Of a stretch of 64,000 nucleotides of DNA, positions 1-64,000 are shown piece by piece. The position numbers and the translations under genes were made by a program. Position 1 is the first letter of the stretch; every line of letters begins with the position of its first letter. The notes under the pieces were generated by a model. It worked only from the letters and a program-made list of their open reading frames with translations, did no database searches and was not told where the DNA came from. Source of the stretch: a virus (taxonomy: Duplodnaviria > Caudoviricetes); IMG/VR virus record IMGVR_UViG_3300034079_000027, positions 6,800-70,799 of that record, one strand, 5' to 3'.

Positions 1-10
1 TGCATATAGG

Positions 11-277
11 ATGAGAATACAACAAATAACGAGCATAGGTATGACGCTCGACCAGTGCGATTTTGAAAGCTGTGTGGCCCTTATAGGCGTTGATGAAACC
101 TGGGCTACCATTTACTCGATAGACTCAAAAGAACCGGGTAAAGGTCACGCAACGGAGCTTCTGGCAAGAATGAAAGCACATTATGAAGGGCAGGGCAAGA
201 CATTCGGCTCTTCGGTCGCTTTGAACAAACGAATGAGTTATTTACTTCAGAAACTAAACATACCAGAATACTGCTAA
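11..277 (+). CDS. Minimal GNAT-fold acetyltransferase-like protein
   Basis: beta strand TIYSIDS followed by motif-A-like EPGKGHATELL and C-terminal LNKRMSYLLQKL. Confidence 0.45.
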   Translation: MRIQQITSIGMTLDQCDFESCVALIGVDETWATIYSIDSKEPGKGHATELLARMKAHYEGQGKTFGSSVALNKRMSYLLQKLNIPEYC

Positions 278-705
278 TGGAAAACGGTTATTATTGGATT
301 CAGCAAGATAAGAAACGGGCTGAAATAGGTTACTACTACAAAGACCTAGATTCTTTTATGACAATAGGCTCTGCGATAGCCAAAAAGTCGCTCGGTTACA
401 CGGTACACTTCAAACTCGACGTTGCAGCGTTTAAAACGAACCCATTCACTCCAGAAAGGACTATGAATGGGATGCGGCTTTCGCCTCCGCAATGGGAAGT
501 AGTGGACTTCTTAATATCGCATCCGGGGGCTTATTTGATGGTCTATCCGTTATTTAGGCAACAACCAGTCTTTAATCCCACAGACCCCAACTTTGAAGAG
601 GTGTACTTTGACCAAGGTTCGGTTAAAGCTTTAATTAGGCGGGGTATCTTGTTTGAGTTTGAAAACAGAAAATACAAGGTTGCAGCCGCAGGAGACTATG
701 TTTAA
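277..705 (+). CDS. Hypothetical protein
   Basis: 142-aa ORF coupled to upstream stop (TAATG). Confidence 0.6.
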   Translation: MENGYYWIQQDKKRAEIGYYYKDLDSFMTIGSAIAKKSLGYTVHFKLDVAAFKTNPFTPERTMNGMRLSPPQWEVVDFLISHPGAYLMVYPLFRQQPVFNPTDPNFEEVYFDQGSVKALIRRGILFEFENRKYKVAAAGDYV

Positions 706-1027
706 CCGACCAGATAAATATATTTTAAAAGACAGAGTACCCGTTCCGGCCTTTGATCTTTGGGAATGGGCTACGTTTATGGAAAGCCCTAGCAATATGA
801 TTGTCGAAAAGACAATGATCGAAGAAATAATGGTATCAACCGTATTTTTAGGGCTAGACCATAACTACTGGGGTGGCCCTCCGATCTTATTTGAAACCAT
901 GATCTTTGGAGGTAAACACGACCAGTATCAGAGAAGATATTGCACCTACGATGAGGCCGAAGCAGGTCACAAAGTCGCTTGTGGGAAGGTATTAGACAGT
1001 ATCACAAAAGAAATATGCAACAACTAG
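698..1027 (+). CDS. Conserved phage hypothetical protein (VSTVFLG..GPPILFETMIFGG family), paralog of 53868-54170
   Basis: Motif VSTVFLGLDH..GPPILFETMIFGGKHDQYQRRY; ATG 698 overlaps upstream stop. Confidence 0.75.
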   Translation: MFNRPDKYILKDRVPVPAFDLWEWATFMESPSNMIVEKTMIEEIMVSTVFLGLDHNYWGGPPILFETMIFGGKHDQYQRRYCTYDEAEAGHKVACGKVLDSITKEICNN

Positions 1028-1341
1028 CTATGAATTACAGGAGAATAGAGTTATTTGGAAACCATGTTAGTAGGGGAACGTTTGACGACGTTTATGAAAC
1101 TGAAAAATATAACGGCGACATACTGAAGGCTTACGAGGCTAATGATTATGCGGAATGTGATTTTGTAATGGACGACGACGGGATTCTTTATATTGAGGCA
1201 AAACACGTAGCTCACCCAGACAGAAAATTATACCACCGACTTATAGTGCAACATTGCCCGGCAGGACTCGCCGAAATAGACGACGCTTTCGGAGCAGCTC
1301 TAGCAATAACCCTTTTAACAGCAATAGAGGATGAAATTTGA
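979..1341 (+). CDS. Hypothetical protein (true start probably 1015 or 1030)
   Basis: ORF in contiguous operon. Confidence 0.55.
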   Translation: MWEGIRQYHKRNMQQLAMNYRRIELFGNHVSRGTFDDVYETEKYNGDILKAYEANDYAECDFVMDDDGILYIEAKHVAHPDRKLYHRLIVQHCPAGLAEIDDAFGAALAITLLTAIEDEI

Positions 1342-1975
1342 TATGAACACTGGCGGCTTAGTGATGATTGATCAGGATGTATCGCACCTAGCCAGAGAGG
1401 TCTTTAAAAACGGAAAAATAGTTATAAAACCCGCAGCATTTTACAACGACTACACACAGAACGAAATCAGGTTATTCCTGCACCATTATGCGATTTATGC
1501 TTTGCCTACGCAGGAATTGATAGACTGGCTACGGGATCACGCTATTGGAACCACAATTGAAATCGGCGCAGGAAACGGCGCAATAGGCCGGGCCTTAGGA
1601 ATACCAATAACCGACAATAAAATGCAAAACTGGCCTACTATCAGGGCGCATTACGAGAAGACCGGACAACCGATTATAGATTACCCGGACGACGTAGAAG
1701 AACTGGACTACAAAGTAGCAATCACAAAGTATAAACCTCAGACCGTTATAGGGGCGTTTATCACCCATAAATGGAAGCCGGGCATGGAACAGGGCAATAT
1801 GTTCGGCCCAGAGGAAGAAATCATTCTAAAGCGGGTAAAACGCTATATAATGATAGGGAACCTTGTCTCACATGAAGCTAAACCGATCCTCCGGGTAAAA
1901 CATCAAGAGCTTTACTTCCCGTGGTTAATTACACGAGGCGTTGACCAAACTAAAAACCGCATATTCGTATGGTAA
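1331..1975 (+). CDS. Class I SAM-dependent methyltransferase-like protein, substrate unknown
   Basis: Motif I TIEIGAGNGAIGRAL; no NPPY/DPPY/PCQ catalytic motif seen. Confidence 0.55.
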   Translation: MKFDMNTGGLVMIDQDVSHLAREVFKNGKIVIKPAAFYNDYTQNEIRLFLHHYAIYALPTQELIDWLRDHAIGTTIEIGAGNGAIGRALGIPITDNKMQNWPTIRAHYEKTGQPIIDYPDDVEELDYKVAITKYKPQTVIGAFITHKWKPGMEQGNMFGPEEEIILKRVKRYIMIGNLVSHEAKPILRVKHQELYFPWLITRGVDQTKNRIFVW

Positions 1976-2256
1976 CAGATTTTGAAAGCTTTTGGGCAGA
2001 GGAATGGTATCTATCCCGACCGGAGATAATAAGACAGGCAATAAAGCGATTGCCTCCGTTCCAGTATTACAGAATGAAGGAAACGGGCGCACAATGCTAT
2101 ATTTTGAGTTATGAAGAGCCTGAGAGCGATAAACTCGAAGACGTAACCGTGACCGTTCAAAAAACAGGACTAGGAACCATGTTTCCTGAGTTAAACCAGA
2201 ACCAAGTATTTGGGGTAGGGCTAGATGATTTAGAACCTTGGGTACTTCCCAATTAA
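1969..2256 (+). CDS. Hypothetical protein
   Basis: 95-aa ORF overlapping neighbours. Confidence 0.55.
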   Translation: MVTDFESFWAEEWYLSRPEIIRQAIKRLPPFQYYRMKETGAQCYILSYEEPESDKLEDVTVTVQKTGLGTMFPELNQNQVFGVGLDDLEPWVLPN

Positions 2257-2267
2257 AACATAAACAT

Positions 2268-2738
2268 ATGAATATAGAAGCATTTAAAGAGTCGATAACT
2301 AAGACAATGATTCAGAACTTTAAGGATGATGGGTTTTTAGTTCCGGCAATTGTGGCATTAAGTATTGATGCGGTAGTACCCGCCGTTGTTCCTGAGGATT
2401 TATTGAGCGACGAAGAGGGAAAGGCCATAATAATCGGAGCCATGAAAAGGATTGCGCAAGTCCCCGGAGTAAAAGCCGTTGCCTTTATCTTTGAGGCTTA
2501 TGGGTTAATGGCCGTTACAGGCAGTGAGGAAGACCAACAGCAAGCCGAGGGCAAAAGCTTACAGGATATTAAGGGGAGCCGGGATATAATTGTTTGTGTG
2601 CTTAGTACTCCAGAGCGTGACGAAATTGTGTCTTACTTTGTTGATCCAAAACAAAAACTGATTTCAGAACCGTTTATTATTGGTGATACTAAAATGGCAG
2701 GTTCGTTTTCTAAATTTTCAGCTTATACCCGAAACTAA
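2268..2738 (+). CDS. Hypothetical protein
   Basis: ATG 2268 after A-rich leader. Confidence 0.6.
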   Translation: MNIEAFKESITKTMIQNFKDDGFLVPAIVALSIDAVVPAVVPEDLLSDEEGKAIIIGAMKRIAQVPGVKAVAFIFEAYGLMAVTGSEEDQQQAEGKSLQDIKGSRDIIVCVLSTPERDEIVSYFVDPKQKLISEPFIIGDTKMAGSFSKFSAYTRN

Positions 2739-2739
2739 C

Positions 2740-3144
2740 ATGAACCTACGACCACTTATTTTAGATGAAAGCGCAAAAGCCCGGATCGCAAAACTGGTTG
2801 ACTTTGCACATAACCACCCGTTTACCCTTGCACATTTTTTAGCAGCAAGAGACGGACTAATCCCTGCCGCAGGAAACATGGATGGGTATTCGATTATTAT
2901 AGACATGGGTTACCGGATTGTGTTTTCAATAGAACACCAACCTAGCGGCAATGTGAGGCATTTATCTATGTCAGTAGGCCAAGAGGGCAAAATGCCTTCC
3001 GTTGAGGCTGTAATGATCCTGTTGCCGCTGTTTGGGTTTACAAACGAGCTTCAAGACTGTGCGTTGCATATTGAAGAGTTTGAGCCAAAGAAACATGCCG
3101 TTAATATTCTGGAATATATAACCACTGAACAAGATGAAAACTAA
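2740..3144 (+). CDS. Conserved phage hypothetical protein (RHLSMSV..MPS motif)
   Basis: ATG 2740 directly after upstream stop; YRIVFSIEHQP..RHLSMSV. Confidence 0.6.
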   Translation: MNLRPLILDESAKARIAKLVDFAHNHPFTLAHFLAARDGLIPAAGNMDGYSIIIDMGYRIVFSIEHQPSGNVRHLSMSVGQEGKMPSVEAVMILLPLFGFTNELQDCALHIEEFEPKKHAVNILEYITTEQDEN

Positions 3145-3373
3145 GGAATTTGAAAATTTAAAAGAGGGCGATAAAGTAACCCATAAACATTATGGCGTAT
3201 GTGCCGTTACTGGCTATATTCCTGATTTTGGGCCAACATTACACCCGGAAACTGCCGAAGGTCTGGTAAAACTAAAAAGACATTCTGAAACTGTTGAAAT
3301 GTTCCGGTCTTACTCAATTGATACGCCTTTTTTGGAACACAAACCTCGATGTATTATAAACAAACTGCCATGA
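3134..3373 (+). CDS. Hypothetical protein, SH3-like start (LKEGDKVTHKHYGVCAV)
   Basis: ORF coupled to neighbours. Confidence 0.5.
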   Translation: MKTKEFENLKEGDKVTHKHYGVCAVTGYIPDFGPTLHPETAEGLVKLKRHSETVEMFRSYSIDTPFLEHKPRCIINKLP

Positions 3374-3837
3374 GGAAAACGAAATCAGAGTATAACAAAA
3401 CTTGGGACGATAAAAATAGGGACAAGAAACAGACTATTGCCCAGAAATGGTATTCAATCCCAGAGAATAAAGAAAAAGCAAAAGCAGTTGCAAAGGCTCA
3501 ATATTGGGCAGACCCAGAGGCAGCTAAAAAGCGAACAATAGCGTACCAAAAGGCGCATAAAGCGAGAGTAGCTGAAAACGCTAAGATTCGCCGGGAGAGA
3601 AAGAAAAATGAAGATGCTGAAGCGTATAAAAAGCTAATGAGCGAACGGAACGCAAGGTATAGGGCAAAGGTGAGAAAAGAAAAAGGGTTGCCGGAGATTA
3701 AACCCCAGAACCCTAACCCTAACCCTAATGTAACCCCAAAACCTGTTCATGTAAGAATGACCGAAGAAGAGCGTCAGTTATCAATCTTGGCCCGGTTTGA
3801 ATCGCTTAAAGAAGTCATTAAGATGCTACGCTCATAA
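3370..3837 (+). CDS. Highly basic helical protein, probable nucleic-acid binder
   Basis: K/R-rich helical repeats like the N-termini of HNH proteins, but no HNH motif. Confidence 0.5.
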   Translation: MRKTKSEYNKTWDDKNRDKKQTIAQKWYSIPENKEKAKAVAKAQYWADPEAAKKRTIAYQKAHKARVAENAKIRRERKKNEDAEAYKKLMSERNARYRAKVRKEKGLPEIKPQNPNPNPNVTPKPVHVRMTEEERQLSILARFESLKEVIKMLRS

Positions 3838-5182
3838 CGGTCATAACTGGCATATCCCAAATTGCACGTTCTGAAGACTTCCTCATCATGATGTCTTTAG
3901 AGATATGTGCCGTGTACTTGTTAAAACTAATCTCCGTTGTGTGTCCGCTCATGCTCATGATTTCCTGCTTAGGCATACCTGAAATAAGGCAATTAGAGCA
4001 GAAAGACCGCCTACTGGTATGAGTTGTTATAAGCTTGTAGAATGGCTTAGTCTCTTCGATATTTTTGCCGCCTTTATGCTTTTCTAAGAGTATAGGCTCG
4101 TTAAACCCTGCGACACGGCCTAAAATCTTAATCTGTTCGTTGTAGGTCTTTTTAGTGATATTGTAAGGCCATGTGTCGCTCTCGTATAGATGTTTAATCA
4201 TATCGTGTGCCGGGATTCTAACTAGCCCGGTTCCCTTGTTGGAAATAGCAGAAACGACATATCTGTTTAAATCCTCACTCCATGTGATTTGCGTCTCTGG
4301 GTCGATGTTTAAAAAGTTGCCACCCCTTAACCCTGTCCAACAACCAATAATAGCCAATTTGCGGACGTTCTCTAATGAACGAACCATATCCGAAACGGAT
4401 TCCTTGTATTGGTTATCAGTCCAACCGGGTACGCCGTCTTTCTTGCCGCTATATTTGATAAAATCCTGCTTAGGGTTCCCAGAGGCCGTTATGCGCATAT
4501 TAAAGAGTTTTAAGAGTTGTTTTTCGTTCAGATACACATTGAATGCTTCCCGTCTTTTTTTCTTGTCAAAACGCAGATAATCGAGCCGTGTGTTAATCCC
4601 ATCATCGGTCGCTTTGTCTAATATCCGTTTAAGGTTGCTGAACATCTTTGCAATGTGGTTATCCCCTGAGTCTAGGGTGTCCTGCATATAGGTTAAAAAA
4701 TCCTCGTTAAACTTCCGGTCTATCTGTTCAAAGGTTAACTTAGGTCTGAATGTTTTAAGCATCCTAACGGTCGTCCTGAAGCTTGCCCAGTCCTTATTGC
4801 CTACCTTGCCTTTGTTGGCTTCCTTAAACGCAACAAACCTCTCGGCAAAGGTGAAAAACGGCGTACTGGTCGCTTTGGGTTCCGCTTTCTTGTTCGCAAG
4901 TTTCCGGGGTTTTAGCTTCTCGTTGATAAGTTGCGTGAATAGGTCGTTGTTGAGGTCGAACGGATTGTTCTCGTCGATCACATCGTTAGCCGCTTGACGA
5001 ATACTTAAAAGTTTTTTATCTATCGCAGGATTGGTGCAACTGGCTGCCTTGCCTCCAGTGAAAGAATTAGGGTCTTCAATGGTAATACCGGGGAAGAACA
5101 CTAACACATATTGCTTCCCATTGTATTGCTTTCTAAACCTCACTCTAACAGAGCCTCTGTCTAAAAGTAAATCAATTGCCAT
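3818..5182 (-). CDS. int: Tyrosine recombinase / phage integrase with SAM-like core-binding domain
   Basis: Catalytic set TGLRG, HTSRRSF, SGHT..FNKY; start moved to MAIDLL (5182) because a perfect TATATTTG -7 box lies at 5206-5213. Confidence 0.93.
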   Translation of the reverse strand: MAIDLLLDRGSVRVRFRKQYNGKQYVLVFFPGITIEDPNSFTGGKAASCTNPAIDKKLLSIRQAANDVIDENNPFDLNNDLFTQLINEKLKPRKLANKKAEPKATSTPFFTFAERFVAFKEANKGKVGNKDWASFRTTVRMLKTFRPKLTFEQIDRKFNEDFLTYMQDTLDSGDNHIAKMFSNLKRILDKATDDGINTRLDYLRFDKKKRREAFNVYLNEKQLLKLFNMRITASGNPKQDFIKYSGKKDGVPGWTDNQYKESVSDMVRSLENVRKLAIIGCWTGLRGGNFLNIDPETQITWSEDLNRYVVSAISNKGTGLVRIPAHDMIKHLYESDTWPYNITKKTYNEQIKILGRVAGFNEPILLEKHKGGKNIEETKPFYKLITTHTSRRSFCSNCLISGMPKQEIMSMSGHTTEISFNKYTAHISKDIMMRKSSERAIWDMPVMTVMSVAS

Positions 5183-5205
5183 GATCGTAAATTTTAATGT
5201 TGATA

Positions 5206-5213
5206 CAAATATA
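5206..5213 (-). promoter_or_regulatory. Bacteroidota sigma-A -7 element for int
   Basis: TATATTTG matches TAnnTTTG, 24 nt upstream of the int ATG. Confidence 0.7.
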
Positions 5214-5218
5214 ACTCT

Positions 5219-5472
5219 TTCGACCAACTTTCGACCAACTATATTGAAATTTCTTGCAATATGTGTTTGTTGGCTTATTTTCAAACAGTTTCAAAAATGT
5301 TCATAAAATGATAATACATAGCATATTAGTGTCAAAATATATCAAAAGGAGAGTTACACATATTGCCACCGCCAGACCCCAGCTGGGTCACACTTTCAAA
5401 CATTTCAAACCCTTGCAGCACTAGGCTTGCAGGGGTTTTTTGTTTGGTCATTCGACCAACTTTTCGACCAAC
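5219..5472. repeat. Candidate attP: TTCGACCAAC arm repeats flanking a tRNA-3'-end-like core and hairpin
   Basis: TTCGACCAAC at 5219, 5230, 5451, 5463; core GACCCCAGCTGGGTCAC 5375-5391; hairpin with T-run 5407-5441. Confidence 0.7.
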
Positions 5473-5487
5473 CATTTATGTTAATTA

Positions 5488-5937
5488 TTAGATATTGGTT
5501 TCTTCCGGGTTAATCTCTTCATCGTAAGACCTCCATATATCGAGAATAGAGGCTGCAAATGCGTCATACCATGTAGGGTGTTTGAAGTGTAGTTTGTTGA
5601 CCAGAGTCATTATTTGGGTAAGGTTGCGGCACTCCTTCGGCATATCCATATTAAAATGTTTCTGGAATAGGTCATTGATTTCGTCACGTCTGGCGGCTAA
5701 TACCGGATCGAGGTCTGGCACGTATTCAATGTGTAATCCCATCGCCTCGACAATGGGTATGAGGGTTTTTAATGATGGGCTGTATTGGTGGTTTAATATG
5801 CGCCCAACATTCTGTTGTTTAAACCCGGTTATCTGGGCTATCATGTCCTGCGAGAGCTTTTGTTTCCGGGCATACCTTTTTAAGAAGAGCAAGTCCCGCT
5901 CCCACTTCGCTAGGTTATTCGTCTCGTCCGTCTTCAT
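5488..5937 (-). CDS. XRE/Cro-C1 helix-turn-helix regulator
   Basis: LSQDMIAQITGFKQQNVGRILNHQYSPSLKTLIPIVEAMG. Confidence 0.8.
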   Translation of the reverse strand: MKTDETNNLAKWERDLLFLKRYARKQKLSQDMIAQITGFKQQNVGRILNHQYSPSLKTLIPIVEAMGLHIEYVPDLDPVLAARRDEINDLFQKHFNMDMPKECRNLTQIMTLVNKLHFKHPTWYDAFAASILDIWRSYDEEINPEETNI

Positions 5938-6229
5938 TAGGTTGTTTTAATGTGTTTTGAATCTCTTTGAACTGAGTTTGAATGTTCGCACTCATTTGCT
6001 TAAATAGTTCGTCTAATGCCTCTCCTTTGGCTTCTAATGCCTCATGTAAGGCTATTGTCTTTTTCAGGCTCCTGCGTTGTGACCAAATAACATACGTCCA
6101 CATACAAGCGGCTGTAAACGTCAGTAAACTATTAATCGACTGATCTTTTATGAATAGGTAGAACATGAAATCATCGTAGAGAAACATGAACACTAACATT
6201 AGTGTGAGGGTGGTGCGTAGGTGTTTCAT
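5915..6229 (-). CDS. Membrane protein (2 TM) with coiled-coil tail
   Basis: Two hydrophobic segments then a helical tail. Confidence 0.55.
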   Translation of the reverse strand: MKHLRTTLTLMLVFMFLYDDFMFYLFIKDQSINSLLTFTAACMWTYVIWSQRRSLKKTIALHEALEAKGEALDELFKQMSANIQTQFKEIQNTLKQPNEDGRDE

Positions 6230-6612
6230 CGTTTGATCGCTTTTTTATAATTGGCCACTAATGATTCAACGTCTTGTTCTTTTAATATCCTCCTGCGCCG
6301 GATAGCCTTAGCCTCATTGTCAATAGGTGCAGGTTTAATATACTCGGAGAAATGAACACCGGGTACTGGCTCCGGGGTTTCGGATAAGAAGGTTTTTTTA
6401 ATGGTTTCGTCTTTTACTAATTCCATTCTAAAACCCAAGGCTCTGGCAAATGTGATAAATTTTGAAAGTGGTATGTCATAATTATTCAAAAATACCTTCG
6501 AGAAATAGTCTGATCCTTCGCCTACTCGCCGGGCTAAATGTACATAGTGAATGCCTTGCTTTTTGGCCTCTAGCCTTAATGTGTCGATAACCTTTTTGGA
6601 TTCTTTGCTCAT
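6226..6612 (-). CDS. Divergent XRE-like HTH protein
   Basis: HYVHLARRVGEGSDYFSKVF..IPLSKFITFARALGFRMEL. Confidence 0.6.
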   Translation of the reverse strand: MSKESKKVIDTLRLEAKKQGIHYVHLARRVGEGSDYFSKVFLNNYDIPLSKFITFARALGFRMELVKDETIKKTFLSETPEPVPGVHFSEYIKPAPIDNEAKAIRRRRILKEQDVESLVANYKKAIKR

Positions 6613-6683
6613 TCTAAATAGGGTGTTTGGTTTGAACCGCTAATATAAGTGAACAAATTCGATTTAGCAGCCTAAAAGAGGGC

Positions 6684-6711
6684 AAAAAAGCCCGGACAAT
6701 AATATCCGGGC
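6684..6711 (-). terminator. Rho-independent terminator
   Basis: Stem GCCCGGA/TCCGGGC followed by T6 on minus strand. Confidence 0.75.
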
Positions 6712-6740
6712 CACACACACACACACACTATTAACTGAAC

Positions 6741-6947
6741 TTAATGGTCGTTTTTCTCAATGACGTTTTTCATCGCCTCTGCTAACTCATTCGGGAAGTA
6801 AATAACAACGTCGTTCATGATTGTGGCTTTGTCAATGCCTATCATTTCAATAACTGCCTGAGCGTAGTCTATAATGCCTTGTTTCTCTTCTGGTGTACAA
6901 TCAAGACAATGTTTCTTCTTTGCGATAATCTTATTAATGTGTTCCAT
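6741..6947 (-). CDS. Hypothetical protein
   Basis: ATG 6947 one base after upstream stop. Confidence 0.55.
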   Translation of the reverse strand: MEHINKIIAKKKHCLDCTPEEKQGIIDYAQAVIEMIGIDKATIMNDVVIYFPNELAEAMKNVIEKNDH

Positions 6948-6948
6948 G

Positions 6949-7122
6949 TTAGTTAATTGTGGTTTTTGTTTCAATGATCAAAGCCCGATAAATCAGGATA
7001 ATTAGCGAACCTTGACCGAATAGAAACACGAACATATTAGGCAGGTTCAAATATAGAGTAAAAAAGCTAACTAGGACTACTAATAGCCCTAGTATGCCAA
7101 CAAAATGTATATTCCTGTTCAT
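6949..7122 (-). CDS. 57-aa two-TM membrane protein (not in ORF track)
   Basis: MNRNIHFVGILGLLVVLVSFFTLYLNLPNMFVFLFGQGSLIILIYRALIIETKTTIN fills the gap exactly. Confidence 0.6.
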   Translation of the reverse strand: MNRNIHFVGILGLLVVLVSFFTLYLNLPNMFVFLFGQGSLIILIYRALIIETKTTIN

Positions 7123-7124
7123 AA

Positions 7125-7337
7125 TTAGCTAATTATAGAAATCTGGCGTGAATAGGCACAATGGCCGTTAGCTAACATGAATACAAACATGTGTAGCTGA
7201 TCTAGTGCGACTTCAGTAATCAACTCAGTCTGGTGACCAGTTGCGGGTTCAATGCTTTCAATGTATGAAAGGGCAGGGGTATTTACTCCCCTGATCCCTT
7301 TAAACAGTACTTTCTGGCCTATCTTTATACGATCCAT
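7125..7337 (-). CDS. Hypothetical protein
   Basis: TAATG coupling to upstream gene at 7337. Confidence 0.55.
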   Translation of the reverse strand: MDRIKIGQKVLFKGIRGVNTPALSYIESIEPATGHQTELITEVALDQLHMFVFMLANGHCAYSRQISIIS

Positions 7338-8587
7338 TAGGCTATAAGTTTTTCGATTGCTGAACGTTTTGCAGTCGGGAATATCCAACCTGCGCCACAA
7401 TGTAATCTAAAGTTAAAACGACCGCCTAATGCCTTTAATTCGTCCTTAATAGGCTTTGTTTCTCCTATTACTGCGATAGCTTTCTCTGAGTATTCAATAA
7501 TCTGAATGTTTGCCTTTGGTTTTTCAAATAATTCATCCCATTCATCAATCTCCACTATTGCCTCTGGTTTAGGTTCTGGAAGTTCTGCCTCTTCGTGTCT
7601 GGCATGAGTGTATTTGTAAGTCTGTAAGATGTGACCGTCCATGATGATCGCTTCCCGGTCTTCATAATCTTCATACATGTCGATCATGCCGTTAAAATGC
7701 CCCTCACAAAAGGTATCAATAAAGGCTTCCAGTTCCTTAATTGGCTCCGGGGAGTAATAAACAACGTCCATAGAGTCGCCACCGCTGAATACGTCCGTTT
7801 TAACCTCGATTTTGGCGATTTGAAAGGATTTCATACAATGAGCCTTGATAATGTTGGTAGTTGTCCTGCGGTCGGCTCTAATGAACTGTGAAAGGTATTG
7901 CTTTCTTTCTTCTGCTTTAATTGCTGCCGCCTCGTCCTTAATCCTTCGCTCTTCTGCTTTCTTAACTGCTAAATCCTGAGCCTCGATCAACATGTTTGAT
8001 AATTGATCCTGATCAATGCCAAAGGATTGCATATTGTAACCCCTTTCAAAGTACATACCTATGCCGAACTTTTTGGAAATCGGTCTTAGATAGTCGTGCC
8101 TTTGAAGGTCTAAAGTATCTTTCTCGACACACCATACATTAGGGCCGAAACTAGACTCTTCAATCTTGTAAATGATCCAATTGTTGCCGTGATAACCTTT
8201 AGCCATGTTGCAATTGTCAAGAAAACAAATGTCGTACAGTTCGTAAACTTCATCCTTTACCTGATCTTCGGGTAATTCGTTTACTTTCTCGTCGAACGCT
8301 GCCAATCCTTTAAAATGTGCCTCCCTGATAACGTTCTCCGTTATTCTTAACTTGCCGTGATTGATCTTTAAGAAAGGCTCATCGCCTAAGATAGAACCGT
8401 AGTTAATACCCATCATACCAGAACCACTGGCGTTAACTGTAACCTTCCTAACTGTTGTTGTTAGGTTCCCGGAATAGCTTTTGTGTGTTGAAATGTCGAA
8501 CGTCTGGCCTTTCTCGGTGCGGATCGTCTGGGCCTCCCATCCGTCAAAGCCTTTCTTAACTCTCGTTTGAACTTCTTCAATTTTCAT
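7337..8587 (-). CDS. Polyvalent-type protein with LPD29-like domain and C-terminal YSEKAIAV..GGRFN..GWIF domain
   Basis: KTDVFSGGDSMDV..GHFNGMIDMY recalls LPD29; LRPISKKFGIGMYF and the C-terminus recall Bacteroides mobile-element 'fusion proteins'. Confidence 0.65.
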   Translation of the reverse strand: MKIEEVQTRVKKGFDGWEAQTIRTEKGQTFDISTHKSYSGNLTTTVRKVTVNASGSGMMGINYGSILGDEPFLKINHGKLRITENVIREAHFKGLAAFDEKVNELPEDQVKDEVYELYDICFLDNCNMAKGYHGNNWIIYKIEESSFGPNVWCVEKDTLDLQRHDYLRPISKKFGIGMYFERGYNMQSFGIDQDQLSNMLIEAQDLAVKKAEERRIKDEAAAIKAEERKQYLSQFIRADRRTTTNIIKAHCMKSFQIAKIEVKTDVFSGGDSMDVVYYSPEPIKELEAFIDTFCEGHFNGMIDMYEDYEDREAIIMDGHILQTYKYTHARHEEAELPEPKPEAIVEIDEWDELFEKPKANIQIIEYSEKAIAVIGETKPIKDELKALGGRFNFRLHCGAGWIFPTAKRSAIEKLIA

Positions 8588-8631
8588 CTTGTAGTTTGCC
8601 GAATATACAGTTGCCGCCTGTTTTAAATTTT

Positions 8632-8684
8632 AGTCTGACGCCTCCCGGCGTTTCGTCTCAATTTTCAGAGACTCCTCAGAGACT
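8632..8684 (-). ncRNA. Type I hammerhead ribozyme
   Basis: AGUCU CUGAGGA GUCUC(UGAAAAUU)GAGAC GAA ACGCC(GGGA)GGCGU C AGACU: full catalytic core, three 5-bp stems, GUC cleavage triplet. Confidence 0.88.
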
Positions 8685-8686
8685 TT

Positions 8687-8953
8687 CTATTGCTCTGGTT
8701 TCAAATAAACCCTATAAGGATTGCCTGTTTTCTTACTGACTCGGATATAGTACAGTTTGCCGTTAACTGACTCTCTAACGGGGTATTTATTGCCCTTAGA
8801 ATCAATGAATGTTTTACCCGTGTCTTTATCTTCAATCTTAACTTTAGATACCTGCACGGCTGTATAATTGCCCTGTGCGTCCTTAATAACCTTTGTCTGG
8901 CCAATGGCTCCCAGACTGAGCAGAACTAATGCAATAATGAGTAAGTTTTTCAT
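8687..8953 (-). CDS. Small secreted protein (Sec signal peptide, Gln at +1)
   Basis: MKNLLIIALVLLSLGAIG|Q then basic beta-rich domain. Confidence 0.7.
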   Translation of the reverse strand: MKNLLIIALVLLSLGAIGQTKVIKDAQGNYTAVQVSKVKIEDKDTGKTFIDSKGNKYPVRESVNGKLYYIRVSKKTGNPYRVYLKPEQ

Positions 8954-8969
8954 GATGTTGGGTTTTAAA

Positions 8970-9350
8970 TTATGCTACTCTGATAACGTCACATTTGTAA
9001 TACAATTCTCTTAAATCAATCCGGCCCCGAATCCCTGAGCTATAATAGCCCTGAGCCTTGAATCTTTCTCTCCATTGGATAAAAGCTCTGATTGCTGCGA
9101 TACATGAAGGATAACTTTTATCAAACTCGATGCTAAGACCGTCTGGGCTGATTACATCCCACTGTTGAGAATCGTTAGACTCTATTGGAGCAATGTGGGT
9201 AACTTCATGAATTGGCTCGTCTTCATCAAAATGATACTTCCATGGTTTGCTTTCAAACTTTTCAATGGCCTGTCCAATACTATCGGCTTCAATCGTTACA
9301 GTCGTGTAAGAATTAACAACCTTTCTAACTTCTAATTTGTACTTTCTCAT
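8970..9350 (-). CDS. Hypothetical early protein
   Basis: ORF in contiguous leftward operon. Confidence 0.6.
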   Translation of the reverse strand: MRKYKLEVRKVVNSYTTVTIEADSIGQAIEKFESKPWKYHFDEDEPIHEVTHIAPIESNDSQQWDVISPDGLSIEFDKSYPSCIAAIRAFIQWRERFKAQGYYSSGIRGRIDLRELYYKCDVIRVA

Positions 9351-9556
9351 GCTGCTTTGTATTTAGGTGTGTAAAAATATGATCCTTGATTCCTGTAACC
9401 CGGAGTAGTGCAACCTCTAATTTCTTTATTTAAGGTTGCTGATAGCTTTTCACAGAACCCTGCAAACTCTAGCCAGTCGTTAGCATTAACTGAATGCTGT
9501 TCTGTCTCGTCCCAGTTCTTCCCGGACTCTCTAATGGTGTAGTAAAAGATTTTCAT
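9347..9556 (-). CDS. Hypothetical early protein
   Basis: ATGA overlap with downstream gene. Confidence 0.55.
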   Translation of the reverse strand: MKIFYYTIRESGKNWDETEQHSVNANDWLEFAGFCEKLSATLNKEIRGCTTPGYRNQGSYFYTPKYKAA

Positions 9557-9560
9557 GTCG

Positions 9561-10097
9561 TTAGTTTAAAGGTTGTAAAATGAATTTATAAGGTGTTTTT
9601 CTCATGCACTGGGCAGTAACTCTAAAATCCTGATTACTGTTGTCAAAGCCTTCTATAATGCAATAGCCTAATACTTGCAGTCTCCCGATAATTATAGGAT
9701 CAACATCTGGTTGAATACTGTGCTTTGTCCTGAATATTTCCGAATCAGCATCATTTAAACAAACTGTCGGAAACTGTTTCGTTCCTAAATCCTGATTGCT
9801 CACTTTTGCATCATTAAATGCCTGTTCATGCTTCTTAGGATCAATTATCCTTGCCCGCTCTGCTTTGAGATCGTTTAATTCGATTCTCAACGCCCTTAAT
9901 TGCGGCTTTGCAGGTTCGCCCAGATAATAAGCAACCTTTCTCCAGTCTCTCTTCTCTTGGTCTTCTATTGTCTCCTGAAGGTCAGTAATACTTAATCGCA
10001 AAGCTTTCATTGCTTTTGTCGTCTGTGCCTTGTAAATGGTCAGGTTGCTGTAAACTTTACCCATATACTCGCTTTTGATGTGTGTGATTGTTCCCAT
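9561..10097 (-). CDS. Hypothetical early protein
   Basis: 178-aa ORF. Confidence 0.6.
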   Translation of the reverse strand: MGTITHIKSEYMGKVYSNLTIYKAQTTKAMKALRLSITDLQETIEDQEKRDWRKVAYYLGEPAKPQLRALRIELNDLKAERARIIDPKKHEQAFNDAKVSNQDLGTKQFPTVCLNDADSEIFRTKHSIQPDVDPIIIGRLQVLGYCIIEGFDNSNQDFRVTAQCMRKTPYKFILQPLN

Positions 10098-10107
10098 TGT
10101 CTTAGTT

Positions 10108-10350
10108 TTAAAAGTTCATGTTGATCCATGCGGTGAATGCTTCGGATTGTGTTAACTCGCTGTTGATCCAGATTTGATGGATTTCTGCAATGTTTTGGTC
10201 TGCTTCCGATCCTTGTGCAAAATAATCTTCACTCTCTACCGATACAAACGATAAACTGGTGTTGATTTCTCCGTTCTCATACTTTCCATTGAGCCAACTC
10301 TCGTTTAGCTCGGATAAAACCTTGTTTGAATTTTCTGTTAAGTCTTTCAT
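10108..10350 (-). CDS. Acidic hypothetical early protein
   Basis: Start set to 10350 because a promoter-like TATCTTAG sits at 10401-10408. Confidence 0.55.
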   Translation of the reverse strand: MKDLTENSNKVLSELNESWLNGKYENGEINTSLSFVSVESEDYFAQGSEADQNIAEIHQIWINSELTQSEAFTAWINMNF

Positions 10351-11169
10351 AATCAGTGTGTTAAGTGTGTTTTGTGTTAAAATCTGTCCTTTCATGTGTG
10401 CTAAGATAACATCAAATATGATGTAATCCTAACTTTATGTCGTTTTTTTTGGAAAAAAGTGGTTTAGATCAAAATTTGTGTGTGTGGCCCACTGGCTCCG
10501 CTCCGTCTTCTCATTGCTGTAAATGCCTGTAAATCAATGCTATTTCATAGTGAACAATAACATATTTGCAGTAAAAACAGACAAAAAAGGAGACAAATTT
10601 AGCTAACTGATTGTGAATCAATGTGTTTTGCGTTCTTTCTAGTTAACAGAATAACAGTTCTAGGACAAACGACTGAAATTCTTTTGTGATGATCTGGGAG
10701 CCGGGAGAGAAGGTAACGGGGAGAGCAGGACACGAATGTAGTAATTTTCTGGCCCATTATTCTCTTCCTTGCCTGTTTTTTGCCCGTTTTAGCCTTGATT
10801 TGTCGATTCGTGACAGTTTCCCCCTTCCTTTGCATTGCGTCATCGTAGCGTTCCATTCACCCCTCACACCACCCGCCACCACACACACAGCACCCCACGA
10901 AGCCGGGGGGGGTCGGTTTTGAGTGAATTAAGCTAAATGTCTTACGCCCTCCCCAAAAAACCAAGGGACTTGAACTTCCCTTTACATAATAACACGATTT
11001 TCCCAACTTCTTAGCAATAAATGAGTTAGTCAGGAGTGTCCACGGGGCGGAGACAAAGAAAAGAGGTTGTTTTTTTTTAATTAGACAATTTAAAACAAGC
11101 TACTACCAGAAACCGTTGGTAACGCTTTTAAGTAGTGTAAAATATCGAGGTTTATCGAGAATCTCGCAG

Positions 11170-11505
11170 TTAAATCATGTACTTCCCGACTCCGTTATAA
11201 AAGTCGAGAGCCATTTCTTCAAAGCCATAAACGGTAAGGGGTCTGTTATTGCTAAGAAAGATGTTGTAGTCTCCGATAAGGTGGCATTCTTGGGTAAAGG
11301 TAAATTCAGGGACAGTGTTTATCATTCCATAATTGAAGTTATTAACGAACAGGTAACCTATCTGGTAGATTTTATCGTGACTCTCATTATAGAACATTTT
11401 CCAGTATGAGTATTTAGAGTCACGCATGGGAATTAAGGCTCTTTGGTATCCGCTCTCGTTAAGTTCTGCGATCAGTTTTTTGATGTTGTCGTCTAGGTCT
11501 TCCAT
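11170..11505 (-). CDS. Hypothetical protein, tandem paralog of 11505-11855
   Basis: GYQR..YSYWKMFYN..IYQIGYLF..CHL..FEEMALDFY. Confidence 0.65.
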   Translation of the reverse strand: MEDLDDNIKKLIAELNESGYQRALIPMRDSKYSYWKMFYNESHDKIYQIGYLFVNNFNYGMINTVPEFTFTQECHLIGDYNIFLSNNRPLTVYGFEEMALDFYNGVGKYMI

Positions 11506-11855
11506 TATTCTTTATTGAATTGGTTCATATTGAGGTAAAATGTTTTAGCCATGACTTCAAACTCGTCGAGGGTAATATCTTTGCAAACGGTAAGGTCTAT
11601 ACGGCTATTTTCTGAGAGTAAATGACATTTGTAAGTTGTTCCGATACGGTTAGCGTTGGGGTCTGAATGCAGGTATTTCCTGAAGTCATAAAAGAGTATT
11701 CCGACTTGAAACAGTTTAGTTTCTCCGTTATAAAATGGTTTCCAATATGCAAAATCTTCACGTTCCCAGTTTTGAAAGTATTTTCTATACCCTTTAGATT
11801 TAAAGTCTTCTTCTTTATCTGAGAGCCATTTATCCCAGTCGTTGATTTCTTCCAT
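11505..11855 (-). CDS. Hypothetical protein, tandem paralog of 11170-11505
   Basis: GYRK..FAYWKPFYN..LFQVGILF..CHL..FEVMAKTFY. Confidence 0.65.
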   Translation of the reverse strand: MEEINDWDKWLSDKEEDFKSKGYRKYFQNWEREDFAYWKPFYNGETKLFQVGILFYDFRKYLHSDPNANRIGTTYKCHLLSENSRIDLTVCKDITLDEFEVMAKTFYLNMNQFNKE

Positions 11856-11942
11856 GGTTATAATTTTGGCTCCGAATATATAAAGAAATTGGGGTTTTCT
11901 ATACATGTTATACAAACGTATAAAGGGGAAGGGGTTTTTCTT

Positions 11943-11950
11943 TACATTTG
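11943..11950 (+). promoter_or_regulatory. Bacteroidota -7 element
   Basis: TACATTTG 16 nt upstream of ATG 11967. Confidence 0.6.
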
Positions 11951-11966
11951 CCGGAAAGAATAAAAT

Positions 11967-12350
11967 ATGGAATTAACAGCAGATAATGTATCTAAGGTTT
12001 TTGAAGGTTGCAGGTACGGTATAAGCGATATAAACAATCTTCACAATGCTATTTTAATCCATGGTATAGTGATTAATATAGCGTTTAACCCCGACAAAGT
12101 AGAGCAGCAGCGTGAAAATATTAATCAGTTGTTAGAACAGTTACCTTCAAAGTTTAAGCAGGGTTGGTCATTTTTAAACATGTGTTACGACAAAGATGAT
12201 AACCAATGGGGTGAGCATTACAATATAGATCAGTTAGTCTGTTTAGGACTGGCGATTGAAAGGATTTCCTTTCTGTTTGAGCGAGAAATGTGGGGGATTT
12301 TCCCCGGTAGTGTTCCGTATTTGACTGTATTACCAGACCCTAAAAAATAA
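11967..12350 (+). CDS. Conserved phage hypothetical protein
   Basis: LTADNV..GWSFLNMCYDKDDNQWGEH..PGSVPYL family recalled from diverse phages. Confidence 0.7.
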   Translation: MELTADNVSKVFEGCRYGISDINNLHNAILIHGIVINIAFNPDKVEQQRENINQLLEQLPSKFKQGWSFLNMCYDKDDNQWGEHYNIDQLVCLGLAIERISFLFEREMWGIFPGSVPYLTVLPDPKK

Positions 12351-12352
12351 TT

Positions 12353-12550
12353 ATGCCAGACGTTAAGAGTTTAATTGAAAAGGAAATCGAGAAACACGCC
12401 AAACAGGTTGGTATTTTAAGCAGTCGTTTAATGGACGTTGAAAGCGGCAAGATAGATAATTTGCAAAGCCCTAGAGTTTGTTCTATCTGTAAGACTATGA
12501 ACTACCATTATTACCCGGATAAGGATATTTGGTGTTGTGCTTTTTGTTAA
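12353..12550 (+). CDS. Small Zn-ribbon-like protein
   Basis: CSIC..CCAFC. Confidence 0.45.
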   Translation: MPDVKSLIEKEIEKHAKQVGILSSRLMDVESGKIDNLQSPRVCSICKTMNYHYYPDKDIWCCAFC

Positions 12551-12560
12551 AACAAATTAT

Positions 12561-12791
12561 ATGAGCGAGGAAAAATCACAGATGTTAAAGGAATTTTGGA
12601 CTGAAATGTATATGCAAGTTCCAAAAGAAGAACTGATAAAAAACTTTCTAATAGCGCAGGAGGCGTTAGACATGTCGATAAAGCTTAATGCTAGGCTAAT
12701 GGAGACAATCAGCAGCCACGAAACCTATTTATGCCCGGAGTGTAAAAAGCTACATAAAGCCGAAAAAAGCCCCACTAAAAAGCAGGGCTAA
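12561..12791 (+). CDS. Hypothetical protein
   Basis: ORF with CPEC motif. Confidence 0.45.
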   Translation: MSEEKSQMLKEFWTEMYMQVPKEELIKNFLIAQEALDMSIKLNARLMETISSHETYLCPECKKLHKAEKSPTKKQG

Positions 12792-12824
12792 AGTCATGTA
12801 AACTGTTCAGGAAACTTGACAAAA

Positions 12825-12852
12825 GTCCAGTTAATTATTAAAAAAACTGGAC
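12825..12852 (-). terminator. Terminator-like hairpin between convergent genes
   Basis: GTCCAGTT/AACTGGAC stem, T4 on minus strand. Confidence 0.5.
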
Positions 12853-12855
12853 AAA

Positions 12856-15615
12856 TTATCTTAGCTTATTCGCTAGTCGTGGGGCAAAGCTAATATCGAG
12901 CTTGTTTATTTTACTATTCTGGTTGATTTGCCCGGCGAACATGATTATATAGAATTTTGCACTTCCCCACGATCTTTGCACCAAGAGGTCTTTAATGTGA
13001 GTACCTCCACGTTGTTTACCTGTGATTAAACGCCAAGTCTGTAAATCGTCAGAGGCAAAAAGATAAACCCCGGCATAATGCGTTGGTTCGGTGGTATATT
13101 CACAACGAAGTAACGCCCGTTCGATTTTCTTAAACATATCTGGGTTCTGAAAAGAAATTGGCCGGGTAATTACAAGGCAATCGGTAAGGAATACACTTTC
13201 TTCTTCAGAGATTGAAACGCATGAACTCACGTTAAAGCCCAAAAGTTTAGGGTAAGCGTTAATTAAGAGCGAGTAAGAAACAGATACTTTTGTCCAAAGC
13301 TTTGATTCAAAAGAATATACATACGAATATTCATACTCGTCGTTGCTTACAATCAGCTCTTTGTTCAAATGATCGTAGCCAATGACGCTTTCAGAAATGT
13401 ATTCTAAAAATGTAATGTCAGAGAGAGAATCGGAAAGCGACACAAATTGAGCGTTGGTTGTTGCGACGGCTACCTCTGGTAAGTCCATGAAATCCACGTC
13501 AATATCTCCTTCAACAACTTCTGAAAGTTCTGTAACCTGCATTCCGTTGATTACAAAAAGACCCATATCAGTCGTATAAACAACGCCGCCGCCGATAGAG
13601 ATAATGTTATCCGGGTTGTTAATTACCTCTCCGTTTATCGGAAGGATATTCGAGTATAAAATATCTCCACTTCCAATCTCCATAGCCCAGTTGCCTTTCG
13701 TTGTAAACACCTGCAACGGGAATTGTCCAAATTGTCCGGTACTTAGAGGTTCTGACCCCGCAGCAAGGGCTAATACTGCCCCAGTACCTACCTGATAGGA
13801 ATATTTAGCCGGGAATATTAACGGATTTTGAATCTCTGAAGCTTGCACCCTGTTAGGATCGTATTGTAAAGCTACCGGAGTAGGAGCCGTTGAGGGATAT
13901 GTTATTGTGCTTTTCAGCTTTGTGATGTTGCTAAAATTTGCTGTTGCTGAAGGTATATTGGCGGTAAAGTCAGGGTTTGTCCATGTTGAAAAATTCAGGA
14001 GGGTATTTTTTGTGAGTTTTTCATCAAACAGTAACCGTTCGTAACCGTTTAAAGTAACATGAATTTGCATCCTAAAAGCCCTGTAATCGTTATATCCGAC
14101 GACTGAGGGGATAATAAATGATTCTGTATTATTCCCGGAAGACTCTTCCCAGTAGCAATAAAACTGGTCAAGCCCTTCAGGTGAACTAGCAGGAACAGTA
14201 ACGATATACCCAGAAAAAGGAACATAGTTAGGGTACGCTGTTATCTCGATCATTTTAATGTTCGCAGCCCCATAATCAAGAAAATATTCTGACTGGTTTT
14301 TGACAACACTCAGATAGACCGGAATTGAAGTTGTGGACTGTACAACGGCTTGCCCGACGCTTGTTTTAACCCAAACTGATATTTTCCCCGGCAAAGAAGA
14401 TAAAGAACCAAGATTACCGAAAGTATCAGGCCAAGTGACGTAAGGCAACCCTAGAGCTACTTTGATGTTAGCGAGGTGCAACCTGTCATTATAAACGGAG
14501 GCAACTTTAGCAATATTTACATGGTGCGTAAACTGGTCTGTGGTTAATGTTTCTTTGGTGGCGTAGTTTTTATAATAATTCACCGTGTCCACTTCTTTTG
14601 TTTGTCGCCCGGTTTTACCTACAACATCTTCAAACGGAAATTCGTGTATTTTATACCAACCTTCAGACTGGACAAGTTTCTTAAAATCGTCAGCCACGGG
14701 AAAATGGGTATTAAAGTTAGTATCAATATAAGGTTCAGAAGACGGAATCCCGTTGAGCATTTCCTCAGTTACGGTTGTTTCGTCTATTTTAAGCAAGGGT
14801 GTAACTTTAGTGGCAAACACACAAATTGCATCTACAAGCTCTTTCATTGGCCCGATTGATTCCGGGTAAAGTTCGTTATTAATTGTGGCCTCGATTTTAT
14901 ACAGCCCTAAGCGGAAATCAAAAACCCTATCATCAGAATGTCCACCTCCGGGATTAGCTCTGTGAATGATACCCCCGTTCCCAATTTCAAAGTATCTAGG
15001 TATCGAAGGAAGTATATATGAACCGTCAAACAACCTGTAAGCCGTTATATACATTAAAGACCCATATAAATGCCCCTCGTCTTGGGATTCGTTATCTAAG
15101 GTGGTGAAATATGAACCTAACACAGCGTCGGCGGCAAAATAGGCCGTTGTGATAACTGCTTTATGGTCTTTTGTGCTTAAATCAACATCAGGAACCGGAA
15201 GGCTTTCAATTAAGGAGTACGCCCCTTCGTTTGTCCAGAGGTAAGTTAATAAAGACACTTCGGACGCAATGATCATTGTTCGTTTTAAGAACACGATATT
15301 TAGCTGCGTGTTCGGCGGCAACGATGTTAAAAGCGTTGAGGTGCGTAGATTCTGGTTTATCAGGCTGATATTTCCGGTGGCTTTGTTATATCCGATCCAA
15401 TTGGGTTCCTGTGAAATTAGCCCGTTTTCAACGTCGTGGAGATAGATTTTATTAAATGGGTCAATAGGTAAGAATTTGTGTTGTTTCTTCGCTCCGATTG
15501 GCCTCCATGCCCCTTTACGAAACCTCATATTAATGATTTCCTGACAAGCTCCATCCTCTGCAAGCTGAGAGGGTATCGCCCGATTTATCCCGGTGAAATT
15601 AATTGCTTTGTCCAT
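12856..15615 (-). CDS. Tail nozzle / stabilization protein (P22 gp10, T7 gp12 analogue)
   Basis: N-terminal FTGINR..DGACQEIINMR and NPLIFP..LSTGQFGQFPLQVFTTKGNWA typical of Bacteroidota podophage stabilization proteins. Confidence 0.75.
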   Translation of the reverse strand: MDKAINFTGINRAIPSQLAEDGACQEIINMRFRKGAWRPIGAKKQHKFLPIDPFNKIYLHDVENGLISQEPNWIGYNKATGNISLINQNLRTSTLLTSLPPNTQLNIVFLKRTMIIASEVSLLTYLWTNEGAYSLIESLPVPDVDLSTKDHKAVITTAYFAADAVLGSYFTTLDNESQDEGHLYGSLMYITAYRLFDGSYILPSIPRYFEIGNGGIIHRANPGGGHSDDRVFDFRLGLYKIEATINNELYPESIGPMKELVDAICVFATKVTPLLKIDETTVTEEMLNGIPSSEPYIDTNFNTHFPVADDFKKLVQSEGWYKIHEFPFEDVVGKTGRQTKEVDTVNYYKNYATKETLTTDQFTHHVNIAKVASVYNDRLHLANIKVALGLPYVTWPDTFGNLGSLSSLPGKISVWVKTSVGQAVVQSTTSIPVYLSVVKNQSEYFLDYGAANIKMIEITAYPNYVPFSGYIVTVPASSPEGLDQFYCYWEESSGNNTESFIIPSVVGYNDYRAFRMQIHVTLNGYERLLFDEKLTKNTLLNFSTWTNPDFTANIPSATANFSNITKLKSTITYPSTAPTPVALQYDPNRVQASEIQNPLIFPAKYSYQVGTGAVLALAAGSEPLSTGQFGQFPLQVFTTKGNWAMEIGSGDILYSNILPINGEVINNPDNIISIGGGVVYTTDMGLFVINGMQVTELSEVVEGDIDVDFMDLPEVAVATTNAQFVSLSDSLSDITFLEYISESVIGYDHLNKELIVSNDEYEYSYVYSFESKLWTKVSVSYSLLINAYPKLLGFNVSSCVSISEEESVFLTDCLVITRPISFQNPDMFKKIERALLRCEYTTEPTHYAGVYLFASDDLQTWRLITGKQRGGTHIKDLLVQRSWGSAKFYIIMFAGQINQNSKINKLDISFAPRLANKLR

Positions 15616-16138
15616 GTTTTTCTTGTGTTTGTTGTTCAAAGAGTTTATGAAGCTTGCCCGTATAGGAGCCGTCGGTCACGGGTTTTTCGGCTTTTATATT
15701 TGCCGTCTTTTTCTGGAGGACATACGAGGCTGATTTATCGAAAAACTCAGTTACCTCTTTCATGCTTATAAGCCCGGCGTTTAAAGGGTTCTTCTTCATA
15801 AAAGCCATATCCCTTTCCAGTTTGAACTTAGCGAGGTTCATAGATAATTCCATAACTGAAGCAGCGTCGTCGCCTAATGCTTTTATTCTTTCTTCGGTAG
15901 TCATGGATAATTTGCGGTCGATAACAGGCCCCGGCAGATAAAAGGTAAGTGACTCAAAGCTATCCTTCATTCTTTGCTTGACATTGTAGATTGTTTTATC
16001 CGTCACGTTGAACTTTTTCGCCAGTACTGAAGCCTGGGTTTTCTTATTGACGAGTTCATCCATAATAAATAGCTCGTCCTGCTTTGTGAGTACCACGGTT
16101 TGCTTCCGGGGTTTAATGTTCATCTTCCTAGCGACCAT
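15599..16138 (-). CDS. N-terminal HTH protein, possible terminase small subunit
   Basis: QASVLAKKFNVTDKTIYNVK HTH followed by helices; no other TerS candidate of typical size seen. Confidence 0.4.
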   Translation of the reverse strand: MVARKMNIKPRKQTVVLTKQDELFIMDELVNKKTQASVLAKKFNVTDKTIYNVKQRMKDSFESLTFYLPGPVIDRKLSMTTEERIKALGDDAASVMELSMNLAKFKLERDMAFMKKNPLNAGLISMKEVTEFFDKSASYVLQKKTANIKAEKPVTDGSYTGKLHKLFEQQTQEKHGQSN

Positions 16139-16286
16139 TGGGTAGTGATTAAAAGTTTAGTAGCAATATTACAGGTTATCAGTCTGTTAATCGTGCCAAT
16201 TCTACCCATAATCAGGTCATAATATGCGAGATATGACGCTCTGAAAACATAGTTTCACCCCTTAAACAGCACTTAAATTAAAAGCG

Positions 16287-17015
16287 ATGCCAGATATATC
16301 GAAAATGTTAGGGACAGCAGGGGGTATGGCTTCTATGGTTCCCGGAATTGGTACAGCTATCGGCGCAGGACTTTCTGTTGCAAGCACCATCTTTGGGGCT
16401 ATTAAAGGGGCTAAAGCCAACAAAGCCAATGAACAGGCTTTAACCAAACAATACGAAGAAAACGCAGCCTTTTACGGCAATAATGCCAAGCGTGACTATC
16501 TCCAGACTAACGCCGCCCAGTCAGTTGTCCAACAGTACAAACAGAACCTCTTAAACAATCAGAAGAACATTGCGGGTAGAGGTGCGGTAACCGGAGCCAG
16601 TGATGAGGCTCTTGTGGCAAGTAATACCGGAGCGCAGCAGAATTACAATAACGCTATCGCTAATGTTGCAGGTCAGGGAGTAAATTATCAGCTAGGCAAT
16701 GAACGGATGTTTAGGGCAAACCTAGACCAGTTGAATCAACGCCGGATGATGATTAATCAGCAAAAAGCAGATAACGCAGCCAATTTAGTAGGCAACGCAG
16801 GGGACTTATTTAATACAATGGCCTTTGCCAGTGCGATGAAAAATAGGGTTCCCACCGATGGAGGTTTAGGCGAGACAGCGGCAAAATTAGACACCCCGAC
16901 CGCAGCGATTACTCCAACGGCTACAACGCCCACGTTCTCCGGGTATTTGGTTGATCAATTAAACAACCAACCGGATGCCAATAATTATAAAGCGAGACAA
17001 GGAACCGGAAATTAA
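16287..17015 (+). CDS. Internal virion / DNA ejection protein (P22 gp7-like)
   Basis: Gly/Ala hydrophobic N-terminus GIGTAIGAGLSVASTIFG then Q/N/A coiled coil; first gene of the ejection-portal operon. Confidence 0.7.
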   Translation: MPDISKMLGTAGGMASMVPGIGTAIGAGLSVASTIFGAIKGAKANKANEQALTKQYEENAAFYGNNAKRDYLQTNAAQSVVQQYKQNLLNNQKNIAGRGAVTGASDEALVASNTGAQQNYNNAIANVAGQGVNYQLGNERMFRANLDQLNQRRMMINQQKADNAANLVGNAGDLFNTMAFASAMKNRVPTDGGLGETAAKLDTPTAAITPTATTPTFSGYLVDQLNNQPDANNYKARQGTGN

Positions 17016-17027
17016 CTACAACGAACC

Positions 17028-18056
17028 ATGACAGGCAACCCTCAAATAACGAACCCGGAGGATTTTGGTTATCCTCAAAATGAGCTACAATCAGAGCAGC
17101 CGGGTCAACAATACCCCTCAGCGGAAGAATTGACAAGGCAGATATTCACGATCAGCCCACCTAAGCCGCAATTTGATCAGGCTAAAGCCGACAGGTTGCA
17201 GAAAATGTCACGAATAAACTCATTAGGCCGTGGGGTTAATGTTTTGGGTGATGTACTCTCATTAGGGTTAGGAGCCAATGTAAGAAGGAGACAGCCCGAT
17301 GCTATTGCTCCGGGAATCAATGCCACTTTCGAGAGCATGATGGATAAATACAAAGGCGAAAAAGATGCTTACAGATTTCAGGAGTACCAAAAGCAACTCA
17401 ATAACTTACAGTTTGGAGTAGGCCGTGCAGACAGACGGGAAGATAAAGCCTACCAAAAACAGGTACACGAAGACCAGTTAAAAGCCCAAGCCGCTAAGAA
17501 CGCTCTGGACTGGAATAAATTTTCAGCTACATACGCCCAAAAAGGACAGGATTTGGATTTAAAACGCCAAAAACAAGGACAGGACACATGGCACGATCAG
17601 GCCACTATCAAATTAGGTTACGACAGGATAAACGCCGAACTAACCAAGTACTTCGATAAGGAAAATAAGTTTATGCAGATCGAGGTAAACGGACAAGTTA
17701 TAACCTTAAATGAAGGTCAGTTCCGTGGACTATTAAAAGACGCTGTAAGTGACCCTGCTTACAAAAAAGGGGATTTAAAGGCAATGCTCGATGGTTTTAC
17801 AAACAACCCTCTGGAAGGCTCTAAAAATATAGTACAACGTTATTCCGAATGGCTTGCCGCACAACAATCCTTACAATCACAACAACCCGCAGTTGATCAG
17901 CTTGTGAACGGGGGAAGCGTTAACCAAGCAATAGGAAACGCTATGTCTCCGATGAACGGATCGGGGCCGATGCAATCATACGGTAACCAGACAAGCCAGT
18001 CAGTAGCCGCACCGACCGCAGGATTTGACCCAAGTAAATACGAAAGTAAAGAATAA
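17028..18056 (+). CDS. Putative second ejection protein
   Basis: Helical Q/K/D-rich protein between pilot protein and giant protein. Confidence 0.55.
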   Translation: MTGNPQITNPEDFGYPQNELQSEQPGQQYPSAEELTRQIFTISPPKPQFDQAKADRLQKMSRINSLGRGVNVLGDVLSLGLGANVRRRQPDAIAPGINATFESMMDKYKGEKDAYRFQEYQKQLNNLQFGVGRADRREDKAYQKQVHEDQLKAQAAKNALDWNKFSATYAQKGQDLDLKRQKQGQDTWHDQATIKLGYDRINAELTKYFDKENKFMQIEVNGQVITLNEGQFRGLLKDAVSDPAYKKGDLKAMLDGFTNNPLEGSKNIVQRYSEWLAAQQSLQSQQPAVDQLVNGGSVNQAIGNAMSPMNGSGPMQSYGNQTSQSVAAPTAGFDPSKYESKE

Positions 18057-18061
18057 AAACC

Positions 18062-21000
18062 ATGGCAGAAACTACACCTTTAACCGCACCCGTTGTACCA
18101 ACCACGCCAGAAACGCCATTTGTAAATAGTTATAAAATTGATGGCAAGTACTATGATGTACCGACGACTGACGACTCGCTTTTTCAGGCCAATATGGACA
18201 TGTCTAAAGCGGAGAAGGTTTATGGGTTTATGCAGGATGGGAAAAAATATCGTGTACCTGAAGCCGACTTAAAAGTGTTTCAGGCCAACATGCCAAAAGC
18301 AAAACCTTTTCAAAATTACAATTTCTCAGCGGTAGGGGCAGACTTCCCCACAGATCAAGCAAAACCCCAAGAAGAAGAAGGTTCGTTTTTTGGAAATCTG
18401 GGGCATGATTTTATGACCGGGATTAAAAAGTCGGGCTATGAAATTGGAAGAGCGGTAGAAGACCAGTCGTTAATGATTAACGACATGTTTAAATCTATCT
18501 CCGACAATCCCGCTTGGCAAAATTACTGGAATAAGGAAGAAGCCCGACTCAATGAAAATATTGCAGGATTAAAAGACTGGGATAAAACCATTGGGGATGC
18601 CAAGGGTGGAGTAGGTGGATTTATAGGAGGTATGCTTCCTATGGTAGGTTTAGCCGCAGCAGCTATTGTAACCAAAAGCCCCACCGTGGCTATGGGTGTT
18701 ACTGACCTATTTGCTGAAATGGGTTACGGCGGTGGTATTGATGCCTACGATAAATTTAAGGCAGAAACCGGAGGAAGTGTTGATCCTGCAACAAGAACCG
18801 GAGCGGGATTATTATATGGGGCTGCAATGACATTACCTATTGCAGGAACAGTGGGCAAAATGATGCCAAAAGGCATATTACAAAAGTCCATTAAAACGAC
18901 ATTAGACGCAAACCCTCAATTTGTAGAAGTCGCCGGGAAGAAAGTTTTTGAGCAGTTTTTAAAAGAGCAGCCGACACTTGCCCGGAATTTAATGAATAAA
19001 GCAGTAACCGGGGCCGGACACGGTATGGCAACTATGACTGCAATGGAAATGTCGAAACTGGGAGTTGATAAATTCCTTATCGGGAAAGATGTCTCCGTAA
19101 AAGATGTAGTCAGCACGTTAGGACAGTCCGCTTTATCCGGGGCTTTCTTTGGGCTTGCGCTTGCCCCGTTCTCAGTGATGAGTCAAAACTCGACAAACCG
19201 GATGCGTCGTGAAAAAGAAGGTTCGGTAACAGTATCTTACGACCCGGAAACCGGAGAGTCGGTAGAAATCATTGCCGGGAAAGATGGAGGTTACCAAGGC
19301 TTAACCCCTTCAGGCAAATTGGTTGACTTAACCGAAGCGCACTATAAGAATGCGTTTACCATGCCAACCGAACTTTTCAACCAGACTACTAAAGAATTTC
19401 AGCAAAATAAAGCCGTTGCTCCAGATATTGAACGCCAAGCCTACGAGGGAAATATCACGAACGCCCTGACCAGACTTGGAGGCGAAAACGGCGTTGTTCA
19501 CTCGTATATCGACGATAACGGAAATACCCAGTATATTTTAGGCAGAAATAAAGACGGCCAAATTATCGCCTCCGATATTAACGGATTGGAAACAGTAATC
19601 AATCCAAAGGATGTAGAGAAAGCAAAATCAGCCGATGTAGGCACGATCCGGGATGCTTTAATGAAAAGGTATGACGAGAAAAATAACCCACCGTCAGACC
19701 CTTGGGAAGCTGTCTATCAAGAACAATTACCGCCACTCGACCCAAGACAACAAACAGAGGCCGACGCAAAGGCATACGCCCAAGAAATAGCCAATAAGGA
19801 CGATGGTATGATAACCACTGTTCAGGAAATTTCAGAAGACAATGCCACCGCCGGGAAAGTCTGGTATGTAAAAAAAGGAAACCCCGGACAATTGGATAAT
19901 GGTAGCGTTCGGGTTTTTGATGATACCGGGGAAGAGAAATTTTTAACCCGTAAGCAGCTAGCCGGAGAACCACAGGAAATGACCCAAGAGGATTTTGTCG
20001 CATTTAAGCTTCAGGAGTTCGACCAACAGCAGGCCGAGCAACAAGCTATGCAACAAAACCAGATGATTTATAACGGTAAAACCTTAACCCGGCAAGAGGG
20101 GGCGTTTCAGGATGAAGAGCAGGAGGCATGGTTTGATGAAAACAACCAACCCGTAAATGTTCCGACCGAAATTGTTCAGGCATGGGAAAAGAAAAAAGCC
20201 GGGGAACCACAGGGAGAAACCCCTAATATCGTTACCCGCATCTATAACGGTAAAGAATATCAGACTACTAAAAACCCAGACGGAAGTCATACACTTCCCG
20301 ATCAAATGGGATTACCTGATATACAGAAATTAAGGTCGGACGTTGATATTGAAACCAATGGACAAGCAACAGTTATTGAGACTCCGGTGGAAGGTCAAGA
20401 CCCGACTCAGCCGATGTTTACAGCGTCGATTGTTCCGGTACAAAATTTAACCGAAGAACAGAAAAATCAGTGGATGGAAGACCGCTTGATTAATAACCCG
20501 GACGTAGCCGCCAAAGCCGAAGAAGCCGAAAAACAAAAACTGGAAGACGAAAAAAAGGCCAAAGAACCCGGTTATACTTACGAGGGTGAAGACATAAGCC
20601 CGGAAGAAGCCGAAGCCATTATCAACCTTGCAGGAAAAAGTAAGGACAAATCCGTTATGCAAGGGTTGGAATACCACAACGATCCAAAACTGGATAAGTT
20701 GATGGAACACCATTTCCCTAAACCAAAACCAAGCTATACTAAAGGTAAAGATAAACTCACCGCTATTGAGGCCCGTGTATCTATACGCATGGCTAAAACT
20801 CCGACCGACCTCAACCAGATTAAGATTGAAAACGACGAAGAGTTGCAGGCTGTTTGGAATGAAAAAGCCAAAGCCTTAACCCCTAAAACGGTAAACTTTT
20901 CAGAGCCGGAAGGTGAAAAAGTTCCCGAAACTGAGCCGGAAAACGCTGATAATCCGTTTAGTGTATTATTTAACGACGCAGAAAATCAACAAAAAACAGA

Positions 21001-24000
21001 ACTAGACAATGAAAAACCTAGCGACGAACAACCAGTACCAGAAGTACCAGAAGGAGGAACAACCGAACAAAAAACTGAAACCGGGACAAAGCCGGACGAA
21101 ACTGAAAATGAGCCGGAAGGAACAGAAAAAGAAGTTTTAAAAACAGAAGCTTCCCAATACCTTGATTGGCCTGATTATACCATCATTCAGAAAGGAACGG
21201 AAAAGGTTGTCTCTTATTTCGGTACAGAAAAAGAGCCGTTTATCGTTTTGCTTTCTGGTAAAATGCCGGGGAAAAATGGTGCGCAAGTATTTAAAGTATG
21301 GAGCCGGATTAAAGAAATACAAGGTTCAGTAGACTGGGGCAGAATAAGTATAAAAGAGCCGGAGTATGAGCGGCTTTCTAAAGAACTAGAGGAAAAATTA
21401 AACCCAAAGGAAACCGAATTAAGCAAAAACAATCAGCCAGACAGTAAGTTACCCGATAATTCCGGTTCTGAGTTAAGCAAAGAAACCCCGGAACAAGTTC
21501 AACGCAAACACCTGAACGCTATTCAGGATGAGTTCGGGGAAGCAGCAAGAAGTCTCGCAAAGAATTTTGTTGAAAAAAGCGGCATAGAAAACCCCAACTT
21601 CAACAGGATTATTGAAACTGCACGACAAATTTTAAAGCTCGAAAAAGTAGGCAGTACTTATGAAGGTGCAGCCGCTATATCTGAGGCAATGCAATACGAG
21701 TTCGGTTATGTGGACAATTTTGAAGACCTACGCAATGCTATAAATAAAGGTGGGTATGCCAAGAATAAACCCTCGATTGATCGGATGTTGGAGGTAGGGG
21801 TAAAAGTGCCGCAGGATATTTTAGATATGAATACTCCCCAAACCCCGCTCGATAAAATAACCGCAGAGGGCAAAAAGAAGGTAGCCGAAAAGAAGGAAGC
21901 AAACGGGGATGTAAAATTAAAATCAGAACCATACTCGACGCTCGATATAGACCATGAAACGCCGAGTGTCGTAGTGGCAAAGCAGATTAAAGCAGACTTA
22001 CTGCCTTTCTCAAAAGCACTGGCTAAAGCGTTAGGATTTGATCATGGTGACGATGGTCACGGGAAAGTCCAATATTCAAGCGTAAATCTACCTCCTGCGG
22101 GTGGTGAGGCTACAATGCACTTCTGGAACCCTGAAAACCCAGACTGGGGGATTATGGTTCGACTTGCTTATGAGCCAGAGTATGACCGTGGTGGTGGATA
22201 TAACAATTATAAGATAAAAAATCCTTTCTGGAGGGTAGTTCGCAGAAAAGATAAAACCGGGGGATTAATGAATAATTATTTTCCGGGAGATATATCTGCG
22301 TCTGATTTAGCTAAAAGTATGCTGCCTATTTATGGGAAAGCCGCAGGAAGGTTTGGTCTTCCAAAGGAGGATAAACCCCAAGTTCAAGAGCCACCAAAGC
22401 CCGAACTGAGCGAAGTGGAAAAGCGCAAAGCAGAACTTATCGCCAAACTTAAAAACCTACTTCCACCGGATAACACAGCAAGCGAACCCCCCGCTGAATA
22501 CGGAGGGAAACCGCAACTCAACTTCGAGATTATGAACCTTGGGTCTGAACTGGCAATGATCCATATTCAGACCGGGAAAATAAAGTTTGCAGATTTCGCC
22601 AAAGAAATGGTGAAAGATTTGGGAAACCCGGTTAAACCTTACCTGAAATACTTTTACAACGCAGCCCGTAACCTTCCGGGAATGGATGAGTTCGACGACC
22701 AAATGGACGACGTTCGGGAAGTGAATAAGATGGATATTGAGCAAGCGTTGGCTCCAGTGGAAATAAATCATCAGAAGGAAGCCGAACAAGCGATTGACAA
22801 AAACCAAGCCCCGGCACAAAAACCGGATGAGAATAATTTACTCGGACAACTCGATAAGCTTAACCCGACCAAAGCCCCAATGAATACAACCAAATACACA
22901 GGTTTAACCATTGAGACGGTATCGGAAAAAGCGTTCGTTGTTAAAGGAAATACCAAACCATTTGCCGACGATTTTAAAACAGCCGGGGCAATCTGGATGA
23001 ATAAACATCAAGGTTGGATGTTCCCTAAGTCGAGACAGTCGGAAGTTGAGTTAAAATTTGGAATAGCCGGATCAACAGAAATAGCATACCCGCCAAATAA
23101 AAAGAAACTGGTGAGTAGTATCATGGCTAAATTAGCTGAAGGGATAAAAATTACCAACGGGCCTGCTTTAACCGCAATGGCAACAGAAGCCGGATTACAG
23201 GCAGGAGTTGATTACAAAAGCGTGAAAGAGCTGTATGATATTGCCGGATCAGCCCTTAACCAATATATTTTATCTAAACCAGAGTTTAACCCGGCAGGGA
23301 AAATCCCGATGGAGGTTAAAGCGATAGTAGAAAAACTGAACGCCCTTCAGGATTTACTCCCAACAGAAACCCAACGTTCGGCAGAACAGGTAGAATTACA
23401 GCAATATTCAACACCTCCTGCGTTTGCGTTTGTAGTTAACTGGATCGCACAGATAGACCGATTTGAAAATGTATTGGAACCGTCGGCAGGAGAAGGAAAT
23501 ATAGCTGTTTTTGCCCGTTTAACAGGCGCAAATGTAATCGCCAATGAAATTGACGACAATCGTTTAATCCTACTTAGAATGCTTGGATTACGGGCCGTAA
23601 AGAGCGATGCAAAGCATGTACATTTAAACCCTGCTTTTAGAAACGAACGGATTTCAACTGTTGTTATGAATCCCCCTTTCTCTAAAGATATTGCTCTCGG
23701 CAATAAGATGGATTTACATGCAGCCGAAAAACATATCGAATCGGCTCTGGCTAAACTTTTGCCCGGAGGCCGCTTAGTTGCAATCGTAGGGCGTGGAATG
23801 AGCATGAACAGCCCTACCCATAAAGCATGGTGGGATAAGATATTACAGAACGCTACTGTCCGTGCCAATATCGCTATCAGCGGCGATGCCTATAAGAAAA
23901 AAGGTACTTCGTTTGATAACCGATTGTTGGTTATCGACAAGCTCGGTGCGAGCGTTGAAGCCCCATTTACCGCAGAAGTTGAGAACTACGATGAACTTGT

Positions 24001-27000
24001 CGATGTATTAAAACATATTGTACCAAAAAACCGTATATTTAAACCAAGTATATTAACCGATGAAAACACTACTCGAAACGGTCAAGGACAAGCTGATAAT
24101 GCTAACGGGGGATTATCTGGAACCAATGGTGGCAAGCCTAATGATGGTCGTACTGGATCAGGTGAAAATCAAGGAGCCGGGAATGACACAAATGGAGGAC
24201 ACGATAACTTATCTCCACAGAAAGACAGACCGGGAAATTCTGGAGTATCTAATGGAAACTCAGGACGATCAGGCGGAGGCAGAGGCTCTTCTGGAGGAAA
24301 GACTTCAACCACTAACAACGGCGGAAGAAATAGCGGAGGTTCTGCTTCTGGACATCCTGTGGGACGCAATGAAGGAACATCAGGAGACTCCAATACTGTA
24401 AGTAAATTTGAACCAAGCAAACCGCTTGAAGTAGAATATGTAGATCGCACACTTGATAATTCAGAGCAGTTAGGTTACGACAGGTACACCCCTGAAATCA
24501 AAGTAGTCGGATCACAACCCCACCCAACACTATTAGTTGAAAGTACTGCGATGGCCTCGGTTAATTTACCGAAAAGCAAATACAGGCCGCATCTTTCTCC
24601 CACTGTAATTAAATCCGGGGCATTAAGCGATGCTCAACTGGAAGATGTTATTCTCGCCGGAGGATCACATGTCCAAGTATTACCGTCAGGTTACCGAAGA
24701 GGTTATTTCTTAGGCGGGGGGACAGGATATGGCAAAGGGCGAACAGTTGCCGCTATCATCATGGACAACTTCAATCAGGGAAGAAAAAAAGCAGTCTGGC
24801 TATCGGCTAATGAAAAAGCACACTACGAAAGTATAAACTTTTGGGATGCCGTAGGTGGGGATAAAAAACTCGCCTTTTCACAAAAGAACCCGCACAATCG
24901 CATAGCACAAAAAGAAGGCTTATTATTAACTACCTACGGAACATTAAGGACAAAGTTCGACCCTCGCAAAAGCTACGACGATGATGTAAATTTCTGGAAG
25001 GGAAAACCAGAAAATAGGATGCAGCAAATTGCACAATGGTTGGGGCCAAATTTTGACGGCGTAATAATCTTCGACGAAAGCCACAACATGTCGAACGCAG
25101 AAGCCCAAAAGGGCGACAGGGGCATGAAGAAAGCCTCTTTAATGGCGTTGGCAGGAATTGAATTGCAAAAACTCTTACCGGATGCACGTATTGTTTACGC
25201 CTCAGCTACCGGAGCCACAGAAGTAAGCAACCTAGTTTATGCACAACGCTTGGGGCTATGGGGTGATGGAACGCCTTTTAACGACTCAAAGGACTTCGTT
25301 CAAGCCGTACAGAACGCAGGGGTCGCAGGGATGGAAATAATCTCGAAAGACTTAAAATCTATGGGTTTATACACCGCCAAACAACTCTCGTTTGAAGGAG
25401 TAGCCTATGAAACCCTAGAACACAAATTGCTACCCATGCAGACAGAACTCTATAACCAAGTTGCAGATGCTTGGCAAATGGTGTTACACCACATGGACGA
25501 AGCCATTGACCTTAACAATACCAGTTCACAAGCGAAAGCGGCAGCAAAAAGCCAATTCTGGGGAGCGCACCAACGCTTTTTTGGTCAGATTATAATGACC
25601 ATGCAGATGCCAACCGTTATAAGGGACATTGAAAAATGTCTTTCAGAAGATAAATCGGTTGTAATACAATTAGTTTCGACCAATGAGGCCGCTACAAACA
25701 GGGCGTTAGCTGAAGCAAAGGCAAACTTAGCTGAAGGCGAGGAACTTGATTACGAGGATTTGGATTTATCGCCAAAAGGCACACTCTTAGAGTACCTTAG
25801 AAATAGTTTTCCTATCCATGCTTTTGAAGAGGTGGAAGACGATAACGGCAATGTCGTTAAACGATTAATGCGTGATGATTTAGGACAACCAATAGTAAAC
25901 CCGGCAGCACTGGCATTAAGGGATAAACTACTGGCAAAACTCGACAAAGAGCTTACTTTACCGGAAAGCCCTCTCGATATATTAATCAACCATTTTGGAG
26001 TGGATAATATCGCCGAAGTAACCGGGAGAACCAGACGGGTTGTAAAAGTAGAAAACGAAAAAGGAGAGTTTGTAAAAGTAGAACAAACCCGAACAAAGTC
26101 ACACGCCGCACAGGATAAGGATGATTTTATGGACGCAAAAAAGCGTATTCTCGCCTTTTCAAAATCGGGAGGAACAGGTGCATCTTATCATTCGGATTTA
26201 AGCCGTGAGAATCAACAGCAACGAGTTCACTTTGTAATTCAGACCGGGTGGAAAGCGGATGATGCGGTTCAGGGATTTGGACGGTCACACCGGAGCAACC
26301 AACGTATAGCCCCTATCTTTAAACTGGTAACCACGGATTTAAAATCGCAGAGACGTTATTTGTCCTCAGTGGCCCGAAGGTTAGATCAACTTGGAGCATT
26401 AACCAAAGGACAACGCCAGACTGGGGGACAAGGTATTTTGGACGGGTCGTTTAATCTTGAAGGACAGTACGCCAAACAAGCATTATTCCAGTTTTACAGA
26501 GCCGTAGAAGCCGGAGAAATACCCGGCGTTGATATGGAGGTTCTTGAAAACCAAATGGCTCTTAAAATATACACCGAAGATCAGGACGGGAATATGAAGT
26601 ACAACGAAAACGTGGTTTTCAATACTACGATGTTCCTGAACCGAATCATGTCGTTAAGGGTCGATTTGATGGACAGTGTATTTGATGGGTTTATGGATTT
26701 AATGGGCAAAGAAATTGACCGGGCTAAACAGCATGGCACTTTTGATGAAGGGATTCAAGTTGTTAACGCATTTAAAACAACGCTTGTAGATCAAAAGGTG
26801 ATTTACACCGACGAAAATACTGGGGGCAAAACCTACCTTACTACCATTGAATTGGAAGTTGAAAACACCCGCAAGGAGTGGGGAGATATTGAATTCAGGG
26901 CTAAGTATAAAAGCGACCAATTCAAAGGATATTATCAGGAAACTAGCTCAGAGCGGATATATGCTGTTTTTGCACAGCCGGAAATGACAGCGGACGGTAC

Positions 27001-30000
27001 ACGTAAATTAAGGACAACCCGGCAAAGTGTGGTAGCTGAATCGCAAATATCGAGTGACGACCTGAAAAACAAGTACGTTAAGATTGATAATAAAGCGATT
27101 GCCGAACGATTATGGAACGCTGATTTTGACGCTTACCCTGCCACCAGAAAAAGAGTAGATCACATTGTTAAAGGCTTAATTCTGCCAATCTGGAACCGAT
27201 TACCCAACAACATCAATGTTCGCAGATATGTTGACGAAAATGGTAACGCACACCTTGGGCGGTACTTTAATCAGCGTGATGCAGAAGAAATCCTCAATAA
27301 GTTTAAAATTACCAGTTCAAACCGATTTACCACACATCAGGCAGTAACCGCACTGGAAGACGGGGGAAAAGTAAAATTGGCTAACGGCTTTGAATTGGTG
27401 AAAACCAAGTATCAGGGATTACCTGTTTATATGATTAAAAACGTAAACTCATGGTCGGATCGTGACCGTATGAGTAGAGCCGGAGCAAATTTTGCCGTTA
27501 CCAGTGCTATGTCACAATCAGGATTTTATTATCTTCCTGCCGAAATCGCAACAGAGGGGATTGATAAAATTATTCAACTGTACAACTCCCCAATTACCAG
27601 AGTTACAGATAGTGAGGATAACGCTCAGGCTCCTGCCGAAGGAAATAATATTGCGGAGGAACCTTTAGCCGAATACAAGCGTACAAACGACCATGAAGAA
27701 AATCAAGCCCAAGAAGGTAGTTCAATCGACACCCAACTCAACTGGAGCGAAGACGTACCCTATCGTAGAAACCCAGAGTTCAGTAACAGCACAAGTGCCA
27801 GCGACCTACAATGGGAAGCCCTGTATAACCACAAACCAGACGACGGGATAACCTATGTCGAACGGCAGTTAAACGAACAAAAACACCTGACTTTTGGAGG
27901 CTCAAAGCTTTCAGGCCCGACGAAAATAACCTCGCCGTGGGACGTAGCCCATTTATTTAAAAACCTTGAATCAGCCCCATCAGAAAATGCCTTTGCTGTA
28001 CTTCACAACGAGGACGGCACATATAAGGCACTATACCTTTCAACAGGTACAAACAAAGCAACCCAAGTTGATACCAAACTTATAATTGCCGCAGCAAAAG
28101 AGTTCGGGGCTAAAAGAGTAACGTTTGTACACAATCATCCTTCAGGAAATTTACTAGCCTCTGAAGCAGATAAGGCTATTCACGGGAAATTACTACACGC
28201 CCTAGACCTCTCTGGTGTAAACCTGAATCCTTCCATTATTATTAACCTTGACTCCGGGAAGTTTGCCCAATTTACGGCAAGCGACCAAGACGAATTTAAC
28301 CATCAAGGCCGGATGAAAAACGAGGCTTTTGAAGTCAACGTGTACCAGTTTGACAGGCAGGAGCTATATATCCCATCAACAGAACGAGGAAAGGTTGTAA
28401 AATCGGGCGATGTTGCTGCATTTTTAAGTAACCAAAAAAGGGGCATCGGCAATAAAATACAAGCCTTAATCCTTGACAACGGCAATAACATTAATCGTTA
28501 CGTGTTGCTCGATGGAAATTTAACGACTGACGAATTGGCTAAAGAATTGCTTTTCGAGGTCGGGAAATACGGAGAGAAGGTTGTGCTTGCATCGAACTTT
28601 ACAATCCCGGAAATAGGAGCGATTAAAAAAGCTTTGAAACTGGTTGATGCAGACCTCGTTGATGTTCTGGAAATTAAACAGGACGACGACATTATCAACA
28701 ATTACAAAAGCTTTGCAGACGAAGGTTTGCTGTGGGATTCTGAAACCCCATACGGGAAAGATAAGCCCGGATTATGGGACTTAATGGACGATGCAAAAAG
28801 ACGGGTCGCCTATAAAAAATTCAATAACAAACCAACCGAAGTAAATGACTCAGGAGTAAAACCTGTGTTTGTTACCGACTTCCTTAAAAAAGTAACCGCC
28901 AGATACAACCGGGAACGAAAAGACCGACGGGCAATGAAGGAAGTTATTCAGGGGATGCGTGATTTTTACCAAGACAAAAACCTGCCTATCCGCCGGATGC
29001 AGGAACTTGTACAAAAACGTGGGGGCGAACTCAAAGACAATATGCAGCCTTTCCGTGACATAGCAAACTCATTTGGACGACTGGAAACCCTTCATGATAA
29101 TTTCACTGAGGATCGCATGGTTCCGATTTTAAAGACTATCGCAGAGATTGGTTATACCGGGATGGACAGAGAAGTTGTTTTGCCTTACGTTATCGCAAAA
29201 CACACCCCGGAACTTAACCAGTATATGCGCAACCGGGATTTTGAAAAGTGGAATAAAAAACACCAATCGGACTTTATAAAATGGTGGGAAACCCATCAAG
29301 AAACGACCAAAGCTCAACAGGACGAAAAATGGGCCGAACTGGAACAAAAAAAGGAAGACTACTGGAATAAGCTGCAAAAAACAGACTATGCAGGGATTAT
29401 GCCTTTAGATGTTGAGAATGGTTTTAAAGACGATCCCGACGGGCTTGCTAAGGCTATCGTACATGATTTTGAAACCGTATTGCCTCAGAATTTAATAAAT
29501 GAGCTTTGGGACAACCTAAAGGGTGCATCTTCGGATATTGTTGGGGCATGGCACAACGGGAAACAAATTACAGCAGACGAGGCCGATGAATACCGTTCAC
29601 GCTACAATTATTACGTTCCTCTCCGGGGATGGAGAGAAGGCGCAGCCCAAAGCCTTGCCTATGTCAAAGGGAAAGGATTCGGGAAGTCGCTACAACACGC
29701 TGAAGGTAGAAAATCACTCGCAGCAAACCCACTTGCTTATTTGCAGCACACCGCATTTCAGGCAATCACAGAACAGGTTACCAACGAAGTAAACACCTCT
29801 TTATATAATCTGGTGACTAGAAACTATGCAGGTAACCGGGATATTTTCAGCCTTAAAAAAGCGTATTACGTGCTAGTAGAACATGCCAACGGCGAAGAAG
29901 AGTGGGAATTAAGCGTTGATCCAATTACGGACAAGCTTGTAAAACCTGCCCCGGAGATGTTTGCTGAAGGTCGTGCAATCACAAAGCTGTACAACAGTCA

Positions 30001-31915
30001 TAAATTCCTGAGAAGCAATAGCGATGCCCGGCAGCATGAGGTCATAATTAAAGGCGATGAGGAAGATGCTGTGATTGTTTTTGAACCTCAGTACCTTCCA
30101 GTAGCTCAGGCTATGAATAAGGAGAATTTCATGTTCAAAAACCTTTTTACTGGGAACACATCCGACGCAAGACGGTGGAGCGATAACCCAATTGTCGGGG
30201 GTGAGGCTTGGTTAAATAATGCTTACAAAGCAAACATGACCTCCCGGAACCCAATTTTTTCATTCACAAATTTTATCCGTGACATTCAAGAAGCCCCTAT
30301 AACCTCATGGATTAAAGGGGAAAGCGGCATTAGTGTTATCGGAAATTTACCCTCGTCTTTCGGGGCTATTTTAAGAGGCATGAGGGGTAAGTCTGATTTA
30401 AACAACGAAATAGACAGACATTACGACAATTACAGAAAAGCGGGCGGCGTAACAGGGTACTCGCATCAGAAAGATATTGAGCAGCTCGATAAAAAATTAG
30501 AAAAACGGCTCAAAAGGATTGCACGTAAGCATACCATATCGGGTAAAACACTAAATGTTGCCACTGGGATAATCAGAGGTATTGAAGCGTGGAGTAATTT
30601 GCTCGAAAACGACACTCGTTTCGCAGTATATCTTAAATCAATAAAAGCCGGGAAAACCATAAAAGATGCGGCCTACGATGCAAGGAATTATACTGTGGAC
30701 TTTAACACAACTGGCAAGATAACCAAGTTCGTAGATGCAAACTTCGCATTCTTTAAGGTTGCTATGAACTCGCTCCAGAAGAACGGGCATCTGTTTAGGA
30801 ATTACACCAAAAGAGCGTTAGAGGCATCCGCAGCGTTGATCGTGTTAGGAATCCTAGAGGCGTTAATGAATGATAAAATTAAGGGGGAAACCGAAGACAG
30901 CGATTATTATAACCTGAACGAATATGTACGGGATAATTACTTAATCCTGCCTGATATTTACCACTTGGCTACCCATGGCAATAAGGGCGATAAATACTGG
31001 CGTTTCCCATTACCTCAATTTTGGAGATCATTTAAAAGCCTTGGCACAATTATCTACGATGTAGTTAATGGTAAAACAACCGCAGGAAGAGCGACAGGAA
31101 GAATGTTATCGAGTTTTGGTAATTCTCTGTTCCCAATTGATCTTGGTGGTCTTTACGTGGATGGTAAGTTTAACATTAGCCCAATCGTACCAACAATTGC
31201 CCGACCAATTTCAGAGGTGTTGACTAATACGAACTACATGGGTTACCGGATTAGGAAGGAGCCGTTTACTAAAAAACAAGAGGAATTACTTGCCAACTCT
31301 GCTTTAGGGAAAGACAACGTAAACCAATTCGTTAAATTTCTTACCGACGGCCTTTACAGGAGTGTAGGCGGTGGGGATAATGAGAATAAGTTTCGATCTG
31401 TAAAAATAGATGGACAAGTTTATCCTAAACCGATCAGAGCCGCATGGTTAACCGACTGGAACCCATCGAACATAGAGCATGTATTTACCAGTTATTTAGG
31501 GGGTACGGGAAAAGGCGTTGCAGATTTAGCGACCACGCTTGTACAAGTTGCAACACCGGGAGCGGAAATTGATTTTAATAACATCCCGTTCGTGAACGCA
31601 TTTATACGGAAAACACCACCTGCCAAATGGAAAATCATTGAAGACTACTATGACCTTCAGGATGAGATATTCGCCGTACCTGCATTAGAACAATCCTATT
31701 TCAACAAAGGGGACTACGAAAAATACGTCGATCTGAAGAGCGATCCATACCTGAACGAATACGCCGCAGTAGTAAACGGCATGGATAAGGCCCTTACAAA
31801 AATAATGAAGGGCATGGACTTTAAAACCGCCGAAGGCAGCGACGAAGTACTCGATTTCATGAAACAAACAATAGATCAAGTTAAAGGCATTAAACAGAAA
31901 TACAAACGACCATGA
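18062..31915 (+). CDS. 4617-aa DarB-like polyvalent virion protein: N6-adenine MTase + strawberry-notch-type SF2 helicase + RadC/JAB + LPD38-like C-terminus
   Basis: VLEPSAGEG and MNPPF; GTGYGKGRT, IIFDESH, YASATGA, QGFGRSHRSNQ; HNHPSGNLLASEAD; ARNYTVDFNTTG..FFKVAMNS. Confidence 0.85.
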   Translation: MAETTPLTAPVVPTTPETPFVNSYKIDGKYYDVPTTDDSLFQANMDMSKAEKVYGFMQDGKKYRVPEADLKVFQANMPKAKPFQNYNFSAVGADFPTDQAKPQEEEGSFFGNLGHDFMTGIKKSGYEIGRAVEDQSLMINDMFKSISDNPAWQNYWNKEEARLNENIAGLKDWDKTIGDAKGGVGGFIGGMLPMVGLAAAAIVTKSPTVAMGVTDLFAEMGYGGGIDAYDKFKAETGGSVDPATRTGAGLLYGAAMTLPIAGTVGKMMPKGILQKSIKTTLDANPQFVEVAGKKVFEQFLKEQPTLARNLMNKAVTGAGHGMATMTAMEMSKLGVDKFLIGKDVSVKDVVSTLGQSALSGAFFGLALAPFSVMSQNSTNRMRREKEGSVTVSYDPETGESVEIIAGKDGGYQGLTPSGKLVDLTEAHYKNAFTMPTELFNQTTKEFQQNKAVAPDIERQAYEGNITNALTRLGGENGVVHSYIDDNGNTQYILGRNKDGQIIASDINGLETVINPKDVEKAKSADVGTIRDALMKRYDEKNNPPSDPWEAVYQEQLPPLDPRQQTEADAKAYAQEIANKDDGMITTVQEISEDNATAGKVWYVKKGNPGQLDNGSVRVFDDTGEEKFLTRKQLAGEPQEMTQEDFVAFKLQEFDQQQAEQQAMQQNQMIYNGKTLTRQEGAFQDEEQEAWFDENNQPVNVPTEIVQAWEKKKAGEPQGETPNIVTRIYNGKEYQTTKNPDGSHTLPDQMGLPDIQKLRSDVDIETNGQATVIETPVEGQDPTQPMFTASIVPVQNLTEEQKNQWMEDRLINNPDVAAKAEEAEKQKLEDEKKAKEPGYTYEGEDISPEEAEAIINLAGKSKDKSVMQGLEYHNDPKLDKLMEHHFPKPKPSYTKGKDKLTAIEARVSIRMAKTPTDLNQIKIENDEELQAVWNEKAKALTPKTVNFSEPEGEKVPETEPENADNPFSVLFNDAENQQKTELDNEKPSDEQPVPEVPEGGTTEQKTETGTKPDETENEPEGTEKEVLKTEASQYLDWPDYTIIQKGTEKVVSYFGTEKEPFIVLLSGKMPGKNGAQVFKVWSRIKEIQGSVDWGRISIKEPEYERLSKELEEKLNPKETELSKNNQPDSKLPDNSGSELSKETPEQVQRKHLNAIQDEFGEAARSLAKNFVEKSGIENPNFNRIIETARQILKLEKVGSTYEGAAAISEAMQYEFGYVDNFEDLRNAINKGGYAKNKPSIDRMLEVGVKVPQDILDMNTPQTPLDKITAEGKKKVAEKKEANGDVKLKSEPYSTLDIDHETPSVVVAKQIKADLLPFSKALAKALGFDHGDDGHGKVQYSSVNLPPAGGEATMHFWNPENPDWGIMVRLAYEPEYDRGGGYNNYKIKNPFWRVVRRKDKTGGLMNNYFPGDISASDLAKSMLPIYGKAAGRFGLPKEDKPQVQEPPKPELSEVEKRKAELIAKLKNLLPPDNTASEPPAEYGGKPQLNFEIMNLGSELAMIHIQTGKIKFADFAKEMVKDLGNPVKPYLKYFYNAARNLPGMDEFDDQMDDVREVNKMDIEQALAPVEINHQKEAEQAIDKNQAPAQKPDENNLLGQLDKLNPTKAPMNTTKYTGLTIETVSEKAFVVKGNTKPFADDFKTAGAIWMNKHQGWMFPKSRQSEVELKFGIAGSTEIAYPPNKKKLVSSIMAKLAEGIKITNGPALTAMATEAGLQAGVDYKSVKELYDIAGSALNQYILSKPEFNPAGKIPMEVKAIVEKLNALQDLLPTETQRSAEQVELQQYSTPPAFAFVVNWIAQIDRFENVLEPSAGEGNIAVFARLTGANVIANEIDDNRLILLRMLGLRAVKSDAKHVHLNPAFRNERISTVVMNPPFSKDIALGNKMDLHAAEKHIESALAKLLPGGRLVAIVGRGMSMNSPTHKAWWDKILQNATVRANIAISGDAYKKKGTSFDNRLLVIDKLGASVEAPFTAEVENYDELVDVLKHIVPKNRIFKPSILTDENTTRNGQGQADNANGGLSGTNGGKPNDGRTGSGENQGAGNDTNGGHDNLSPQKDRPGNSGVSNGNSGRSGGGRGSSGGKTSTTNNGGRNSGGSASGHPVGRNEGTSGDSNTVSKFEPSKPLEVEYVDRTLDNSEQLGYDRYTPEIKVVGSQPHPTLLVESTAMASVNLPKSKYRPHLSPTVIKSGALSDAQLEDVILAGGSHVQVLPSGYRRGYFLGGGTGYGKGRTVAAIIMDNFNQGRKKAVWLSANEKAHYESINFWDAVGGDKKLAFSQKNPHNRIAQKEGLLLTTYGTLRTKFDPRKSYDDDVNFWKGKPENRMQQIAQWLGPNFDGVIIFDESHNMSNAEAQKGDRGMKKASLMALAGIELQKLLPDARIVYASATGATEVSNLVYAQRLGLWGDGTPFNDSKDFVQAVQNAGVAGMEIISKDLKSMGLYTAKQLSFEGVAYETLEHKLLPMQTELYNQVADAWQMVLHHMDEAIDLNNTSSQAKAAAKSQFWGAHQRFFGQIIMTMQMPTVIRDIEKCLSEDKSVVIQLVSTNEAATNRALAEAKANLAEGEELDYEDLDLSPKGTLLEYLRNSFPIHAFEEVEDDNGNVVKRLMRDDLGQPIVNPAALALRDKLLAKLDKELTLPESPLDILINHFGVDNIAEVTGRTRRVVKVENEKGEFVKVEQTRTKSHAAQDKDDFMDAKKRILAFSKSGGTGASYHSDLSRENQQQRVHFVIQTGWKADDAVQGFGRSHRSNQRIAPIFKLVTTDLKSQRRYLSSVARRLDQLGALTKGQRQTGGQGILDGSFNLEGQYAKQALFQFYRAVEAGEIPGVDMEVLENQMALKIYTEDQDGNMKYNENVVFNTTMFLNRIMSLRVDLMDSVFDGFMDLMGKEIDRAKQHGTFDEGIQVVNAFKTTLVDQKVIYTDENTGGKTYLTTIELEVENTRKEWGDIEFRAKYKSDQFKGYYQETSSERIYAVFAQPEMTADGTRKLRTTRQSVVAESQISSDDLKNKYVKIDNKAIAERLWNADFDAYPATRKRVDHIVKGLILPIWNRLPNNINVRRYVDENGNAHLGRYFNQRDAEEILNKFKITSSNRFTTHQAVTALEDGGKVKLANGFELVKTKYQGLPVYMIKNVNSWSDRDRMSRAGANFAVTSAMSQSGFYYLPAEIATEGIDKIIQLYNSPITRVTDSEDNAQAPAEGNNIAEEPLAEYKRTNDHEENQAQEGSSIDTQLNWSEDVPYRRNPEFSNSTSASDLQWEALYNHKPDDGITYVERQLNEQKHLTFGGSKLSGPTKITSPWDVAHLFKNLESAPSENAFAVLHNEDGTYKALYLSTGTNKATQVDTKLIIAAAKEFGAKRVTFVHNHPSGNLLASEADKAIHGKLLHALDLSGVNLNPSIIINLDSGKFAQFTASDQDEFNHQGRMKNEAFEVNVYQFDRQELYIPSTERGKVVKSGDVAAFLSNQKRGIGNKIQALILDNGNNINRYVLLDGNLTTDELAKELLFEVGKYGEKVVLASNFTIPEIGAIKKALKLVDADLVDVLEIKQDDDIINNYKSFADEGLLWDSETPYGKDKPGLWDLMDDAKRRVAYKKFNNKPTEVNDSGVKPVFVTDFLKKVTARYNRERKDRRAMKEVIQGMRDFYQDKNLPIRRMQELVQKRGGELKDNMQPFRDIANSFGRLETLHDNFTEDRMVPILKTIAEIGYTGMDREVVLPYVIAKHTPELNQYMRNRDFEKWNKKHQSDFIKWWETHQETTKAQQDEKWAELEQKKEDYWNKLQKTDYAGIMPLDVENGFKDDPDGLAKAIVHDFETVLPQNLINELWDNLKGASSDIVGAWHNGKQITADEADEYRSRYNYYVPLRGWREGAAQSLAYVKGKGFGKSLQHAEGRKSLAANPLAYLQHTAFQAITEQVTNEVNTSLYNLVTRNYAGNRDIFSLKKAYYVLVEHANGEEEWELSVDPITDKLVKPAPEMFAEGRAITKLYNSHKFLRSNSDARQHEVIIKGDEEDAVIVFEPQYLPVAQAMNKENFMFKNLFTGNTSDARRWSDNPIVGGEAWLNNAYKANMTSRNPIFSFTNFIRDIQEAPITSWIKGESGISVIGNLPSSFGAILRGMRGKSDLNNEIDRHYDNYRKAGGVTGYSHQKDIEQLDKKLEKRLKRIARKHTISGKTLNVATGIIRGIEAWSNLLENDTRFAVYLKSIKAGKTIKDAAYDARNYTVDFNTTGKITKFVDANFAFFKVAMNSLQKNGHLFRNYTKRALEASAALIVLGILEALMNDKIKGETEDSDYYNLNEYVRDNYLILPDIYHLATHGNKGDKYWRFPLPQFWRSFKSLGTIIYDVVNGKTTAGRATGRMLSSFGNSLFPIDLGGLYVDGKFNISPIVPTIARPISEVLTNTNYMGYRIRKEPFTKKQEELLANSALGKDNVNQFVKFLTDGLYRSVGGGDNENKFRSVKIDGQVYPKPIRAAWLTDWNPSNIEHVFTSYLGGTGKGVADLATTLVQVATPGAEIDFNNIPFVNAFIRKTPPAKWKIIEDYYDLQDEIFAVPALEQSYFNKGDYEKYVDLKSDPYLNEYAAVVNGMDKALTKIMKGMDFKTAEGSDEVLDFMKQTIDQVKGIKQKYKRP
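24060..24401 (+). CDS. Candidate nested (+1 frame) acidic helical protein inside the giant gene
   Basis: 113 open codons with amphipathic helical pattern, coinciding with the G/N/S linker of the host frame. Confidence 0.5.
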   Translation: MKTLLETVKDKLIMLTGDYLEPMVASLMMVVLDQVKIKEPGMTQMEDTITYLHRKTDREILEYLMETQDDQAEAEALLEERLQPLTTAEEIAEVLLLDILWDAMKEHQETPIL

Positions 31916-33867
31916 ACGACCTTGCAACCATTAGACCCTTAACCCTTTCAAAGATGGGGTTAAAGAAGGAGGTAGAGCCTCCTATACCAGAGGATACATT
32001 GGAACTGCGGAAACTTTTCATTTATCAGCAAATGTGGGATAACCTCCACGAGTTTAGGATGGAACGGAAACGTTCTGCCCGGTACTTAGAAGGTAAACAA
32101 TGGGAAGATTTTGTAACCGACCGTAACGGGAACCAAATCAAAGAAGACCAGTATATCCTCGATCAAGGACAATTACCGTTAAAACAGAACCGGATTAAAA
32201 GTACCGTCAGAACATTGGTAGGCCAATTCAGGGCCGACAACCACAAATCGGTTGTTGTAAGCCGTACTCCAGACAGTGCCAAAGAATCGGAAATGTTGAG
32301 TAATGGCCTCCAGTGCGCTTTACATTCGGTAAACCACGTTAAAGAAATCGACTCACGCTTGTATGAGGAATTCTTACTATCGGGGCTTCCGGTACAACGA
32401 ATCTCTTATGAATACATAAACGACCTTAAACGCCGGGATTTAATCATACGCAACTGCCACCCGAATACCATGTTTTTCAATGGTAACCTAATGGACGTTA
32501 GGGGCTTTGACATTGATTGTATTGGTCGCTTTCTGGATTTGTCGTTTGATAAAATGATCGTGAACTTTGGTACAAGCCCAGAGCGTAAACGGCAACTGCG
32601 TGAAATCTACGGTTCTGTAAACAACAGGTATTCAAACCTCGTTGCATTATCGAGCGATAACATTTACAACAATAATTTCTTTGTACCCCAAGACCTGACT
32701 AAATGCCGGGTTATTGAAGTCTGGGAAGAACGGCTCGTAGAAGTTATGGAGGTTCACGATATGATGGACGGAACTAGAGATATAACCGACTGGACGCAAA
32801 AACATTTGGATGCTTACAACAAGTATCGCATTAATAAGTTTGCTGAAATCGGCATACCGGAAGAGGAAGTCCCGCTCTGTATTGGTGAGCTTATGACTGT
32901 TCAGAAATGGTTCTACACTTACTACACGCCTTGGGGTCATGTTTTAAGGGAAGGGGAAAGCCCTTTCTGGCACGGATCGCACCCGTTTGTAATCACACCG
33001 TACCCATTAATTGACGGCAAGGTTCAGGGCTTAGTCCCAGACTTGTTAGATGCACAACGGCAGATGAACCGATTGTTGATCCTTCAAAACATGATCCTTT
33101 CTTCCTCAGCTAAAAACACGATCATCCTAGACAAAAACAGTCTGGATGGTAAAAGCCCGGAAGAAGTCGATGCAGAATACCGGAAAATCGGTGGTGTTTT
33201 AGTATTGGATTTGGATAAAGGCCGGACACACCCGCCTATCGAGGTAAAAGGTAGTATCGGGAATTTTGGTATCAATGAAATGATCCAAATGTATGTAACC
33301 ATGCTGCAAGACGTAAGCGGGGTACAACCTGCTATGCAAGGCCATGCGGCCCTTTCGGGAACCTCAGGGGCTTTGTACGCCCAACAGGTAGAAAACTCTA
33401 CCATGAACTCGAAAGACATGCAGGATGCTTTTATGAACTTCCTTTTGATGAGGGATATGAAAGCGTTAAAGACCATTCAGCAATACTACGACAAGCCAGT
33501 CATGTTAGCCGTTTCAGGATCGGCCTTTGCTGATACCGCCCACAAGTACGACCCGGCAATGGTATCTAAGGTTGAATTTGATATGGTTATCGGACAATCG
33601 AACGACTCCCCAATTTACAGAGCCGCTATCGAAGATACTTTGAACCAGTTTGTAATGAAGGGAATTATTGATTTGAGAATGTTCCTCGAAAACACAACTA
33701 TGCCGTTCAAACAGAATCTACTGGAAAGCCTCAGAAAGAGGGAAGAACAAGCGATGATGAACCCACAGGCCGCCGTTGCCGGATTAACCGAAGACGTTAA
33801 AAATGCAGGTGTTCAGGGAAATCAACAATTGGTAGATAATACTTACAACCAAATGAAGGCTGCTTAG
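31912..33867 (+). CDS. Portal protein (P22-like)
   Basis: 651 aa; ARYLEGKQW, LKQNRIKSTVRTLVG, EGESPFWHGSHPF..GLVPDLLDAQRQMN. Confidence 0.85.
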   Translation: MNDLATIRPLTLSKMGLKKEVEPPIPEDTLELRKLFIYQQMWDNLHEFRMERKRSARYLEGKQWEDFVTDRNGNQIKEDQYILDQGQLPLKQNRIKSTVRTLVGQFRADNHKSVVVSRTPDSAKESEMLSNGLQCALHSVNHVKEIDSRLYEEFLLSGLPVQRISYEYINDLKRRDLIIRNCHPNTMFFNGNLMDVRGFDIDCIGRFLDLSFDKMIVNFGTSPERKRQLREIYGSVNNRYSNLVALSSDNIYNNNFFVPQDLTKCRVIEVWEERLVEVMEVHDMMDGTRDITDWTQKHLDAYNKYRINKFAEIGIPEEEVPLCIGELMTVQKWFYTYYTPWGHVLREGESPFWHGSHPFVITPYPLIDGKVQGLVPDLLDAQRQMNRLLILQNMILSSSAKNTIILDKNSLDGKSPEEVDAEYRKIGGVLVLDLDKGRTHPPIEVKGSIGNFGINEMIQMYVTMLQDVSGVQPAMQGHAALSGTSGALYAQQVENSTMNSKDMQDAFMNFLLMRDMKALKTIQQYYDKPVMLAVSGSAFADTAHKYDPAMVSKVEFDMVIGQSNDSPIYRAAIEDTLNQFVMKGIIDLRMFLENTTMPFKQNLLESLRKREEQAMMNPQAAVAGLTEDVKNAGVQGNQQLVDNTYNQMKAA

Positions 33868-33946
33868 AAATAAAAATTAAATTTGTTACGCCTTCCATGC
33901 GGCACACTAAAAACTAATTCACACAACAAAAACATCCACCAAGACT

Positions 33947-33976
33947 AAGGGCAACCCTCACCGAGTTGCCCTTTTT
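33947..33976 (+). terminator. Terminator between convergent portal and ssb operons
   Basis: AAGGGCAA..TTGCCCTT stem plus T-run. Confidence 0.7.
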
Positions 33977-33978
33977 CT

Positions 33979-34146
33979 TTAATTTTGATCAAATTCTTCG
34001 TGAAGCTTCAGTAGTTCGACCTTCGTTTTTTTAAGTTTTTCCCTTAATTCATCGGGTAGCTTCCACCACTCTAAGCCCTCTAGCGTCCCTAAATACGCAC
34101 CCAAAAGCCCGGCGTACTTGATTTTCAGCTTTTCGTATTCGTTCAT
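33979..34146 (-). CDS. 55-aa hypothetical protein (not in ORF track)
   Basis: MNEYEKLKIKYAGLLGAYLGTLEGLEWWKLPDELREKLKKTKVELLKLHEEFDQN. Confidence 0.55.
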   Translation of the reverse strand: MNEYEKLKIKYAGLLGAYLGTLEGLEWWKLPDELREKLKKTKVELLKLHEEFDQN

Positions 34147-34158
34147 GATGCCAGGTTT

Positions 34159-34587
34159 TTAAAATGGCAGGTCGTCTTCCTCCGGGCTATTATTTTCTGG
34201 CTGTGGAACTCTGGCAGTACCGCCCCCACTTAATCCTGTTTCGTACTTGGGTTGTTCCTCTTTTTTAGTACCCCCCAGTAACTCCAATTTATCCACGACT
34301 AATTCAACAGAGGTGCGTTCAACGCCGTCTTTATCGTTGTACTTGCGGGTACGCTGTTTGCCTACAACCTGTATCAGGTCGCCCTTATTTACCCACTTCT
34401 CTACAACCTCAGAGAGCTTGCCGCTAATGGTGCAATTAAACCACTCCGTCGTTTCGACTTTTTCGCCGGAGCGGTTGGTGTACTTTTCAGACACGGCAAC
34501 AGAAAAATTGCTTAACTGTCCGTTCTCGAACTTCTTTGTTTCAGGCTGTTTGCCTACTCTTCCGGTGATAATAATAATTTGACTCAT
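34159..34587 (-). CDS. ssb: Single-stranded DNA-binding protein
   Basis: IITGRVGKQPE..FSVAVSEKY..TEWFNC..GDLIQVVGKQRTRKY, acidic DDLPF tail. Confidence 0.95.
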   Translation of the reverse strand: MSQIIIITGRVGKQPETKKFENGQLSNFSVAVSEKYTNRSGEKVETTEWFNCTISGKLSEVVEKWVNKGDLIQVVGKQRTRKYNDKDGVERTSVELVVDKLELLGGTKKEEQPKYETGLSGGGTARVPQPENNSPEEDDLPF

Positions 34588-34596
34588 AATGTATGT

Positions 34597-34830
34597 TTAA
34601 AATTTGGGTTTATAGCTCTTATTTGGGTCTGAATAATTGTGATGGTTACTTTTGGAAACCTTCTTTTTCTGAGACGTTAAGTGGTATTTACCACAATGTT
34701 CACACTTGTAAACACGCTTGGGATGCTTGGTAGCGTTGCGCCTGTTCTGTTTTCGACCGATGTTTATGGATGCGCTTATAACCCTAGCCGCCTCGTAATA
34801 AGTTTCAAATGTTAATTTCTCGCAGCTCAT
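34597..34830 (-). CDS. Small Zn-finger phage protein
   Basis: RVYKCEHCGKYHLTS. Confidence 0.65.
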   Translation of the reverse strand: MSCEKLTFETYYEAARVISASINIGRKQNRRNATKHPKRVYKCEHCGKYHLTSQKKKVSKSNHHNYSDPNKSYKPKF

Positions 34831-35294
34831 GTTCCCTTCCGTTTTGTAGCCACAAACGCAGCCTTTTTGGTTAGTTCCTTATCGGTTACATTCTTGCCTA
34901 AAATCCGCACCCGCTTGTTAAAATCGACCTCCGCAGTAGAAAGTAGGGTGTACCTGATTTGAGAGCTAAGTATCACGTAGATTTTATACCCTTCAGAGTC
35001 GGCCCGGAGTTGAGCCATGCGTTTAGCCCGGTTAAAAGACTTCAGCCTAAGCCAGAGTTTAAACTCTCCCGCCCATAACGCCGGAAATAGCGTTAAAGAC
35101 TCTTTTAGAATTTGCCTCTGTTCGTTATCACGGTATTTAGCTACCGCACGAATAGCGTAGTCGTTCATAGCAACAAGAGCCGCAGAGGTTTGCATACTGT
35201 CAAGCTCGACCTTGCGAAATGATGTTGCTTTTTGCAGGATTATAGAAATGTCGTTTGTCATGGTTGTATGGTTTTTATTCAAAGCTACTTTCAC
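34827..35294 (-). CDS. Hypothetical protein
   Basis: ORF coupled to terL. Confidence 0.55.
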   Translation of the reverse strand: MKVALNKNHTTMTNDISIILQKATSFRKVELDSMQTSAALVAMNDYAIRAVAKYRDNEQRQILKESLTLFPALWAGEFKLWLRLKSFNRAKRMAQLRADSEGYKIYVILSSQIRYTLLSTAEVDFNKRVRILGKNVTDKELTKKAAFVATKRKGT

Positions 35295-37284
35295 TTTTAT
35301 ACCCGGTTCTCCGCTTAACGACCTCCCGCCGTTTGAGCCGGGGCATTGGCATTACATTAATGGCTAAGTGTGTACCGATAGCCGTTGTTATCACATGGTC
35401 GTCACGTTTGCCTTGTACCGCCCCTTGGCTCCCGTCGGTCTTTGTCTCAAAATAGTTCATTTCGTTGCAGACTTCCTTATCGGGTTCGTACAGACAAAAA
35501 CCCTCTTGCTGATTAAGGTCTTTTAGGTGGCGTTCACGGGCAGCAGAGTTTAAAGCGTCTATTGCTAACCCTTTTGTTTTATGTGTGGTCTGGAAGCCGT
35601 ATTTAGGCACAAAATCGTCTCCGAATTTCTCTTCATCGTTACGGACATAGATATTGCGGTAATGATTCTTGATTTGGTTCAGGATCGTCTGAAAGTGGTC
35701 GCCTTCCTCTTCCTTCTTCAGTGAGTTTGACTCAGGAGCCAACAGTGCATTATCGTACAGGGTTGCGATTTGTGCAGCTTTCCATGCTAAAATATCCTGA
35801 TCGACATGTCCGCACCAAGTCAAGACAGCCTTTAGGTCGCCCCCTTCGATCATTCCCTTGCGGTCGAACACCCGGATAATTGAGTTATCGGCCTTTTCGG
35901 TACGCCCACCAATATCGACCGAAACAACATAGCGGTCTTCGTATTCATTGTCAGTGTCGGGTAATTCCCATATCTGAAGGTTACCATTCGGAAACTTTTC
36001 AAGACGAATATTTTTAAGAGCGTTTTCGCCGATCCGGGCTTCCCCGTACACGTCGCCAATAAAGATTGGTTCCTTATTGTCTTTACGCATAGCGTTGATA
36101 TAGATAGGGGCAAAAACCTTCTGGCCAGAACTCTGGAAAGCCTCTTCCGGGGTAGCGGGGTTTTCTTCCATCATCTTCCAGTCGCTATACTTTTTGTCGG
36201 CCATGTGGTTACGATACCAAGCGATACCCTCAATTGTGGCCCCTAAAGACCATTGGAATTTCTCGTAGTCGCTCCATGTCGTTACAAAAGCCTCCGGGTT
36301 CTCAACAGGAATCCTGCAACGGTCGATTTCAAACCATGGGACAAACACCCCTTTATAGCGGGTATTCCCTTTCTCGGCACTAATCCAAGAGTCGTAGAAA
36401 TAGTTTAGACCATTGGCAGTACTTTCCTCTACAACAACAGTATATGGTTGATCCGGTACAGTCTCTTTTAACGCACTAATGATTGCCATTGCGGTACGTC
36501 TGGGTGTGTCCTGCCATACGCCCACTTCAGAAAGGTGAGCCATGGCGTAGTTGTAAGACCGGAACTGGTCAGGGTTTTTAACAGACCCAACCCCTACAAT
36601 TCCCCCTGTTTCCACACAAATCTGATTTTTAGGTGATTTAGCGTAGGGTTTGAAAGTAATACTACCAATCTCATCGGGATAAGTCCGGGCAGCGTTCATG
36701 TACATTTCACGGATATTCTTAGCCGCTCCGTCGTCCTGAGCGCAGATAACCATGTGCCAGTTTTCACGGTGGCGTTGTTGCAGCCACATCATATAAAACT
36801 CGACCAGAGTAGAACCGCCCCATTGCCGGGCTTTGAGTAAAACGATACGGATAGGTACGTTGGAAAGCCGCATTCCTTCCAGAGCAAGCAAGAGCTTCCG
36901 TTGCGCACCCCGGAGGATAAAAGGCGACTGTTTAAAGGTGTCCTTGTTGGTAATCTTAATACCCACAGCGCACCAGTATTCCATGTCGTGATCGAGGCGG
37001 GTATCGGTAAAAATATCCTTTAAGGTATTTAACGGATCAAACGCTTTGTTCAGGATTTCATTTGCCCCGGCATTCCGGTTGACAAACTCCTGAAAGCTAC
37101 CACACTCGCACAATAGCTGAATCCAAGAGAGGTTCATCATGGACATAGGTAGGTTCAACTCATAGTCTAAGTCACTTAATACAAGCGACTGACGTTCAAG
37201 CAAAGAACCTACCCCAGTGAAAGGGTTGTACTTAGCGTCGAGCTTCCCGTTACGGAGGTTGTTTTCGTTAAGATACTGTTCCAT
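35275..37284 (-). CDS. terL: Terminase large subunit
   Basis: LLKARQWGGST, AHLSEVGVW, VVEESTANG, nuclease VSVDIGG..DNS..RDDHVIT. Confidence 0.92.
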   Translation of the reverse strand: MEQYLNENNLRNGKLDAKYNPFTGVGSLLERQSLVLSDLDYELNLPMSMMNLSWIQLLCECGSFQEFVNRNAGANEILNKAFDPLNTLKDIFTDTRLDHDMEYWCAVGIKITNKDTFKQSPFILRGAQRKLLLALEGMRLSNVPIRIVLLKARQWGGSTLVEFYMMWLQQRHRENWHMVICAQDDGAAKNIREMYMNAARTYPDEIGSITFKPYAKSPKNQICVETGGIVGVGSVKNPDQFRSYNYAMAHLSEVGVWQDTPRRTAMAIISALKETVPDQPYTVVVEESTANGLNYFYDSWISAEKGNTRYKGVFVPWFEIDRCRIPVENPEAFVTTWSDYEKFQWSLGATIEGIAWYRNHMADKKYSDWKMMEENPATPEEAFQSSGQKVFAPIYINAMRKDNKEPIFIGDVYGEARIGENALKNIRLEKFPNGNLQIWELPDTDNEYEDRYVVSVDIGGRTEKADNSIIRVFDRKGMIEGGDLKAVLTWCGHVDQDILAWKAAQIATLYDNALLAPESNSLKKEEEGDHFQTILNQIKNHYRNIYVRNDEEKFGDDFVPKYGFQTTHKTKGLAIDALNSAARERHLKDLNQQEGFCLYEPDKEVCNEMNYFETKTDGSQGAVQGKRDDHVITTAIGTHLAINVMPMPRLKRREVVKRRTGYKSESSFE

Positions 37285-37474
37285 GGTTCTTAAACTGGTC
37301 AAGCACAATTTTTTTCACAGTCTCTTCGGCGTACCCAGTTTCTTCAGCTACTTCAGAATAAAAGGCAGTTTTCTTAACCATAGCCGCCTTTTTCCCAAAC
37401 TCCCGCATTTTCTGGAGGTAGGTAGCGATAACGACTCTGTGATCCATTTCGGTTTTTCTTCTTCGTGTTGGCAT
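37268..37474 (-). CDS. Small HTH-like protein upstream of terL
   Basis: FYSEVAEETGYAEETVKKIV. Confidence 0.45.
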   Translation of the reverse strand: MPTRRRKTEMDHRVVIATYLQKMREFGKKAAMVKKTAFYSEVAEETGYAEETVKKIVLDQFKNHGTVS

Positions 37475-37619
37475 TGTGGAGCTTTTAGAACGTAAAAAAC
37501 ACTTTCAATTTACACGAGTAAAGGTATAATATATATTTTTTCGTGCAAATTTACTTTACTTATTATCAGGCAATAATATTGCTTTGCTTAAAGTATTACT
37601 TTAACTCAAAGTATTTGTT

Positions 37620-38501
37620 ATGAAGACTGATACACCTATTCCAGAAGAGGATGAAATGCAGCCAGAAACCAACCTGACGCAGCAAGAAGCCCCCGTAGAA
37701 GAAACCCCAAGCCCTGAGGCGTTAAGTCCTATGGATGAGGCCGCAACAGAAGTGCCGGGGGAAACAACAGAACCTACCGAAAATGCGGATGCCATTACGG
37801 AAAAAATACTACGCTTCTTTCCTGACGCTGACGTATCGACCCCGGAGGCCAAACTTGCAGCAGCAGACCGCTTATTAGGCGCACTTATCCCAATCCATGA
37901 TAAGGTTTATGATTTAGCAGAAACTTCGCCAGAAGCCGCCGCTACATTAAATGACTGGATGGAAACCGGATCGCTACCCAAAGCCATTGCCCGGAACTAC
38001 GACCCTGAAGAGGTACGCCTATTGGTTGATGAGATCAATGACGCTTCATACGACGAAGACCGCAATACTTTCTCCCAGAAGAACCAACAGCGCAAAGAGC
38101 GTGAAACCAAACTGAAAGGCAATTTGGAAATCTCGCTCACCGAAATTGCTACTTACATGGAAGAAAAGAAGGACTGGGACGAAAAGAAAGCAGACGAGTT
38201 TGCTGAGTTCGTGAAAAAGCACTACGAAGACGGGTGGGATGGACTTATCGGCAAGAAAGACCTTTCCATGCTTGAAAAAGGGTTTGTTTATGACGATGCA
38301 GTAGCCGACGCAGAAACAAATGGAAAAATTGCCGGACGCAACGAACAGATTATCGAAGGCAAGAAATCTAAGAAAGACCTTGAAAAACTCTTACCGGAAC
38401 TTTCAGGCGGAGGAGCAACCGCAGAAACCGACCAAAAGCCAGAAAACTCGTTTATGAGCGGCTTGAAATCATTAGCAGACAAAAAACCAATTTTAAGTTA
38501 A
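37620..38501 (+). CDS. Putative capsid scaffolding protein
   Basis: Acidic helical 293 aa directly upstream of capsid gene. Confidence 0.6.
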   Translation: MKTDTPIPEEDEMQPETNLTQQEAPVEETPSPEALSPMDEAATEVPGETTEPTENADAITEKILRFFPDADVSTPEAKLAAADRLLGALIPIHDKVYDLAETSPEAAATLNDWMETGSLPKAIARNYDPEEVRLLVDEINDASYDEDRNTFSQKNQQRKERETKLKGNLEISLTEIATYMEEKKDWDEKKADEFAEFVKKHYEDGWDGLIGKKDLSMLEKGFVYDDAVADAETNGKIAGRNEQIIEGKKSKKDLEKLLPELSGGGATAETDQKPENSFMSGLKSLADKKPILS

Positions 38502-38518
38502 ACATCAAAACAAAGAAC

Positions 38519-39871
38519 ATGAAAACGAAAACACAACGGACGGGTCGATTCCTTTTAGGACTTGTACTGTCGATTATCATGGTTGCATTGTGTTTCCCGA
38601 CACTTGCACTAATTCCTGCCGCCGGGATAGTACTCGGTTCAGCATCAGCAGCAGCAACGATTCAGGACACTGTAACCACTCAGAACTTAGATGCCGCAGC
38701 TACCAATTTGTTGCGCCCTGAGATTTCAAACCTTATCAGTAAGGTTCGGAGAGACATTTATCCATTGGACACTATCATGCGTGAAGTGGGTAAAGTGCGA
38801 AAGATCAACTCTTTAGAGTGGAAGTATTACACTAAGGACGAGCGTGGTATTCAGGACGAAACTACCGCAGCCTATGTTTATGCCGGAGCGCAGAGTGCCT
38901 CACTCCCTGTAACTAATCCTCAGTATTGGACATCACACGACATTGCTATTATCCCCGGAGTAAACGGTGGTGACGGTAAAAAACTCAGGTGTTTAGTTTC
39001 CAGTGTGGACATGACCAATAACCGCATCGTTGTGACTCCGGTAAACGGACGTGACGCTGCCGGGACTGCCCTTGGTAATTTTATGCCTGCCGTTGGTAAC
39101 GGAGTAAGTATTTCTAGGATTGGTAATGGTCACGGACAGACTGACGCACAGACCGACCCAGTAGAAATCGCACCTTATGACACCTTTAACTACTCACAGA
39201 TTTTCATGTGTCAGGTTGAAGAATCATTGGTAAACAAGCAGCATTTAAAAGAAGTTGACTTGGGTATCATGGATTATAAGGAAGATGCGATCATCGACAT
39301 GAGAGCGCAGGGCGAGTTAGCCATGTTGTTTGGTTATCCTAAAAAGGATTTCTACGATCCTAACCTGAGAAAAACCATTAGTATGGTTGGGGGTGCTGAC
39401 TACTTTATCACAAAAGAAAAAGAGTACACCAAATCTGCCGCTATTACCAATGCAATTTTCAACGCTTGGGCTAAATACATCTTCACCGGGAATAATGGTT
39501 CGGACAAACGCTTGTTGTTTGCAGGAAACGGCCTGTTGGAAAGACTTATGAACGCTGACCTAGTGCAGAAACAGTTACAGGCAGGTTCTACTGAAATCGT
39601 TGCAGGTATCAAATTTACCCGTATCGAAACCATCTTCGGACAGTTGCTTATCCGCAGACACCAAATCTTTGATGAAGTGTACGGCTATACCGATAACGGT
39701 CTTGTTCTGGACTTGGAACACATCGAAAGAGGTATTTACGAAGCAACAACCGTAACCGATCTGGAACTGGATAAAACAGGCCAGAAACGTGTTGAGGCAA
39801 AACGTATTCTTGAACATTGGTCTATGGCCTTCAAGAATCTGGAAACACATTGTTGGCTTAAAGGCGTGTAA
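38519..39871 (+). CDS. Major capsid protein with hydrophobic N-terminal leader
   Basis: ISKVRRDIYPLDTI..SLEWKYY, FNYSQIFMCQV, FTGNNGSDKRLLFAG recalled from Bacteroidota podophage capsids; position after scaffold. Confidence 0.8.
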   Translation: MKTKTQRTGRFLLGLVLSIIMVALCFPTLALIPAAGIVLGSASAAATIQDTVTTQNLDAAATNLLRPEISNLISKVRRDIYPLDTIMREVGKVRKINSLEWKYYTKDERGIQDETTAAYVYAGAQSASLPVTNPQYWTSHDIAIIPGVNGGDGKKLRCLVSSVDMTNNRIVVTPVNGRDAAGTALGNFMPAVGNGVSISRIGNGHGQTDAQTDPVEIAPYDTFNYSQIFMCQVEESLVNKQHLKEVDLGIMDYKEDAIIDMRAQGELAMLFGYPKKDFYDPNLRKTISMVGGADYFITKEKEYTKSAAITNAIFNAWAKYIFTGNNGSDKRLLFAGNGLLERLMNADLVQKQLQAGSTEIVAGIKFTRIETIFGQLLIRRHQIFDEVYGYTDNGLVLDLEHIERGIYEATTVTDLELDKTGQKRVEAKRILEHWSMAFKNLETHCWLKGV

Positions 39872-39873
39872 TC

Positions 39874-40317
39874 ATGGCTTTACGCAAGAAATATCAATCT
39901 CTAGGCGGTAACCCCTTATCCATCGACCTGATGGTAGGGGGTCGCTTCCAGACCATTGAATTTAAAGGAGGAATGAAATTCCCAGTTGCACGGTTGCCTT
40001 TGTTTGCCACTTCAGACCCAGAAGTAATACAAGCACTTGAAACCTACCCCGGATATAAACTATCATATGCCTTAATCGGCTCTGAGAATTTGGATGAACC
40101 CGTACCACTGGAGACTCTGAATGAACAGATTTTAAAAGGCTTGGATGAATTTACCGGAGAACTGGTAACAGTCTGTTTACCATCGTTAAGTGCAGCCAGA
40201 TTACATTTAAAAAACAATTGCAATGAAGTAGTCCGTGTAGATACCAGAAGGGTACAATTAAATGAAGTCTTTCTGAAACACGGGCTTATTCTGAAGTTAG
40301 AAACCGATAAAAATTAA
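39874..40317 (+). CDS. Hypothetical virion-associated protein
   Basis: Directly after capsid gene. Confidence 0.5.
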   Translation: MALRKKYQSLGGNPLSIDLMVGGRFQTIEFKGGMKFPVARLPLFATSDPEVIQALETYPGYKLSYALIGSENLDEPVPLETLNEQILKGLDEFTGELVTVCLPSLSAARLHLKNNCNEVVRVDTRRVQLNEVFLKHGLILKLETDKN

Positions 40318-40322
40318 ATATT

Positions 40323-40625
40323 ATGACACGGGAACAATTTATTACCAAACATGCCACCGGGGGAATCCTTGGTGACGAATCAGCCTTAAAGCTTAAACTG
40401 GCTTTCTTGGCAGGATTGGCTTACGACAGTCTGAAATTTAAAGGAGCAGCAACAGCCGCCGTTATTGCCGCCGCCGTTGAACCTATGAACGGAGACACTT
40501 ACGTTGTGGCAACCACTGGGGGTACATTAAACACAGCAGGTGACGCAATTACCACTACTGTTGGTGATGTTGTGTATTACAACGAACCTACCGGGCTGTG
40601 GGCTTTCTTGGTGAACGTGGCCTAA
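40323..40625 (+). CDS. Putative head decoration protein
   Basis: GDTYVV..GDVVYYN..W motif; last gene before the capsid-operon terminator. Confidence 0.45.
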   Translation: MTREQFITKHATGGILGDESALKLKLAFLAGLAYDSLKFKGAATAAVIAAAVEPMNGDTYVVATTGGTLNTAGDAITTTVGDVVYYNEPTGLWAFLVNVA

Positions 40626-40648
40626 GCCGAACGCTATTTAATCGAAAT

Positions 40649-40684
40649 AAAGCCTTGTCTGACTTAACCGGGCAAGGCTTTTTT
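40649..40684 (+). terminator. Rho-independent terminator after capsid genes
   Basis: AAAGCCTTGTC/GGCAAGGCTTT plus T-run. Confidence 0.75.
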
Positions 40685-40706
40685 ATTACCCTTTAAAACA
40701 GAACCC

Positions 40707-41477
40707 ATGAGTACATTATCAGAAGAACGGATCAGGTTAGACGCAGCGATTAAAGCACTGTTAGAAGGGTTATACTTAGAGACAGGCGGGGGAACCATTA
40801 TTAATGCGCCAATTTCAAATGTGCGTATTCACATTATCAACTATGTGAAAGCCAAACTCGATGAAATAATTCCCGAATCAGAGGGGTTGTTTTACAACCT
40901 ATCATCAAACCCCAATGTCACGAACCCTTATGACTTGCTGATTAATGCCCATTTGGAAGAATCAACCAAAGACGTTAAGCTATCTGCCCCCCTGCAAGTG
41001 TTAAGCTCTAAAGCGGCTTCAGCTACCACCGGAGTACATACCGGGCAAGAAAAAACCGGATATGTGGTACTCCCGGTTGATTACCTCCGTTTATCGTCGT
41101 TTAAAATGGCAGACTGGGAACGGGAAGTAACAATACCAATAACACCACAAGACCCTAAATATAAAAGGCAATCTGTTCCTTTTTTACGTGGAGGTTTAGT
41201 AAAACCCGTTGCAGTATTAAACTGGAGGCAGATAACAGAGGCACAAGTAACCACGATGCGGCGGGTCTTGGAATACTACTCAGTGGACACCTCGCACACG
41301 GTTGAAAAGCTATTCTATGTAGCCGAAACCATAGCAGAAGACTTTATCGCAGTAAACCCAGACCTTTTAGATGCACTAGCATGGACTTGCGCAGGTAAGA
41401 TTATGCAGATCATAGGCCAGATGGATGCCTCGAAACTGGCAATGGAACGTGTTAAACTTTCATACATAGGATTATGA
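40707..41477 (+). CDS. Putative head-tail adaptor
   Basis: GYVVLPVDYLRLSSFKMADWER..GGLVKPVAV; position. Confidence 0.5.
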   Translation: MSTLSEERIRLDAAIKALLEGLYLETGGGTIINAPISNVRIHIINYVKAKLDEIIPESEGLFYNLSSNPNVTNPYDLLINAHLEESTKDVKLSAPLQVLSSKAASATTGVHTGQEKTGYVVLPVDYLRLSSFKMADWEREVTIPITPQDPKYKRQSVPFLRGGLVKPVAVLNWRQITEAQVTTMRRVLEYYSVDTSHTVEKLFYVAETIAEDFIAVNPDLLDALAWTCAGKIMQIIGQMDASKLAMERVKLSYIGL

Positions 41478-42403
41478 CCTTTACCGAAGAACAATTTGAC
41501 GCAGCCATAGCTGCACTCAGAACAGAGATCGAAAAGATGGTATCGTCGGTAAACCGAAGGTTTTACCTTAATGACGGATCGACTTTCCCCGACGAAGGGT
41601 TAGCCGAAATGCCGGGCGTTACATGGACAGACGAAGCCCAGGTTTTAGCTGTTATCCCTGAAGGTTCCAGAACAGAGTTCTTAACCGTTAATATTGAGGG
41701 TGTTGAGTATTGGTTTAGAAGTGGGGTTTTAGTCGTAAAAGGGCTAGATATGAGCATCCCAGACCACTCGATAACCCTGATTAAATTAATTGATATAGCA
41801 AGCCAGACCTTTATAGGCAGGGATAGCGCAGGTACAGGACAGCCGGAAGTATTGGATGTGCCTACGGTTCTTGAAATGTTGGGGCTAACAAATATCCTTG
41901 CCATGCTAGAGGCTAAAGTGGATAAAGAATTTGGGTATTCGCTTGTTCAGGACGTATTGATCCAATTGATACACGCCCCCCATTCGGACGATCAAGACCT
42001 GAGCCTTTATGTATTAAAAGACGGCGATAAAGTATTATCGGACAATAATTACACCGACGAGGAAAAGGCGAAACTAGCCTCTTTGCACCAAGATATTTAC
42101 ACCATTACTTTACCCCAATACGGAACCGTTGCAGAACGTTGTTCAAACGCTGTTGTTACCGTTGATTATCCGACGGGTTGGGTCTTGGACGAAGATATAA
42201 ACCCGAACGACATTTCGATAACCCACACCTTAGGGCGACGGATCGTGGACGTAAAAGTATTGTATGTTGACAACGGGGAAGAAACAATCCTGACAGGCAA
42301 TTTAGCCTATTCCGGGTTTACAGCCAAAACCAACAACCGATTAGTGATTAGGAATCTGGCAACTATTGGTTATCCGATTGTAGTACACTTAATCTTCGCC
42401 TAA
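41474..42403 (+). CDS. Tail/fibre structural protein
   Basis: KVLSDNNYTDEEKAKLASL motif common in Bacteroidota phage fibres. Confidence 0.55.
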   Translation: MTFTEEQFDAAIAALRTEIEKMVSSVNRRFYLNDGSTFPDEGLAEMPGVTWTDEAQVLAVIPEGSRTEFLTVNIEGVEYWFRSGVLVVKGLDMSIPDHSITLIKLIDIASQTFIGRDSAGTGQPEVLDVPTVLEMLGLTNILAMLEAKVDKEFGYSLVQDVLIQLIHAPHSDDQDLSLYVLKDGDKVLSDNNYTDEEKAKLASLHQDIYTITLPQYGTVAERCSNAVVTVDYPTGWVLDEDINPNDISITHTLGRRIVDVKVLYVDNGEETILTGNLAYSGFTAKTNNRLVIRNLATIGYPIVVHLIFA

Positions 42404-43614
42404 TGAAGCCCGAAACCCAATACCTAGCGACGGTCAATTACAGCATAACGGTTAAAGACGTGGTGTTATTGACCCCGGAAACCGAATTAGCCCCGGCAAC
42501 CTACCAAGTAACACATAAACCTATCGACCTAAACGAAGACGGTGCGTTGCTCCCAGTGGAGGTTGATTTTTATTTATGCGACTACGCCGGACATAGGTAT
42601 CGGTTTATATCGGTAAATGGGAACGAGGGTATTGTGGAAGACGTATTGCGCTGCCATGTTGGGCCGTGTGTTGAAATGACTGGGATCATCTACAAATCGG
42701 TAGGTAGTGGTGTTGCCCCATTTATAGCCCCTATAAACTATTCGTTACTCGACCGGACAGCCAAAGATTACGGGGAAAAGATTGATAACGACATTCAGTG
42801 GAAATACCCCAATAATGTGAATATCAAATGGCATCAGGAAGGGTTAAGTTTTACCAGTGACCCTGCCGACCGGAAGATTGTAACCTATACCGCAGGAAGT
42901 CTTTCGCATCATTTATGGTATTTATTGTCACGCTATAAAGTATTGGAAGTTGTAGGCCGGATAAATTACCATCCTGAACGCTTTTGGTCTTTCACAGGGA
43001 ATACAACAACCCTTGCATCGACCGCAAAACATTACATCTACGGCAAGATACCTTACGCAGAAGAGTTAACCACCGGGGAAATCGTTATTGCAACCGACTA
43101 TCGCCATGAACATTACTATGAAGGCTATATTTTAATCCTTTTAGGTGTTTATGAATCCCCTGATTTTACCATGCTTTACGGCGGGGTATCTTCAGGTGGA
43201 GAAACGCATCCACCCGTAACCATTGCCGCAGGATCGGAAAGCCGGGGAAGTATAGATGCGAACCAAGTGTTAACGATTAACGAGCAAACAACAACCGACC
43301 AAGATTATATTGGTTTCGTCTCCCAAACAGGAACCGCAGACCCCACTGCCATAGTACCTAAAAACACCATTGGAGTTATTACTTTAAGCCGAACAGCCGT
43401 GGGGACTTACCAATTTAATTCCTCCGGGCTATTTACTGTGGATAAAACCGCCCCCATTGACGATATAATGATGGATCAACTAGGGAACCTTTATACATTA
43501 AATTGGATCAGCACGAGCGTTTTAGAACTTAAAACTTATGCGGCTGCGAATATATCTGTTTTAGCAGACGGGGTATTAAATAAACGATACATTAATATAA
43601 CCATATACCCATAA
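42403..43614 (+). CDS. Tail fibre-associated protein
   Basis: C-terminal YIGFVSQTGTADPTA..NTIGVITLSRTAVGTY domain. Confidence 0.5.
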   Translation: MKPETQYLATVNYSITVKDVVLLTPETELAPATYQVTHKPIDLNEDGALLPVEVDFYLCDYAGHRYRFISVNGNEGIVEDVLRCHVGPCVEMTGIIYKSVGSGVAPFIAPINYSLLDRTAKDYGEKIDNDIQWKYPNNVNIKWHQEGLSFTSDPADRKIVTYTAGSLSHHLWYLLSRYKVLEVVGRINYHPERFWSFTGNTTTLASTAKHYIYGKIPYAEELTTGEIVIATDYRHEHYYEGYILILLGVYESPDFTMLYGGVSSGGETHPPVTIAAGSESRGSIDANQVLTINEQTTTDQDYIGFVSQTGTADPTAIVPKNTIGVITLSRTAVGTYQFNSSGLFTVDKTAPIDDIMMDQLGNLYTLNWISTSVLELKTYAAANISVLADGVLNKRYINITIYP

Positions 43615-45530
43615 TGGCAACAGGATTTACCAAACCTCTGGGAAAGATTGGACACGTACTGACACAGTATAAGGAGTGTTTAAAAGCGACTCTGGCCTTT
43701 GCAAGCAATTCCGGGGGATTAAGTGTTATTTCTTGTGGTTCGATTACCGGGATAGGCACAATTACCGGGTATGTAATAGAGTGGCGTTTAAACAGCATAA
43801 CCGGGCCAATCGTTTTACTCACCGGGTATAATCCCGACGTAACAGTGAATGCCACACATCCATTTGTGAATGAACCAGTACAGAGTGGAAACTTATACGC
43901 CGTTGTGCGGTATATCATCATTGATGGAATAAGGTATTCTCCTTATTTTAGACTTGGACAATTCAGCCCGGACTTAAAGATTTGTTTTAATTATGTGAGT
44001 GTATCTGGGCTTAATTGCGGAAACCCAACACGGACAATAAACACATATAATATATTTTACGGGCATATATTTACTTACAACAACGCATCTGACCCTGCGG
44101 TAAACGCTAGTCGCAATATAAAATTTGATCTAAACGCCGACGGAACTACCAGATTTATTGCTTGGAAATTTACCGGATACGATGTTGTGGATAGGATTAC
44201 CTTAAATTATTACCACGCTAACGATATTGATAACCCGATTGAGGTTAGCGACTGGGAGCAGGGAACGAATTTACCTGCTGACGATTGGATAGGGAACCCT
44301 AAAAAGAGAGATTATTATTCAAGTGTTGCGATTGTTAACGACCTTACGGTCTATAATTTTCAGGCCGGGGATTATTTAGTGTTTACTGTGACCCCCAGAG
44401 TATATGAGCCTACCAATACGAATACAAACTGGGTTCTTGAAATACAATGCCTTACCTCTTTTGATGATTACATCCCCCCAGTAGGGTCAAGGACTATCGA
44501 CCCAAGCACCGTCGAAGTTACCTACGATACAGGAGCTTGTAAATTTATTTACTCTTTCAAAACAATACAACCATATATATTTCCAGATAGGTACAGGTGG
44601 TATATGGACGGAAGGTTTATAAACGCAGCTGAAATGAATCCCAACGGGAATTATCCTTGGTACAATAAAGTTACCCAAAGAATATATGTTCCCATACCAC
44701 AGGGAATAGATTGGATCACTGGATCATACCCCGCTATGGGTGGTTGTAGAGCAAATGCAGGAACAATGCGCACCATTAAAACGGGCAATGTTATAACGAT
44801 GACTTTCACCTCTTCAGTTGATTACGACCTTTACAAAGCCAGTTATAATTCTGTAATAACTAATGGCAACTGGACTAATTATACTTCTGATGTCAATAGT
44901 TATAACCATTATAAATTAATGCGTTTAATGAACAGAAATGGGAATACCTGCGGAGACACATATACTGATACTCACCTCTATTTGCCTTATAATACGGGAT
45001 TTGTATTTGATGATGTAAACCACATAATAACCATAAACATGGTTCTGTCTGTAAACGACAGACCTTGGGTTGCTTGTGATAATGCTTATAACAGATGGAA
45101 CTCAGACGTTCAAGTAATGAACGCTTATTATAATCTTGCCGATTTTGATATTACATCTTCCATTTCATATACTACCCCTTTTTTAATGCAATTTCATTAT
45201 CTCTGGGATTTAAGACAAACATCTAAATCAGGCTCTCTTTATTATGGAGTTATGAATAGAGCGTTAGTAGAAATTACCCCTCCTACCGGGTGGCATCAAT
45301 TGTGGTATCCGTGGTCTTGGGGCAATGAATTTGCGTTTCAACTTTTTTGTGGTGTCGTAACCATAACCGACATATCGGACGGAATGAATAATTTCAAAAT
45401 AGAAACATGGTTGAAAGAAGACGGAACCTATTATCCGTCAGGGACTCCCGATTTAGTCTTAGCTCGGATAAGTAATAAAGAAACAGCCGCAGCAACCGAA
45501 ACAACAGACGCAACAATTATACCCGCATGA
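43614..45530 (+). CDS. Putative receptor-binding / tail spike protein
   Basis: 638 aa beta-rich, N/Y/W/T-rich, visibly AT-rich C-terminal half. Confidence 0.5.
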   Translation: MATGFTKPLGKIGHVLTQYKECLKATLAFASNSGGLSVISCGSITGIGTITGYVIEWRLNSITGPIVLLTGYNPDVTVNATHPFVNEPVQSGNLYAVVRYIIIDGIRYSPYFRLGQFSPDLKICFNYVSVSGLNCGNPTRTINTYNIFYGHIFTYNNASDPAVNASRNIKFDLNADGTTRFIAWKFTGYDVVDRITLNYYHANDIDNPIEVSDWEQGTNLPADDWIGNPKKRDYYSSVAIVNDLTVYNFQAGDYLVFTVTPRVYEPTNTNTNWVLEIQCLTSFDDYIPPVGSRTIDPSTVEVTYDTGACKFIYSFKTIQPYIFPDRYRWYMDGRFINAAEMNPNGNYPWYNKVTQRIYVPIPQGIDWITGSYPAMGGCRANAGTMRTIKTGNVITMTFTSSVDYDLYKASYNSVITNGNWTNYTSDVNSYNHYKLMRLMNRNGNTCGDTYTDTHLYLPYNTGFVFDDVNHIITINMVLSVNDRPWVACDNAYNRWNSDVQVMNAYYNLADFDITSSISYTTPFLMQFHYLWDLRQTSKSGSLYYGVMNRALVEITPPTGWHQLWYPWSWGNEFAFQLFCGVVTITDISDGMNNFKIETWLKEDGTYYPSGTPDLVLARISNKETAAATETTDATIIPA

Positions 45531-45862
45531 GCCGACTAACCGAAATATATGAAGGTTGGAAAAACTACCTTTTCCCGACCCCGGAGATTGAAGCCTTAGC
45601 AAAGGAACGCATGGCAGTTTGTGTGACGTGCGAGTTTCTGAACAGCTTAAATATTTGTACCCGGTGCAGTTGCCCTACCGCAGGGAAAGCCCGAAGCCCT
45701 GAAAGTATCTGTTTAGAAGGGAAATGGAACGACAATAAGCCAGAGGTTGCCTTAATACAAAACCCAGACACCCCGGACGTTCCGATGGAATACTTTAGTT
45801 CCTCAGACGAGTATATCCAATTCCTAAAGAATAACGATCCAATTTCACCCATAAACAGGTAA
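45527..45862 (+). CDS. Cys-rich small phage protein (DUF6171-like)
   Basis: RMAVCVTC..CTRCSC..KA..C..GKW. Confidence 0.6.
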   Translation: MSRLTEIYEGWKNYLFPTPEIEALAKERMAVCVTCEFLNSLNICTRCSCPTAGKARSPESICLEGKWNDNKPEVALIQNPDTPDVPMEYFSSSDEYIQFLKNNDPISPINR

Positions 45863-45914
45863 AAAACAACTCATTAATCCTTAACAAATAGCAAATATTG
45901 AGAGCATTAAAACA

Positions 45915-46190
45915 ATGCTTAATGCTATTGCTATGACTGTTGACAAGAAGGAAATAATAACCATACCTAAATATTTGGTAATCATAGTTGTCCCAATTAT
46001 AGTGTCGGTTTTAAGCTCGCTAATTACCGATGCAACCACAAAAGCGACCTTGGAAACAAAAATAACAAAGCAAGACCAAGAGATTCAGCAATTATTTGAG
46101 ACAAAGACCGACCGGACGGAGCAGACCTTAATAATGAAGTCGTTAGACCGGATCGAAGCCAAGCTCGATGGACACATTGATAAAAAATAG
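45915..46190 (+). CDS. Single-TM coiled-coil protein of the lysis region
   Basis: TM YLVIIVVPIIVSVLSSLI then coiled coil. Confidence 0.5.
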   Translation: MLNAIAMTVDKKEIITIPKYLVIIVVPIIVSVLSSLITDATTKATLETKITKQDQEIQQLFETKTDRTEQTLIMKSLDRIEAKLDGHIDKK

Positions 46191-46434
46191 CGGTATGAAA
46201 TTTTTCCTCTGGCTTGCATCTGCGATTGAAGACAAACAAGGGAGTATCTCTTCAAAGCGATTAGGTTTTTTCTGGTGCTTATGGATGCTTAACCGGGCAG
46301 TAGTAACGCCGAATATTAATGAAATAGTTATCTGGGCCGTTGTGGGCTTGGCTTTTGGCCTCGCCGGGCTTACAATCCCTGAGTGGTTTAGTAACATTAA
46401 AAAACCGAAAGATGAACCTACGGACAAAAATTGA
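46168..46434 (+). CDS. Putative holin
   Basis: SSKRLGFF followed by two hydrophobic segments, charged C-terminus. Confidence 0.55.
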   Translation: MDTLIKNSGMKFFLWLASAIEDKQGSISSKRLGFFWCLWMLNRAVVTPNINEIVIWAVVGLAFGLAGLTIPEWFSNIKKPKDEPTDKN

Positions 46435-46984
46435 AGTGGCTGTATTTGTGATCCTGTTTTTTTCAGTGGTTTTCCTTTTGAAGGTGAACAAGCTCAATAA
46501 AGAGCAAGCCGACCGACAGACCGCAAATGTTGAAAACCTGACCAAAGCACACGAACAAGAGTTGACCTTAACCCATGCCGAATTTGAGAAAGCGGACGTG
46601 TGGTGGAAGTATAAAATAGACTCGCTCACCAAGGCTAATAAAATTAAGCCTAAACAGGTCAAATCAGCCACGATTATACGCACCGAATACAAAGATACCG
46701 GATCGGTAAAGATCGTCTATAAAACCCCGATAGGAGAACCCAAAAAAGGCTATGTGATTCCGGTAAGTTATGCCGACTCCTGTTGGGGAATGAAAGGAAC
46801 GCTATTAAGTACCGACCCGAACTCAAAACTAGATATTACCGAACGCACCGCAGTTAATTCTGCCCAACTCTTAGTTACCCAAAAACGGTTCTTAGGCTTT
46901 TTGTGGAGAAAAAAGAAACAAACCTTTAAAGCTTACACCGACTGCGGGGAGATTGACTTTACCAAAATTGAATTTACCAAATAA
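46412..46984 (+). CDS. Putative inner-membrane spanin-like protein (DUF6549-like)
   Basis: N-terminal TM, coiled coil, two Cys; follows holin. Confidence 0.45.
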   Translation: MNLRTKIEVAVFVILFFSVVFLLKVNKLNKEQADRQTANVENLTKAHEQELTLTHAEFEKADVWWKYKIDSLTKANKIKPKQVKSATIIRTEYKDTGSVKIVYKTPIGEPKKGYVIPVSYADSCWGMKGTLLSTDPNSKLDITERTAVNSAQLLVTQKRFLGFLWRKKKQTFKAYTDCGEIDFTKIEFTK

Positions 46985-46995
46985 AAACAATCACA

Positions 46996-47589
46996 ATGGA
47001 ACGATTAAACGCAAAAGAAAACACCGGGGCAACCGTATTAAGAGGCTCTGGTATGAATGAAGAGTTACACGTAAAAGGCCGCTATTTTGCCCAGTGTTTC
47101 GATAAAGACGGGAACCTGAAATGGGAAGACCATATTGACAACGTTGTAACCGACGTAGGCGCAAACCAATTACTTGACAGTGCTTTCGGAGCAGGGCCAG
47201 TAGCCGGGCCATTTTTAGGCTTGATTTCTTCAGTAGGGTACGCCTCTGTACCTGTCGTAGCCAACACCATGGCCTCACACGCCACTTGGACTGAAGCCGG
47301 AAACGGTGTAAACTATCCAAACTGGAGTACCCCCGCATCGAACGCCCGTGCATCTATGACCTTCTCAGCCGCAGCCGGACGTGCTAAAGCTTTAACCGCA
47401 GCCGTATCGTTTGTAATCGCTACTAACGGTGGAACCGTAAAAGGCTGTTTCGTAGTATTTGGAACAGGCGCAGTAGCTACTAACGCCAGTACTGCCGGAG
47501 TATTGTACTCTGCCGGGTTATTCTCCGGGGGCGACAAAGTGTTGCAGATTGGGGACACCCTTCAGGTAAGTTACTCAACTTCAGTATAA
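46996..47589 (+). CDS. Virion fibre-base structural protein (NVVTDVG..HATWTE..GDTLQVSY family)
   Basis: Family recalled from diverse aquatic phages, usually upstream of E-x5-D repeat fibres. Confidence 0.6.
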   Translation: MERLNAKENTGATVLRGSGMNEELHVKGRYFAQCFDKDGNLKWEDHIDNVVTDVGANQLLDSAFGAGPVAGPFLGLISSVGYASVPVVANTMASHATWTEAGNGVNYPNWSTPASNARASMTFSAAAGRAKALTAAVSFVIATNGGTVKGCFVVFGTGAVATNASTAGVLYSAGLFSGGDKVLQIGDTLQVSYSTSV

Positions 47590-47593
47590 GGCT

Positions 47594-48016
47594 ATGTTGT
47601 ATAGTTACCCAAAATTAAGCGAAGGCGGTTACAGATGGAATTGTCTGCAACGTATTTTAAATACTATTGGAATTGAACCAACGGGGTTAAGCGATATAGG
47701 AGCAGAAACCGTAGTTGATTTTTCCAGAGAATTAACAGAGCAAGAAAAAACCATACTTGATTCTGTAATGGCAGATAACCCTTGTTATCCTCCTTCGCTT
47801 ACGGGTAGCCGTTTTATTATTGCCGATGTATGGAATCGTCGAGCAGAAATATTTAGTGATATTGGATATGAGTATGATGTTTATTATTCTGAGTCAATTC
47901 CGGGAAGTAATAATATTGACCAGATAGAACTACATTTTAACCAGTCATTGACTTTAGACCAGATTAATAAAGTAATGAACGCATACAGCAACTTAATAAG
48001 GCTCGATAATGGCTAA
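47594..48016 (+). CDS. Hypothetical protein of fibre cassette
   Basis: Two similar halves (DFSRELTEQEK / HFNQSLTLDQI). Confidence 0.5.
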   Translation: MLYSYPKLSEGGYRWNCLQRILNTIGIEPTGLSDIGAETVVDFSRELTEQEKTILDSVMADNPCYPPSLTGSRFIIADVWNRRAEIFSDIGYEYDVYYSESIPGSNNIDQIELHFNQSLTLDQINKVMNAYSNLIRLDNG

Positions 48017-49883
48017 GATTCGGCAAGAGATAAATTTTTTAAGTGTTGCTGTTTCTGCAACACCACTTAATGCTGCAAATATTTTCTCTGGTTATTTTGC
48101 AAATGCCACTTATTATTTTGAGGTTGTTGCCAAAGTTGCAAGTGGAACATTAACCGTTCAAATATCTACGGGTGCAATTATCTCTTTCACCGAAACAACT
48201 TACACACGTAAAAGGGTTAGTTGTACCCCTTATGATTACGGTTACCTGACAATTATATTATCGGGAGGCACAAGTCCCAGTGTATTGTCAGCAAAAGTGA
48301 TTGTATTACAAGACACAGGTAGTTCTGGTCAAATACCTATCACCACATCACACTTTGATATTGGATCAACAGAAACAGGAAGAGTAAACACAACGGCTGC
48401 ACCTGCGACCTACCCAAAATATTGGAATTACGACTCAACGAAATGGTCAACAAACTATAATTTTTATGCAGAAGTCTTTTATAAAGGGAATGACTCGATG
48501 TATAATGTTACCGTTTATCTACAAGAAGATAACGGCAGTTTCGGCTCGTGGACTAATAAAGCAACCATAGTTTCTGCCGCAGCAGGTACAACAGCCTTAG
48601 CTTACAATAAAGTACTATTTACTCCAATATCGGGGAGAAATTACCGGATTGCTTCATTGTCGAGTAGCAGCATGGCTAGTTATGACATATATAATGCCCG
48701 GATTATTGTCGCAGCGGGAGCCTTAGCTTATTCTAACAAAATTTCATTAGGAGGAAATAGTCAAGATTTGCATTGTTGTGTAGCTTTATCAGCTACTAGA
48801 TTTGCTGTAATCGCAACATTCAATTCCTCAACCCCACAGATTTATGCTTTCGATTTATCTGGAACAACATTATCTCAAGTAGGGGATTCACCAACTTTTT
48901 GGGGTTACTATGATGTTGCTGTGTGTAAAATATCAAGCACACAAATAGCAACCGTGGATTCTTACTATGGAACACTTTACATGAATACATTTAACGGCTC
49001 TACATGGACTCAGGGTGCGAGTTTAGACTTAAATGCGGACACATCTACTTATTATATTGCTATTTGTGCTTTATCAGCAACAAGGATCGTCACTTTGTTT
49101 TATCAAAATTCATTTAAACAGCATTACCTTCAGGTTGTTGACTGGAATGGGTCAAGTTGGTCAACCATAGCAATATCTCAATACGAATTATGGTATTTTA
49201 ATAATTCCGGCCCGGCGTTTATGCTTGCTGTTGATTCGACTACTTTTTTCTATTATAAAACAGGTTACTCTGAAATGTGGTGGGGTTCTTATTCCGGGGG
49301 TTCTTTAAATGCTAATAATGTTGCTTTTAATACAGGTAGAACGGACTTTGTTAGTGGTACGTGGCTTTCTGCAACAAGAATAATGCTTTGCACAATAACT
49401 ATCGCCGCTATTTTTGACAGTGCAGGGGGTTGGCATCAAGACGGCCTTAGTTTTACACTCCCATATCAAAATAATTTTGATATAACCGCTTTATCTGAAA
49501 CGCTTGTTGGTATGGTGGGGCTCGATAACACAGGGGTGTTAGTAAATGTTATAAATAATTTCAATACGACACAACCAACCAGAATCCAGTTAGAAATGAG
49601 TTTAGCAACAACTCAAATTGGAGCTTCGACAGGACTAAAGGGTTATCAAAATAATTTTGATCCTGCGGAGTGGGATAGCAGCTCAGGGGAGTTAACCTTT
49701 GAACATGAAGCCTATGGAGCGGCAAGTGGGACAGGAGACGTTAAACTCCAAAAAGATGTTACCGGAACTCCAACAGATATAACCGGATCAACAATCACAG
49801 ATACAGTTGAGCGAGAAAGAACATCGGCGATAACAATGCCGACAGCAGCAACAATAATAGATGTTAATGTAACAGGTACTTAA
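48009..49883 (+). CDS. Fibre-associated adhesin: beta-sandwich repeats with inserted six-blade propeller-like region
   Basis: Blade motifs ALSATRF, KISSTQI, ALSATRI, AVDSTTF, WLSATRI, ALSETLV. Confidence 0.55.
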   Translation: MAKIRQEINFLSVAVSATPLNAANIFSGYFANATYYFEVVAKVASGTLTVQISTGAIISFTETTYTRKRVSCTPYDYGYLTIILSGGTSPSVLSAKVIVLQDTGSSGQIPITTSHFDIGSTETGRVNTTAAPATYPKYWNYDSTKWSTNYNFYAEVFYKGNDSMYNVTVYLQEDNGSFGSWTNKATIVSAAAGTTALAYNKVLFTPISGRNYRIASLSSSSMASYDIYNARIIVAAGALAYSNKISLGGNSQDLHCCVALSATRFAVIATFNSSTPQIYAFDLSGTTLSQVGDSPTFWGYYDVAVCKISSTQIATVDSYYGTLYMNTFNGSTWTQGASLDLNADTSTYYIAICALSATRIVTLFYQNSFKQHYLQVVDWNGSSWSTIAISQYELWYFNNSGPAFMLAVDSTTFFYYKTGYSEMWWGSYSGGSLNANNVAFNTGRTDFVSGTWLSATRIMLCTITIAAIFDSAGGWHQDGLSFTLPYQNNFDITALSETLVGMVGLDNTGVLVNVINNFNTTQPTRIQLEMSLATTQIGASTGLKGYQNNFDPAEWDSSSGELTFEHEAYGAASGTGDVKLQKDVTGTPTDITGSTITDTVERERTSAITMPTAATIIDVNVTGT

Positions 49884-52015
49884 TGGCAACAATTAGCGGA
49901 AATAAGCTCATTATAACCTACCAATGGTTAAAGGGTACGACCTACTCTGGTTCGGTTTCGGAAACAACTTCCGCAAACGACTCTTGTAATGGGGTTATTC
50001 CTGCGACCGGGATTTGCCTTGAACAGATTTCTGCTTTAGATAACGCCGACGCTATAATAATCGCAAGTGCTTCAAATAATGAAGCCGCCACAGCCACAGA
50101 TAGCGAATCGGCTATTCAAACTGCCAACGCAACGAAGACAGAGCCAGTATCAGCCATAGACACTAAGTCGGCAATAAAAACAACAAACACAACTTTAATT
50201 GAAGCGGCAAACGCAACCGATACTCAGAGCAGTGGATTATTAGCGACTTCGAGCCAATCGGAACCCATTAATGCCACCGACACCCCTTCAGCTATAATTG
50301 TTGTGTCTGCGGCAACTATTGAACCCGCAACCGCAACCTCTAACGAGAGCGGTATATCGAACCAATTAGCGGCAAAAACCGAACCTTTAACCGCTATTGA
50401 TACCCCAACGGGAACCCAGACCGCAATAGCCGCCAGAACAGAAACGAACACGGTAATTGATACTCCATCGGGTAAAGCGTTATTCCCGGTAACCATTACA
50501 GAAACCGGAACAGCCCAAGACTTAAATTCTGGGTTACAGACTGCCATTGCCGCCAGACCAGAACCCGCAAGCGCAGTAGATCAAAATAGTGCTATTACCT
50601 TACAGCTTGCAACCGGATTGGAGGCTACCAACGCTACGGATCAAAACACAGGGATACAGACCTCCATCGCAGCTATTGTAGAGGGTATAACAGCAACAGA
50701 GCAAAATCAGGGTGTATTACAGGTACAACAGGTAACTATTTCGGAAGCCGGAAATGCAACAGATACTTTATCGGCAATTGCGACTTTAATTTCGGCAATC
50801 ACGGAGGCCGGGGCCGGAACAGACAGCCCATCGGCAATAAAAACAACCGCAGCCAGTAATACGGAGGCCGGGACTGCTAATGATAATGATAGCTCAATAG
50901 CTACATTCCCGGTAGTCAACACTGAGGCCGTAAGCGCAACCGATTTAAGGAGTGCAATAATGACCGGGCTAACCTCCATTGTGGAGCCGGGAAATGCGAC
51001 AGAAACCTCGAATCGTGTAAATACACAACCTGCAAACCAAGTTGAGGCAGGATCGGCACTTGATACCCATTCGGTCGTTAAGACTACCCCTGCGACTATT
51101 AACGAGGCCGGAACAGCAACCGACACGCAGATTACCGTTAAAACAAGCCCTGCGGTAATTACTGAAAGCGGATCGGCACTAGACATTCCGACAGCTATTC
51201 AGACCTCTAAGGCTGCAATAACAGAAGCCGGGAGCGCACAGACTATTCAGGACTTTACGGGTTCTACGTCGGTAAGCACATCGGAAAGCGCACCTGCCTT
51301 AGACTCAGAAACAGCTACCCAGACTTCTAGGGCAACACAATCAGAAACAGGAACCGTTGCGGACACCGTTAATGCAATTTATACAACCTCAGGAACCCGC
51401 ACGGAGGCTGCAACTGCCATTGATAGCCCGGATGCTGCAATTAAGTACCCGGTAGCGATTAGTGAAACAACCACAGCGCAGGAAACCTCTGACGGAGAAT
51501 TAAGTGTTGGCCCTAGTGTTTTACAGGCCGATATTTCTGAAGTAGCCAATGTAACGGATAACTCATCGGCAACGGCAGTTTTCAGAATCAATGTCGTAGA
51601 GGCCGGAGCGGTACTTGATTACCCATCAGGATTATTAACCACATTCTCAGAGACGAACGAAAATTGCACCGCTTCAGATTTGCATGATGCGGCTATCCGA
51701 ATTGTAGCAAGCGCAGATATTATCGAGTCGATCAATGTTCTGGATGAAGTATCAGCCCTACGGGAAGTTCACGCAGCCACATGGGAAGATTGTTCGGTAA
51801 TAGACGTTATCCTCGCAGAAATACAATACCGGGTTTATTATCCCGGCGAAGAGATACGGGCAAAAAGTATTATAACAACAGAGTTACGGGCTAAGTCGGT
51901 AATCTTCCTAGACTCGGACACGATTATTTTCAGAACAAAATCAAAGATTACCATAAGCAGCAATCAGGGCAGCAAAATAACAACCAACAAACACCTAACG
52001 TCTAAAATTTACTGA
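49883..52015 (+). CDS. Fibre stalk with about 31 tandem 20-aa E-x5-D repeats
   Basis: e.g. ANATKTEPVSAIDTKSAIKT / TNTTLIEAANATDTQSSGLL; T/A/S-rich. Confidence 0.7.
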   Translation: MATISGNKLIITYQWLKGTTYSGSVSETTSANDSCNGVIPATGICLEQISALDNADAIIIASASNNEAATATDSESAIQTANATKTEPVSAIDTKSAIKTTNTTLIEAANATDTQSSGLLATSSQSEPINATDTPSAIIVVSAATIEPATATSNESGISNQLAAKTEPLTAIDTPTGTQTAIAARTETNTVIDTPSGKALFPVTITETGTAQDLNSGLQTAIAARPEPASAVDQNSAITLQLATGLEATNATDQNTGIQTSIAAIVEGITATEQNQGVLQVQQVTISEAGNATDTLSAIATLISAITEAGAGTDSPSAIKTTAASNTEAGTANDNDSSIATFPVVNTEAVSATDLRSAIMTGLTSIVEPGNATETSNRVNTQPANQVEAGSALDTHSVVKTTPATINEAGTATDTQITVKTSPAVITESGSALDIPTAIQTSKAAITEAGSAQTIQDFTGSTSVSTSESAPALDSETATQTSRATQSETGTVADTVNAIYTTSGTRTEAATAIDSPDAAIKYPVAISETTTAQETSDGELSVGPSVLQADISEVANVTDNSSATAVFRINVVEAGAVLDYPSGLLTTFSETNENCTASDLHDAAIRIVASADIIESINVLDEVSALREVHAATWEDCSVIDVILAEIQYRVYYPGEEIRAKSIITTELRAKSVIFLDSDTIIFRTKSKITISSNQGSKITTNKHLTSKIY

Positions 52016-52016
52016 C

Positions 52017-52304
52017 ATGGAAAAGATATATAAAAACCAAGGAAAGTTCGACTTATACCTCGATACAGAGGTTGACGCAACAGGGTCTTTAAATATGTCG
52101 ATTGACTATGAAACCCCGACTGGAAATTTAGGAAGCTTCCCGGCGATCCTTTCAGACACGAACACTACGCTTTGCCACCATTTTATAGATGGGGAATTAA
52201 ACGAGGCGGGAACATGGAAGTTCTGGAGTAATGTAACCTATTCGGACGATAGGAGCGCAACAGGGCAACCCGTGAGAATTAAAATTTACGAAGTAGGAGA
52301 ATAG
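52017..52304 (+). CDS. BppU-N-like small Ig-fold structural protein
   Basis: IDYETPTG..DGELNEAGTWKFW..V. Confidence 0.5.
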   Translation: MEKIYKNQGKFDLYLDTEVDATGSLNMSIDYETPTGNLGSFPAILSDTNTTLCHHFIDGELNEAGTWKFWSNVTYSDDRSATGQPVRIKIYEVGE

Positions 52305-52306
52305 CC

Positions 52307-52729
52307 ATGAGCCGGATCGCACTAACCGCAAACCTGTACCTCGATGAGTACATCCCGAAAGAGTTGTACCTCAAATACGAGAAGAACCCCACCATTTTAA
52401 TCGGGTTGCTTGATCGCAGATTAATCTACGCCGACCAGAAACTAAGAGAGCATTTCGGCCCGGTGACTATCAACAACTGGTACATAGACGGGGATCGGAA
52501 CTGGTCGGGATTAAGAACCTCTGCAAGCTCTGATTATTCGCCTACGTCGCAACACTCGTTCGGAAGAGCCTCGGATAAACTATTTAAAGCCCCGGCTGAA
52601 GATGTTCGGAAATACATTCAGGAAAACTGGCAGAGCTTAGGGATTACCTGTATTGAGTCGGGTGTTTCTTGGGTTCATTCAGACGTTCGCTTTTACAATC
52701 AGGGGAGCCTTTTAATCGTACACCCATAA
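52307..52729 (+). CDS. Endolysin, peptidase M15 family
   Basis: SGLR..SQHSFGRASD..WVHSDVR Zn-peptidase motifs. Confidence 0.8.
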   Translation: MSRIALTANLYLDEYIPKELYLKYEKNPTILIGLLDRRLIYADQKLREHFGPVTINNWYIDGDRNWSGLRTSASSDYSPTSQHSFGRASDKLFKAPAEDVRKYIQENWQSLGITCIESGVSWVHSDVRFYNQGSLLIVHP

Positions 52730-52739
52730 ACTAAACGCC

Positions 52740-53267
52740 ATGATAATATTTCACTATTCGATACTTGAATTGCTCGACAATAGCCAATTGCAGTCGATGT
52801 ATAAAGCAAACACCTTGCTTGAAAGCTCTTTGAATGTAGCAGACGACACCGTAATCTCTGACGAGGATCAGGTTATCTGTAAAAAGTTCTTAAAAACAGC
52901 GTCCTCGAATGTCGCTCAGGTTTTATCCGGGTACATGAAAAAGCTAGTTGACGATGTAAACGACCCCTTGTTAGGGTTTGAATTTGATATTGGATATAGC
53001 GAAATCCAAGGATCATTCGAGGAATTAACCACCGGGGCAATTGTCTTCAGGCTAAATATGCCCGACACGTTTAACACGTCGCTTATCCCGACTATTGACG
53101 ACTTGATCCAAACAGCCTTGGAAAACTTTGTTTTAATGAAAATGGCAAAACTCCGGGGAATAGACTCAGCCTCATATCAGGAAAGCTATGATGAATCCCT
53201 CTCGTTGTTGCGCAGCTATATCCATCAGCGCACAAGCCCAATAAGCACACCTATTAAATTTTACTAA
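52740..53267 (+). CDS. Putative head-tail connector / ring protein
   Basis: LIPTIDDLIQTALENFVL; paralog of next gene. Confidence 0.5.
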   Translation: MIIFHYSILELLDNSQLQSMYKANTLLESSLNVADDTVISDEDQVICKKFLKTASSNVAQVLSGYMKKLVDDVNDPLLGFEFDIGYSEIQGSFEELTTGAIVFRLNMPDTFNTSLIPTIDDLIQTALENFVLMKMAKLRGIDSASYQESYDESLSLLRSYIHQRTSPISTPIKFY

Positions 53268-53278
53268 CACCTACTCCA

Positions 53279-53791
53279 ATGACAGTAACGAAAACCACCG
53301 GAATAATTAAGTTCTCATACACGATACAATCGCTCTTTGATGCGGTAACGTTAGAAACCCTCACTCAGGCAGAGAAACTGTCTCAGGAGAGCGATAAAGT
53401 AGATGAATTTGGGTTATCTGAAGATGAGCGGCTCCAGTTTAACGCCTTTCTTACAGAGGGGCATGTTAAGATATTTGGCAAGTTGCTAAAAATGACTTCC
53501 GGGGTGACCACTTCCGTCGTGCTTGATTTAGTGGGAACGACCAACCCGGTTGTAGAACCTTCGGTATCGGTTACCATTGTGGACAAACAAGGCTATAACG
53601 GTAATTATTTGCCGATGATTGATAACGAGATCAAGTTTGCCCTGCAAAACTACATCATCAAAGAGTGGTACGTAAAATGTATGCTTGCAGACCTCGCCAA
53701 ATACTTTGATGCGAAGTATCTGGAGAACATGAAAAACATACAGCGTTACGGGTTATCGCTCAGAAAGCCAAACATGACACCAACCCCATAA
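53279..53791 (+). CDS. Putative head-tail connector / ring protein
   Basis: YLPMIDNEIKFALQNYIIKEWY. Confidence 0.5.
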   Translation: MTVTKTTGIIKFSYTIQSLFDAVTLETLTQAEKLSQESDKVDEFGLSEDERLQFNAFLTEGHVKIFGKLLKMTSGVTTSVVLDLVGTTNPVVEPSVSVTIVDKQGYNGNYLPMIDNEIKFALQNYIIKEWYVKCMLADLAKYFDAKYLENMKNIQRYGLSLRKPNMTPTP

Positions 53792-53800
53792 AAAGCAAAA

Positions 53801-53824
53801 TGCCTGACTGTAACGGGTCAGGCA
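53801..53824. terminator. Hairpin between convergent late and replication operons
   Basis: TGCCTGAC/GTCAGGCA 8-bp stem with A-run before and T-run after. Confidence 0.6.
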
Positions 53825-53867
53825 CTTTAATTTGTGAATAAACACATCCTCCACCATAGAGTATTGT

Positions 53868-54170
53868 TTAAAGTTTGAATACGATTTTACACACCTCTGA
53901 ATGGCCTTTAACGGCCTCGCTCCATGTTGAATATTTTCTCTGATACTCATCATGTTTACCTCCGAATACCCTAGTTTCAAATAGAAGTGGTGGCCCACTG
54001 GCGGCTATATTTACACCCAGAAATACAGTTGAGACTAAAACGAACCCAATAGTTGTTTGCTTTACAATACGGTCTATCGTATTCATCTTATTCGCCCAGT
54101 CACTCACATCTTTAGATTTAACTACCCTTTTCTTATCTAAAATGTAGAACTCCCGCATCGCATTTTCCAT
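53868..54170 (-). CDS. Paralog of 698-1027
   Basis: VSTVFLG..GPPLLFETRVFGGKHDEYQRKY. Confidence 0.7.
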   Translation of the reverse strand: MENAMREFYILDKKRVVKSKDVSDWANKMNTIDRIVKQTTIGFVLVSTVFLGVNIAASGPPLLFETRVFGGKHDEYQRKYSTWSEAVKGHSEVCKIVFKL

Positions 54171-55048
54171 TAGCTCAAAACCTGGGACTCTAACTCTTTG
54201 ATGTAGATATTTTGGTGTTTGATTATCTTCCGGTACATCTTCATTCGCTTGTTCATGATGAATAAAGTACCCTTGCTAATCGACTTTAATCCACTGTTTT
54301 CTACCACCTTATTATCATCTAGGAATTCTAATCCCTGTTCTTCCTCTTCGGTAATATCGTTAATTTGCTCGGCATTACTCCGCAATGCTTCCCGGTCTAT
54401 ACCCGGTAATTCGCGCTTAATTTCACGGGATAATATTGTAGTTGTTTTGTTTTTAAGCTCTCCGTTTTTTTTGCGCTGTTGGTTTTTACTTCTAAAATAT
54501 CGAGCAAGCCTATCCACTTCGTATTCAAGATTAGCAAGCTTATCGGGGTTTATCTCCTTATTTAAAGACTCGTTATCGTCGTCTTGATGTTCTTCGACGT
54601 AATCTCTTTGTTTACTGGTAAGTTTAGTCGCTTTCATCAATTTGTAGAGATTCTGAATTGCTTCAGCGTCGGCGTAGATCGGGGCATTCTTAGGGAGCCA
54701 TTCGTATTTTGTTAACGCACGTTCGCCCGACTGTTTAATCAATCCACAATGGGTTATCGCAAACCTATAATCCTCCGGGTTAGGAAGTTTACGGTTGAGG
54801 ATGTTGTCTTTTAATGAATAGTGGTAATTTTCCCTCTTGTTTTCGTTGTAAATATCCTGAAGGATGGATAAGATTTTATTACACTCGGCAAGACTAAACT
54901 GTTCAGCGTAACGTTTAGCCATGTGTTGAGGGCTTAATTTAGCCCATTCTTCAATGTTAAGCTGACTAACATCAATCTTTCCGTGATACTTAAATCCCGC
55001 CGCCTTTAACGCTTCATAGAGAATTGAAGCAAAATCGCTTTTCTGCAT
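54170..55048 (-). CDS. Hypothetical protein
   Basis: 292-aa helical ORF. Confidence 0.6.
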   Translation of the reverse strand: MQKSDFASILYEALKAAGFKYHGKIDVSQLNIEEWAKLSPQHMAKRYAEQFSLAECNKILSILQDIYNENKRENYHYSLKDNILNRKLPNPEDYRFAITHCGLIKQSGERALTKYEWLPKNAPIYADAEAIQNLYKLMKATKLTSKQRDYVEEHQDDDNESLNKEINPDKLANLEYEVDRLARYFRSKNQQRKKNGELKNKTTTILSREIKRELPGIDREALRSNAEQINDITEEEEQGLEFLDDNKVVENSGLKSISKGTLFIMNKRMKMYRKIIKHQNIYIKELESQVLS

Positions 55049-55207
55049 AACTTTTCTTTGGTTTTTTTTGTTTAACTTTTATACTGGTTCTTAGAGTTAG
55101 GTTTTCGATATTTAAATGTATGCCAAATTTTTAACTTATTGATATATTTTGAGGCAATATTTTACAACACTTTAACCCATTTATTTCCAGTATATTAAAA
55201 CCATAAG

Positions 55208-55489
55208 TTACTGTTTTTTGTACCAAAAGCACAATGTACATGAACTTCGAGGCACGTAACGATAGCGAATTCCTGTCGAACACTTTACCAAAAAAGTAAA
55301 ATTATCAAAGGCTATAACCTCGCCTCTGACCCTTCTATTGCAGCTTTTAAAAGAAATTATGTAACCTACCGGATCGTCGTTAAACTGTTGTACTACCCCG
55401 ACCCATGTTGCAAAAAAAACTAAGGCTAAAATTGTAGCTAAGTAGCTCAAAATAGCAACATTCGATAAATATATTGCAAGATGTTTCAT
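55208..55489 (-). CDS. Small membrane-anchored protein
   Basis: N-terminal hydrophobic segment, basic Cys-containing tail. Confidence 0.45.
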   Translation of the reverse strand: MKHLAIYLSNVAILSYLATILALVFFATWVGVVQQFNDDPVGYIISFKSCNRRVRGEVIAFDNFTFLVKCSTGIRYRYVPRSSCTLCFWYKKQ

Positions 55490-55659
55490 ATAAATAAGTT
55501 GAGTTGATTGTTAGGTTTAGTCATTTGCTTTATAGCCGCATCAACCTCGGCTTCGATCTTACGGCAAGCCCGTAAATCTTCATAATCACGGTCTTTAAAA
55601 TACTTCCGTTGCAGTTCACGCATACGGATTACTCTTTCAATAAATTCCTTATCTGTCAT
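55486..55659 (-). CDS. Conserved Bacteroidota phage small protein
   Basis: FIERVIRMRELQRKYFK..EAEVD..QLNLF; start reset to 55659. Confidence 0.6.
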   Translation of the reverse strand: MTDKEFIERVIRMRELQRKYFKDRDYEDLRACRKIEAEVDAAIKQMTKPNNQLNLFI

Positions 55660-55669
55660 GGCTTTGAGT

Positions 55670-57082
55670 TTAGAATGGATCAATATCTTCTTTAGGCAAA
55701 TATTCCGGCGGTATCTCACCGGGGGCGCAGTCGTAAAAATGTGTTGTTTCTTTATTGAACCGGACAAGGAACGTTCCGATACCGATATTACGCCCCTTCT
55801 CGATAATACATTCGGCAAGACCTTCGGTTTTAAGCCCCGTATATAGCTCTTCAAATTCAGTCATTGCATAAGTTTCCGGCCTCCAGACCATCATGACAAT
55901 ATCCGCAGCCTCTTCTATCTGGCCTGAACCCCGGAGCCTGTTTTTAGACGGCCTGTGTTTGGTTTTATCCTCGGTGTTTAAACGGCTCAATTGTGAAAGG
56001 GCAATAATTGGAATGTCGAGTTCTTTAGCCACATTCTTTAACCTCCGGGCTATCTCTGCAATCTGGGATTCGTCGGACTTGTTTTTTAAGCCAGTGCTTA
56101 CCAGTTGTAAATAATCGACCACCCCCAGATTAATGTCGTACTTCAGTTTTAGCTTTCGCAGCGAGGTGCAAATTTGGTCGATACTAGAGCAGCTACTCTC
56201 ATCAAAATAGATCGGCAGGTTCTCCATGCGGGTCGTTTGGGTTTTAATCTGACTACGCTCCAATGGACTTAATCTATAATTCATGATCCGCTTTGAAGAT
56301 ATTCCAGACTCCTGAGCGATTAAACGAGACACTAGCTGACTCTTGCTCATTTCAAGAGAATAGATCGCTACACGGGCTTTATAGTACAATGCAGCGTTCT
56401 TTAAGATCGAAAGAGCCAAAGATGTTTTCCCCTGAGAGCTTTCACCCGCAATAATGATCAAGTCGCTTTTTTGTAAGCCGCCAGTAAACCTATCGAGCCG
56501 GGTAAGTCCCGTACCCATTCCGGTTATGCCTATTGTTTCAAGGTTGAGCTTGATTCGCTCTTCAATCTCACGGATAGCGTCGCTAATCTTAAATTCACGC
56601 TTAGAGCCTGTTTCAAACAAACTAATCAAGTCGTTCTGAAGACCGGATAAAGTATCTTCAATATCAGTATTCTGGTCGTAAGCCTGAGTACTGCGCAGAG
56701 AGCATATTTTGATGATTTGCCGGGCTGCATAGGTTTGTGCTATAATCCGGGCGTGGTATTCGATGTGTGCGGCACTGGCCACCCTTGATGTTAACTTCGT
56801 GACGAAAAGTGGGCCACCAACCTTATCGAGATTCCCGGTTGTTTTAAGCTCTTGTGTTATCAGCATTAAATCAACAGGGTTTCCTTTTGCAATCAAGTCT
56901 TTTACGGCCCGGTAAACAATCTGGTGTTCGAGTTTATAAAAAGACTCTTCACTCAAAATCTCGCTGATAGAGAAGTACGCATCACGCTCTAGCATAAGCG
57001 CACCTAAGACCGCCTCTTCTACCTCTAAAGCTTGTGGAGGAACCAACCCGTAGGCTGCGTTAATTTCATCAATCTTGCTCAT
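55670..57082 (-). CDS. dnaB: Replicative DNA helicase
   Basis: PPQALEVEEAVLG, AGESSQGKT, VVDYLQL, LSQLSR, LRGSGQIEEAAD, KGRN. Confidence 0.96.
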   Translation of the reverse strand: MSKIDEINAAYGLVPPQALEVEEAVLGALMLERDAYFSISEILSEESFYKLEHQIVYRAVKDLIAKGNPVDLMLITQELKTTGNLDKVGGPLFVTKLTSRVASAAHIEYHARIIAQTYAARQIIKICSLRSTQAYDQNTDIEDTLSGLQNDLISLFETGSKREFKISDAIREIEERIKLNLETIGITGMGTGLTRLDRFTGGLQKSDLIIIAGESSQGKTSLALSILKNAALYYKARVAIYSLEMSKSQLVSRLIAQESGISSKRIMNYRLSPLERSQIKTQTTRMENLPIYFDESSCSSIDQICTSLRKLKLKYDINLGVVDYLQLVSTGLKNKSDESQIAEIARRLKNVAKELDIPIIALSQLSRLNTEDKTKHRPSKNRLRGSGQIEEAADIVMMVWRPETYAMTEFEELYTGLKTEGLAECIIEKGRNIGIGTFLVRFNKETTHFYDCAPGEIPPEYLPKEDIDPF

Positions 57083-57933
57083 AGGTAGTTGTTTTTTATT
57101 GTGGCGGGTTTCTTTTCCGCTTTCTTTTCAAAATATATCTCATCCTCATACCGTCGGGAGTTTAACCAACCTTGTGCCATTTTAGGGGTTTTCCCAGATG
57201 CTAAAACCTCTGGCCTTTTCTTGGCCTCAATATCAGCAGCGGCGTAAATCTTTTCACAAAGGGTTTTAGTTAGTTGTGGAATATCTAACCACGCATCGGC
57301 AGCATCGGCTTTCCCTTGTGTGTATTTAAACTTTTCCCAGAAGGTCAAGAATGAATCGAGTCGCTTTCCTGATAGTTTGCGTTTTCTTTTGGTTAGGTAA
57401 AATTTTTCCTCCGGGATTTCAGGTTTAGGGTCTTCAATCTTAACCTCTGGGGTTTCCTCTTTAACTTCAGGTTTTTCAACTTCAACGTGTACTTCACCTT
57501 CGGGTGAAGAAAGAATATTAGTGTCTTTAGTTATTAGGTTATTAGTATTATCTACACCTACAATGCCGTGGACTTGCTTTTGTTGTTGCAATAGACATGC
57601 GTTTGTATATGCTTTTGTACGTGCTTTTGCATTTTTTACCAAAGCAACTATATTGGCAGAATATTGGTTTTTGCTTTTTTGGTGTACTTTTACAAACCCC
57701 CAATCAACAAGATCATTAAAAACCTTTGTGTATGTTCTGTAATTTTTAATTCCAAGTCCATCTTTTGTCATTTCCATTGGAAGCCCGAATTTTTGTTTCT
57801 GACCCATTCGGTTCCAATGTTCTATGATGAAAAAATACATCGCAGTATGTGTAGGGGATATACGCTCTGGGTTTTCGTAACACCAATCAAACCAGTCCCG
57901 GCTTAATTCATACCCTTTGAGATTTTCTTCCAT
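57079..57933 (-). CDS. Replication initiator (lambda O / replisome-organizer type)
   Basis: N-terminal wHTH (KTYT..DLVDWGFV), C-terminal FWEKF..QGKADA..QGWLNSRRYEDE; directly upstream of dnaB. Confidence 0.75.
   Translation of the reverse strand: MEENLKGYELSRDWFDWCYENPERISPTHTAMYFFIIEHWNRMGQKQKFGLPMEMTKDGLGIKNYRTYTKVFNDLVDWGFVKVHQKSKNQYSANIVALVKNAKARTKAYTNACLLQQQKQVHGIVGVDNTNNLITKDTNILSSPEGEVHVEVEKPEVKEETPEVKIEDPKPEIPEEKFYLTKRKRKLSGKRLDSFLTFWEKFKYTQGKADAADAWLDIPQLTKTLCEKIYAAADIEAKKRPEVLASGKTPKMAQGWLNSRRYEDEIYFEKKAEKKPATIKNNYL
57575..57631. repeat. Iteron-like repeats, candidate replication origin
   Basis: TGC(T/G)TTTG at 57575, 57598, 57610, 57622 next to AT-rich 57518-57552. Confidence 0.5.
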
Positions 57934-57934
57934 G

Positions 57935-58390
57935 TTAAGAGTCTTTATCTTGGTTACCTAATTCAAATGTTACCTTTAATAAGGTGTTTATAGTCTTAGT
58001 ATCGAGGTCGGGAATCATGCTTAAAAAGTTTAAAGCACTCCTTAATGAAAAAGGGTCAACTCTTATGGCCCAATATAGGATTCTTGAAATTTCGGTTAGT
58101 GTATCTAGGTCTTTTATACAACTTAAACGAACTTTTATCTCAGCGTTCATTTCTGTAAACTCTTCGTGACATACCTCGCAAAGAGTAATTAACTTAGAAT
58201 CATCAACATCCCAAGGGTTTTCGGCATACGCTAAATGATGTACCTGTAAGGTTGTTTCAGTATCAAAACAGTTCGTACACGTAAAATTATCTCGGCTTAA
58301 AATATCAAGCCTCTTTTTCTGCCATCTAGGGTCTTTTAACTTCGTAAAGTATGATTCTTTTTTTGCAGCCATGAGTTTAGTTATTTCCAA
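57935..58390 (-). CDS. HNH endonuclease
   Basis: PRWQKKR..RDNFTCTNC..LQVHH..LITLCEVCH. Confidence 0.85.
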   Translation of the reverse strand: MEITKLMAAKKESYFTKLKDPRWQKKRLDILSRDNFTCTNCFDTETTLQVHHLAYAENPWDVDDSKLITLCEVCHEEFTEMNAEIKVRLSCIKDLDTLTEISRILYWAIRVDPFSLRSALNFLSMIPDLDTKTINTLLKVTFELGNQDKDS

Positions 58391-59007
58391 GGGTCTTTAA
58401 TCCCCCTGCGTTTTAGTTCTTCGTTGAATAAGGCCAGATAGGTTTTAGCAATCTGGTCGAGGGTGTACTTGTCGAGCTTTAAAGGCTTACGCCGAATTTG
58501 CTTCAGTTCTTCAACTGTACCAACGCCGTGAGTATCTTCAATCCAATGAGCCATTGCCTCCATGTTGCCGCCACGGTCGTTTTCTTTGCGACTTTGTGGC
58601 CCGACATTGCGGAACTCGAAAGCAGTAGAAAAATTGGTACTGTTAGCATCAAAAACTTTCAGGTAATGCCCAACGCAGATATTAGGGTCGTTAATGCGAT
58701 ACCATAACCTCGGATCGGTAGAACAAACTACCTCTAGGTCGTCGTTGGCATAATAGAGCAAAACGTAGTGAGAGAAATTTAACCAAGCCCGTGTTTTGTA
58801 GAATTGGTTCACAGATAGCCGCTTTTTCGACTCCTGACGGACTCTCTCCAGATCGGCCTTGTCTTTCTCTACCTCTTTCCGGGATGCGATTAAAACGGCA
58901 GCAATAGCGTGGTCTTCGCAGTATTTTTTCCGTATCGTTGATCGAGGAAAGAATATCGTTTCTTTATTGCACCCATCAGGCCATTGGCATAAGGGTGGTT
59001 TTTTCAT
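58381..59007 (-). CDS. NinG-like recombination nuclease
   Basis: VGHY..FEFRNVGPQ..EN..GN..GVGTVEEL. Confidence 0.65.
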   Translation of the reverse strand: MKKPPLCQWPDGCNKETIFFPRSTIRKKYCEDHAIAAVLIASRKEVEKDKADLERVRQESKKRLSVNQFYKTRAWLNFSHYVLLYYANDDLEVVCSTDPRLWYRINDPNICVGHYLKVFDANSTNFSTAFEFRNVGPQSRKENDRGGNMEAMAHWIEDTHGVGTVEELKQIRRKPLKLDKYTLDQIAKTYLALFNEELKRRGIKDPWK

Positions 59008-59384
59008 ATCTTGCGGATTACAGATTTACCTATCTCTTCCTGATCAAAAACCCAAACCCCTTCAGCACATTTGAACTTGATAAACCGGAGCGAATCGGCG
59101 TATCTTTTAACTAGAGCTTTATCGCAGGGGAACAGGATCAAGCGAACATCTTCAAAGTCGAACATTTCTAGCTCGTCGTCTTCGGGAAGGCCAGTTAAGT
59201 TTCGTACACATTCGATACTTGTCGTATTGATACCCGATATAAAATACCCCCGTCCGTGTTTTTTGTGTTCAATTTCCTGACCGATATAAAAAGCTAGGTG
59301 ACTATATTTTGCAGGCATTACAGGTTTTTTCATGATAGTTGTTTTGTAAATACGTTTTGAGGTTCTAAATTCCAGTCGAGGCAC
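59004..59384 (-). CDS. Hypothetical protein
   Basis: ORF in operon; start probably about 59333. Confidence 0.5.
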   Translation of the reverse strand: MPRLEFRTSKRIYKTTIMKKPVMPAKYSHLAFYIGQEIEHKKHGRGYFISGINTTSIECVRNLTGLPEDDELEMFDFEDVRLILFPCDKALVKRYADSLRFIKFKCAEGVWVFDQEEIGKSVIRKI

Positions 59385-59554
59385 ATTAAGTCATAAGCCC
59401 TTGCAGCCTCACGTTCGGTAGTGCAGTGTTTTTGCTTAATGACGGAGCAATAGACTTTCCTTGCCACGTAGTAAACACGTCCGTTTAAAACTCTTTTGGA
59501 AACGCCTTTGTACTTTGACTTAAAGGCTTCTTGGGTGTTGTTGTCACGCTTCAC
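59330..59554 (-). CDS. Stand-alone AP2-domain protein
   Basis: SKYKGVS..YYVAR..TEREAARAYD. Confidence 0.7.
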   Translation of the reverse strand: MKRDNNTQEAFKSKYKGVSKRVLNGRVYYVARKVYCSVIKQKHCTTEREAARAYDLMCLDWNLEPQNVFTKQLS

Positions 59555-59572
59555 AGTAGTAATGTTTATAGG

Positions 59573-59827
59573 TTAAAAATTGTCGTAGCACCAAACCGGG
59601 ACATTATCATCGAAATATGACCCGGCGATATTAAACTCGAAGTGTTCTAAGGCTTCCTCGTAAGTCATTTTCTCGACTTCCATAAGGATTTCAAAAACCT
59701 TACTCACAGAATAAACCAAACGAGGGGAACAATTACAGTCGCAGGACACGCCAATAATGGCTGCGTCAAATCCATCTGCTAACCTGAATCTATCATCAGG
59801 ATAAGCATTGAAAATTTCTTCAAGCAT
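59573..59827 (-). CDS. Conserved phage hypothetical protein
   Basis: ADGFDAAIIG..VYS..EEALEHFEFNIAGSY. Confidence 0.7.
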   Translation of the reverse strand: MLEEIFNAYPDDRFRLADGFDAAIIGVSCDCNCSPRLVYSVSKVFEILMEVEKMTYEEALEHFEFNIAGSYFDDNVPVWCYDNF

Positions 59828-59842
59828 AAAATAAAGTTTAAG

Positions 59843-59888
59843 GTTGTTCCTGCCGGGGGAATCGAACCCCCGGTTAAACCATGCAGGA
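59843..59888 (-). ncRNA. tRNA-like minihelix (acceptor stem + T-arm, no D or anticodon arm)
   Basis: UCCUGCA UGGUUUAACC GGGGG UUCGAUU CCCCC GGCAGGA A CAA. Confidence 0.5.
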
Positions 59889-59890
59889 TA

Positions 59891-60643
59891 TTACTGTTCG
59901 ATAATTACCAGATCGGGGCATAGAACCTGAATAGCGGCCTTTTGCTCGTCGATAATACCATCGGTAATGTCAGATTCAATGTCGTTCGCTTGTGGGCTTG
60001 TAAGCGTTACTTTAAAGTCTGAAGGATCGACATAGATTTCAACATCAAAAGGTACTTTAGGCACTCCTTTGAAGATTGGAACCAAAAGGGTGAACCCCAT
60101 CGGGATGTTGTTGTTGATTACCTTCTGAGAGACTAAGCGGCGGTCGTTTCCACGGTTATCGTTAGAGCTTTCAAACTCACGGGTAACCTTGATTTTAACG
60201 TCCATTAGTTCCTTGTGAATTTTCATTGCCACAGTAGGATCGGTAAACAGAGAACGGTTCATTTTACAGAACAATGCAAAGTCTTCCTGTTCCCATTTAT
60301 GCCCGTTGTTGAGTTTCCATTTCAGGAAACGTGGGTCATATTTAAGGCTCCCGGTAATTACTCCATTATCCCATCCGTTTGTTTCGTCAAACGTTAATGT
60401 GATTTGTTTATCAGTACGGTTAATAACCACTGAAGAGACTAAAGGAAACACCAGATTGTTAGGTGTGGCAGATACATCAAGGTCGAGGGCAAACGCATAA
60501 CGTTTTTCGAGAAAGCGCAAAACAGTATCAATATTACCCATGATACCAACCTGAGCAGGCGCACGTTCGTCTAAGCCTTTAACTTGGACAATTCGGATTT
60601 CTTCTTGATCCTCCGGGAGGATAAGGTTTCTAACTTCAATCAT
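59891..60643 (-). CDS. Conserved Bacteroidota phage protein
   Basis: GNIDTVLRFLEKR..IPMGFTLLVPIFKG..P.LVIIEQ. Confidence 0.65.
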   Translation of the reverse strand: MIEVRNLILPEDQEEIRIVQVKGLDERAPAQVGIMGNIDTVLRFLEKRYAFALDLDVSATPNNLVFPLVSSVVINRTDKQITLTFDETNGWDNGVITGSLKYDPRFLKWKLNNGHKWEQEDFALFCKMNRSLFTDPTVAMKIHKELMDVKIKVTREFESSNDNRGNDRRLVSQKVINNNIPMGFTLLVPIFKGVPKVPFDVEIYVDPSDFKVTLTSPQANDIESDITDGIIDEQKAAIQVLCPDLVIIEQ

Positions 60644-60653
60644 AGTTTTTGTT

Positions 60654-60890
60654 TTATTGAGGTTCTGAAGGGCTGATTACCATGTCGTAATCTTTACCAA
60701 TTTGAAACATATCGGCAGCGACCTGATTTACGGTGTTTAAAATCATCGTAGTACCGCCAGACATTTGATAGAAAATAGAGTTTTGATCATACGGAACAGT
60801 TAACTCGATTGCTGTTGCGATTGGTTTTGAAGGATCGTAGTTTAACGTCTCCTTTTTAGAATTACATCTAACTTTTACAGTTGTGTTCAT
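60654..60890 (-). CDS. Conserved small phage protein
   Basis: KVRCNS..N..A..FQIGKDY. Confidence 0.55.
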   Translation of the reverse strand: MNTTVKVRCNSKKETLNYDPSKPIATAIELTVPYDQNSIFYQMSGGTTMILNTVNQVAADMFQIGKDYDMVISPSEPQ

Positions 60891-60900
60891 TGGGTCTATT

Positions 60901-61341
60901 TTAATTGTGAGTACCTGATTTAACTATCCGCATACCAGAGAACAAGCCCAGTTCTTCCTGATTAGCCGGGCGTGTTTCGGTTTCGATCAACTCGCCGTTT
61001 TCAGAATAAAAGTGAACCATACGGCTCTCTTCGTCGATAAAACCATAGAGATTACCTTCAAAGCGTGTGAAGCCGTTGCGTACTTCTGTTCCCAGAATTT
61101 TAATGTCGGTTTTTAGCGGGTCGATTTGCTCTTTAAACTGGCTGACCAGTTCTTTTTTATCCTCTTCGAGGTCTGAGATTTTAAGCGACTTATCGGTGAA
61201 ATCTTTGCGTTTTAGCGCAACTTCTTCAGCAGACAGGCGTTTGTAGTACGATTTGTTTTTTACCACCGTATCGGCAGTATTTTGAAGACTCACCAATCTG
61301 GTGCGTTCGTCTTCGTTTTGATAGATAAGTTTATCAACCAT
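60901..61341 (-). CDS. Conserved Bacteroidota phage protein
   Basis: YYKRLSAEE..FYSENGEL..RPA..EEL. Confidence 0.65.
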   Translation of the reverse strand: MVDKLIYQNEDERTRLVSLQNTADTVVKNKSYYKRLSAEEVALKRKDFTDKSLKISDLEEDKKELVSQFKEQIDPLKTDIKILGTEVRNGFTRFEGNLYGFIDEESRMVHFYSENGELIETETRPANQEELGLFSGMRIVKSGTHN

Positions 61342-61353
61342 CGTTTTTGGTTT

Positions 61354-61596
61354 TTAAGTGTAAATAACTGTTGTTTCGATTTCTTCCGGCTGCTCCCTAA
61401 GGTTTGCTATTATTCTAATGTGCCTCTCGGTAAAGCCACTGTTAATACATAGTTTCGCAATTTTCTTATTAGCAGCGGCGTTAATTTCCTTGATTTGCTT
61501 GGCGGTATCGTCGTTAACCGCCTTTACCTGAGCGACCACGGATGCAATCGTTTTTGATACTTCACGGGGATTTCGCTTTTTTACTTCTTGTTCCAT
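61354..61596 (-). CDS. Hypothetical protein
   Basis: TAATG coupling. Confidence 0.5.
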   Translation of the reverse strand: MEQEVKKRNPREVSKTIASVVAQVKAVNDDTAKQIKEINAAANKKIAKLCINSGFTERHIRIIANLREQPEEIETTVIYT

Positions 61597-61967
61597 TAAT
61601 TTAGATTTGCTAAGTGTCTGTTAATAGATTGTAGGCCGTTTAGTTCGGCCTTCATTGCCTCTAGGTTGGAAATACAAGCCTTATAAAGAGCCTCGGCCTC
61701 TTCCTTTTCAAGGCATTCATTCCAACATATACCCTTTGCGATAATGGGGATGTTGGATTGAACGATTGAGCCTATTGGTTCTCCGTCATGCTCCCTGATC
61801 GTACCGTTTTTGATTTTTAGGATTACCAGAGACATCATTCGGTCGTAATTGGATTGGGTTGCCGCTTTTCTTTTAGCGAGAGCATCAAGCTTTTTTCGCT
61901 CGATTTCGATTTCAGTGACTTTATCTTGAATCTGATAAGCCAAAGACATTATATCGTCGTTAAACAT
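61596..61967 (-). CDS. Coiled-coil hypothetical protein
   Basis: EALYKA..LEAMKAELNGLQSINR. Confidence 0.55.
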   Translation of the reverse strand: MFNDDIMSLAYQIQDKVTEIEIERKKLDALAKRKAATQSNYDRMMSLVILKIKNGTIREHDGEPIGSIVQSNIPIIAKGICWNECLEKEEAEALYKACISNLEAMKAELNGLQSINRHLANLN

Positions 61968-61978
61968 GGGTTAATGGG

Positions 61979-62680
61979 TTATATCCCCGTTAAGGATATT
62001 CTGTTCCCTGATGATCTTCCCCTATTTATAATGTTTTCAAAACAGGCTAAATAGGCAGCAGTCGAAACTTGCATAGGAATCGAGGGTAGTTTTTTTAAGA
62101 TTAATGCTATGAGTTTGGGAGAAACTTTATCAAAAAGTTGCATAGCGGCAAAAACAAAAGAACCTGTTTTATAATAAGGCACTAATTGTTTGGCCTCCAT
62201 GATAAAGTTTAGTAAATCCATGTGTTTTGGCTTTGGAGTAAATTCCACTCCGGCCTTTAATTTATGACTATATTTATGGACTGCTCCAAATAAAATAAAG
62301 AACATGACGCTCAAACCTAATTTGTAATTCTCGTCCATTTTCAACAGGTAGATATAGCAAGCCTTACCTCCCTTCGCCCATCGGTGAACGTAATCCGCCA
62401 TAGCCCAAGGACGCTGCGGTTTATTTAATTCTATCATCAGTGCTAATGCTTCGTCATATGCACAATGTTTAATTACATAAGGAACAGGTATTCCAAGCCT
62501 TTTACAGGCATTAAACCGGGTTTGCCCGTCGATTATTCGCATGTCTTGATCAACGAGAATATGAAATCCATCTATAAACCCGACTTTTTGTATAGAGTCA
62601 ATTAGTCTTTGAACATGGTTCTCATTAACAACTCGGTTTTCTTCAAAAAACTTAAATAGATAATAATTAGTAGTTTCCAT
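61979..62680 (-). CDS. ParB/Srx-like N-terminal domain protein
   Basis: NR.VNENHVQRL..SI..ILVD..IIDGQTRFNACKRLG. Confidence 0.75.
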   Translation of the reverse strand: METTNYYLFKFFEENRVVNENHVQRLIDSIQKVGFIDGFHILVDQDMRIIDGQTRFNACKRLGIPVPYVIKHCAYDEALALMIELNKPQRPWAMADYVHRWAKGGKACYIYLLKMDENYKLGLSVMFFILFGAVHKYSHKLKAGVEFTPKPKHMDLLNFIMEAKQLVPYYKTGSFVFAAMQLFDKVSPKLIALILKKLPSIPMQVSTAAYLACFENIINRGRSSGNRISLTGI

Positions 62681-62710
62681 TCTAAAAATGTGTTAGAGTT
62701 AAAATTTGAT

Positions 62711-63448
62711 TTAAAAAGGTAAATCGTTAAATGAAATCGTTAAGCCTGTTTCGGCTACATATACCCGTTTCCCGGTGGTAGCAATAACCTCAGTTAAAAA
62801 CTGATTAGCGTTACTGTTACCACGGGATAGGTGAATGAGAACAATGTTTAAAACCTCGGTGAGATCGTTGGCTTTAAGTAGTTCGACACATGTTTTAAGG
62901 CTCATATGGGAAGTCTCCAGACGTTTGCGCATGGAAGGATCAATCTTTCCATGATCAATGTTGTGCTGAAGGATTTCCTCAGAGTAATTGGCTTCAACAA
63001 TAATTTGGTTCAGCCCCTTAAAGGTGTATTCGGAATAATGTGAATCGGTTAAGAACAAGACTTTGCCCGTTTCGGGGTGTTTGATGATGAACCCGAAAGG
63101 TTCAGCCGCATCGTGTTGAATATCGAAGGGCATAATCTGAAAATTGCCTAGGGTAAACTTTTTGCCGTGGTAACAATGGTACGGCTGAAGTAAGCCCGTG
63201 CTAATCTTTACCTGAGTACCAACAGAACAAAGTACCGGAATCCCGGCCTTTAGGTAATCCATCGCATACTTGGCATGATCGCCGTGTTCGTGGGTAATAA
63301 TACACCCCACAATCTTGCGTACATTAAAATCAAGTGCTTTCTTAACCTCTAGGAAACGAACCCCGGCCTCAATGACCAGACATTCGTTGTTGTTTTCCAA
63401 TAAATAGCAGTTCCCTGCGCTACTGGAACCCAGACATTTGAATAACAT
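62711..63448 (-). CDS. Metallo-beta-lactamase-fold nuclease of the RecT module
   Basis: GSSSAGNCY, ITHEHGDH, HDAAEP, LTD, EANY, SHMS, LIHLS. Confidence 0.9.
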   Translation of the reverse strand: MLFKCLGSSSAGNCYLLENNNECLVIEAGVRFLEVKKALDFNVRKIVGCIITHEHGDHAKYAMDYLKAGIPVLCSVGTQVKISTGLLQPYHCYHGKKFTLGNFQIMPFDIQHDAAEPFGFIIKHPETGKVLFLTDSHYSEYTFKGLNQIIVEANYSEEILQHNIDHGKIDPSMRKRLETSHMSLKTCVELLKANDLTEVLNIVLIHLSRGNSNANQFLTEVIATTGKRVYVAETGLTISFNDLPF

Positions 63449-63456
63449 GGGAAGGT

Positions 63457-64000
63457 TTAGAACCCGGCTTTATTTGTGCCGGATTGGTCTTCTGTCTGGG
63501 GGTCTTTTGACTCTTCTGCGTCAATGTCAATAATCATCTTATTGGCAGAAATCGCAGGTAGATTAGTATTCTCCGGTTCGTCTTTATCGGTGGTGTAAGC
63601 CTCTTGCATTTCAACCGACATATAACCCCATTTAGATAAAAGCTCTCTTACACAGGTCTTCATTGCCATGTCGGTAAAGTTTCCAAGCCAACCGACTGAC
63701 GATGATTCTTTGTTTGAGTTAGCCATTTCAACAAGAGCGTCGATTGTAACGTCTTTGTTGTTTTTTAGAGAAGGAGAATAACGCTTTGCATGTTTAGCCA
63801 TTGCCAAAACTTCAATGTAGAGCGTCTTAGTGAACCCATTAAGCAACTCGAAGTAGGCAAAATACCCGATTATCTTCTCTGAGGTTTGCTTCCCATCGAA
63901 ATGTAACTCTCCGGCGAGTTTATTGGATTTCTGTACTTCTCCCTCATAAACAACATCAGCGTTAATGGTTTTATACTGGCCAGTCCTCATTGCAAGCTGA
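63457..64000 (-). CDS. recT: RecT-family single-strand annealing protein, 5' end outside window
   Basis: QLAMRTGQYKTINA..IIGYFAYFELLNGFTK..W..NFTDMAMKT. Confidence 0.8.
   Translation of the reverse strand, partial: QLAMRTGQYKTINADVVYEGEVQKSNKLAGELHFDGKQTSEKIIGYFAYFELLNGFTKTLYIEVLAMAKHAKRYSPSLKNNKDVTIDALVEMANSNKESSSVGWLGNFTDMAMKTCVRELLSKWGYMSVEMQEAYTTDKDEPENTNLPAISANKMIIDIDAEESKDPQTEDQSGTNKAGF

Follow-up and report, generated by a model that had tools for sequence, protein, structure and literature searches.

Genes and features at the locus

The window, by which we mean the whole stretch of 64,000 nucleotides analysed here, is part of a 70.8 kb phage genome, recorded as a virus contig that has direct terminal repeats. 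On its minus strand, in the gap between two co-directional genes, lies a 53-nt type I hammerhead ribozyme motif (8632..8684), recognised from its sequence, from its minimum free energy (MFE) fold, by a hammerhead descriptor and by a covariance model from which it had been left out, and conserved in a close relative. The gene upstream of the motif (8687..8953, minus strand) codes for an 88-aa protein of phrog_16207, a family of unknown function. A preliminary interpretation made from the letters alone, here called the sequence-only reading, had described this protein as secreted; the N-terminus does resemble a signal peptide, but the basis for the description is limited to that. The gene downstream (7337..8587, minus strand) codes for a 416-aa protein with a weak LPD29-like domain and hundreds of metagenomic homologues. 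Its own LPD29 match is below threshold (E 0.0035, 18.4 bits against a cut-off of 27), but PF18847 is present in several of its homologues.

The motif starts 2 nt past the TAG stop codon of ORF 8687-8953(-). Its end lies 44 nt, and the predicted cut 49 nt, before the ATG of ORF 7337-8587(-), in agreement with the distances and the position between co-directional genes that had been given before. The downstream leader that would remain after the predicted cut (8588..8636, minus strand, 49 nt) is A-rich and contains no Shine-Dalgarno motif.

Both genes belong to a series of small genes, on the minus strand and of unknown function, that extends from about 11915 down to 5332 and ends at a tyrosine integrase gene with a Phage_int_SAM_5 domain (3818-5284, minus strand), which is located about 2 kb downstream of the hammerhead-adjacent gene block on the same strand. 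The term early operon, used in the sequence-only reading, is looser than this evidence. The presence of an integrase at the end of the small-gene block indicates that the phage is probably temperate. The genome also encodes a portal protein, a large terminase and a DnaB-type helicase, and a polyvalent protein of 4617 aa (18062-31915, plus strand) in which an Sbno-type helicase (AAA_34 + Helicase_C_4), a RadC-like JAB domain and LPD38 are combined; this ORF lies just upstream of the portal gene, and about 2100 of its N-terminal residues have no Pfam match. The message downstream of the hammerhead had been called a polyvalent-protein message, a name that belongs to the product of this plus-strand ORF, since the 416-aa protein stands alone.

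A Shine-Dalgarno-like core precedes 3 of the 73 ORFs of the genome, the leaders of which are A-rich and G-poor, and the named homologues of the downstream protein come from Ferruginibacter and Tenacibaculum. From the scarcity of Shine-Dalgarno motifs, the A-rich leaders, the type of integrase and these homologues we infer that the host is probably a member of the Bacteroidota. Scans for promoters and terminators (sigma-70 type, and Bacteroides-type TTTG/TAnnTTTG) gave matches not above chance, none of them placed informatively. Two other sizeable non-coding gaps are found in the minus-strand block, at 10396-10598 and 6613-6740; neither contains a known RNA family, and the latter includes a terminator-like hairpin (6712-6689, minus strand). 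Elsewhere in the window, a G/C-rich hairpin resembling a tRNA T-arm (59846-59888, plus strand) gives a weak match to the Rfam family Plastid-ycf2 (26.6 bits, E 0.31), and ARAGORN found no tRNA in the window.

Sequence and fold of the hammerhead element

Read on the minus strand from 8684 to 8632, the letters are exactly those claimed for an intact type I hammerhead. Stem I (AGUCU/AGACU) pairs 8684-8680 with 8636-8632 and is followed by the core segment CUGAGGA (8679-8673). Stem II (GUCUC/GAGAC), which begins with the G10.1-C11.1 pair, pairs 8672-8668 with 8659-8655 and is closed by the 8-nt loop II UGAAAAUU (8667-8660). The second core segment, GAA (8654-8652), leads into stem III (ACGCC/GGCGU; 8651-8647 with 8642-8638), the A15.1-U16.1 pair of which adjoins the core and which carries a GGGA tetraloop (8646-8643). 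C17 (8637) closes the series. An A at position -1 (8685) and an A at position +1 (8631) flank stem I.

The three stems are 5, 5 and 5 bp long and all Watson-Crick, and the core is canonical throughout (CUGAGGA, GAA, A15.1-U16.1, G10.1-C11.1, and C at H17). The junction follows the order of the hammerhead class, with stem I open, as defines type I. Furthermore, the MFE fold of the isolated 71 nt is the same three-way junction (-18.1 kcal/mol), so that sequence and fold both confirm the full set of core residues and the three stems. For the isolated region, the fold z-score is a modest -1.6, and stem I is weak, with two G-C pairs among its five. The scissile bond is predicted, by hammerhead consensus, 3' of C17 (8637) and 5' of A1.1 (8636), that is at 8636..8637 on the minus strand, the same position after GUC that had been proposed from the letters.

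Expectation by chance and the Rfam models

We ran our own descriptor, which covers the three hammerhead topologies (type I, II and III), on the 70.8 kb genome, where it found a single site with stems of at least 4 bp, namely 8632..8684. The same search on 300 dinucleotide-shuffled genomes gave 43 matches with stems of at least 3 bp, two with stems of at least 4 bp, and none in which all stems reached at least 5 bp. A type II match with 3-bp stems elsewhere in the genome was dismissed, as 0.14 such matches are expected per genome by chance. About 250,000 windows were scanned, however, so that rarity of the motif is not sufficient by itself, and evidence of conservation was therefore sought.

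A search with the Rfam hammerhead models had been suggested as a check on the motif, and on this point the expectation was not borne out. At gathering thresholds, no Rfam 15 family matched anywhere in the window, and at E <= 1 no ribozyme of any class, twister, pistol and hatchet included, was found in it. When the limit was relaxed to E <= 10 on 8400-8900, the sole hammerhead match was to RF00008 (Hammerhead_3), at 19.1 bits against a gathering score of 48.5, and this match was mis-registered, with the wrong helices aligned. The reason lies in the models, which do not cover the compact phage subfamily described below, and not in an error in the motif: the score below gathering threshold is a limit of model coverage and reflects the absence of no defining biochemical feature. 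It also follows that standard annotation would miss the element. A megablast search of 7000-10500 against a phage collection gave no match.

Conservation in a close relative

The closest homologue of the downstream protein, at 94% identity, is encoded on L161, a 2.6 kb JGI contig, in which the hammerhead is kept at the same place. Inside the 53 nt, L161 differs from the window by one change, G to C at N7 (8675). N7 is the sole position of the hammerhead core that is free to vary. Outside the motif, A at 8685 is replaced by U, so that stem I gains a sixth pair; the upstream stop codon TAG is replaced by TAA; and the 44-nt spacer downstream of the motif contains five changes. Contigs of three other sequencing runs carry the spacer changes of the L161 haplotype and those of a fourth run are identical to the window. 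There are, therefore, two haplotypes across several samples, and the ribozyme is intact in both of them.

Two of the five spacer changes affect both sides of one pair in a candidate 4-bp leader hairpin (ACAG...CUGU; 8607-8621, minus strand) located 15 nt after the cleavage site. In the L161 haplotype this pair is swapped from A-U to U-A (8619 T>A and 8609 A>T on the plus strand), and the two changes occur together in the contigs of the three other runs. As two haplotypes are known, the double change could be a coincidence, and we regard the support that it lends to the hairpin as weak. Contig ends near the motif were considered as a possible signal of cleavage and rejected: they are unitig ends, and the run labelled as RNA-Seq is probably DNA.

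A compact type I hammerhead subfamily

Relatives of the element were searched for with a pattern made of the core and the stem II of the window, with the loop free and with stems I and III left unspecified. The pattern retrieved 44 viral contigs and 8 prokaryote contigs, the latter being Clostridia-type MAGs, one cyanobacterium and one deltaproteobacterial MAG. The retrieved motifs comprise 54 of type I and 4 of type III topology. Stems I and III are in register in 43 of the 44 viral contigs, where they form from differing, covarying sequences.

A family alignment of 62 elements was fitted to the model (A4), an earlier MAFFT alignment (A3) being dropped since it aligned stem III poorly. Pairing cells make up 89.9% of the A4 alignment, compared with 68% in shuffles and 34-41% when the partner columns are slid. 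Changes on both sides are found in 13 of the 15 pairs, and the pairs of stem I vary among CG, UA, AU and GC. A covariance model built from this alignment, with both the window and L161 left out, gave the window element a score of 62.1 bits (E about 5e-18) and no further match in the window or the genome; the descriptor and this model agree that the 70.8 kb genome has no second hammerhead copy. The conservation of stem II is partly built in, since the family was fetched with the stem II of the window itself, but further copies in the same loci vary this stem as well (GCCUC/GAGGC, GUCCC/GGGAC and GGCU/AGCC).

We define from these sequences a compact type I subfamily in which stem II is GUCUC/GAGAC and its loop UGNRAAUU, stems I and III covary and are 4-8 bp long, and stem I has an A on either side (-1 and +1). 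The window element fits this definition, with a stem II and a loop II that are the same as in many of the members. It is a member of a widespread compact subfamily of phage and prophage type I hammerheads, and this membership, together with the conservation in L161, argues that the motif is not a product of chance. The subfamily can be retrieved by a simple pattern, with dozens of copies in viral contigs and in prokaryote contigs of several bacterial phyla, and as it is missed by the Rfam models, counts of phage ribozymes that are based on Rfam are too low. As a separate observation, a GC-rich viral contig of 6.6 kb (L174:2991-6428, plus strand) carries nine or more type I hammerheads at intervals of about 400-600 nt; each of them directly follows a stop codon, and their 3' tails are complementary to loop II and covary with it.

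Position of the subfamily relative to genes

Layout was measured on 51 distinct type I members, the window element included. Stem I starts a median of 1 nt past the stop codon of the same-strand ORF that precedes it, and within 5 nt of that codon in 40 of 48 cases. From the end of the ribozyme to the next start codon the median is 40 nt. Stem I is preceded by A at -1 in 45 of the 51 members and followed by A at +1 in 44 of them. The window element obeys this rule throughout (2 nt, 44 nt, A at -1 and A at +1). Furthermore, the hammerheads found near homologues of the downstream gene are all on the strand of the gene. Such a strict layout offers a concrete and testable handle on the effect of the ribozyme on neighbouring genes.

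Candidate contact between loop II and the 3' tail

A tertiary contact is required for fast hammerhead cleavage at the Mg2+ concentrations of the cell. Pseudoknot-type tertiary contacts are found in about 40% of hammerheads (Perreault et al. 2011, PMC3088659). In the window, the candidate for such a contact is the tail sequence AAUUU (8625..8629, minus strand; +3 to +7 after stem I), which could pair with AAAUU in loop II (8664-8660). Across the family, the longest Watson-Crick run that loop II can form with the initial 12-15 nt of the tail has a mean of 2.96, compared with 2.41 +/- 0.08 in shuffles of the members' own tails, and none of 500 such shuffles reached the family mean. Among the members with other loops, 10 of 20 have a run of at least 4 bp, with clear covariation (UUGGC/GCCAA, UGACC/GGUCA). 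The signal is weaker in the UGNRAAUU subgroup, to which the window element belongs (2.96 against 2.61 in shuffles and 2.70 with reversed tails).

The candidate pairing in the window consists of 5 bp, all of them A-U and identical in L161, and consequently it shows no covariation. We give roughly even odds to a loop II-tail contact in this element. If the contact is real, the functional element reaches to about 8625, beyond the coordinates noted earlier.

Distribution across phage loci

Homologues of the locus among viral contigs were not found with a single-protein search and were retrieved with an alignment-based one. In the orthologous loci with 39-59% protein identity (L001-L005 and L162-L164), there is no hammerhead upstream of the gene, which means that the downstream gene does not need one. 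In the opposite direction, what an unrelated viral contig (L189) has in common with the window genome is a stretch of only 61 nt, 87% identical, that spans the hammerhead and the A/U-rich 3' tail; over 13 kb there is no protein-level similarity. The 44 hammerhead-bearing viral loci have no genes in common with the window genome (tblastx E <= 1e-8). The element has been gained or lost independently of the phage backbone, whether by lateral transfer, under strong convergent constraint, or both.

Several loci with LPD29-type genes contain self-cleaving ribozymes on the gene strand, at varying distances from that gene, and in L050, L003 and L034/L035 these are located between small genes. L050 has a type I hammerhead and three twister-P3 ribozymes; the hammerhead, which was found by the descriptor, has no Rfam match at E <= 1, while the three twisters of the locus score well. 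L003 carries same-strand twisters, with twister-P3 and a sub-threshold twister-P1-like match, L034 and L035 carry a type III hammerhead, and type I hammerheads are present in L084, L087 and L089. The twister-P3 ribozymes of L050 and L003 score 58-62 bits, above the gathering score, and the ribozyme sites in the two loci are L050:267-337, 1081-1148, 3764-3830 and 2286-2339, and L003:1542-1602 and 1859-1928. A fixed link between the hammerhead and the LPD29 gene was considered and rejected: the ribozymes are zero to three genes away, which points to a link with small accessory gene blocks and not with the downstream gene.

Proposed function and alternative explanations

Taken together, we consider it likely that the element is a genuine type I hammerhead, apparently catalytically competent, that cuts a shared minus-strand mRNA between two phage genes. 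We infer that it is transcribed, that it cleaves in vivo and that it affects expression, along the following lines. The element would be transcribed on the minus strand within the run of small co-directional genes. Stems II and III, being local hairpins, would form once transcribed, and stem I would close the junction next, probably helped by the contact of loop II with the A-rich 3' tail. The RNA would then cleave itself after C17, between 8637 and 8636. As a result of the type I topology, the whole body of the ribozyme is expected on the upstream fragment, so that the message for the 88-aa protein would end in the entire folded ribozyme with a terminal 2',3'-cyclic phosphate. The message for the 416-aa protein would begin with a 5'-OH, followed by five nucleotides of stem I and the 44-nt A-rich leader. 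With the two genes physically separated, their decay and translation could differ: the 3' end of the upstream RNA would be structured, and the cut would give the downstream RNA a defined leader close to its 5' end, a feature that may be of importance where the host makes no use of Shine-Dalgarno pairing.

The same distribution data could also be read as those of a correctly folded but functionally neutral passenger, which spreads laterally and persists in a tolerant intergenic gap. The patchy occurrence, with hammerhead-free orthologous loci at identities as high as 56-59%, the stretch shared with L189 in the face of dissimilar proteins, and the absence of shared genes from the 44 viral loci would all be expected of a passenger, and such ribozymes are especially common in selfish elements (Perreault et al., PMC3088659). 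Nevertheless, the strict placement kept by the family, directly behind a stop codon, some 40 nt ahead of a start codon and on the coding strand, suggests a role in expression, and the core has remained intact, the only internal change in L161 being a neutral one. We therefore regard a neutral passenger as unlikely.

The layout itself invites a further proposal, namely that the ribozyme is a translation sensor instead of a constitutive cutter, with cleavage or re-ligation gated by translation of both neighbouring genes. Its basis would be the flush upstream stop codon, the A at -1 and +1, and the putative contact of loop II with the beginning of the downstream leader. Stem I and the core would be hidden under a ribosome that terminates on the upstream gene, and a ribosome loading on the 5'-proximal leader, which lacks a Shine-Dalgarno motif, would compete with the loop II-tail contact. 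We put this forward as a speculative and rather improbable variant.

Cleavage could be conditional in a simpler manner, if a helix formed with the end of the upstream ORF blocked folding, so that ribosomes on this ORF would decide whether the RNA is cut and cutting would report its translation. Such a helix can indeed be drawn between the last codons of the upstream gene (CCAGAGC) and the 5' strand of stem I together with core positions C3-G5. In a 131-nt context, the MFE structure contains the competing helix (-25.2 kcal/mol, against -22.2 kcal/mol for the best hammerhead fold), with a stem I probability below 0.01. The helix is also present in L161, and both competing strands would lie beneath a ribosome that terminates at the stop codon, which is 2 nt from the start of the ribozyme. 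However, L161 is too closely related for covariation of the helix to be assessed, and nearest-neighbour models leave out the tertiary contacts that stabilise the active fold. The stem I probability of the window element is also low with shuffled flanks (0.14), as stem I is intrinsically weak, and across 50 family members it is 0.47 with native upstream flanks and 0.42 with shuffled ones (Wilcoxon p = 0.25). Native flanks thus interfere no more than shuffled flanks do; the competing helix was rejected as a feature of the family and is treated as incidental, and control of cleavage by it is quite improbable.

Finally, a chance look-alike, or a plain structural element without catalysis such as a stabilising cluster of 3' hairpins, would fit the modest fold z-score, the lack of an Rfam hammerhead model at threshold and a scan of hundreds of thousands of windows, in which some perfect minimal motifs are expected by chance, but it is extremely improbable in view of the 300 shuffled genomes without a match in which all stems reach 5 bp, the 62 bits given by the leave-out family model, the neutral or stem-extending changes in L161, and the dozens of unrelated phages that have the same core, stem II and loop II together with covarying stems I and III.

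Comparison with known hammerheads

It is explicitly acknowledged that hammerheads of type I are characteristic of bacteria and their phages. In phages and prophages, hammerheads have been known since 2011 (Perreault et al. 2011, PLoS Comput Biol, PMC3088659; reviewed in PMC6765202), and prophage hammerheads cleave in vitro and in vivo within polycistronic RNAs (PMC3088659). Processing of polycistronic mRNA is the standard hypothesis for their function (PMC3088659, PMC6765202). The proposal of the sequence-only reading, a split mRNA with a 5'-OH on the downstream message and uncoupled stability or translation, corresponds to this hypothesis and is compatible with the layout of the window element. 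Bacterial hammerheads near integrases were described in the 2011 work (Perreault et al. 2011, PMC3088659). With these published examples the window element shares the core, the three-way junction, its encoding in phage DNA and its place on the coding strand, in a gap between co-directional genes; with the prophage cases it further shares a nearby integrase, a possible pseudoknot between loop II and the tail, and a proposed role in mRNA processing. The flanking genes are different, and the window genome has a single hammerhead whereas the published examples form clusters of two or three that flank genes. The layout of the window element (start directly behind the stop codon, an A on each side of stem I, loop II UGAAAAUU) is not spelled out in the 2011 text (PMC3088659), and its stem II and loop II sequence does not appear in the portion of the supplementary text of that paper that was available to us.

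Among the Rfam families, RF00163 (Hammerhead_1) is of the same class as the window element, with the same core consensus and the same topology with stem I open, but its gathering score is not reached; RF00008, the family of the mis-registered match, is likewise of the same class and has the same core consensus. Unlike the type I hammerheads of eukaryotic repeats, the window element has short, capped stems I and III and no internal loop in stem I. The related loci that are punctuated by ribozymes (L050, L003 and L034/L035) contain several of them on the same strand, in contrast to the single one of the window phage. In engineered insulators of the RiboJ type, a hammerhead placed upstream of a coding sequence removes the upstream RNA and leaves a short, defined leader with a 5'-OH. 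By analogy, the window element also lies upstream of a coding sequence, but it is natural and of type I, and the ribozyme would remain mostly on the upstream fragment.

These comparisons place the element as a further, well-supported example of the known phage hammerheads, ordinary in kind. It adds one well-supported hammerhead to a class for which the role in phage biology is so far hypothetical and, being present in a single copy, in contrast to the clustered hammerheads published before, it provides a clean test bed for the comparison of a wild type with a core mutant.

Follow-up and report, generated by a model that had tools for sequence, protein, structure and literature searches.

Genes B, K and E of phiX174 are phage genes embedded out of frame within others, and in hepatitis B virus (HBV) the spacer of the polymerase overlaps preS/S. 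Gene callers do not permit long overlaps between genes on the same strand, and to our knowledge such overlaps are considered rare in large dsDNA phages; it is for these two reasons, we believe, that the conserved nested family described here has stayed invisible. In lambda and in Bcep22-like phages, Rz1 lies wholly inside Rz in the +1 frame (PMC9144972). The archetype of DarB anti-restriction is the dyad of a methyltransferase (MTase) and a helicase, defined by an EcoKI/TaqI-like adenine MTase with an NPP(Y/F) motif, a C-terminal SF2 helicase of the SWI2/SNF2 or Sbno type, and LPD domains (PMC5512222), and the account of these polyvalent-protein dyads by Iyer et al. (2017) mentions neither the linker nor a nested gene (PMC5512222). 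In phage JC1, the 4515-aa DarB-like protein gp69 is virion-associated by proteomics (PMC9144972). Our reading of the literature, in which coverage is incomplete and absence therefore unproven, turned up no account of DarB-like or polyvalent genes that contain a nested gene.

The window analyzed here, a 64,000-nt stretch of a phage genome, contains such a dyad, and we estimate a probability of roughly 0.9 that its nucleotides 24060–24401 are dual-coding: the giant frame provides a disordered tether between MTase and helicase, while the +1 frame is the gene for an independently initiated, acidic, six-helix protein of 113 aa.

The giant host gene and the nested frame

The giant protein carries an N6-adenine MTase, a Strawberry-notch-type SF2 helicase, a RadC/JAB domain and LPD38, and the VVMNPPFS motif together with Pfam matches to MTS, AAA_34, Helicase_C_4, ResIII, LPD38 and RadC identifies it as a DarB-like dyad (Table 1). 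We found 681 homologues of the giant protein, and a linker of 90–135 aa is present in all of the close and most of the distant ones. In the window, the MTase domain stops just before the nested start codon, and the linker that follows is, as the first-pass annotation described it, of low complexity (G32/N18/S16/T10, with only 2 Leu and 3 Val). Since a P22-like portal gene lies immediately downstream, an arrangement shared by the relatives L002 and L003, the giant gene belongs to a head-morphogenesis block; going by this synteny and the precedent of JC1 gp69, the giant protein is a putative DarB-like polyvalent virion protein, one that would be packaged and would shield incoming DNA from type I restriction.

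Table 1. Coordinates of the nested gene, its leader and the surrounding features in the window
Feature	Position	Strand	Description
Nested small gene	24060..24401	+	ATG ORF, 113 codons + TAA, +1 frame of giant ORF 18062..31915
A+T-rich leader ahead of nested ATG	24030..24059	+	Contains TATATTTA and the upstream +1-frame stop TAA
Host giant gene	18062..31915	+	4617 aa; DarB-like “large polyvalent protein”; translation and Pfam
MTase domain of giant protein	23354..24058	+	~Residues 1765–1999, NPPF motif; Pfam MTS residues 1800–1916; conserved alignment block
Giant-frame linker	24059..24403	+	Residues 2000–2114, G/N/S/T/D low complexity, MTase–helicase junction, stop-free
Helicase module of giant protein	24518..26758	+	AAA_34 residues 2153–2466, Helicase_C_4 residues 2637–2899; Pfam
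P22-like portal gene	31912..33867	+	Pfam P22_portal, E = 8e-40; immediately downstream of giant gene

The ORF listing and the translation agree with the position and the peptide ends first reported for the nested ORF, and put it in the +1 frame ((24060 − 18062) mod 3 = 1). It wholly fills the +1 stop-free span, with TAA at 24054–24056, then CCG, then the ATG, and is the longest alternative-frame ORF in the giant gene (114 codons vs. 90 for the runner-up). Its product is acidic (pI 4.28), and an earlier hand count of about 25 D/E to 10 K/R turns out to be exact on both sides (D + E = 25, K + R = 10). The window copy is intact across the full family length, and lacks the C-terminal FPN tail present in most family members. 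The sequencing runs that contain the stretch are all sediment-metagenome DNA runs, with no RNA run among them.

The leader had been described as AT-rich, with TATATTTA 19 nt upstream of the start. Its composition stands (70% A+T over the 30 nt upstream of the nested ATG vs. 56% across the whole gene), but the spacing needs correction, as 18 nt lie between the end of TATATTTA (24034–24041) and the ATG. The −3 base is C, a caveat already raised and confirmed in the sequence. A Shine–Dalgarno (SD) sequence was looked for ahead of the nested ATG in the window, and none was found; an A+T-rich, SD-less leader presumably fits initiation of the Bacteroidota type. From the sequence we infer that the leader may act as a promoter or initiation region. 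Ribosomes would start at ATG 24060 following this leader in the Bacteroidota-type lineage of the window, and at the equivalent ATG, with a GGAGG core 6–10 nt upstream, in other lineages, with either the mRNA of the giant gene or an internal transcript as the template. The pattern TAnnTTTA at −26/−25 recurs in L002, L015, and L017, which we take as a hint only.

Several further alternative-frame ORFs are present in the giant gene. Two antisense ORFs, 23347..23868 and 22457..22819, have conserved counterparts in relatives, but both face strongly conserved domains in the wobble-sharing frame and we regard them as shadow ORFs. Neither the +1 ORF 29520..29792 nor the antisense ORF 24169..24450 is conserved in relatives.

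A protein family inside and outside the giant gene

Judged from the window alone, the nested ORF is not significant. When the synonymous codons of the giant protein were resampled and the +1 runs counted, 33% of the trials contained a stop-free +1 run of at least 114 codons, and 20% an ATG ORF of at least 113 codons. Only the codons of L, I, V and M can create +1 stops, and the linker has five such residues, so that the caveat in the first-pass annotation, namely that linkers poor in hydrophobic residues lack +1 stops automatically, was correct. The synonymous codon usage score of the nested ORF (−0.165) lies well away from that of the real genes of the phage (0.056 ± 0.036) and even below ordinary non-coding +1 frames, whereas the same DNA read in the giant frame scores as typical (0.047). 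Such atypical usage would be expected if it is the small frame that pays the cost of dual coding, though it remains unlike that of an ordinary gene. With P ~0.2 for the ORF within the window, the significance of the nested gene comes entirely from comparative evidence.

A phmmer search of the nested product against 1.8 billion representatives returned three end-to-end proteins of 111–117 aa (E = 1e-12, 3e-6, and 2e-4), and a profile search adds ten proteins of 124–173 aa (E = 1e-21 to 1e-28). Free-standing genes of 111–136 aa in Bacteroidales and other MAGs form a family that matches the nested product, so that, on sequence similarity, the same protein family also occurs outside any giant gene in bacterial genomes. 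Stand-alone copies without the surrounding giant frame are found in L006, L007, L008, L010, L012, L015, and L017, and the free-standing members begin at exactly the nested Met. Their “ghost” −1 frame has 0–8 stops while the small ORF is intact; in some copies, however, the ghost frame is nearly stop-free (0–1 stops vs. ~10 expected), and these may therefore have escaped recently instead of bearing long-independent witness.

Against an HMM built from the free-standing members only, the window product scores 73.7 bits, compared with −0.9 ± 2.3 (maximum 11.9 in 1000) for resampled sequences in which the giant protein was kept and its synonymous codons redrawn. The same HMM gives 182 bits observed vs. 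17 ± 11 resampled for L002, 142 vs. 6 ± 7 for L003, and 22.9 vs. 1.2 ± 2 for L004, and with an HMM of strictly verified free-standing members the window product still reaches 50.0 bits vs. −1.5 ± 2.0. Three relatives of 50–55% identity retain the same +1 ORF. The window protein and the close members have a pI of 4.1–4.6, while several distant members have a pI of 6–8.

Against cultured phages, blastn and tblastn found no match to the nested ORF, with 50,697 phage records covered in the tblastn search of its product, and for the host gene only matches in the MTase domain; searches of IMG/VR for related loci, by the single sequence or by small-family profiles (A1/A2), also found none. The distant IMG/VR homologues were reached only with a profile of the flanking giant-protein domains (A4). 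A collection of 5.8 billion proteins includes not one of the distant nested copies as a called protein, and the plasmid records inspected carry no annotation of the nested ORF; one nested copy lies on a plasmid of a cultured strain, Methylomonas sp. LL1 (L098:1004-1348).

The AlphaFold check suggested in the first-pass annotation predicts a confident six-helix fold for the window protein (pLDDT 87.5, pTM 0.82), and a distant +1 product is modeled with similar scores (pLDDT 84.0, pTM 0.77) and an identical order of the six helices. High AlphaFold confidence on helical sequences is in itself no proof of a natural fold. Pfam, PHROGs, and PADLOC searches on 19 + 35 family members gave no usable match, nor did PDB sequence profiles, Foldseek against the PDB and BFVD, or the ESM Atlas, and a VIA-align wide comparison of both models reached a best Z of 3.8, well under what noise alone gives with helical proteins. 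Identity with TnpV (PF14198) was considered and rejected: there is no HMM match in the nested product, the family members or a six-frame search of the whole phage genome at E ≤ 10, and hhalign puts the probability of remote homology between the two family alignments and 13 TnpV proteins at 0.3%.

Selection on the two frames and rival explanations

The first-pass annotation proposed asking which frame is conserved in relatives, and both codon periodicity and pairwise position counts answer in favor of the small one. In alignments guided by the giant protein, the wobble position is the most variable in the MTase and helicase domains (0.54–0.68), while in the linker it is the least variable (0.64/0.50/0.48 over the three giant-frame positions for the window and L002, and 0.54/0.39/0.28 for L002 and L003), which means that the codon periodicity shifts by +1 in the linker. 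Pairs aligned by the small frame show position 2 < position 1 < position 3 without exception. Purifying selection is thus stronger on the small frame than on the giant frame. Nucleotide pairwise alignments of very distant linkers carry no codon-position signal (mean 0.42/0.41/0.41), and only well-aligned pairs were used because GC-rich, low-complexity alignments at 60–65% identity are unreliable.

The openness of the +1 frame extends well beyond the four close relatives, which already give a joint P of ~2e-5. In a distant set of 39 non-redundant IMG/VR homologues (35–43% identity, GC 0.37–0.69), the linkers contain 11 +1 stops vs. 53.7 ± 6.1 expected. Stops in the +1 frame of homologous linkers had been named as what would refute the nested gene; instead, 30/39 of these linkers are without any, where 13.6 ± 2.4 would be expected. 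The distant +1 products align with the family of the window by hhalign over 112 colinear columns (90.8%, E = 1e-6), while homologues with short linkers of 23–57 aa, which serve as a natural control, have no ORF, SD, or ATG. From these sequence comparisons, the nested arrangement is ancient and widespread in the phage MTase–helicase dyad. The giant frame, too, is kept free of stops: synonymous resampling of the small frame predicts 5.7–15 giant-frame stops vs. 0 observed (5.7 ± 1.9 in the window, P(0) = 0.001), which is why we call the nested stretch dual-coding. The word “overprinted,” used in the first-pass annotation, would make the small gene the newcomer; today's selection acts most strongly on the small frame, while codon usage speaks for the giant frame as the native one, so that either frame may have come first.

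Signals for initiation point the same way in relatives. The homologous R-(N/D)-x-R motif uses AAT or GAT for its N/D codon, followed by G, and thereby gives an ATG in 32/32 loci, for which the joint probability under the codon usage of each locus is 1e-13.5. A GGAG/GAGG core lies 6–10 nt upstream in 26/38 loci vs. 9–12% at control positions, and is retained even where the overlying residues of the giant frame differ, although part of its conservation could be at the protein level because it overlaps a conserved giant-frame motif.

The plainest alternative is that the ORF is a chance by-product: a G/N/S linker cannot make +1 stops, its GGA, TCT, and ACT codons read as E/D and L, and nothing is translated. 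The low number of L/I/V/M residues, the 20% of resampled trials with an ORF of this length and the atypical codon usage of the small frame all agree with this, and ATGs arise freely wherever N or D is followed by G. Relatives whose linkers contain 9–22 L/I/V/M residues nevertheless show no +1 stops, no resampled linker comes near the observed score against the free-standing HMM (11.9 bits at most vs. 73.7), the periodicity of the codons is that of the small frame, relatives retain the ATG and SD, and the fold is confidently predicted in two distant members, which together leave chance with very little probability. We give just as little credence to the idea that the family is real but that the copy in the window is an unexpressed relic, or that RNA structure or a DNA site is being conserved instead of a protein. 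The window has neither an SD nor a clear promoter, and the FPN tail is missing, as a relic might have it; but the copy is full-length, and its differences from the nearest relative (L005) fall mostly on the third position of the small frame (0.35/0.34/0.64). Three-base periodicity, conservative replacements, a frame open across 37–69% GC and a compact predicted fold are the signatures of a protein.

A programmed +1 frameshift out of the giant frame, with GGAGG as a prfB-like stimulator, would yield a truncated product in which the part from the N-terminus through the MTase is joined to the helical domain, and leave no independent small protein. SD-using lineages do have GGAGG or AGGGGG a few nt before the frame junction, beside rare ATA/AGA codons, and internal initiation within a translated ORF is generally inefficient. 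A frameshift, however, does not need the ATG that is kept in all 32 loci against codon bias, nor does it account for free-standing members that start at exactly the same Met; the SD–ATG spacing of 6–10 nt is the optimum for initiation and not the 3 nt of prfB, and neither an SD-like element nor a slippery context is seen in the window or in its Bacteroidota-type relatives. On balance we find a frameshift highly improbable, and return to dual coding: homologues, resampling, codon positions, the ATG and SD conserved in relatives, and the confident fold uphold the central claim that a real gene is nested out of frame in the MTase–helicase linker.

Possible function and comparison with known nested genes

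Free-standing copies adjoin type I restriction–modification (R-M) systems (three loci), McrB-EVE, GmrSD with an Eco57I-type enzyme, and a NucS-like nuclease. From this gene neighborhood and the identity of the host gene, the nested product would act in the conflict between restriction and anti-restriction, and we give about even odds to a role as partner or modulator of type-I-like enzymes (an EcoKI-class MTase and an SF2 translocase). Its target could be the dyad of the phage itself or a type I R-M complex of the host, and nesting would guarantee that the small protein is inherited and expressed together with the dyad. When the small protein was modeled in complex with the MTase part of the giant protein and with its helicase N-lobe, the prediction scored 0.00, below the mark and without controls, and counts neither way. 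The first-pass annotation had also proposed a DNA mimic or a packaging chaperone analogous to P1 Ulx/Hdf/Ddr, and we consider both unlikely, to a similar degree. For the simple DNA mimic, the acidity was rightly noted (pI 4.3) and is the sole compatible feature of the product, while a likeness to Ocr or ArdA was not found and several distant members have a pI of 6–8. PDB sequence search, Foldseek (PDB, BFVD), and VIA-align wide showed no such likeness, at a level that still leaves room for membership in those families.

A broader reading, which we find doubtful but worth stating, is that the dyad linker of ~100–140 residues is itself the shadow of an ancient, near-universal nested gene, whose product, with a new six-helix fold, is devoted to modulating type-I-like methylase/translocase machines; the copies in Bacteroidales defense islands, beside type I R-M, McrB-EVE, and GmrSD, would then be captured versions with which the host or its mobile elements control restriction or neutralize the phage dyad. 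If this is true, then together with the unrelated nested tnpV, nesting in linkers would be a general, overlooked coding layer of polyvalent proteins. Because the nested gene sits in the commonest functional core of polyvalent anti-defense proteins, models of DarB-like anti-restriction may miss a component. The disordered linkers of giant phage and plasmid genes merit a look in six frames; “linker” motifs in such proteins may be shadows of another frame. The nested/giant pair offers a clean natural system for dual coding, with a folded and a disordered frame, and nested, free-standing, and ORF-less states to compare.

In keeping with DarB of phage P1 and the dyad of Iyer et al. (2017), the host gene in the window couples an EcoKI/TaqI-like MTase bearing NPPF to a downstream SF2 helicase, adds LPD38 and RadC, and adjoins the portal gene in the head-morphogenesis block; its helicase differs in being of the Strawberry-notch type. 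As in Rz1/Rz and in genes B, K, and E of phiX174, a complete small gene with its own start codon lies on the same strand in another frame of a larger gene, with both frames intact, and by analogy the nested and giant products may act together. The host in the window, however, is a multi-domain gene of 13.9 kb and the overlap is limited to a disordered linker between domains; the small frame is the better conserved one, and its family is also free-standing in bacteria; and the product is a predicted soluble, acidic, helical globule and not a lipoprotein or lysis protein. With tnpV, where 6/13 of the TnpV loci fetched lie inside −1 frames of >860 codons, the nested family shares the occurrence in both nested and free-standing forms, but there is no detectable homology and the protein family is a different one, so that this nesting architecture has been filled at least twice. 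A parallel for the giant frame is HBV, in which a disordered spacer of an enzyme likewise shares its DNA with a folded protein of another frame and tolerates what that frame dictates; yet this animal virus has a tiny genome that is under pressure of size, while the phage of the window, at 71 kb, has no evident reason to compress its genome.

Setting and content of the nested frame

The source record is a 70.8-kb IMG/VR phage with direct terminal repeats, of which the window makes up most, and the window DNA is present in several sediment metagenomes. By its domain content (Table), the giant gene encodes a "large polyvalent protein" with a DNA-methylase/helicase dyad, the archetype of which is P1 DarB (Iyer et al. 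2017, PMC5512222). A P22-like portal gene lies directly downstream of the giant gene, in the window and in its relatives. The minus strand carries a tyrosine-integrase-like gene (Phage_int_SAM_5, with a weaker match to Phage_integrase), which points to a temperate phage. The linker between methylase and helicase (residues 2000-2114) has the composition G32 N18 S16 T10 D7 R7, with only two leucines and three valines.

Features of the window, of the giant protein and of the loci compared
Feature	Position or locus	Strand	Remarks
Giant ORF	18062-31915	+	4617 codons
Small-MTase fold	giant-protein residues 1800-1916		Pfam; NPPF motif in sequence
AAA_34	giant-protein residues 2153-2466		Pfam; half of Strawberry-notch-type SF2 helicase
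Helicase_C_4	giant-protein residues 2637-2899		Pfam; other half of the SF2 helicase
RadC/JAB domain	giant-protein residues 3289-3395		Pfam
LPD38	giant-protein residues 4279-4511		Pfam
Small ORF	24060-24401	+	ATG, 113 codons + TAA; +1 frame of giant ORF
TAnnTTTA	window 24034-24041; L002, L015, L017		same distance from ATG
Integrase-like gene	3818-5284	-	
Antisense ORF	23347-23868	-	173 aa; opposite MTase region
Antisense ORF	22457-22819	-	120 aa; opposite MTase region
Free-standing copy	L006:3208-3543		stand-alone; near type I R-M genes
Free-standing copy	L007:8001-8405		1.57-Mb Bacteroidales contig; near type I R-M genes; ghost frame 7979-8233
Free-standing copy	L008:8001-8408		Prolixibacteraceae; near GmrSD and Eco57I-type enzyme; ghost frame 7994-8488
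Free-standing copy	L010		stand-alone; near NucS-like nuclease
Free-standing copy	L012		stand-alone; near McrB-EVE protein; ghost frame 3952-4482
Free-standing copy	L015		350-kb contig
Free-standing copy	L017		stand-alone; near type I R-M genes
Short linkers	Agrobacterium pAt; pNL1; Dinoroseobacter plasmid; L067/L068		57 aa; 23 aa; 26 aa; 26 aa

The first-pass annotation had proposed a hidden gene here, and its coordinates, frame and quoted peptide were all reproduced by ORF listing and translation; its hand counts of 25 D/E and 10 K/R, the upstream motif TATATTTA at 24034-24041 and the C at -3 of the nested ATG were also correct. Its caveat that hydrophobe-free linkers automatically lack +1 stops is justified: because +1 stops can form only where A or G comes after an L, I, V or M codon, the hydrophobe-poor linker is nearly stop-proof in this frame, and resampling of synonymous codons with the giant protein kept yields a +1 ATG-ORF at least 113 codons long in 20% of trials. 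That the product looks rich in E, D and L is partly a by-product of skewed giant-frame codons, which the small frame turns into E/D and L, namely GGA (20/32 Gly, 34% gene-wide), TCT (8/16 Ser, 15% gene-wide) and ACT (6/10 Thr, 20% gene-wide). From the window alone the small ORF is not significant, and the question had to be decided by comparison.

Selection on the two frames in close and distant relatives

The closest homologues of the giant protein are 50-55% identical to it in the flanking domains. In all three of the close-relative loci compared at the DNA level (L002, L003 and L004), a complete +1 ORF crosses the linker (133, 137 and 115 aa), with products that can be aligned to those of the window and of the free-standing genes; the chance of an open +1 frame in all four loci is about 2e-5 (0.23 × 0.06 × 0.11 × 0.016). 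An HMM built only from free-standing family members gives the +1 translation of the window 73.7 bits, compared with -0.9±2.3 bits (maximum 11.9) for synonymous resampling with the giant protein unchanged (n=1000) and 3.2±4.8 bits (maximum 25.4) for synonymous codons shuffled within the linker. Observed and resampled scores are 182 vs 17 in L002, 142 vs 6 in L003 and 22.9 vs 1.2 in L004, and a stricter HMM, restricted to members with verified stand-alone context, gives 50.0 vs -1.5±2.0 bits for the window. Since resampled linkers lose the score, the sequence of the giant protein does not account for the family similarity. In the reverse test, where the small protein was kept and synonymous codons were resampled, 5.7-15 stops appear in the giant frame where none are observed (P ≤ 0.001 at each locus), so the giant frame is likewise under selection to stay open.

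For codon periodicity, sequences were aligned along the giant protein, which biases the reading towards the giant frame. In the MTase and helicase parts variability peaks at wobble, as is usual (0.54-0.68). Over the linker, the giant frame varies least at wobble and most at its first position (0.64/0.50/0.48 for window-L002; 0.54/0.39/0.28 for L002-L003), while in small-frame terms the order is pos2 < pos1 < pos3 in every pair, nested or free. As to which frame the relatives conserve, a check suggested in the first-pass annotation, both are open and the periodicity follows the small one: selection over the linker DNA acts mainly on the small frame.

Two antisense ORFs lie opposite the MTase region (Table). 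In relatives, the translation of the longer is matched at 56% identity over about 170 aa (E = 1e-42) and that of the shorter at 41-43% over about 55 aa. Both are probably shadow ORFs and not genes, because in their antisense frame the wobble positions coincide with those of a strongly conserved domain.

A search of IMG/VR with a flanking-domain profile (A4) gave 80 loci, from which the distant set takes 39 non-redundant ones with the full MTase-linker-helicase module (35-43% identity, GC 0.37-0.69). Stops in homologous linkers had been named as evidence against the gene; these 39 linkers, which are not phylogenetically independent, hold 11 in the +1 frame vs 53.7±6.1 expected (minimum 36 in 2000 resamplings), and 30 hold none vs 13.6±2.4 expected (maximum 21). 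Most single stops fall at the extreme end of the linker. The distant +1 ORFs encode 105-145 aa with common motifs (P-L-N-Q-x-A, L-Q-L-x-x-W-G-L-E, W-x-P-E-x-x-M and a long C-terminal helix), and hhalign matches their profile to the window's family with 90.8% probability (E = 1.2e-6, 112 colinear columns).

The start is conserved as well. Within a homologous giant-frame motif, R-(N/D)-(D/E/A/G)-R, N/D is encoded by AAT or GAT and the next base is G in 32/32 loci, so that an ATG arises even where T-ending codons are rare; under each locus's codon usage the joint probability is 1e-13.5, the loci not being phylogenetically independent. In 26 of 38 loci a GGAG/GAGG core precedes it by 6-10 nt, vs 9-12% at control positions. 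This SD core overlaps a motif that is conserved in the giant frame, and its persistence over differing giant-frame residues (EG, GG, EV, ED, EP, KE, RE, LG) points to a nucleotide-level signal.

Long linker and nested gene go together: short-linker homologues (Table) have no +1 ORF, SD or junction ATG, and the 101-aa linker of a Methylomonas plasmid carries a 114-aa ORF behind GGAGG. Among the distant homologues, only the IMG/VR locus L058 (GC 0.42) combines a long linker (143 aa) with so broken a +1 frame (three stops, no Met); it has probably lost the nested gene and kept the tether. None of the records inspected annotates the nested ORFs, and none of 5.8 billion called proteins matches the profile of the distant ones. 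To judge from these sequences, the nested arrangement is old and widespread.

Homologues, resampling, codon periodicity and ATG/SD conservation thus agree on a nested out-of-frame gene in the MTase-helicase linker, a reading that we regard as strongly supported (probability about 0.9). A literature search found no published description of a nested gene in such giant genes.

Probable translation start in the window and origin of the overlap

In the window, translation would start at ATG 24060 behind an A+T-rich, SD-less leader, which fits the Bacteroidota affinity of the window's subfamily, since Bacteroidota make little use of SD sequences. The motif TAnnTTTA occurs at -26/-25 from the start in two nested and two free-standing copies (Table); it is one mismatch from TAnnTTTG, the Bacteroides -7 promoter consensus, and as a hint only it might be a promoter -7 element. 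Entry into the small frame by a +1 frameshift, instead of its own start, is unlikely in view of the conserved ATG and of the free-standing proteins, which begin at the same Met.

A phmmer search with the small product against 1.84 billion cluster representatives gave three matches of 111-117 aa, nearly end to end (E = 1.3e-12, 3.4e-6 and 2.0e-4), and a profile search adds ten family members of 124-173 aa (E = 1e-21 to 1e-28). At their loci these are normal genes in their own right, without a surrounding giant ORF. The small ORF of the free-standing loci is unbroken and its two ends are conserved, and the giant-equivalent frame lacks a start codon and flanking MTase or helicase, with 0, 0, 1, 1, 2, 5 or 8 stops in seven of them. 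The nearest relative of the window's product, on the 509-bp contig L005 (41% identity), has a G/N/S frame broken by three stops and a whole small ORF.

In several free-standing copies (L007, L008 and L012) a "ghost" of the giant frame survives with hardly any stops (0-1 vs about 10-12 expected); it has neither start codon nor flanking domains and still reads like polyvalent linker (NENTSG, GIQRGDTGQP, LFGQ, VRGNE). In a small tree, nested and free-standing copies interleave (local supports 0.81-0.96). Tree and ghost frames together suggest repeated escape of the small gene from phage genes, and the free-standing copies may be recent derivatives. Signs of which frame is older point both ways: constraint today is stronger on the ordered small protein, but its synonymous codons are not those typical of this phage (-0.165 vs 0.056±0.036), whereas the linker reading is typical (0.047).

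Predicted fold, possible role and comparison with TnpV

The AlphaFold2 check proposed in the first-pass annotation gave confident models for the window's small protein (19 sequences; pLDDT 87.5, pTM 0.82) and for a distant member, L023 (35 sequences; pLDDT 84.0, pTM 0.77), with identical order of six helices; for helical sequences such confidence is supportive, not decisive. The family has no recognisable match in Pfam, PHROGs, PADLOC, PDB sequences or the ESM Atlas. Foldseek found no usable match in PDB or BFVD, and exhaustive VIA-align with either model gave a best Z of 3.8, well inside noise for helical proteins.

As to function, the nested gene keeps a fixed place, with an EcoKI-class methylase on one side and an SF2 translocase on the other, which would tie its product to the anti-restriction dyad. 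This position, together with the restriction genes neighbouring free-standing copies (Table), leads us to favour a role in restriction conflict, the small protein most likely being either a partner of type-I-like methylase/translocase enzymes or a modulator of them. Alternatives are a DNA mimic or a packaging role. Acidity is not universal in the family: the window's subfamily has pI 4.1-4.6, and distant members reach pI 8.

Identity with TnpV was considered and rejected, PF14198 having no match anywhere in this genome and hhalign profiles of both family alignments giving 0.3% probability against 13 Bacillota TnpV proteins; on these grounds the two families are distinct. The tnpV genes of L105, L106, L107, L112, L115 and L117 (Bacillota; six of the 13 used as a control) are nested one base out of frame, in -1 frames that are open for >860 codons and run to the locus ends. 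The tnpV genes and the window's small gene thus have a nesting architecture in common although their proteins are unrelated, and at least two such unrelated small proteins have apparently made use of nesting in a linker.
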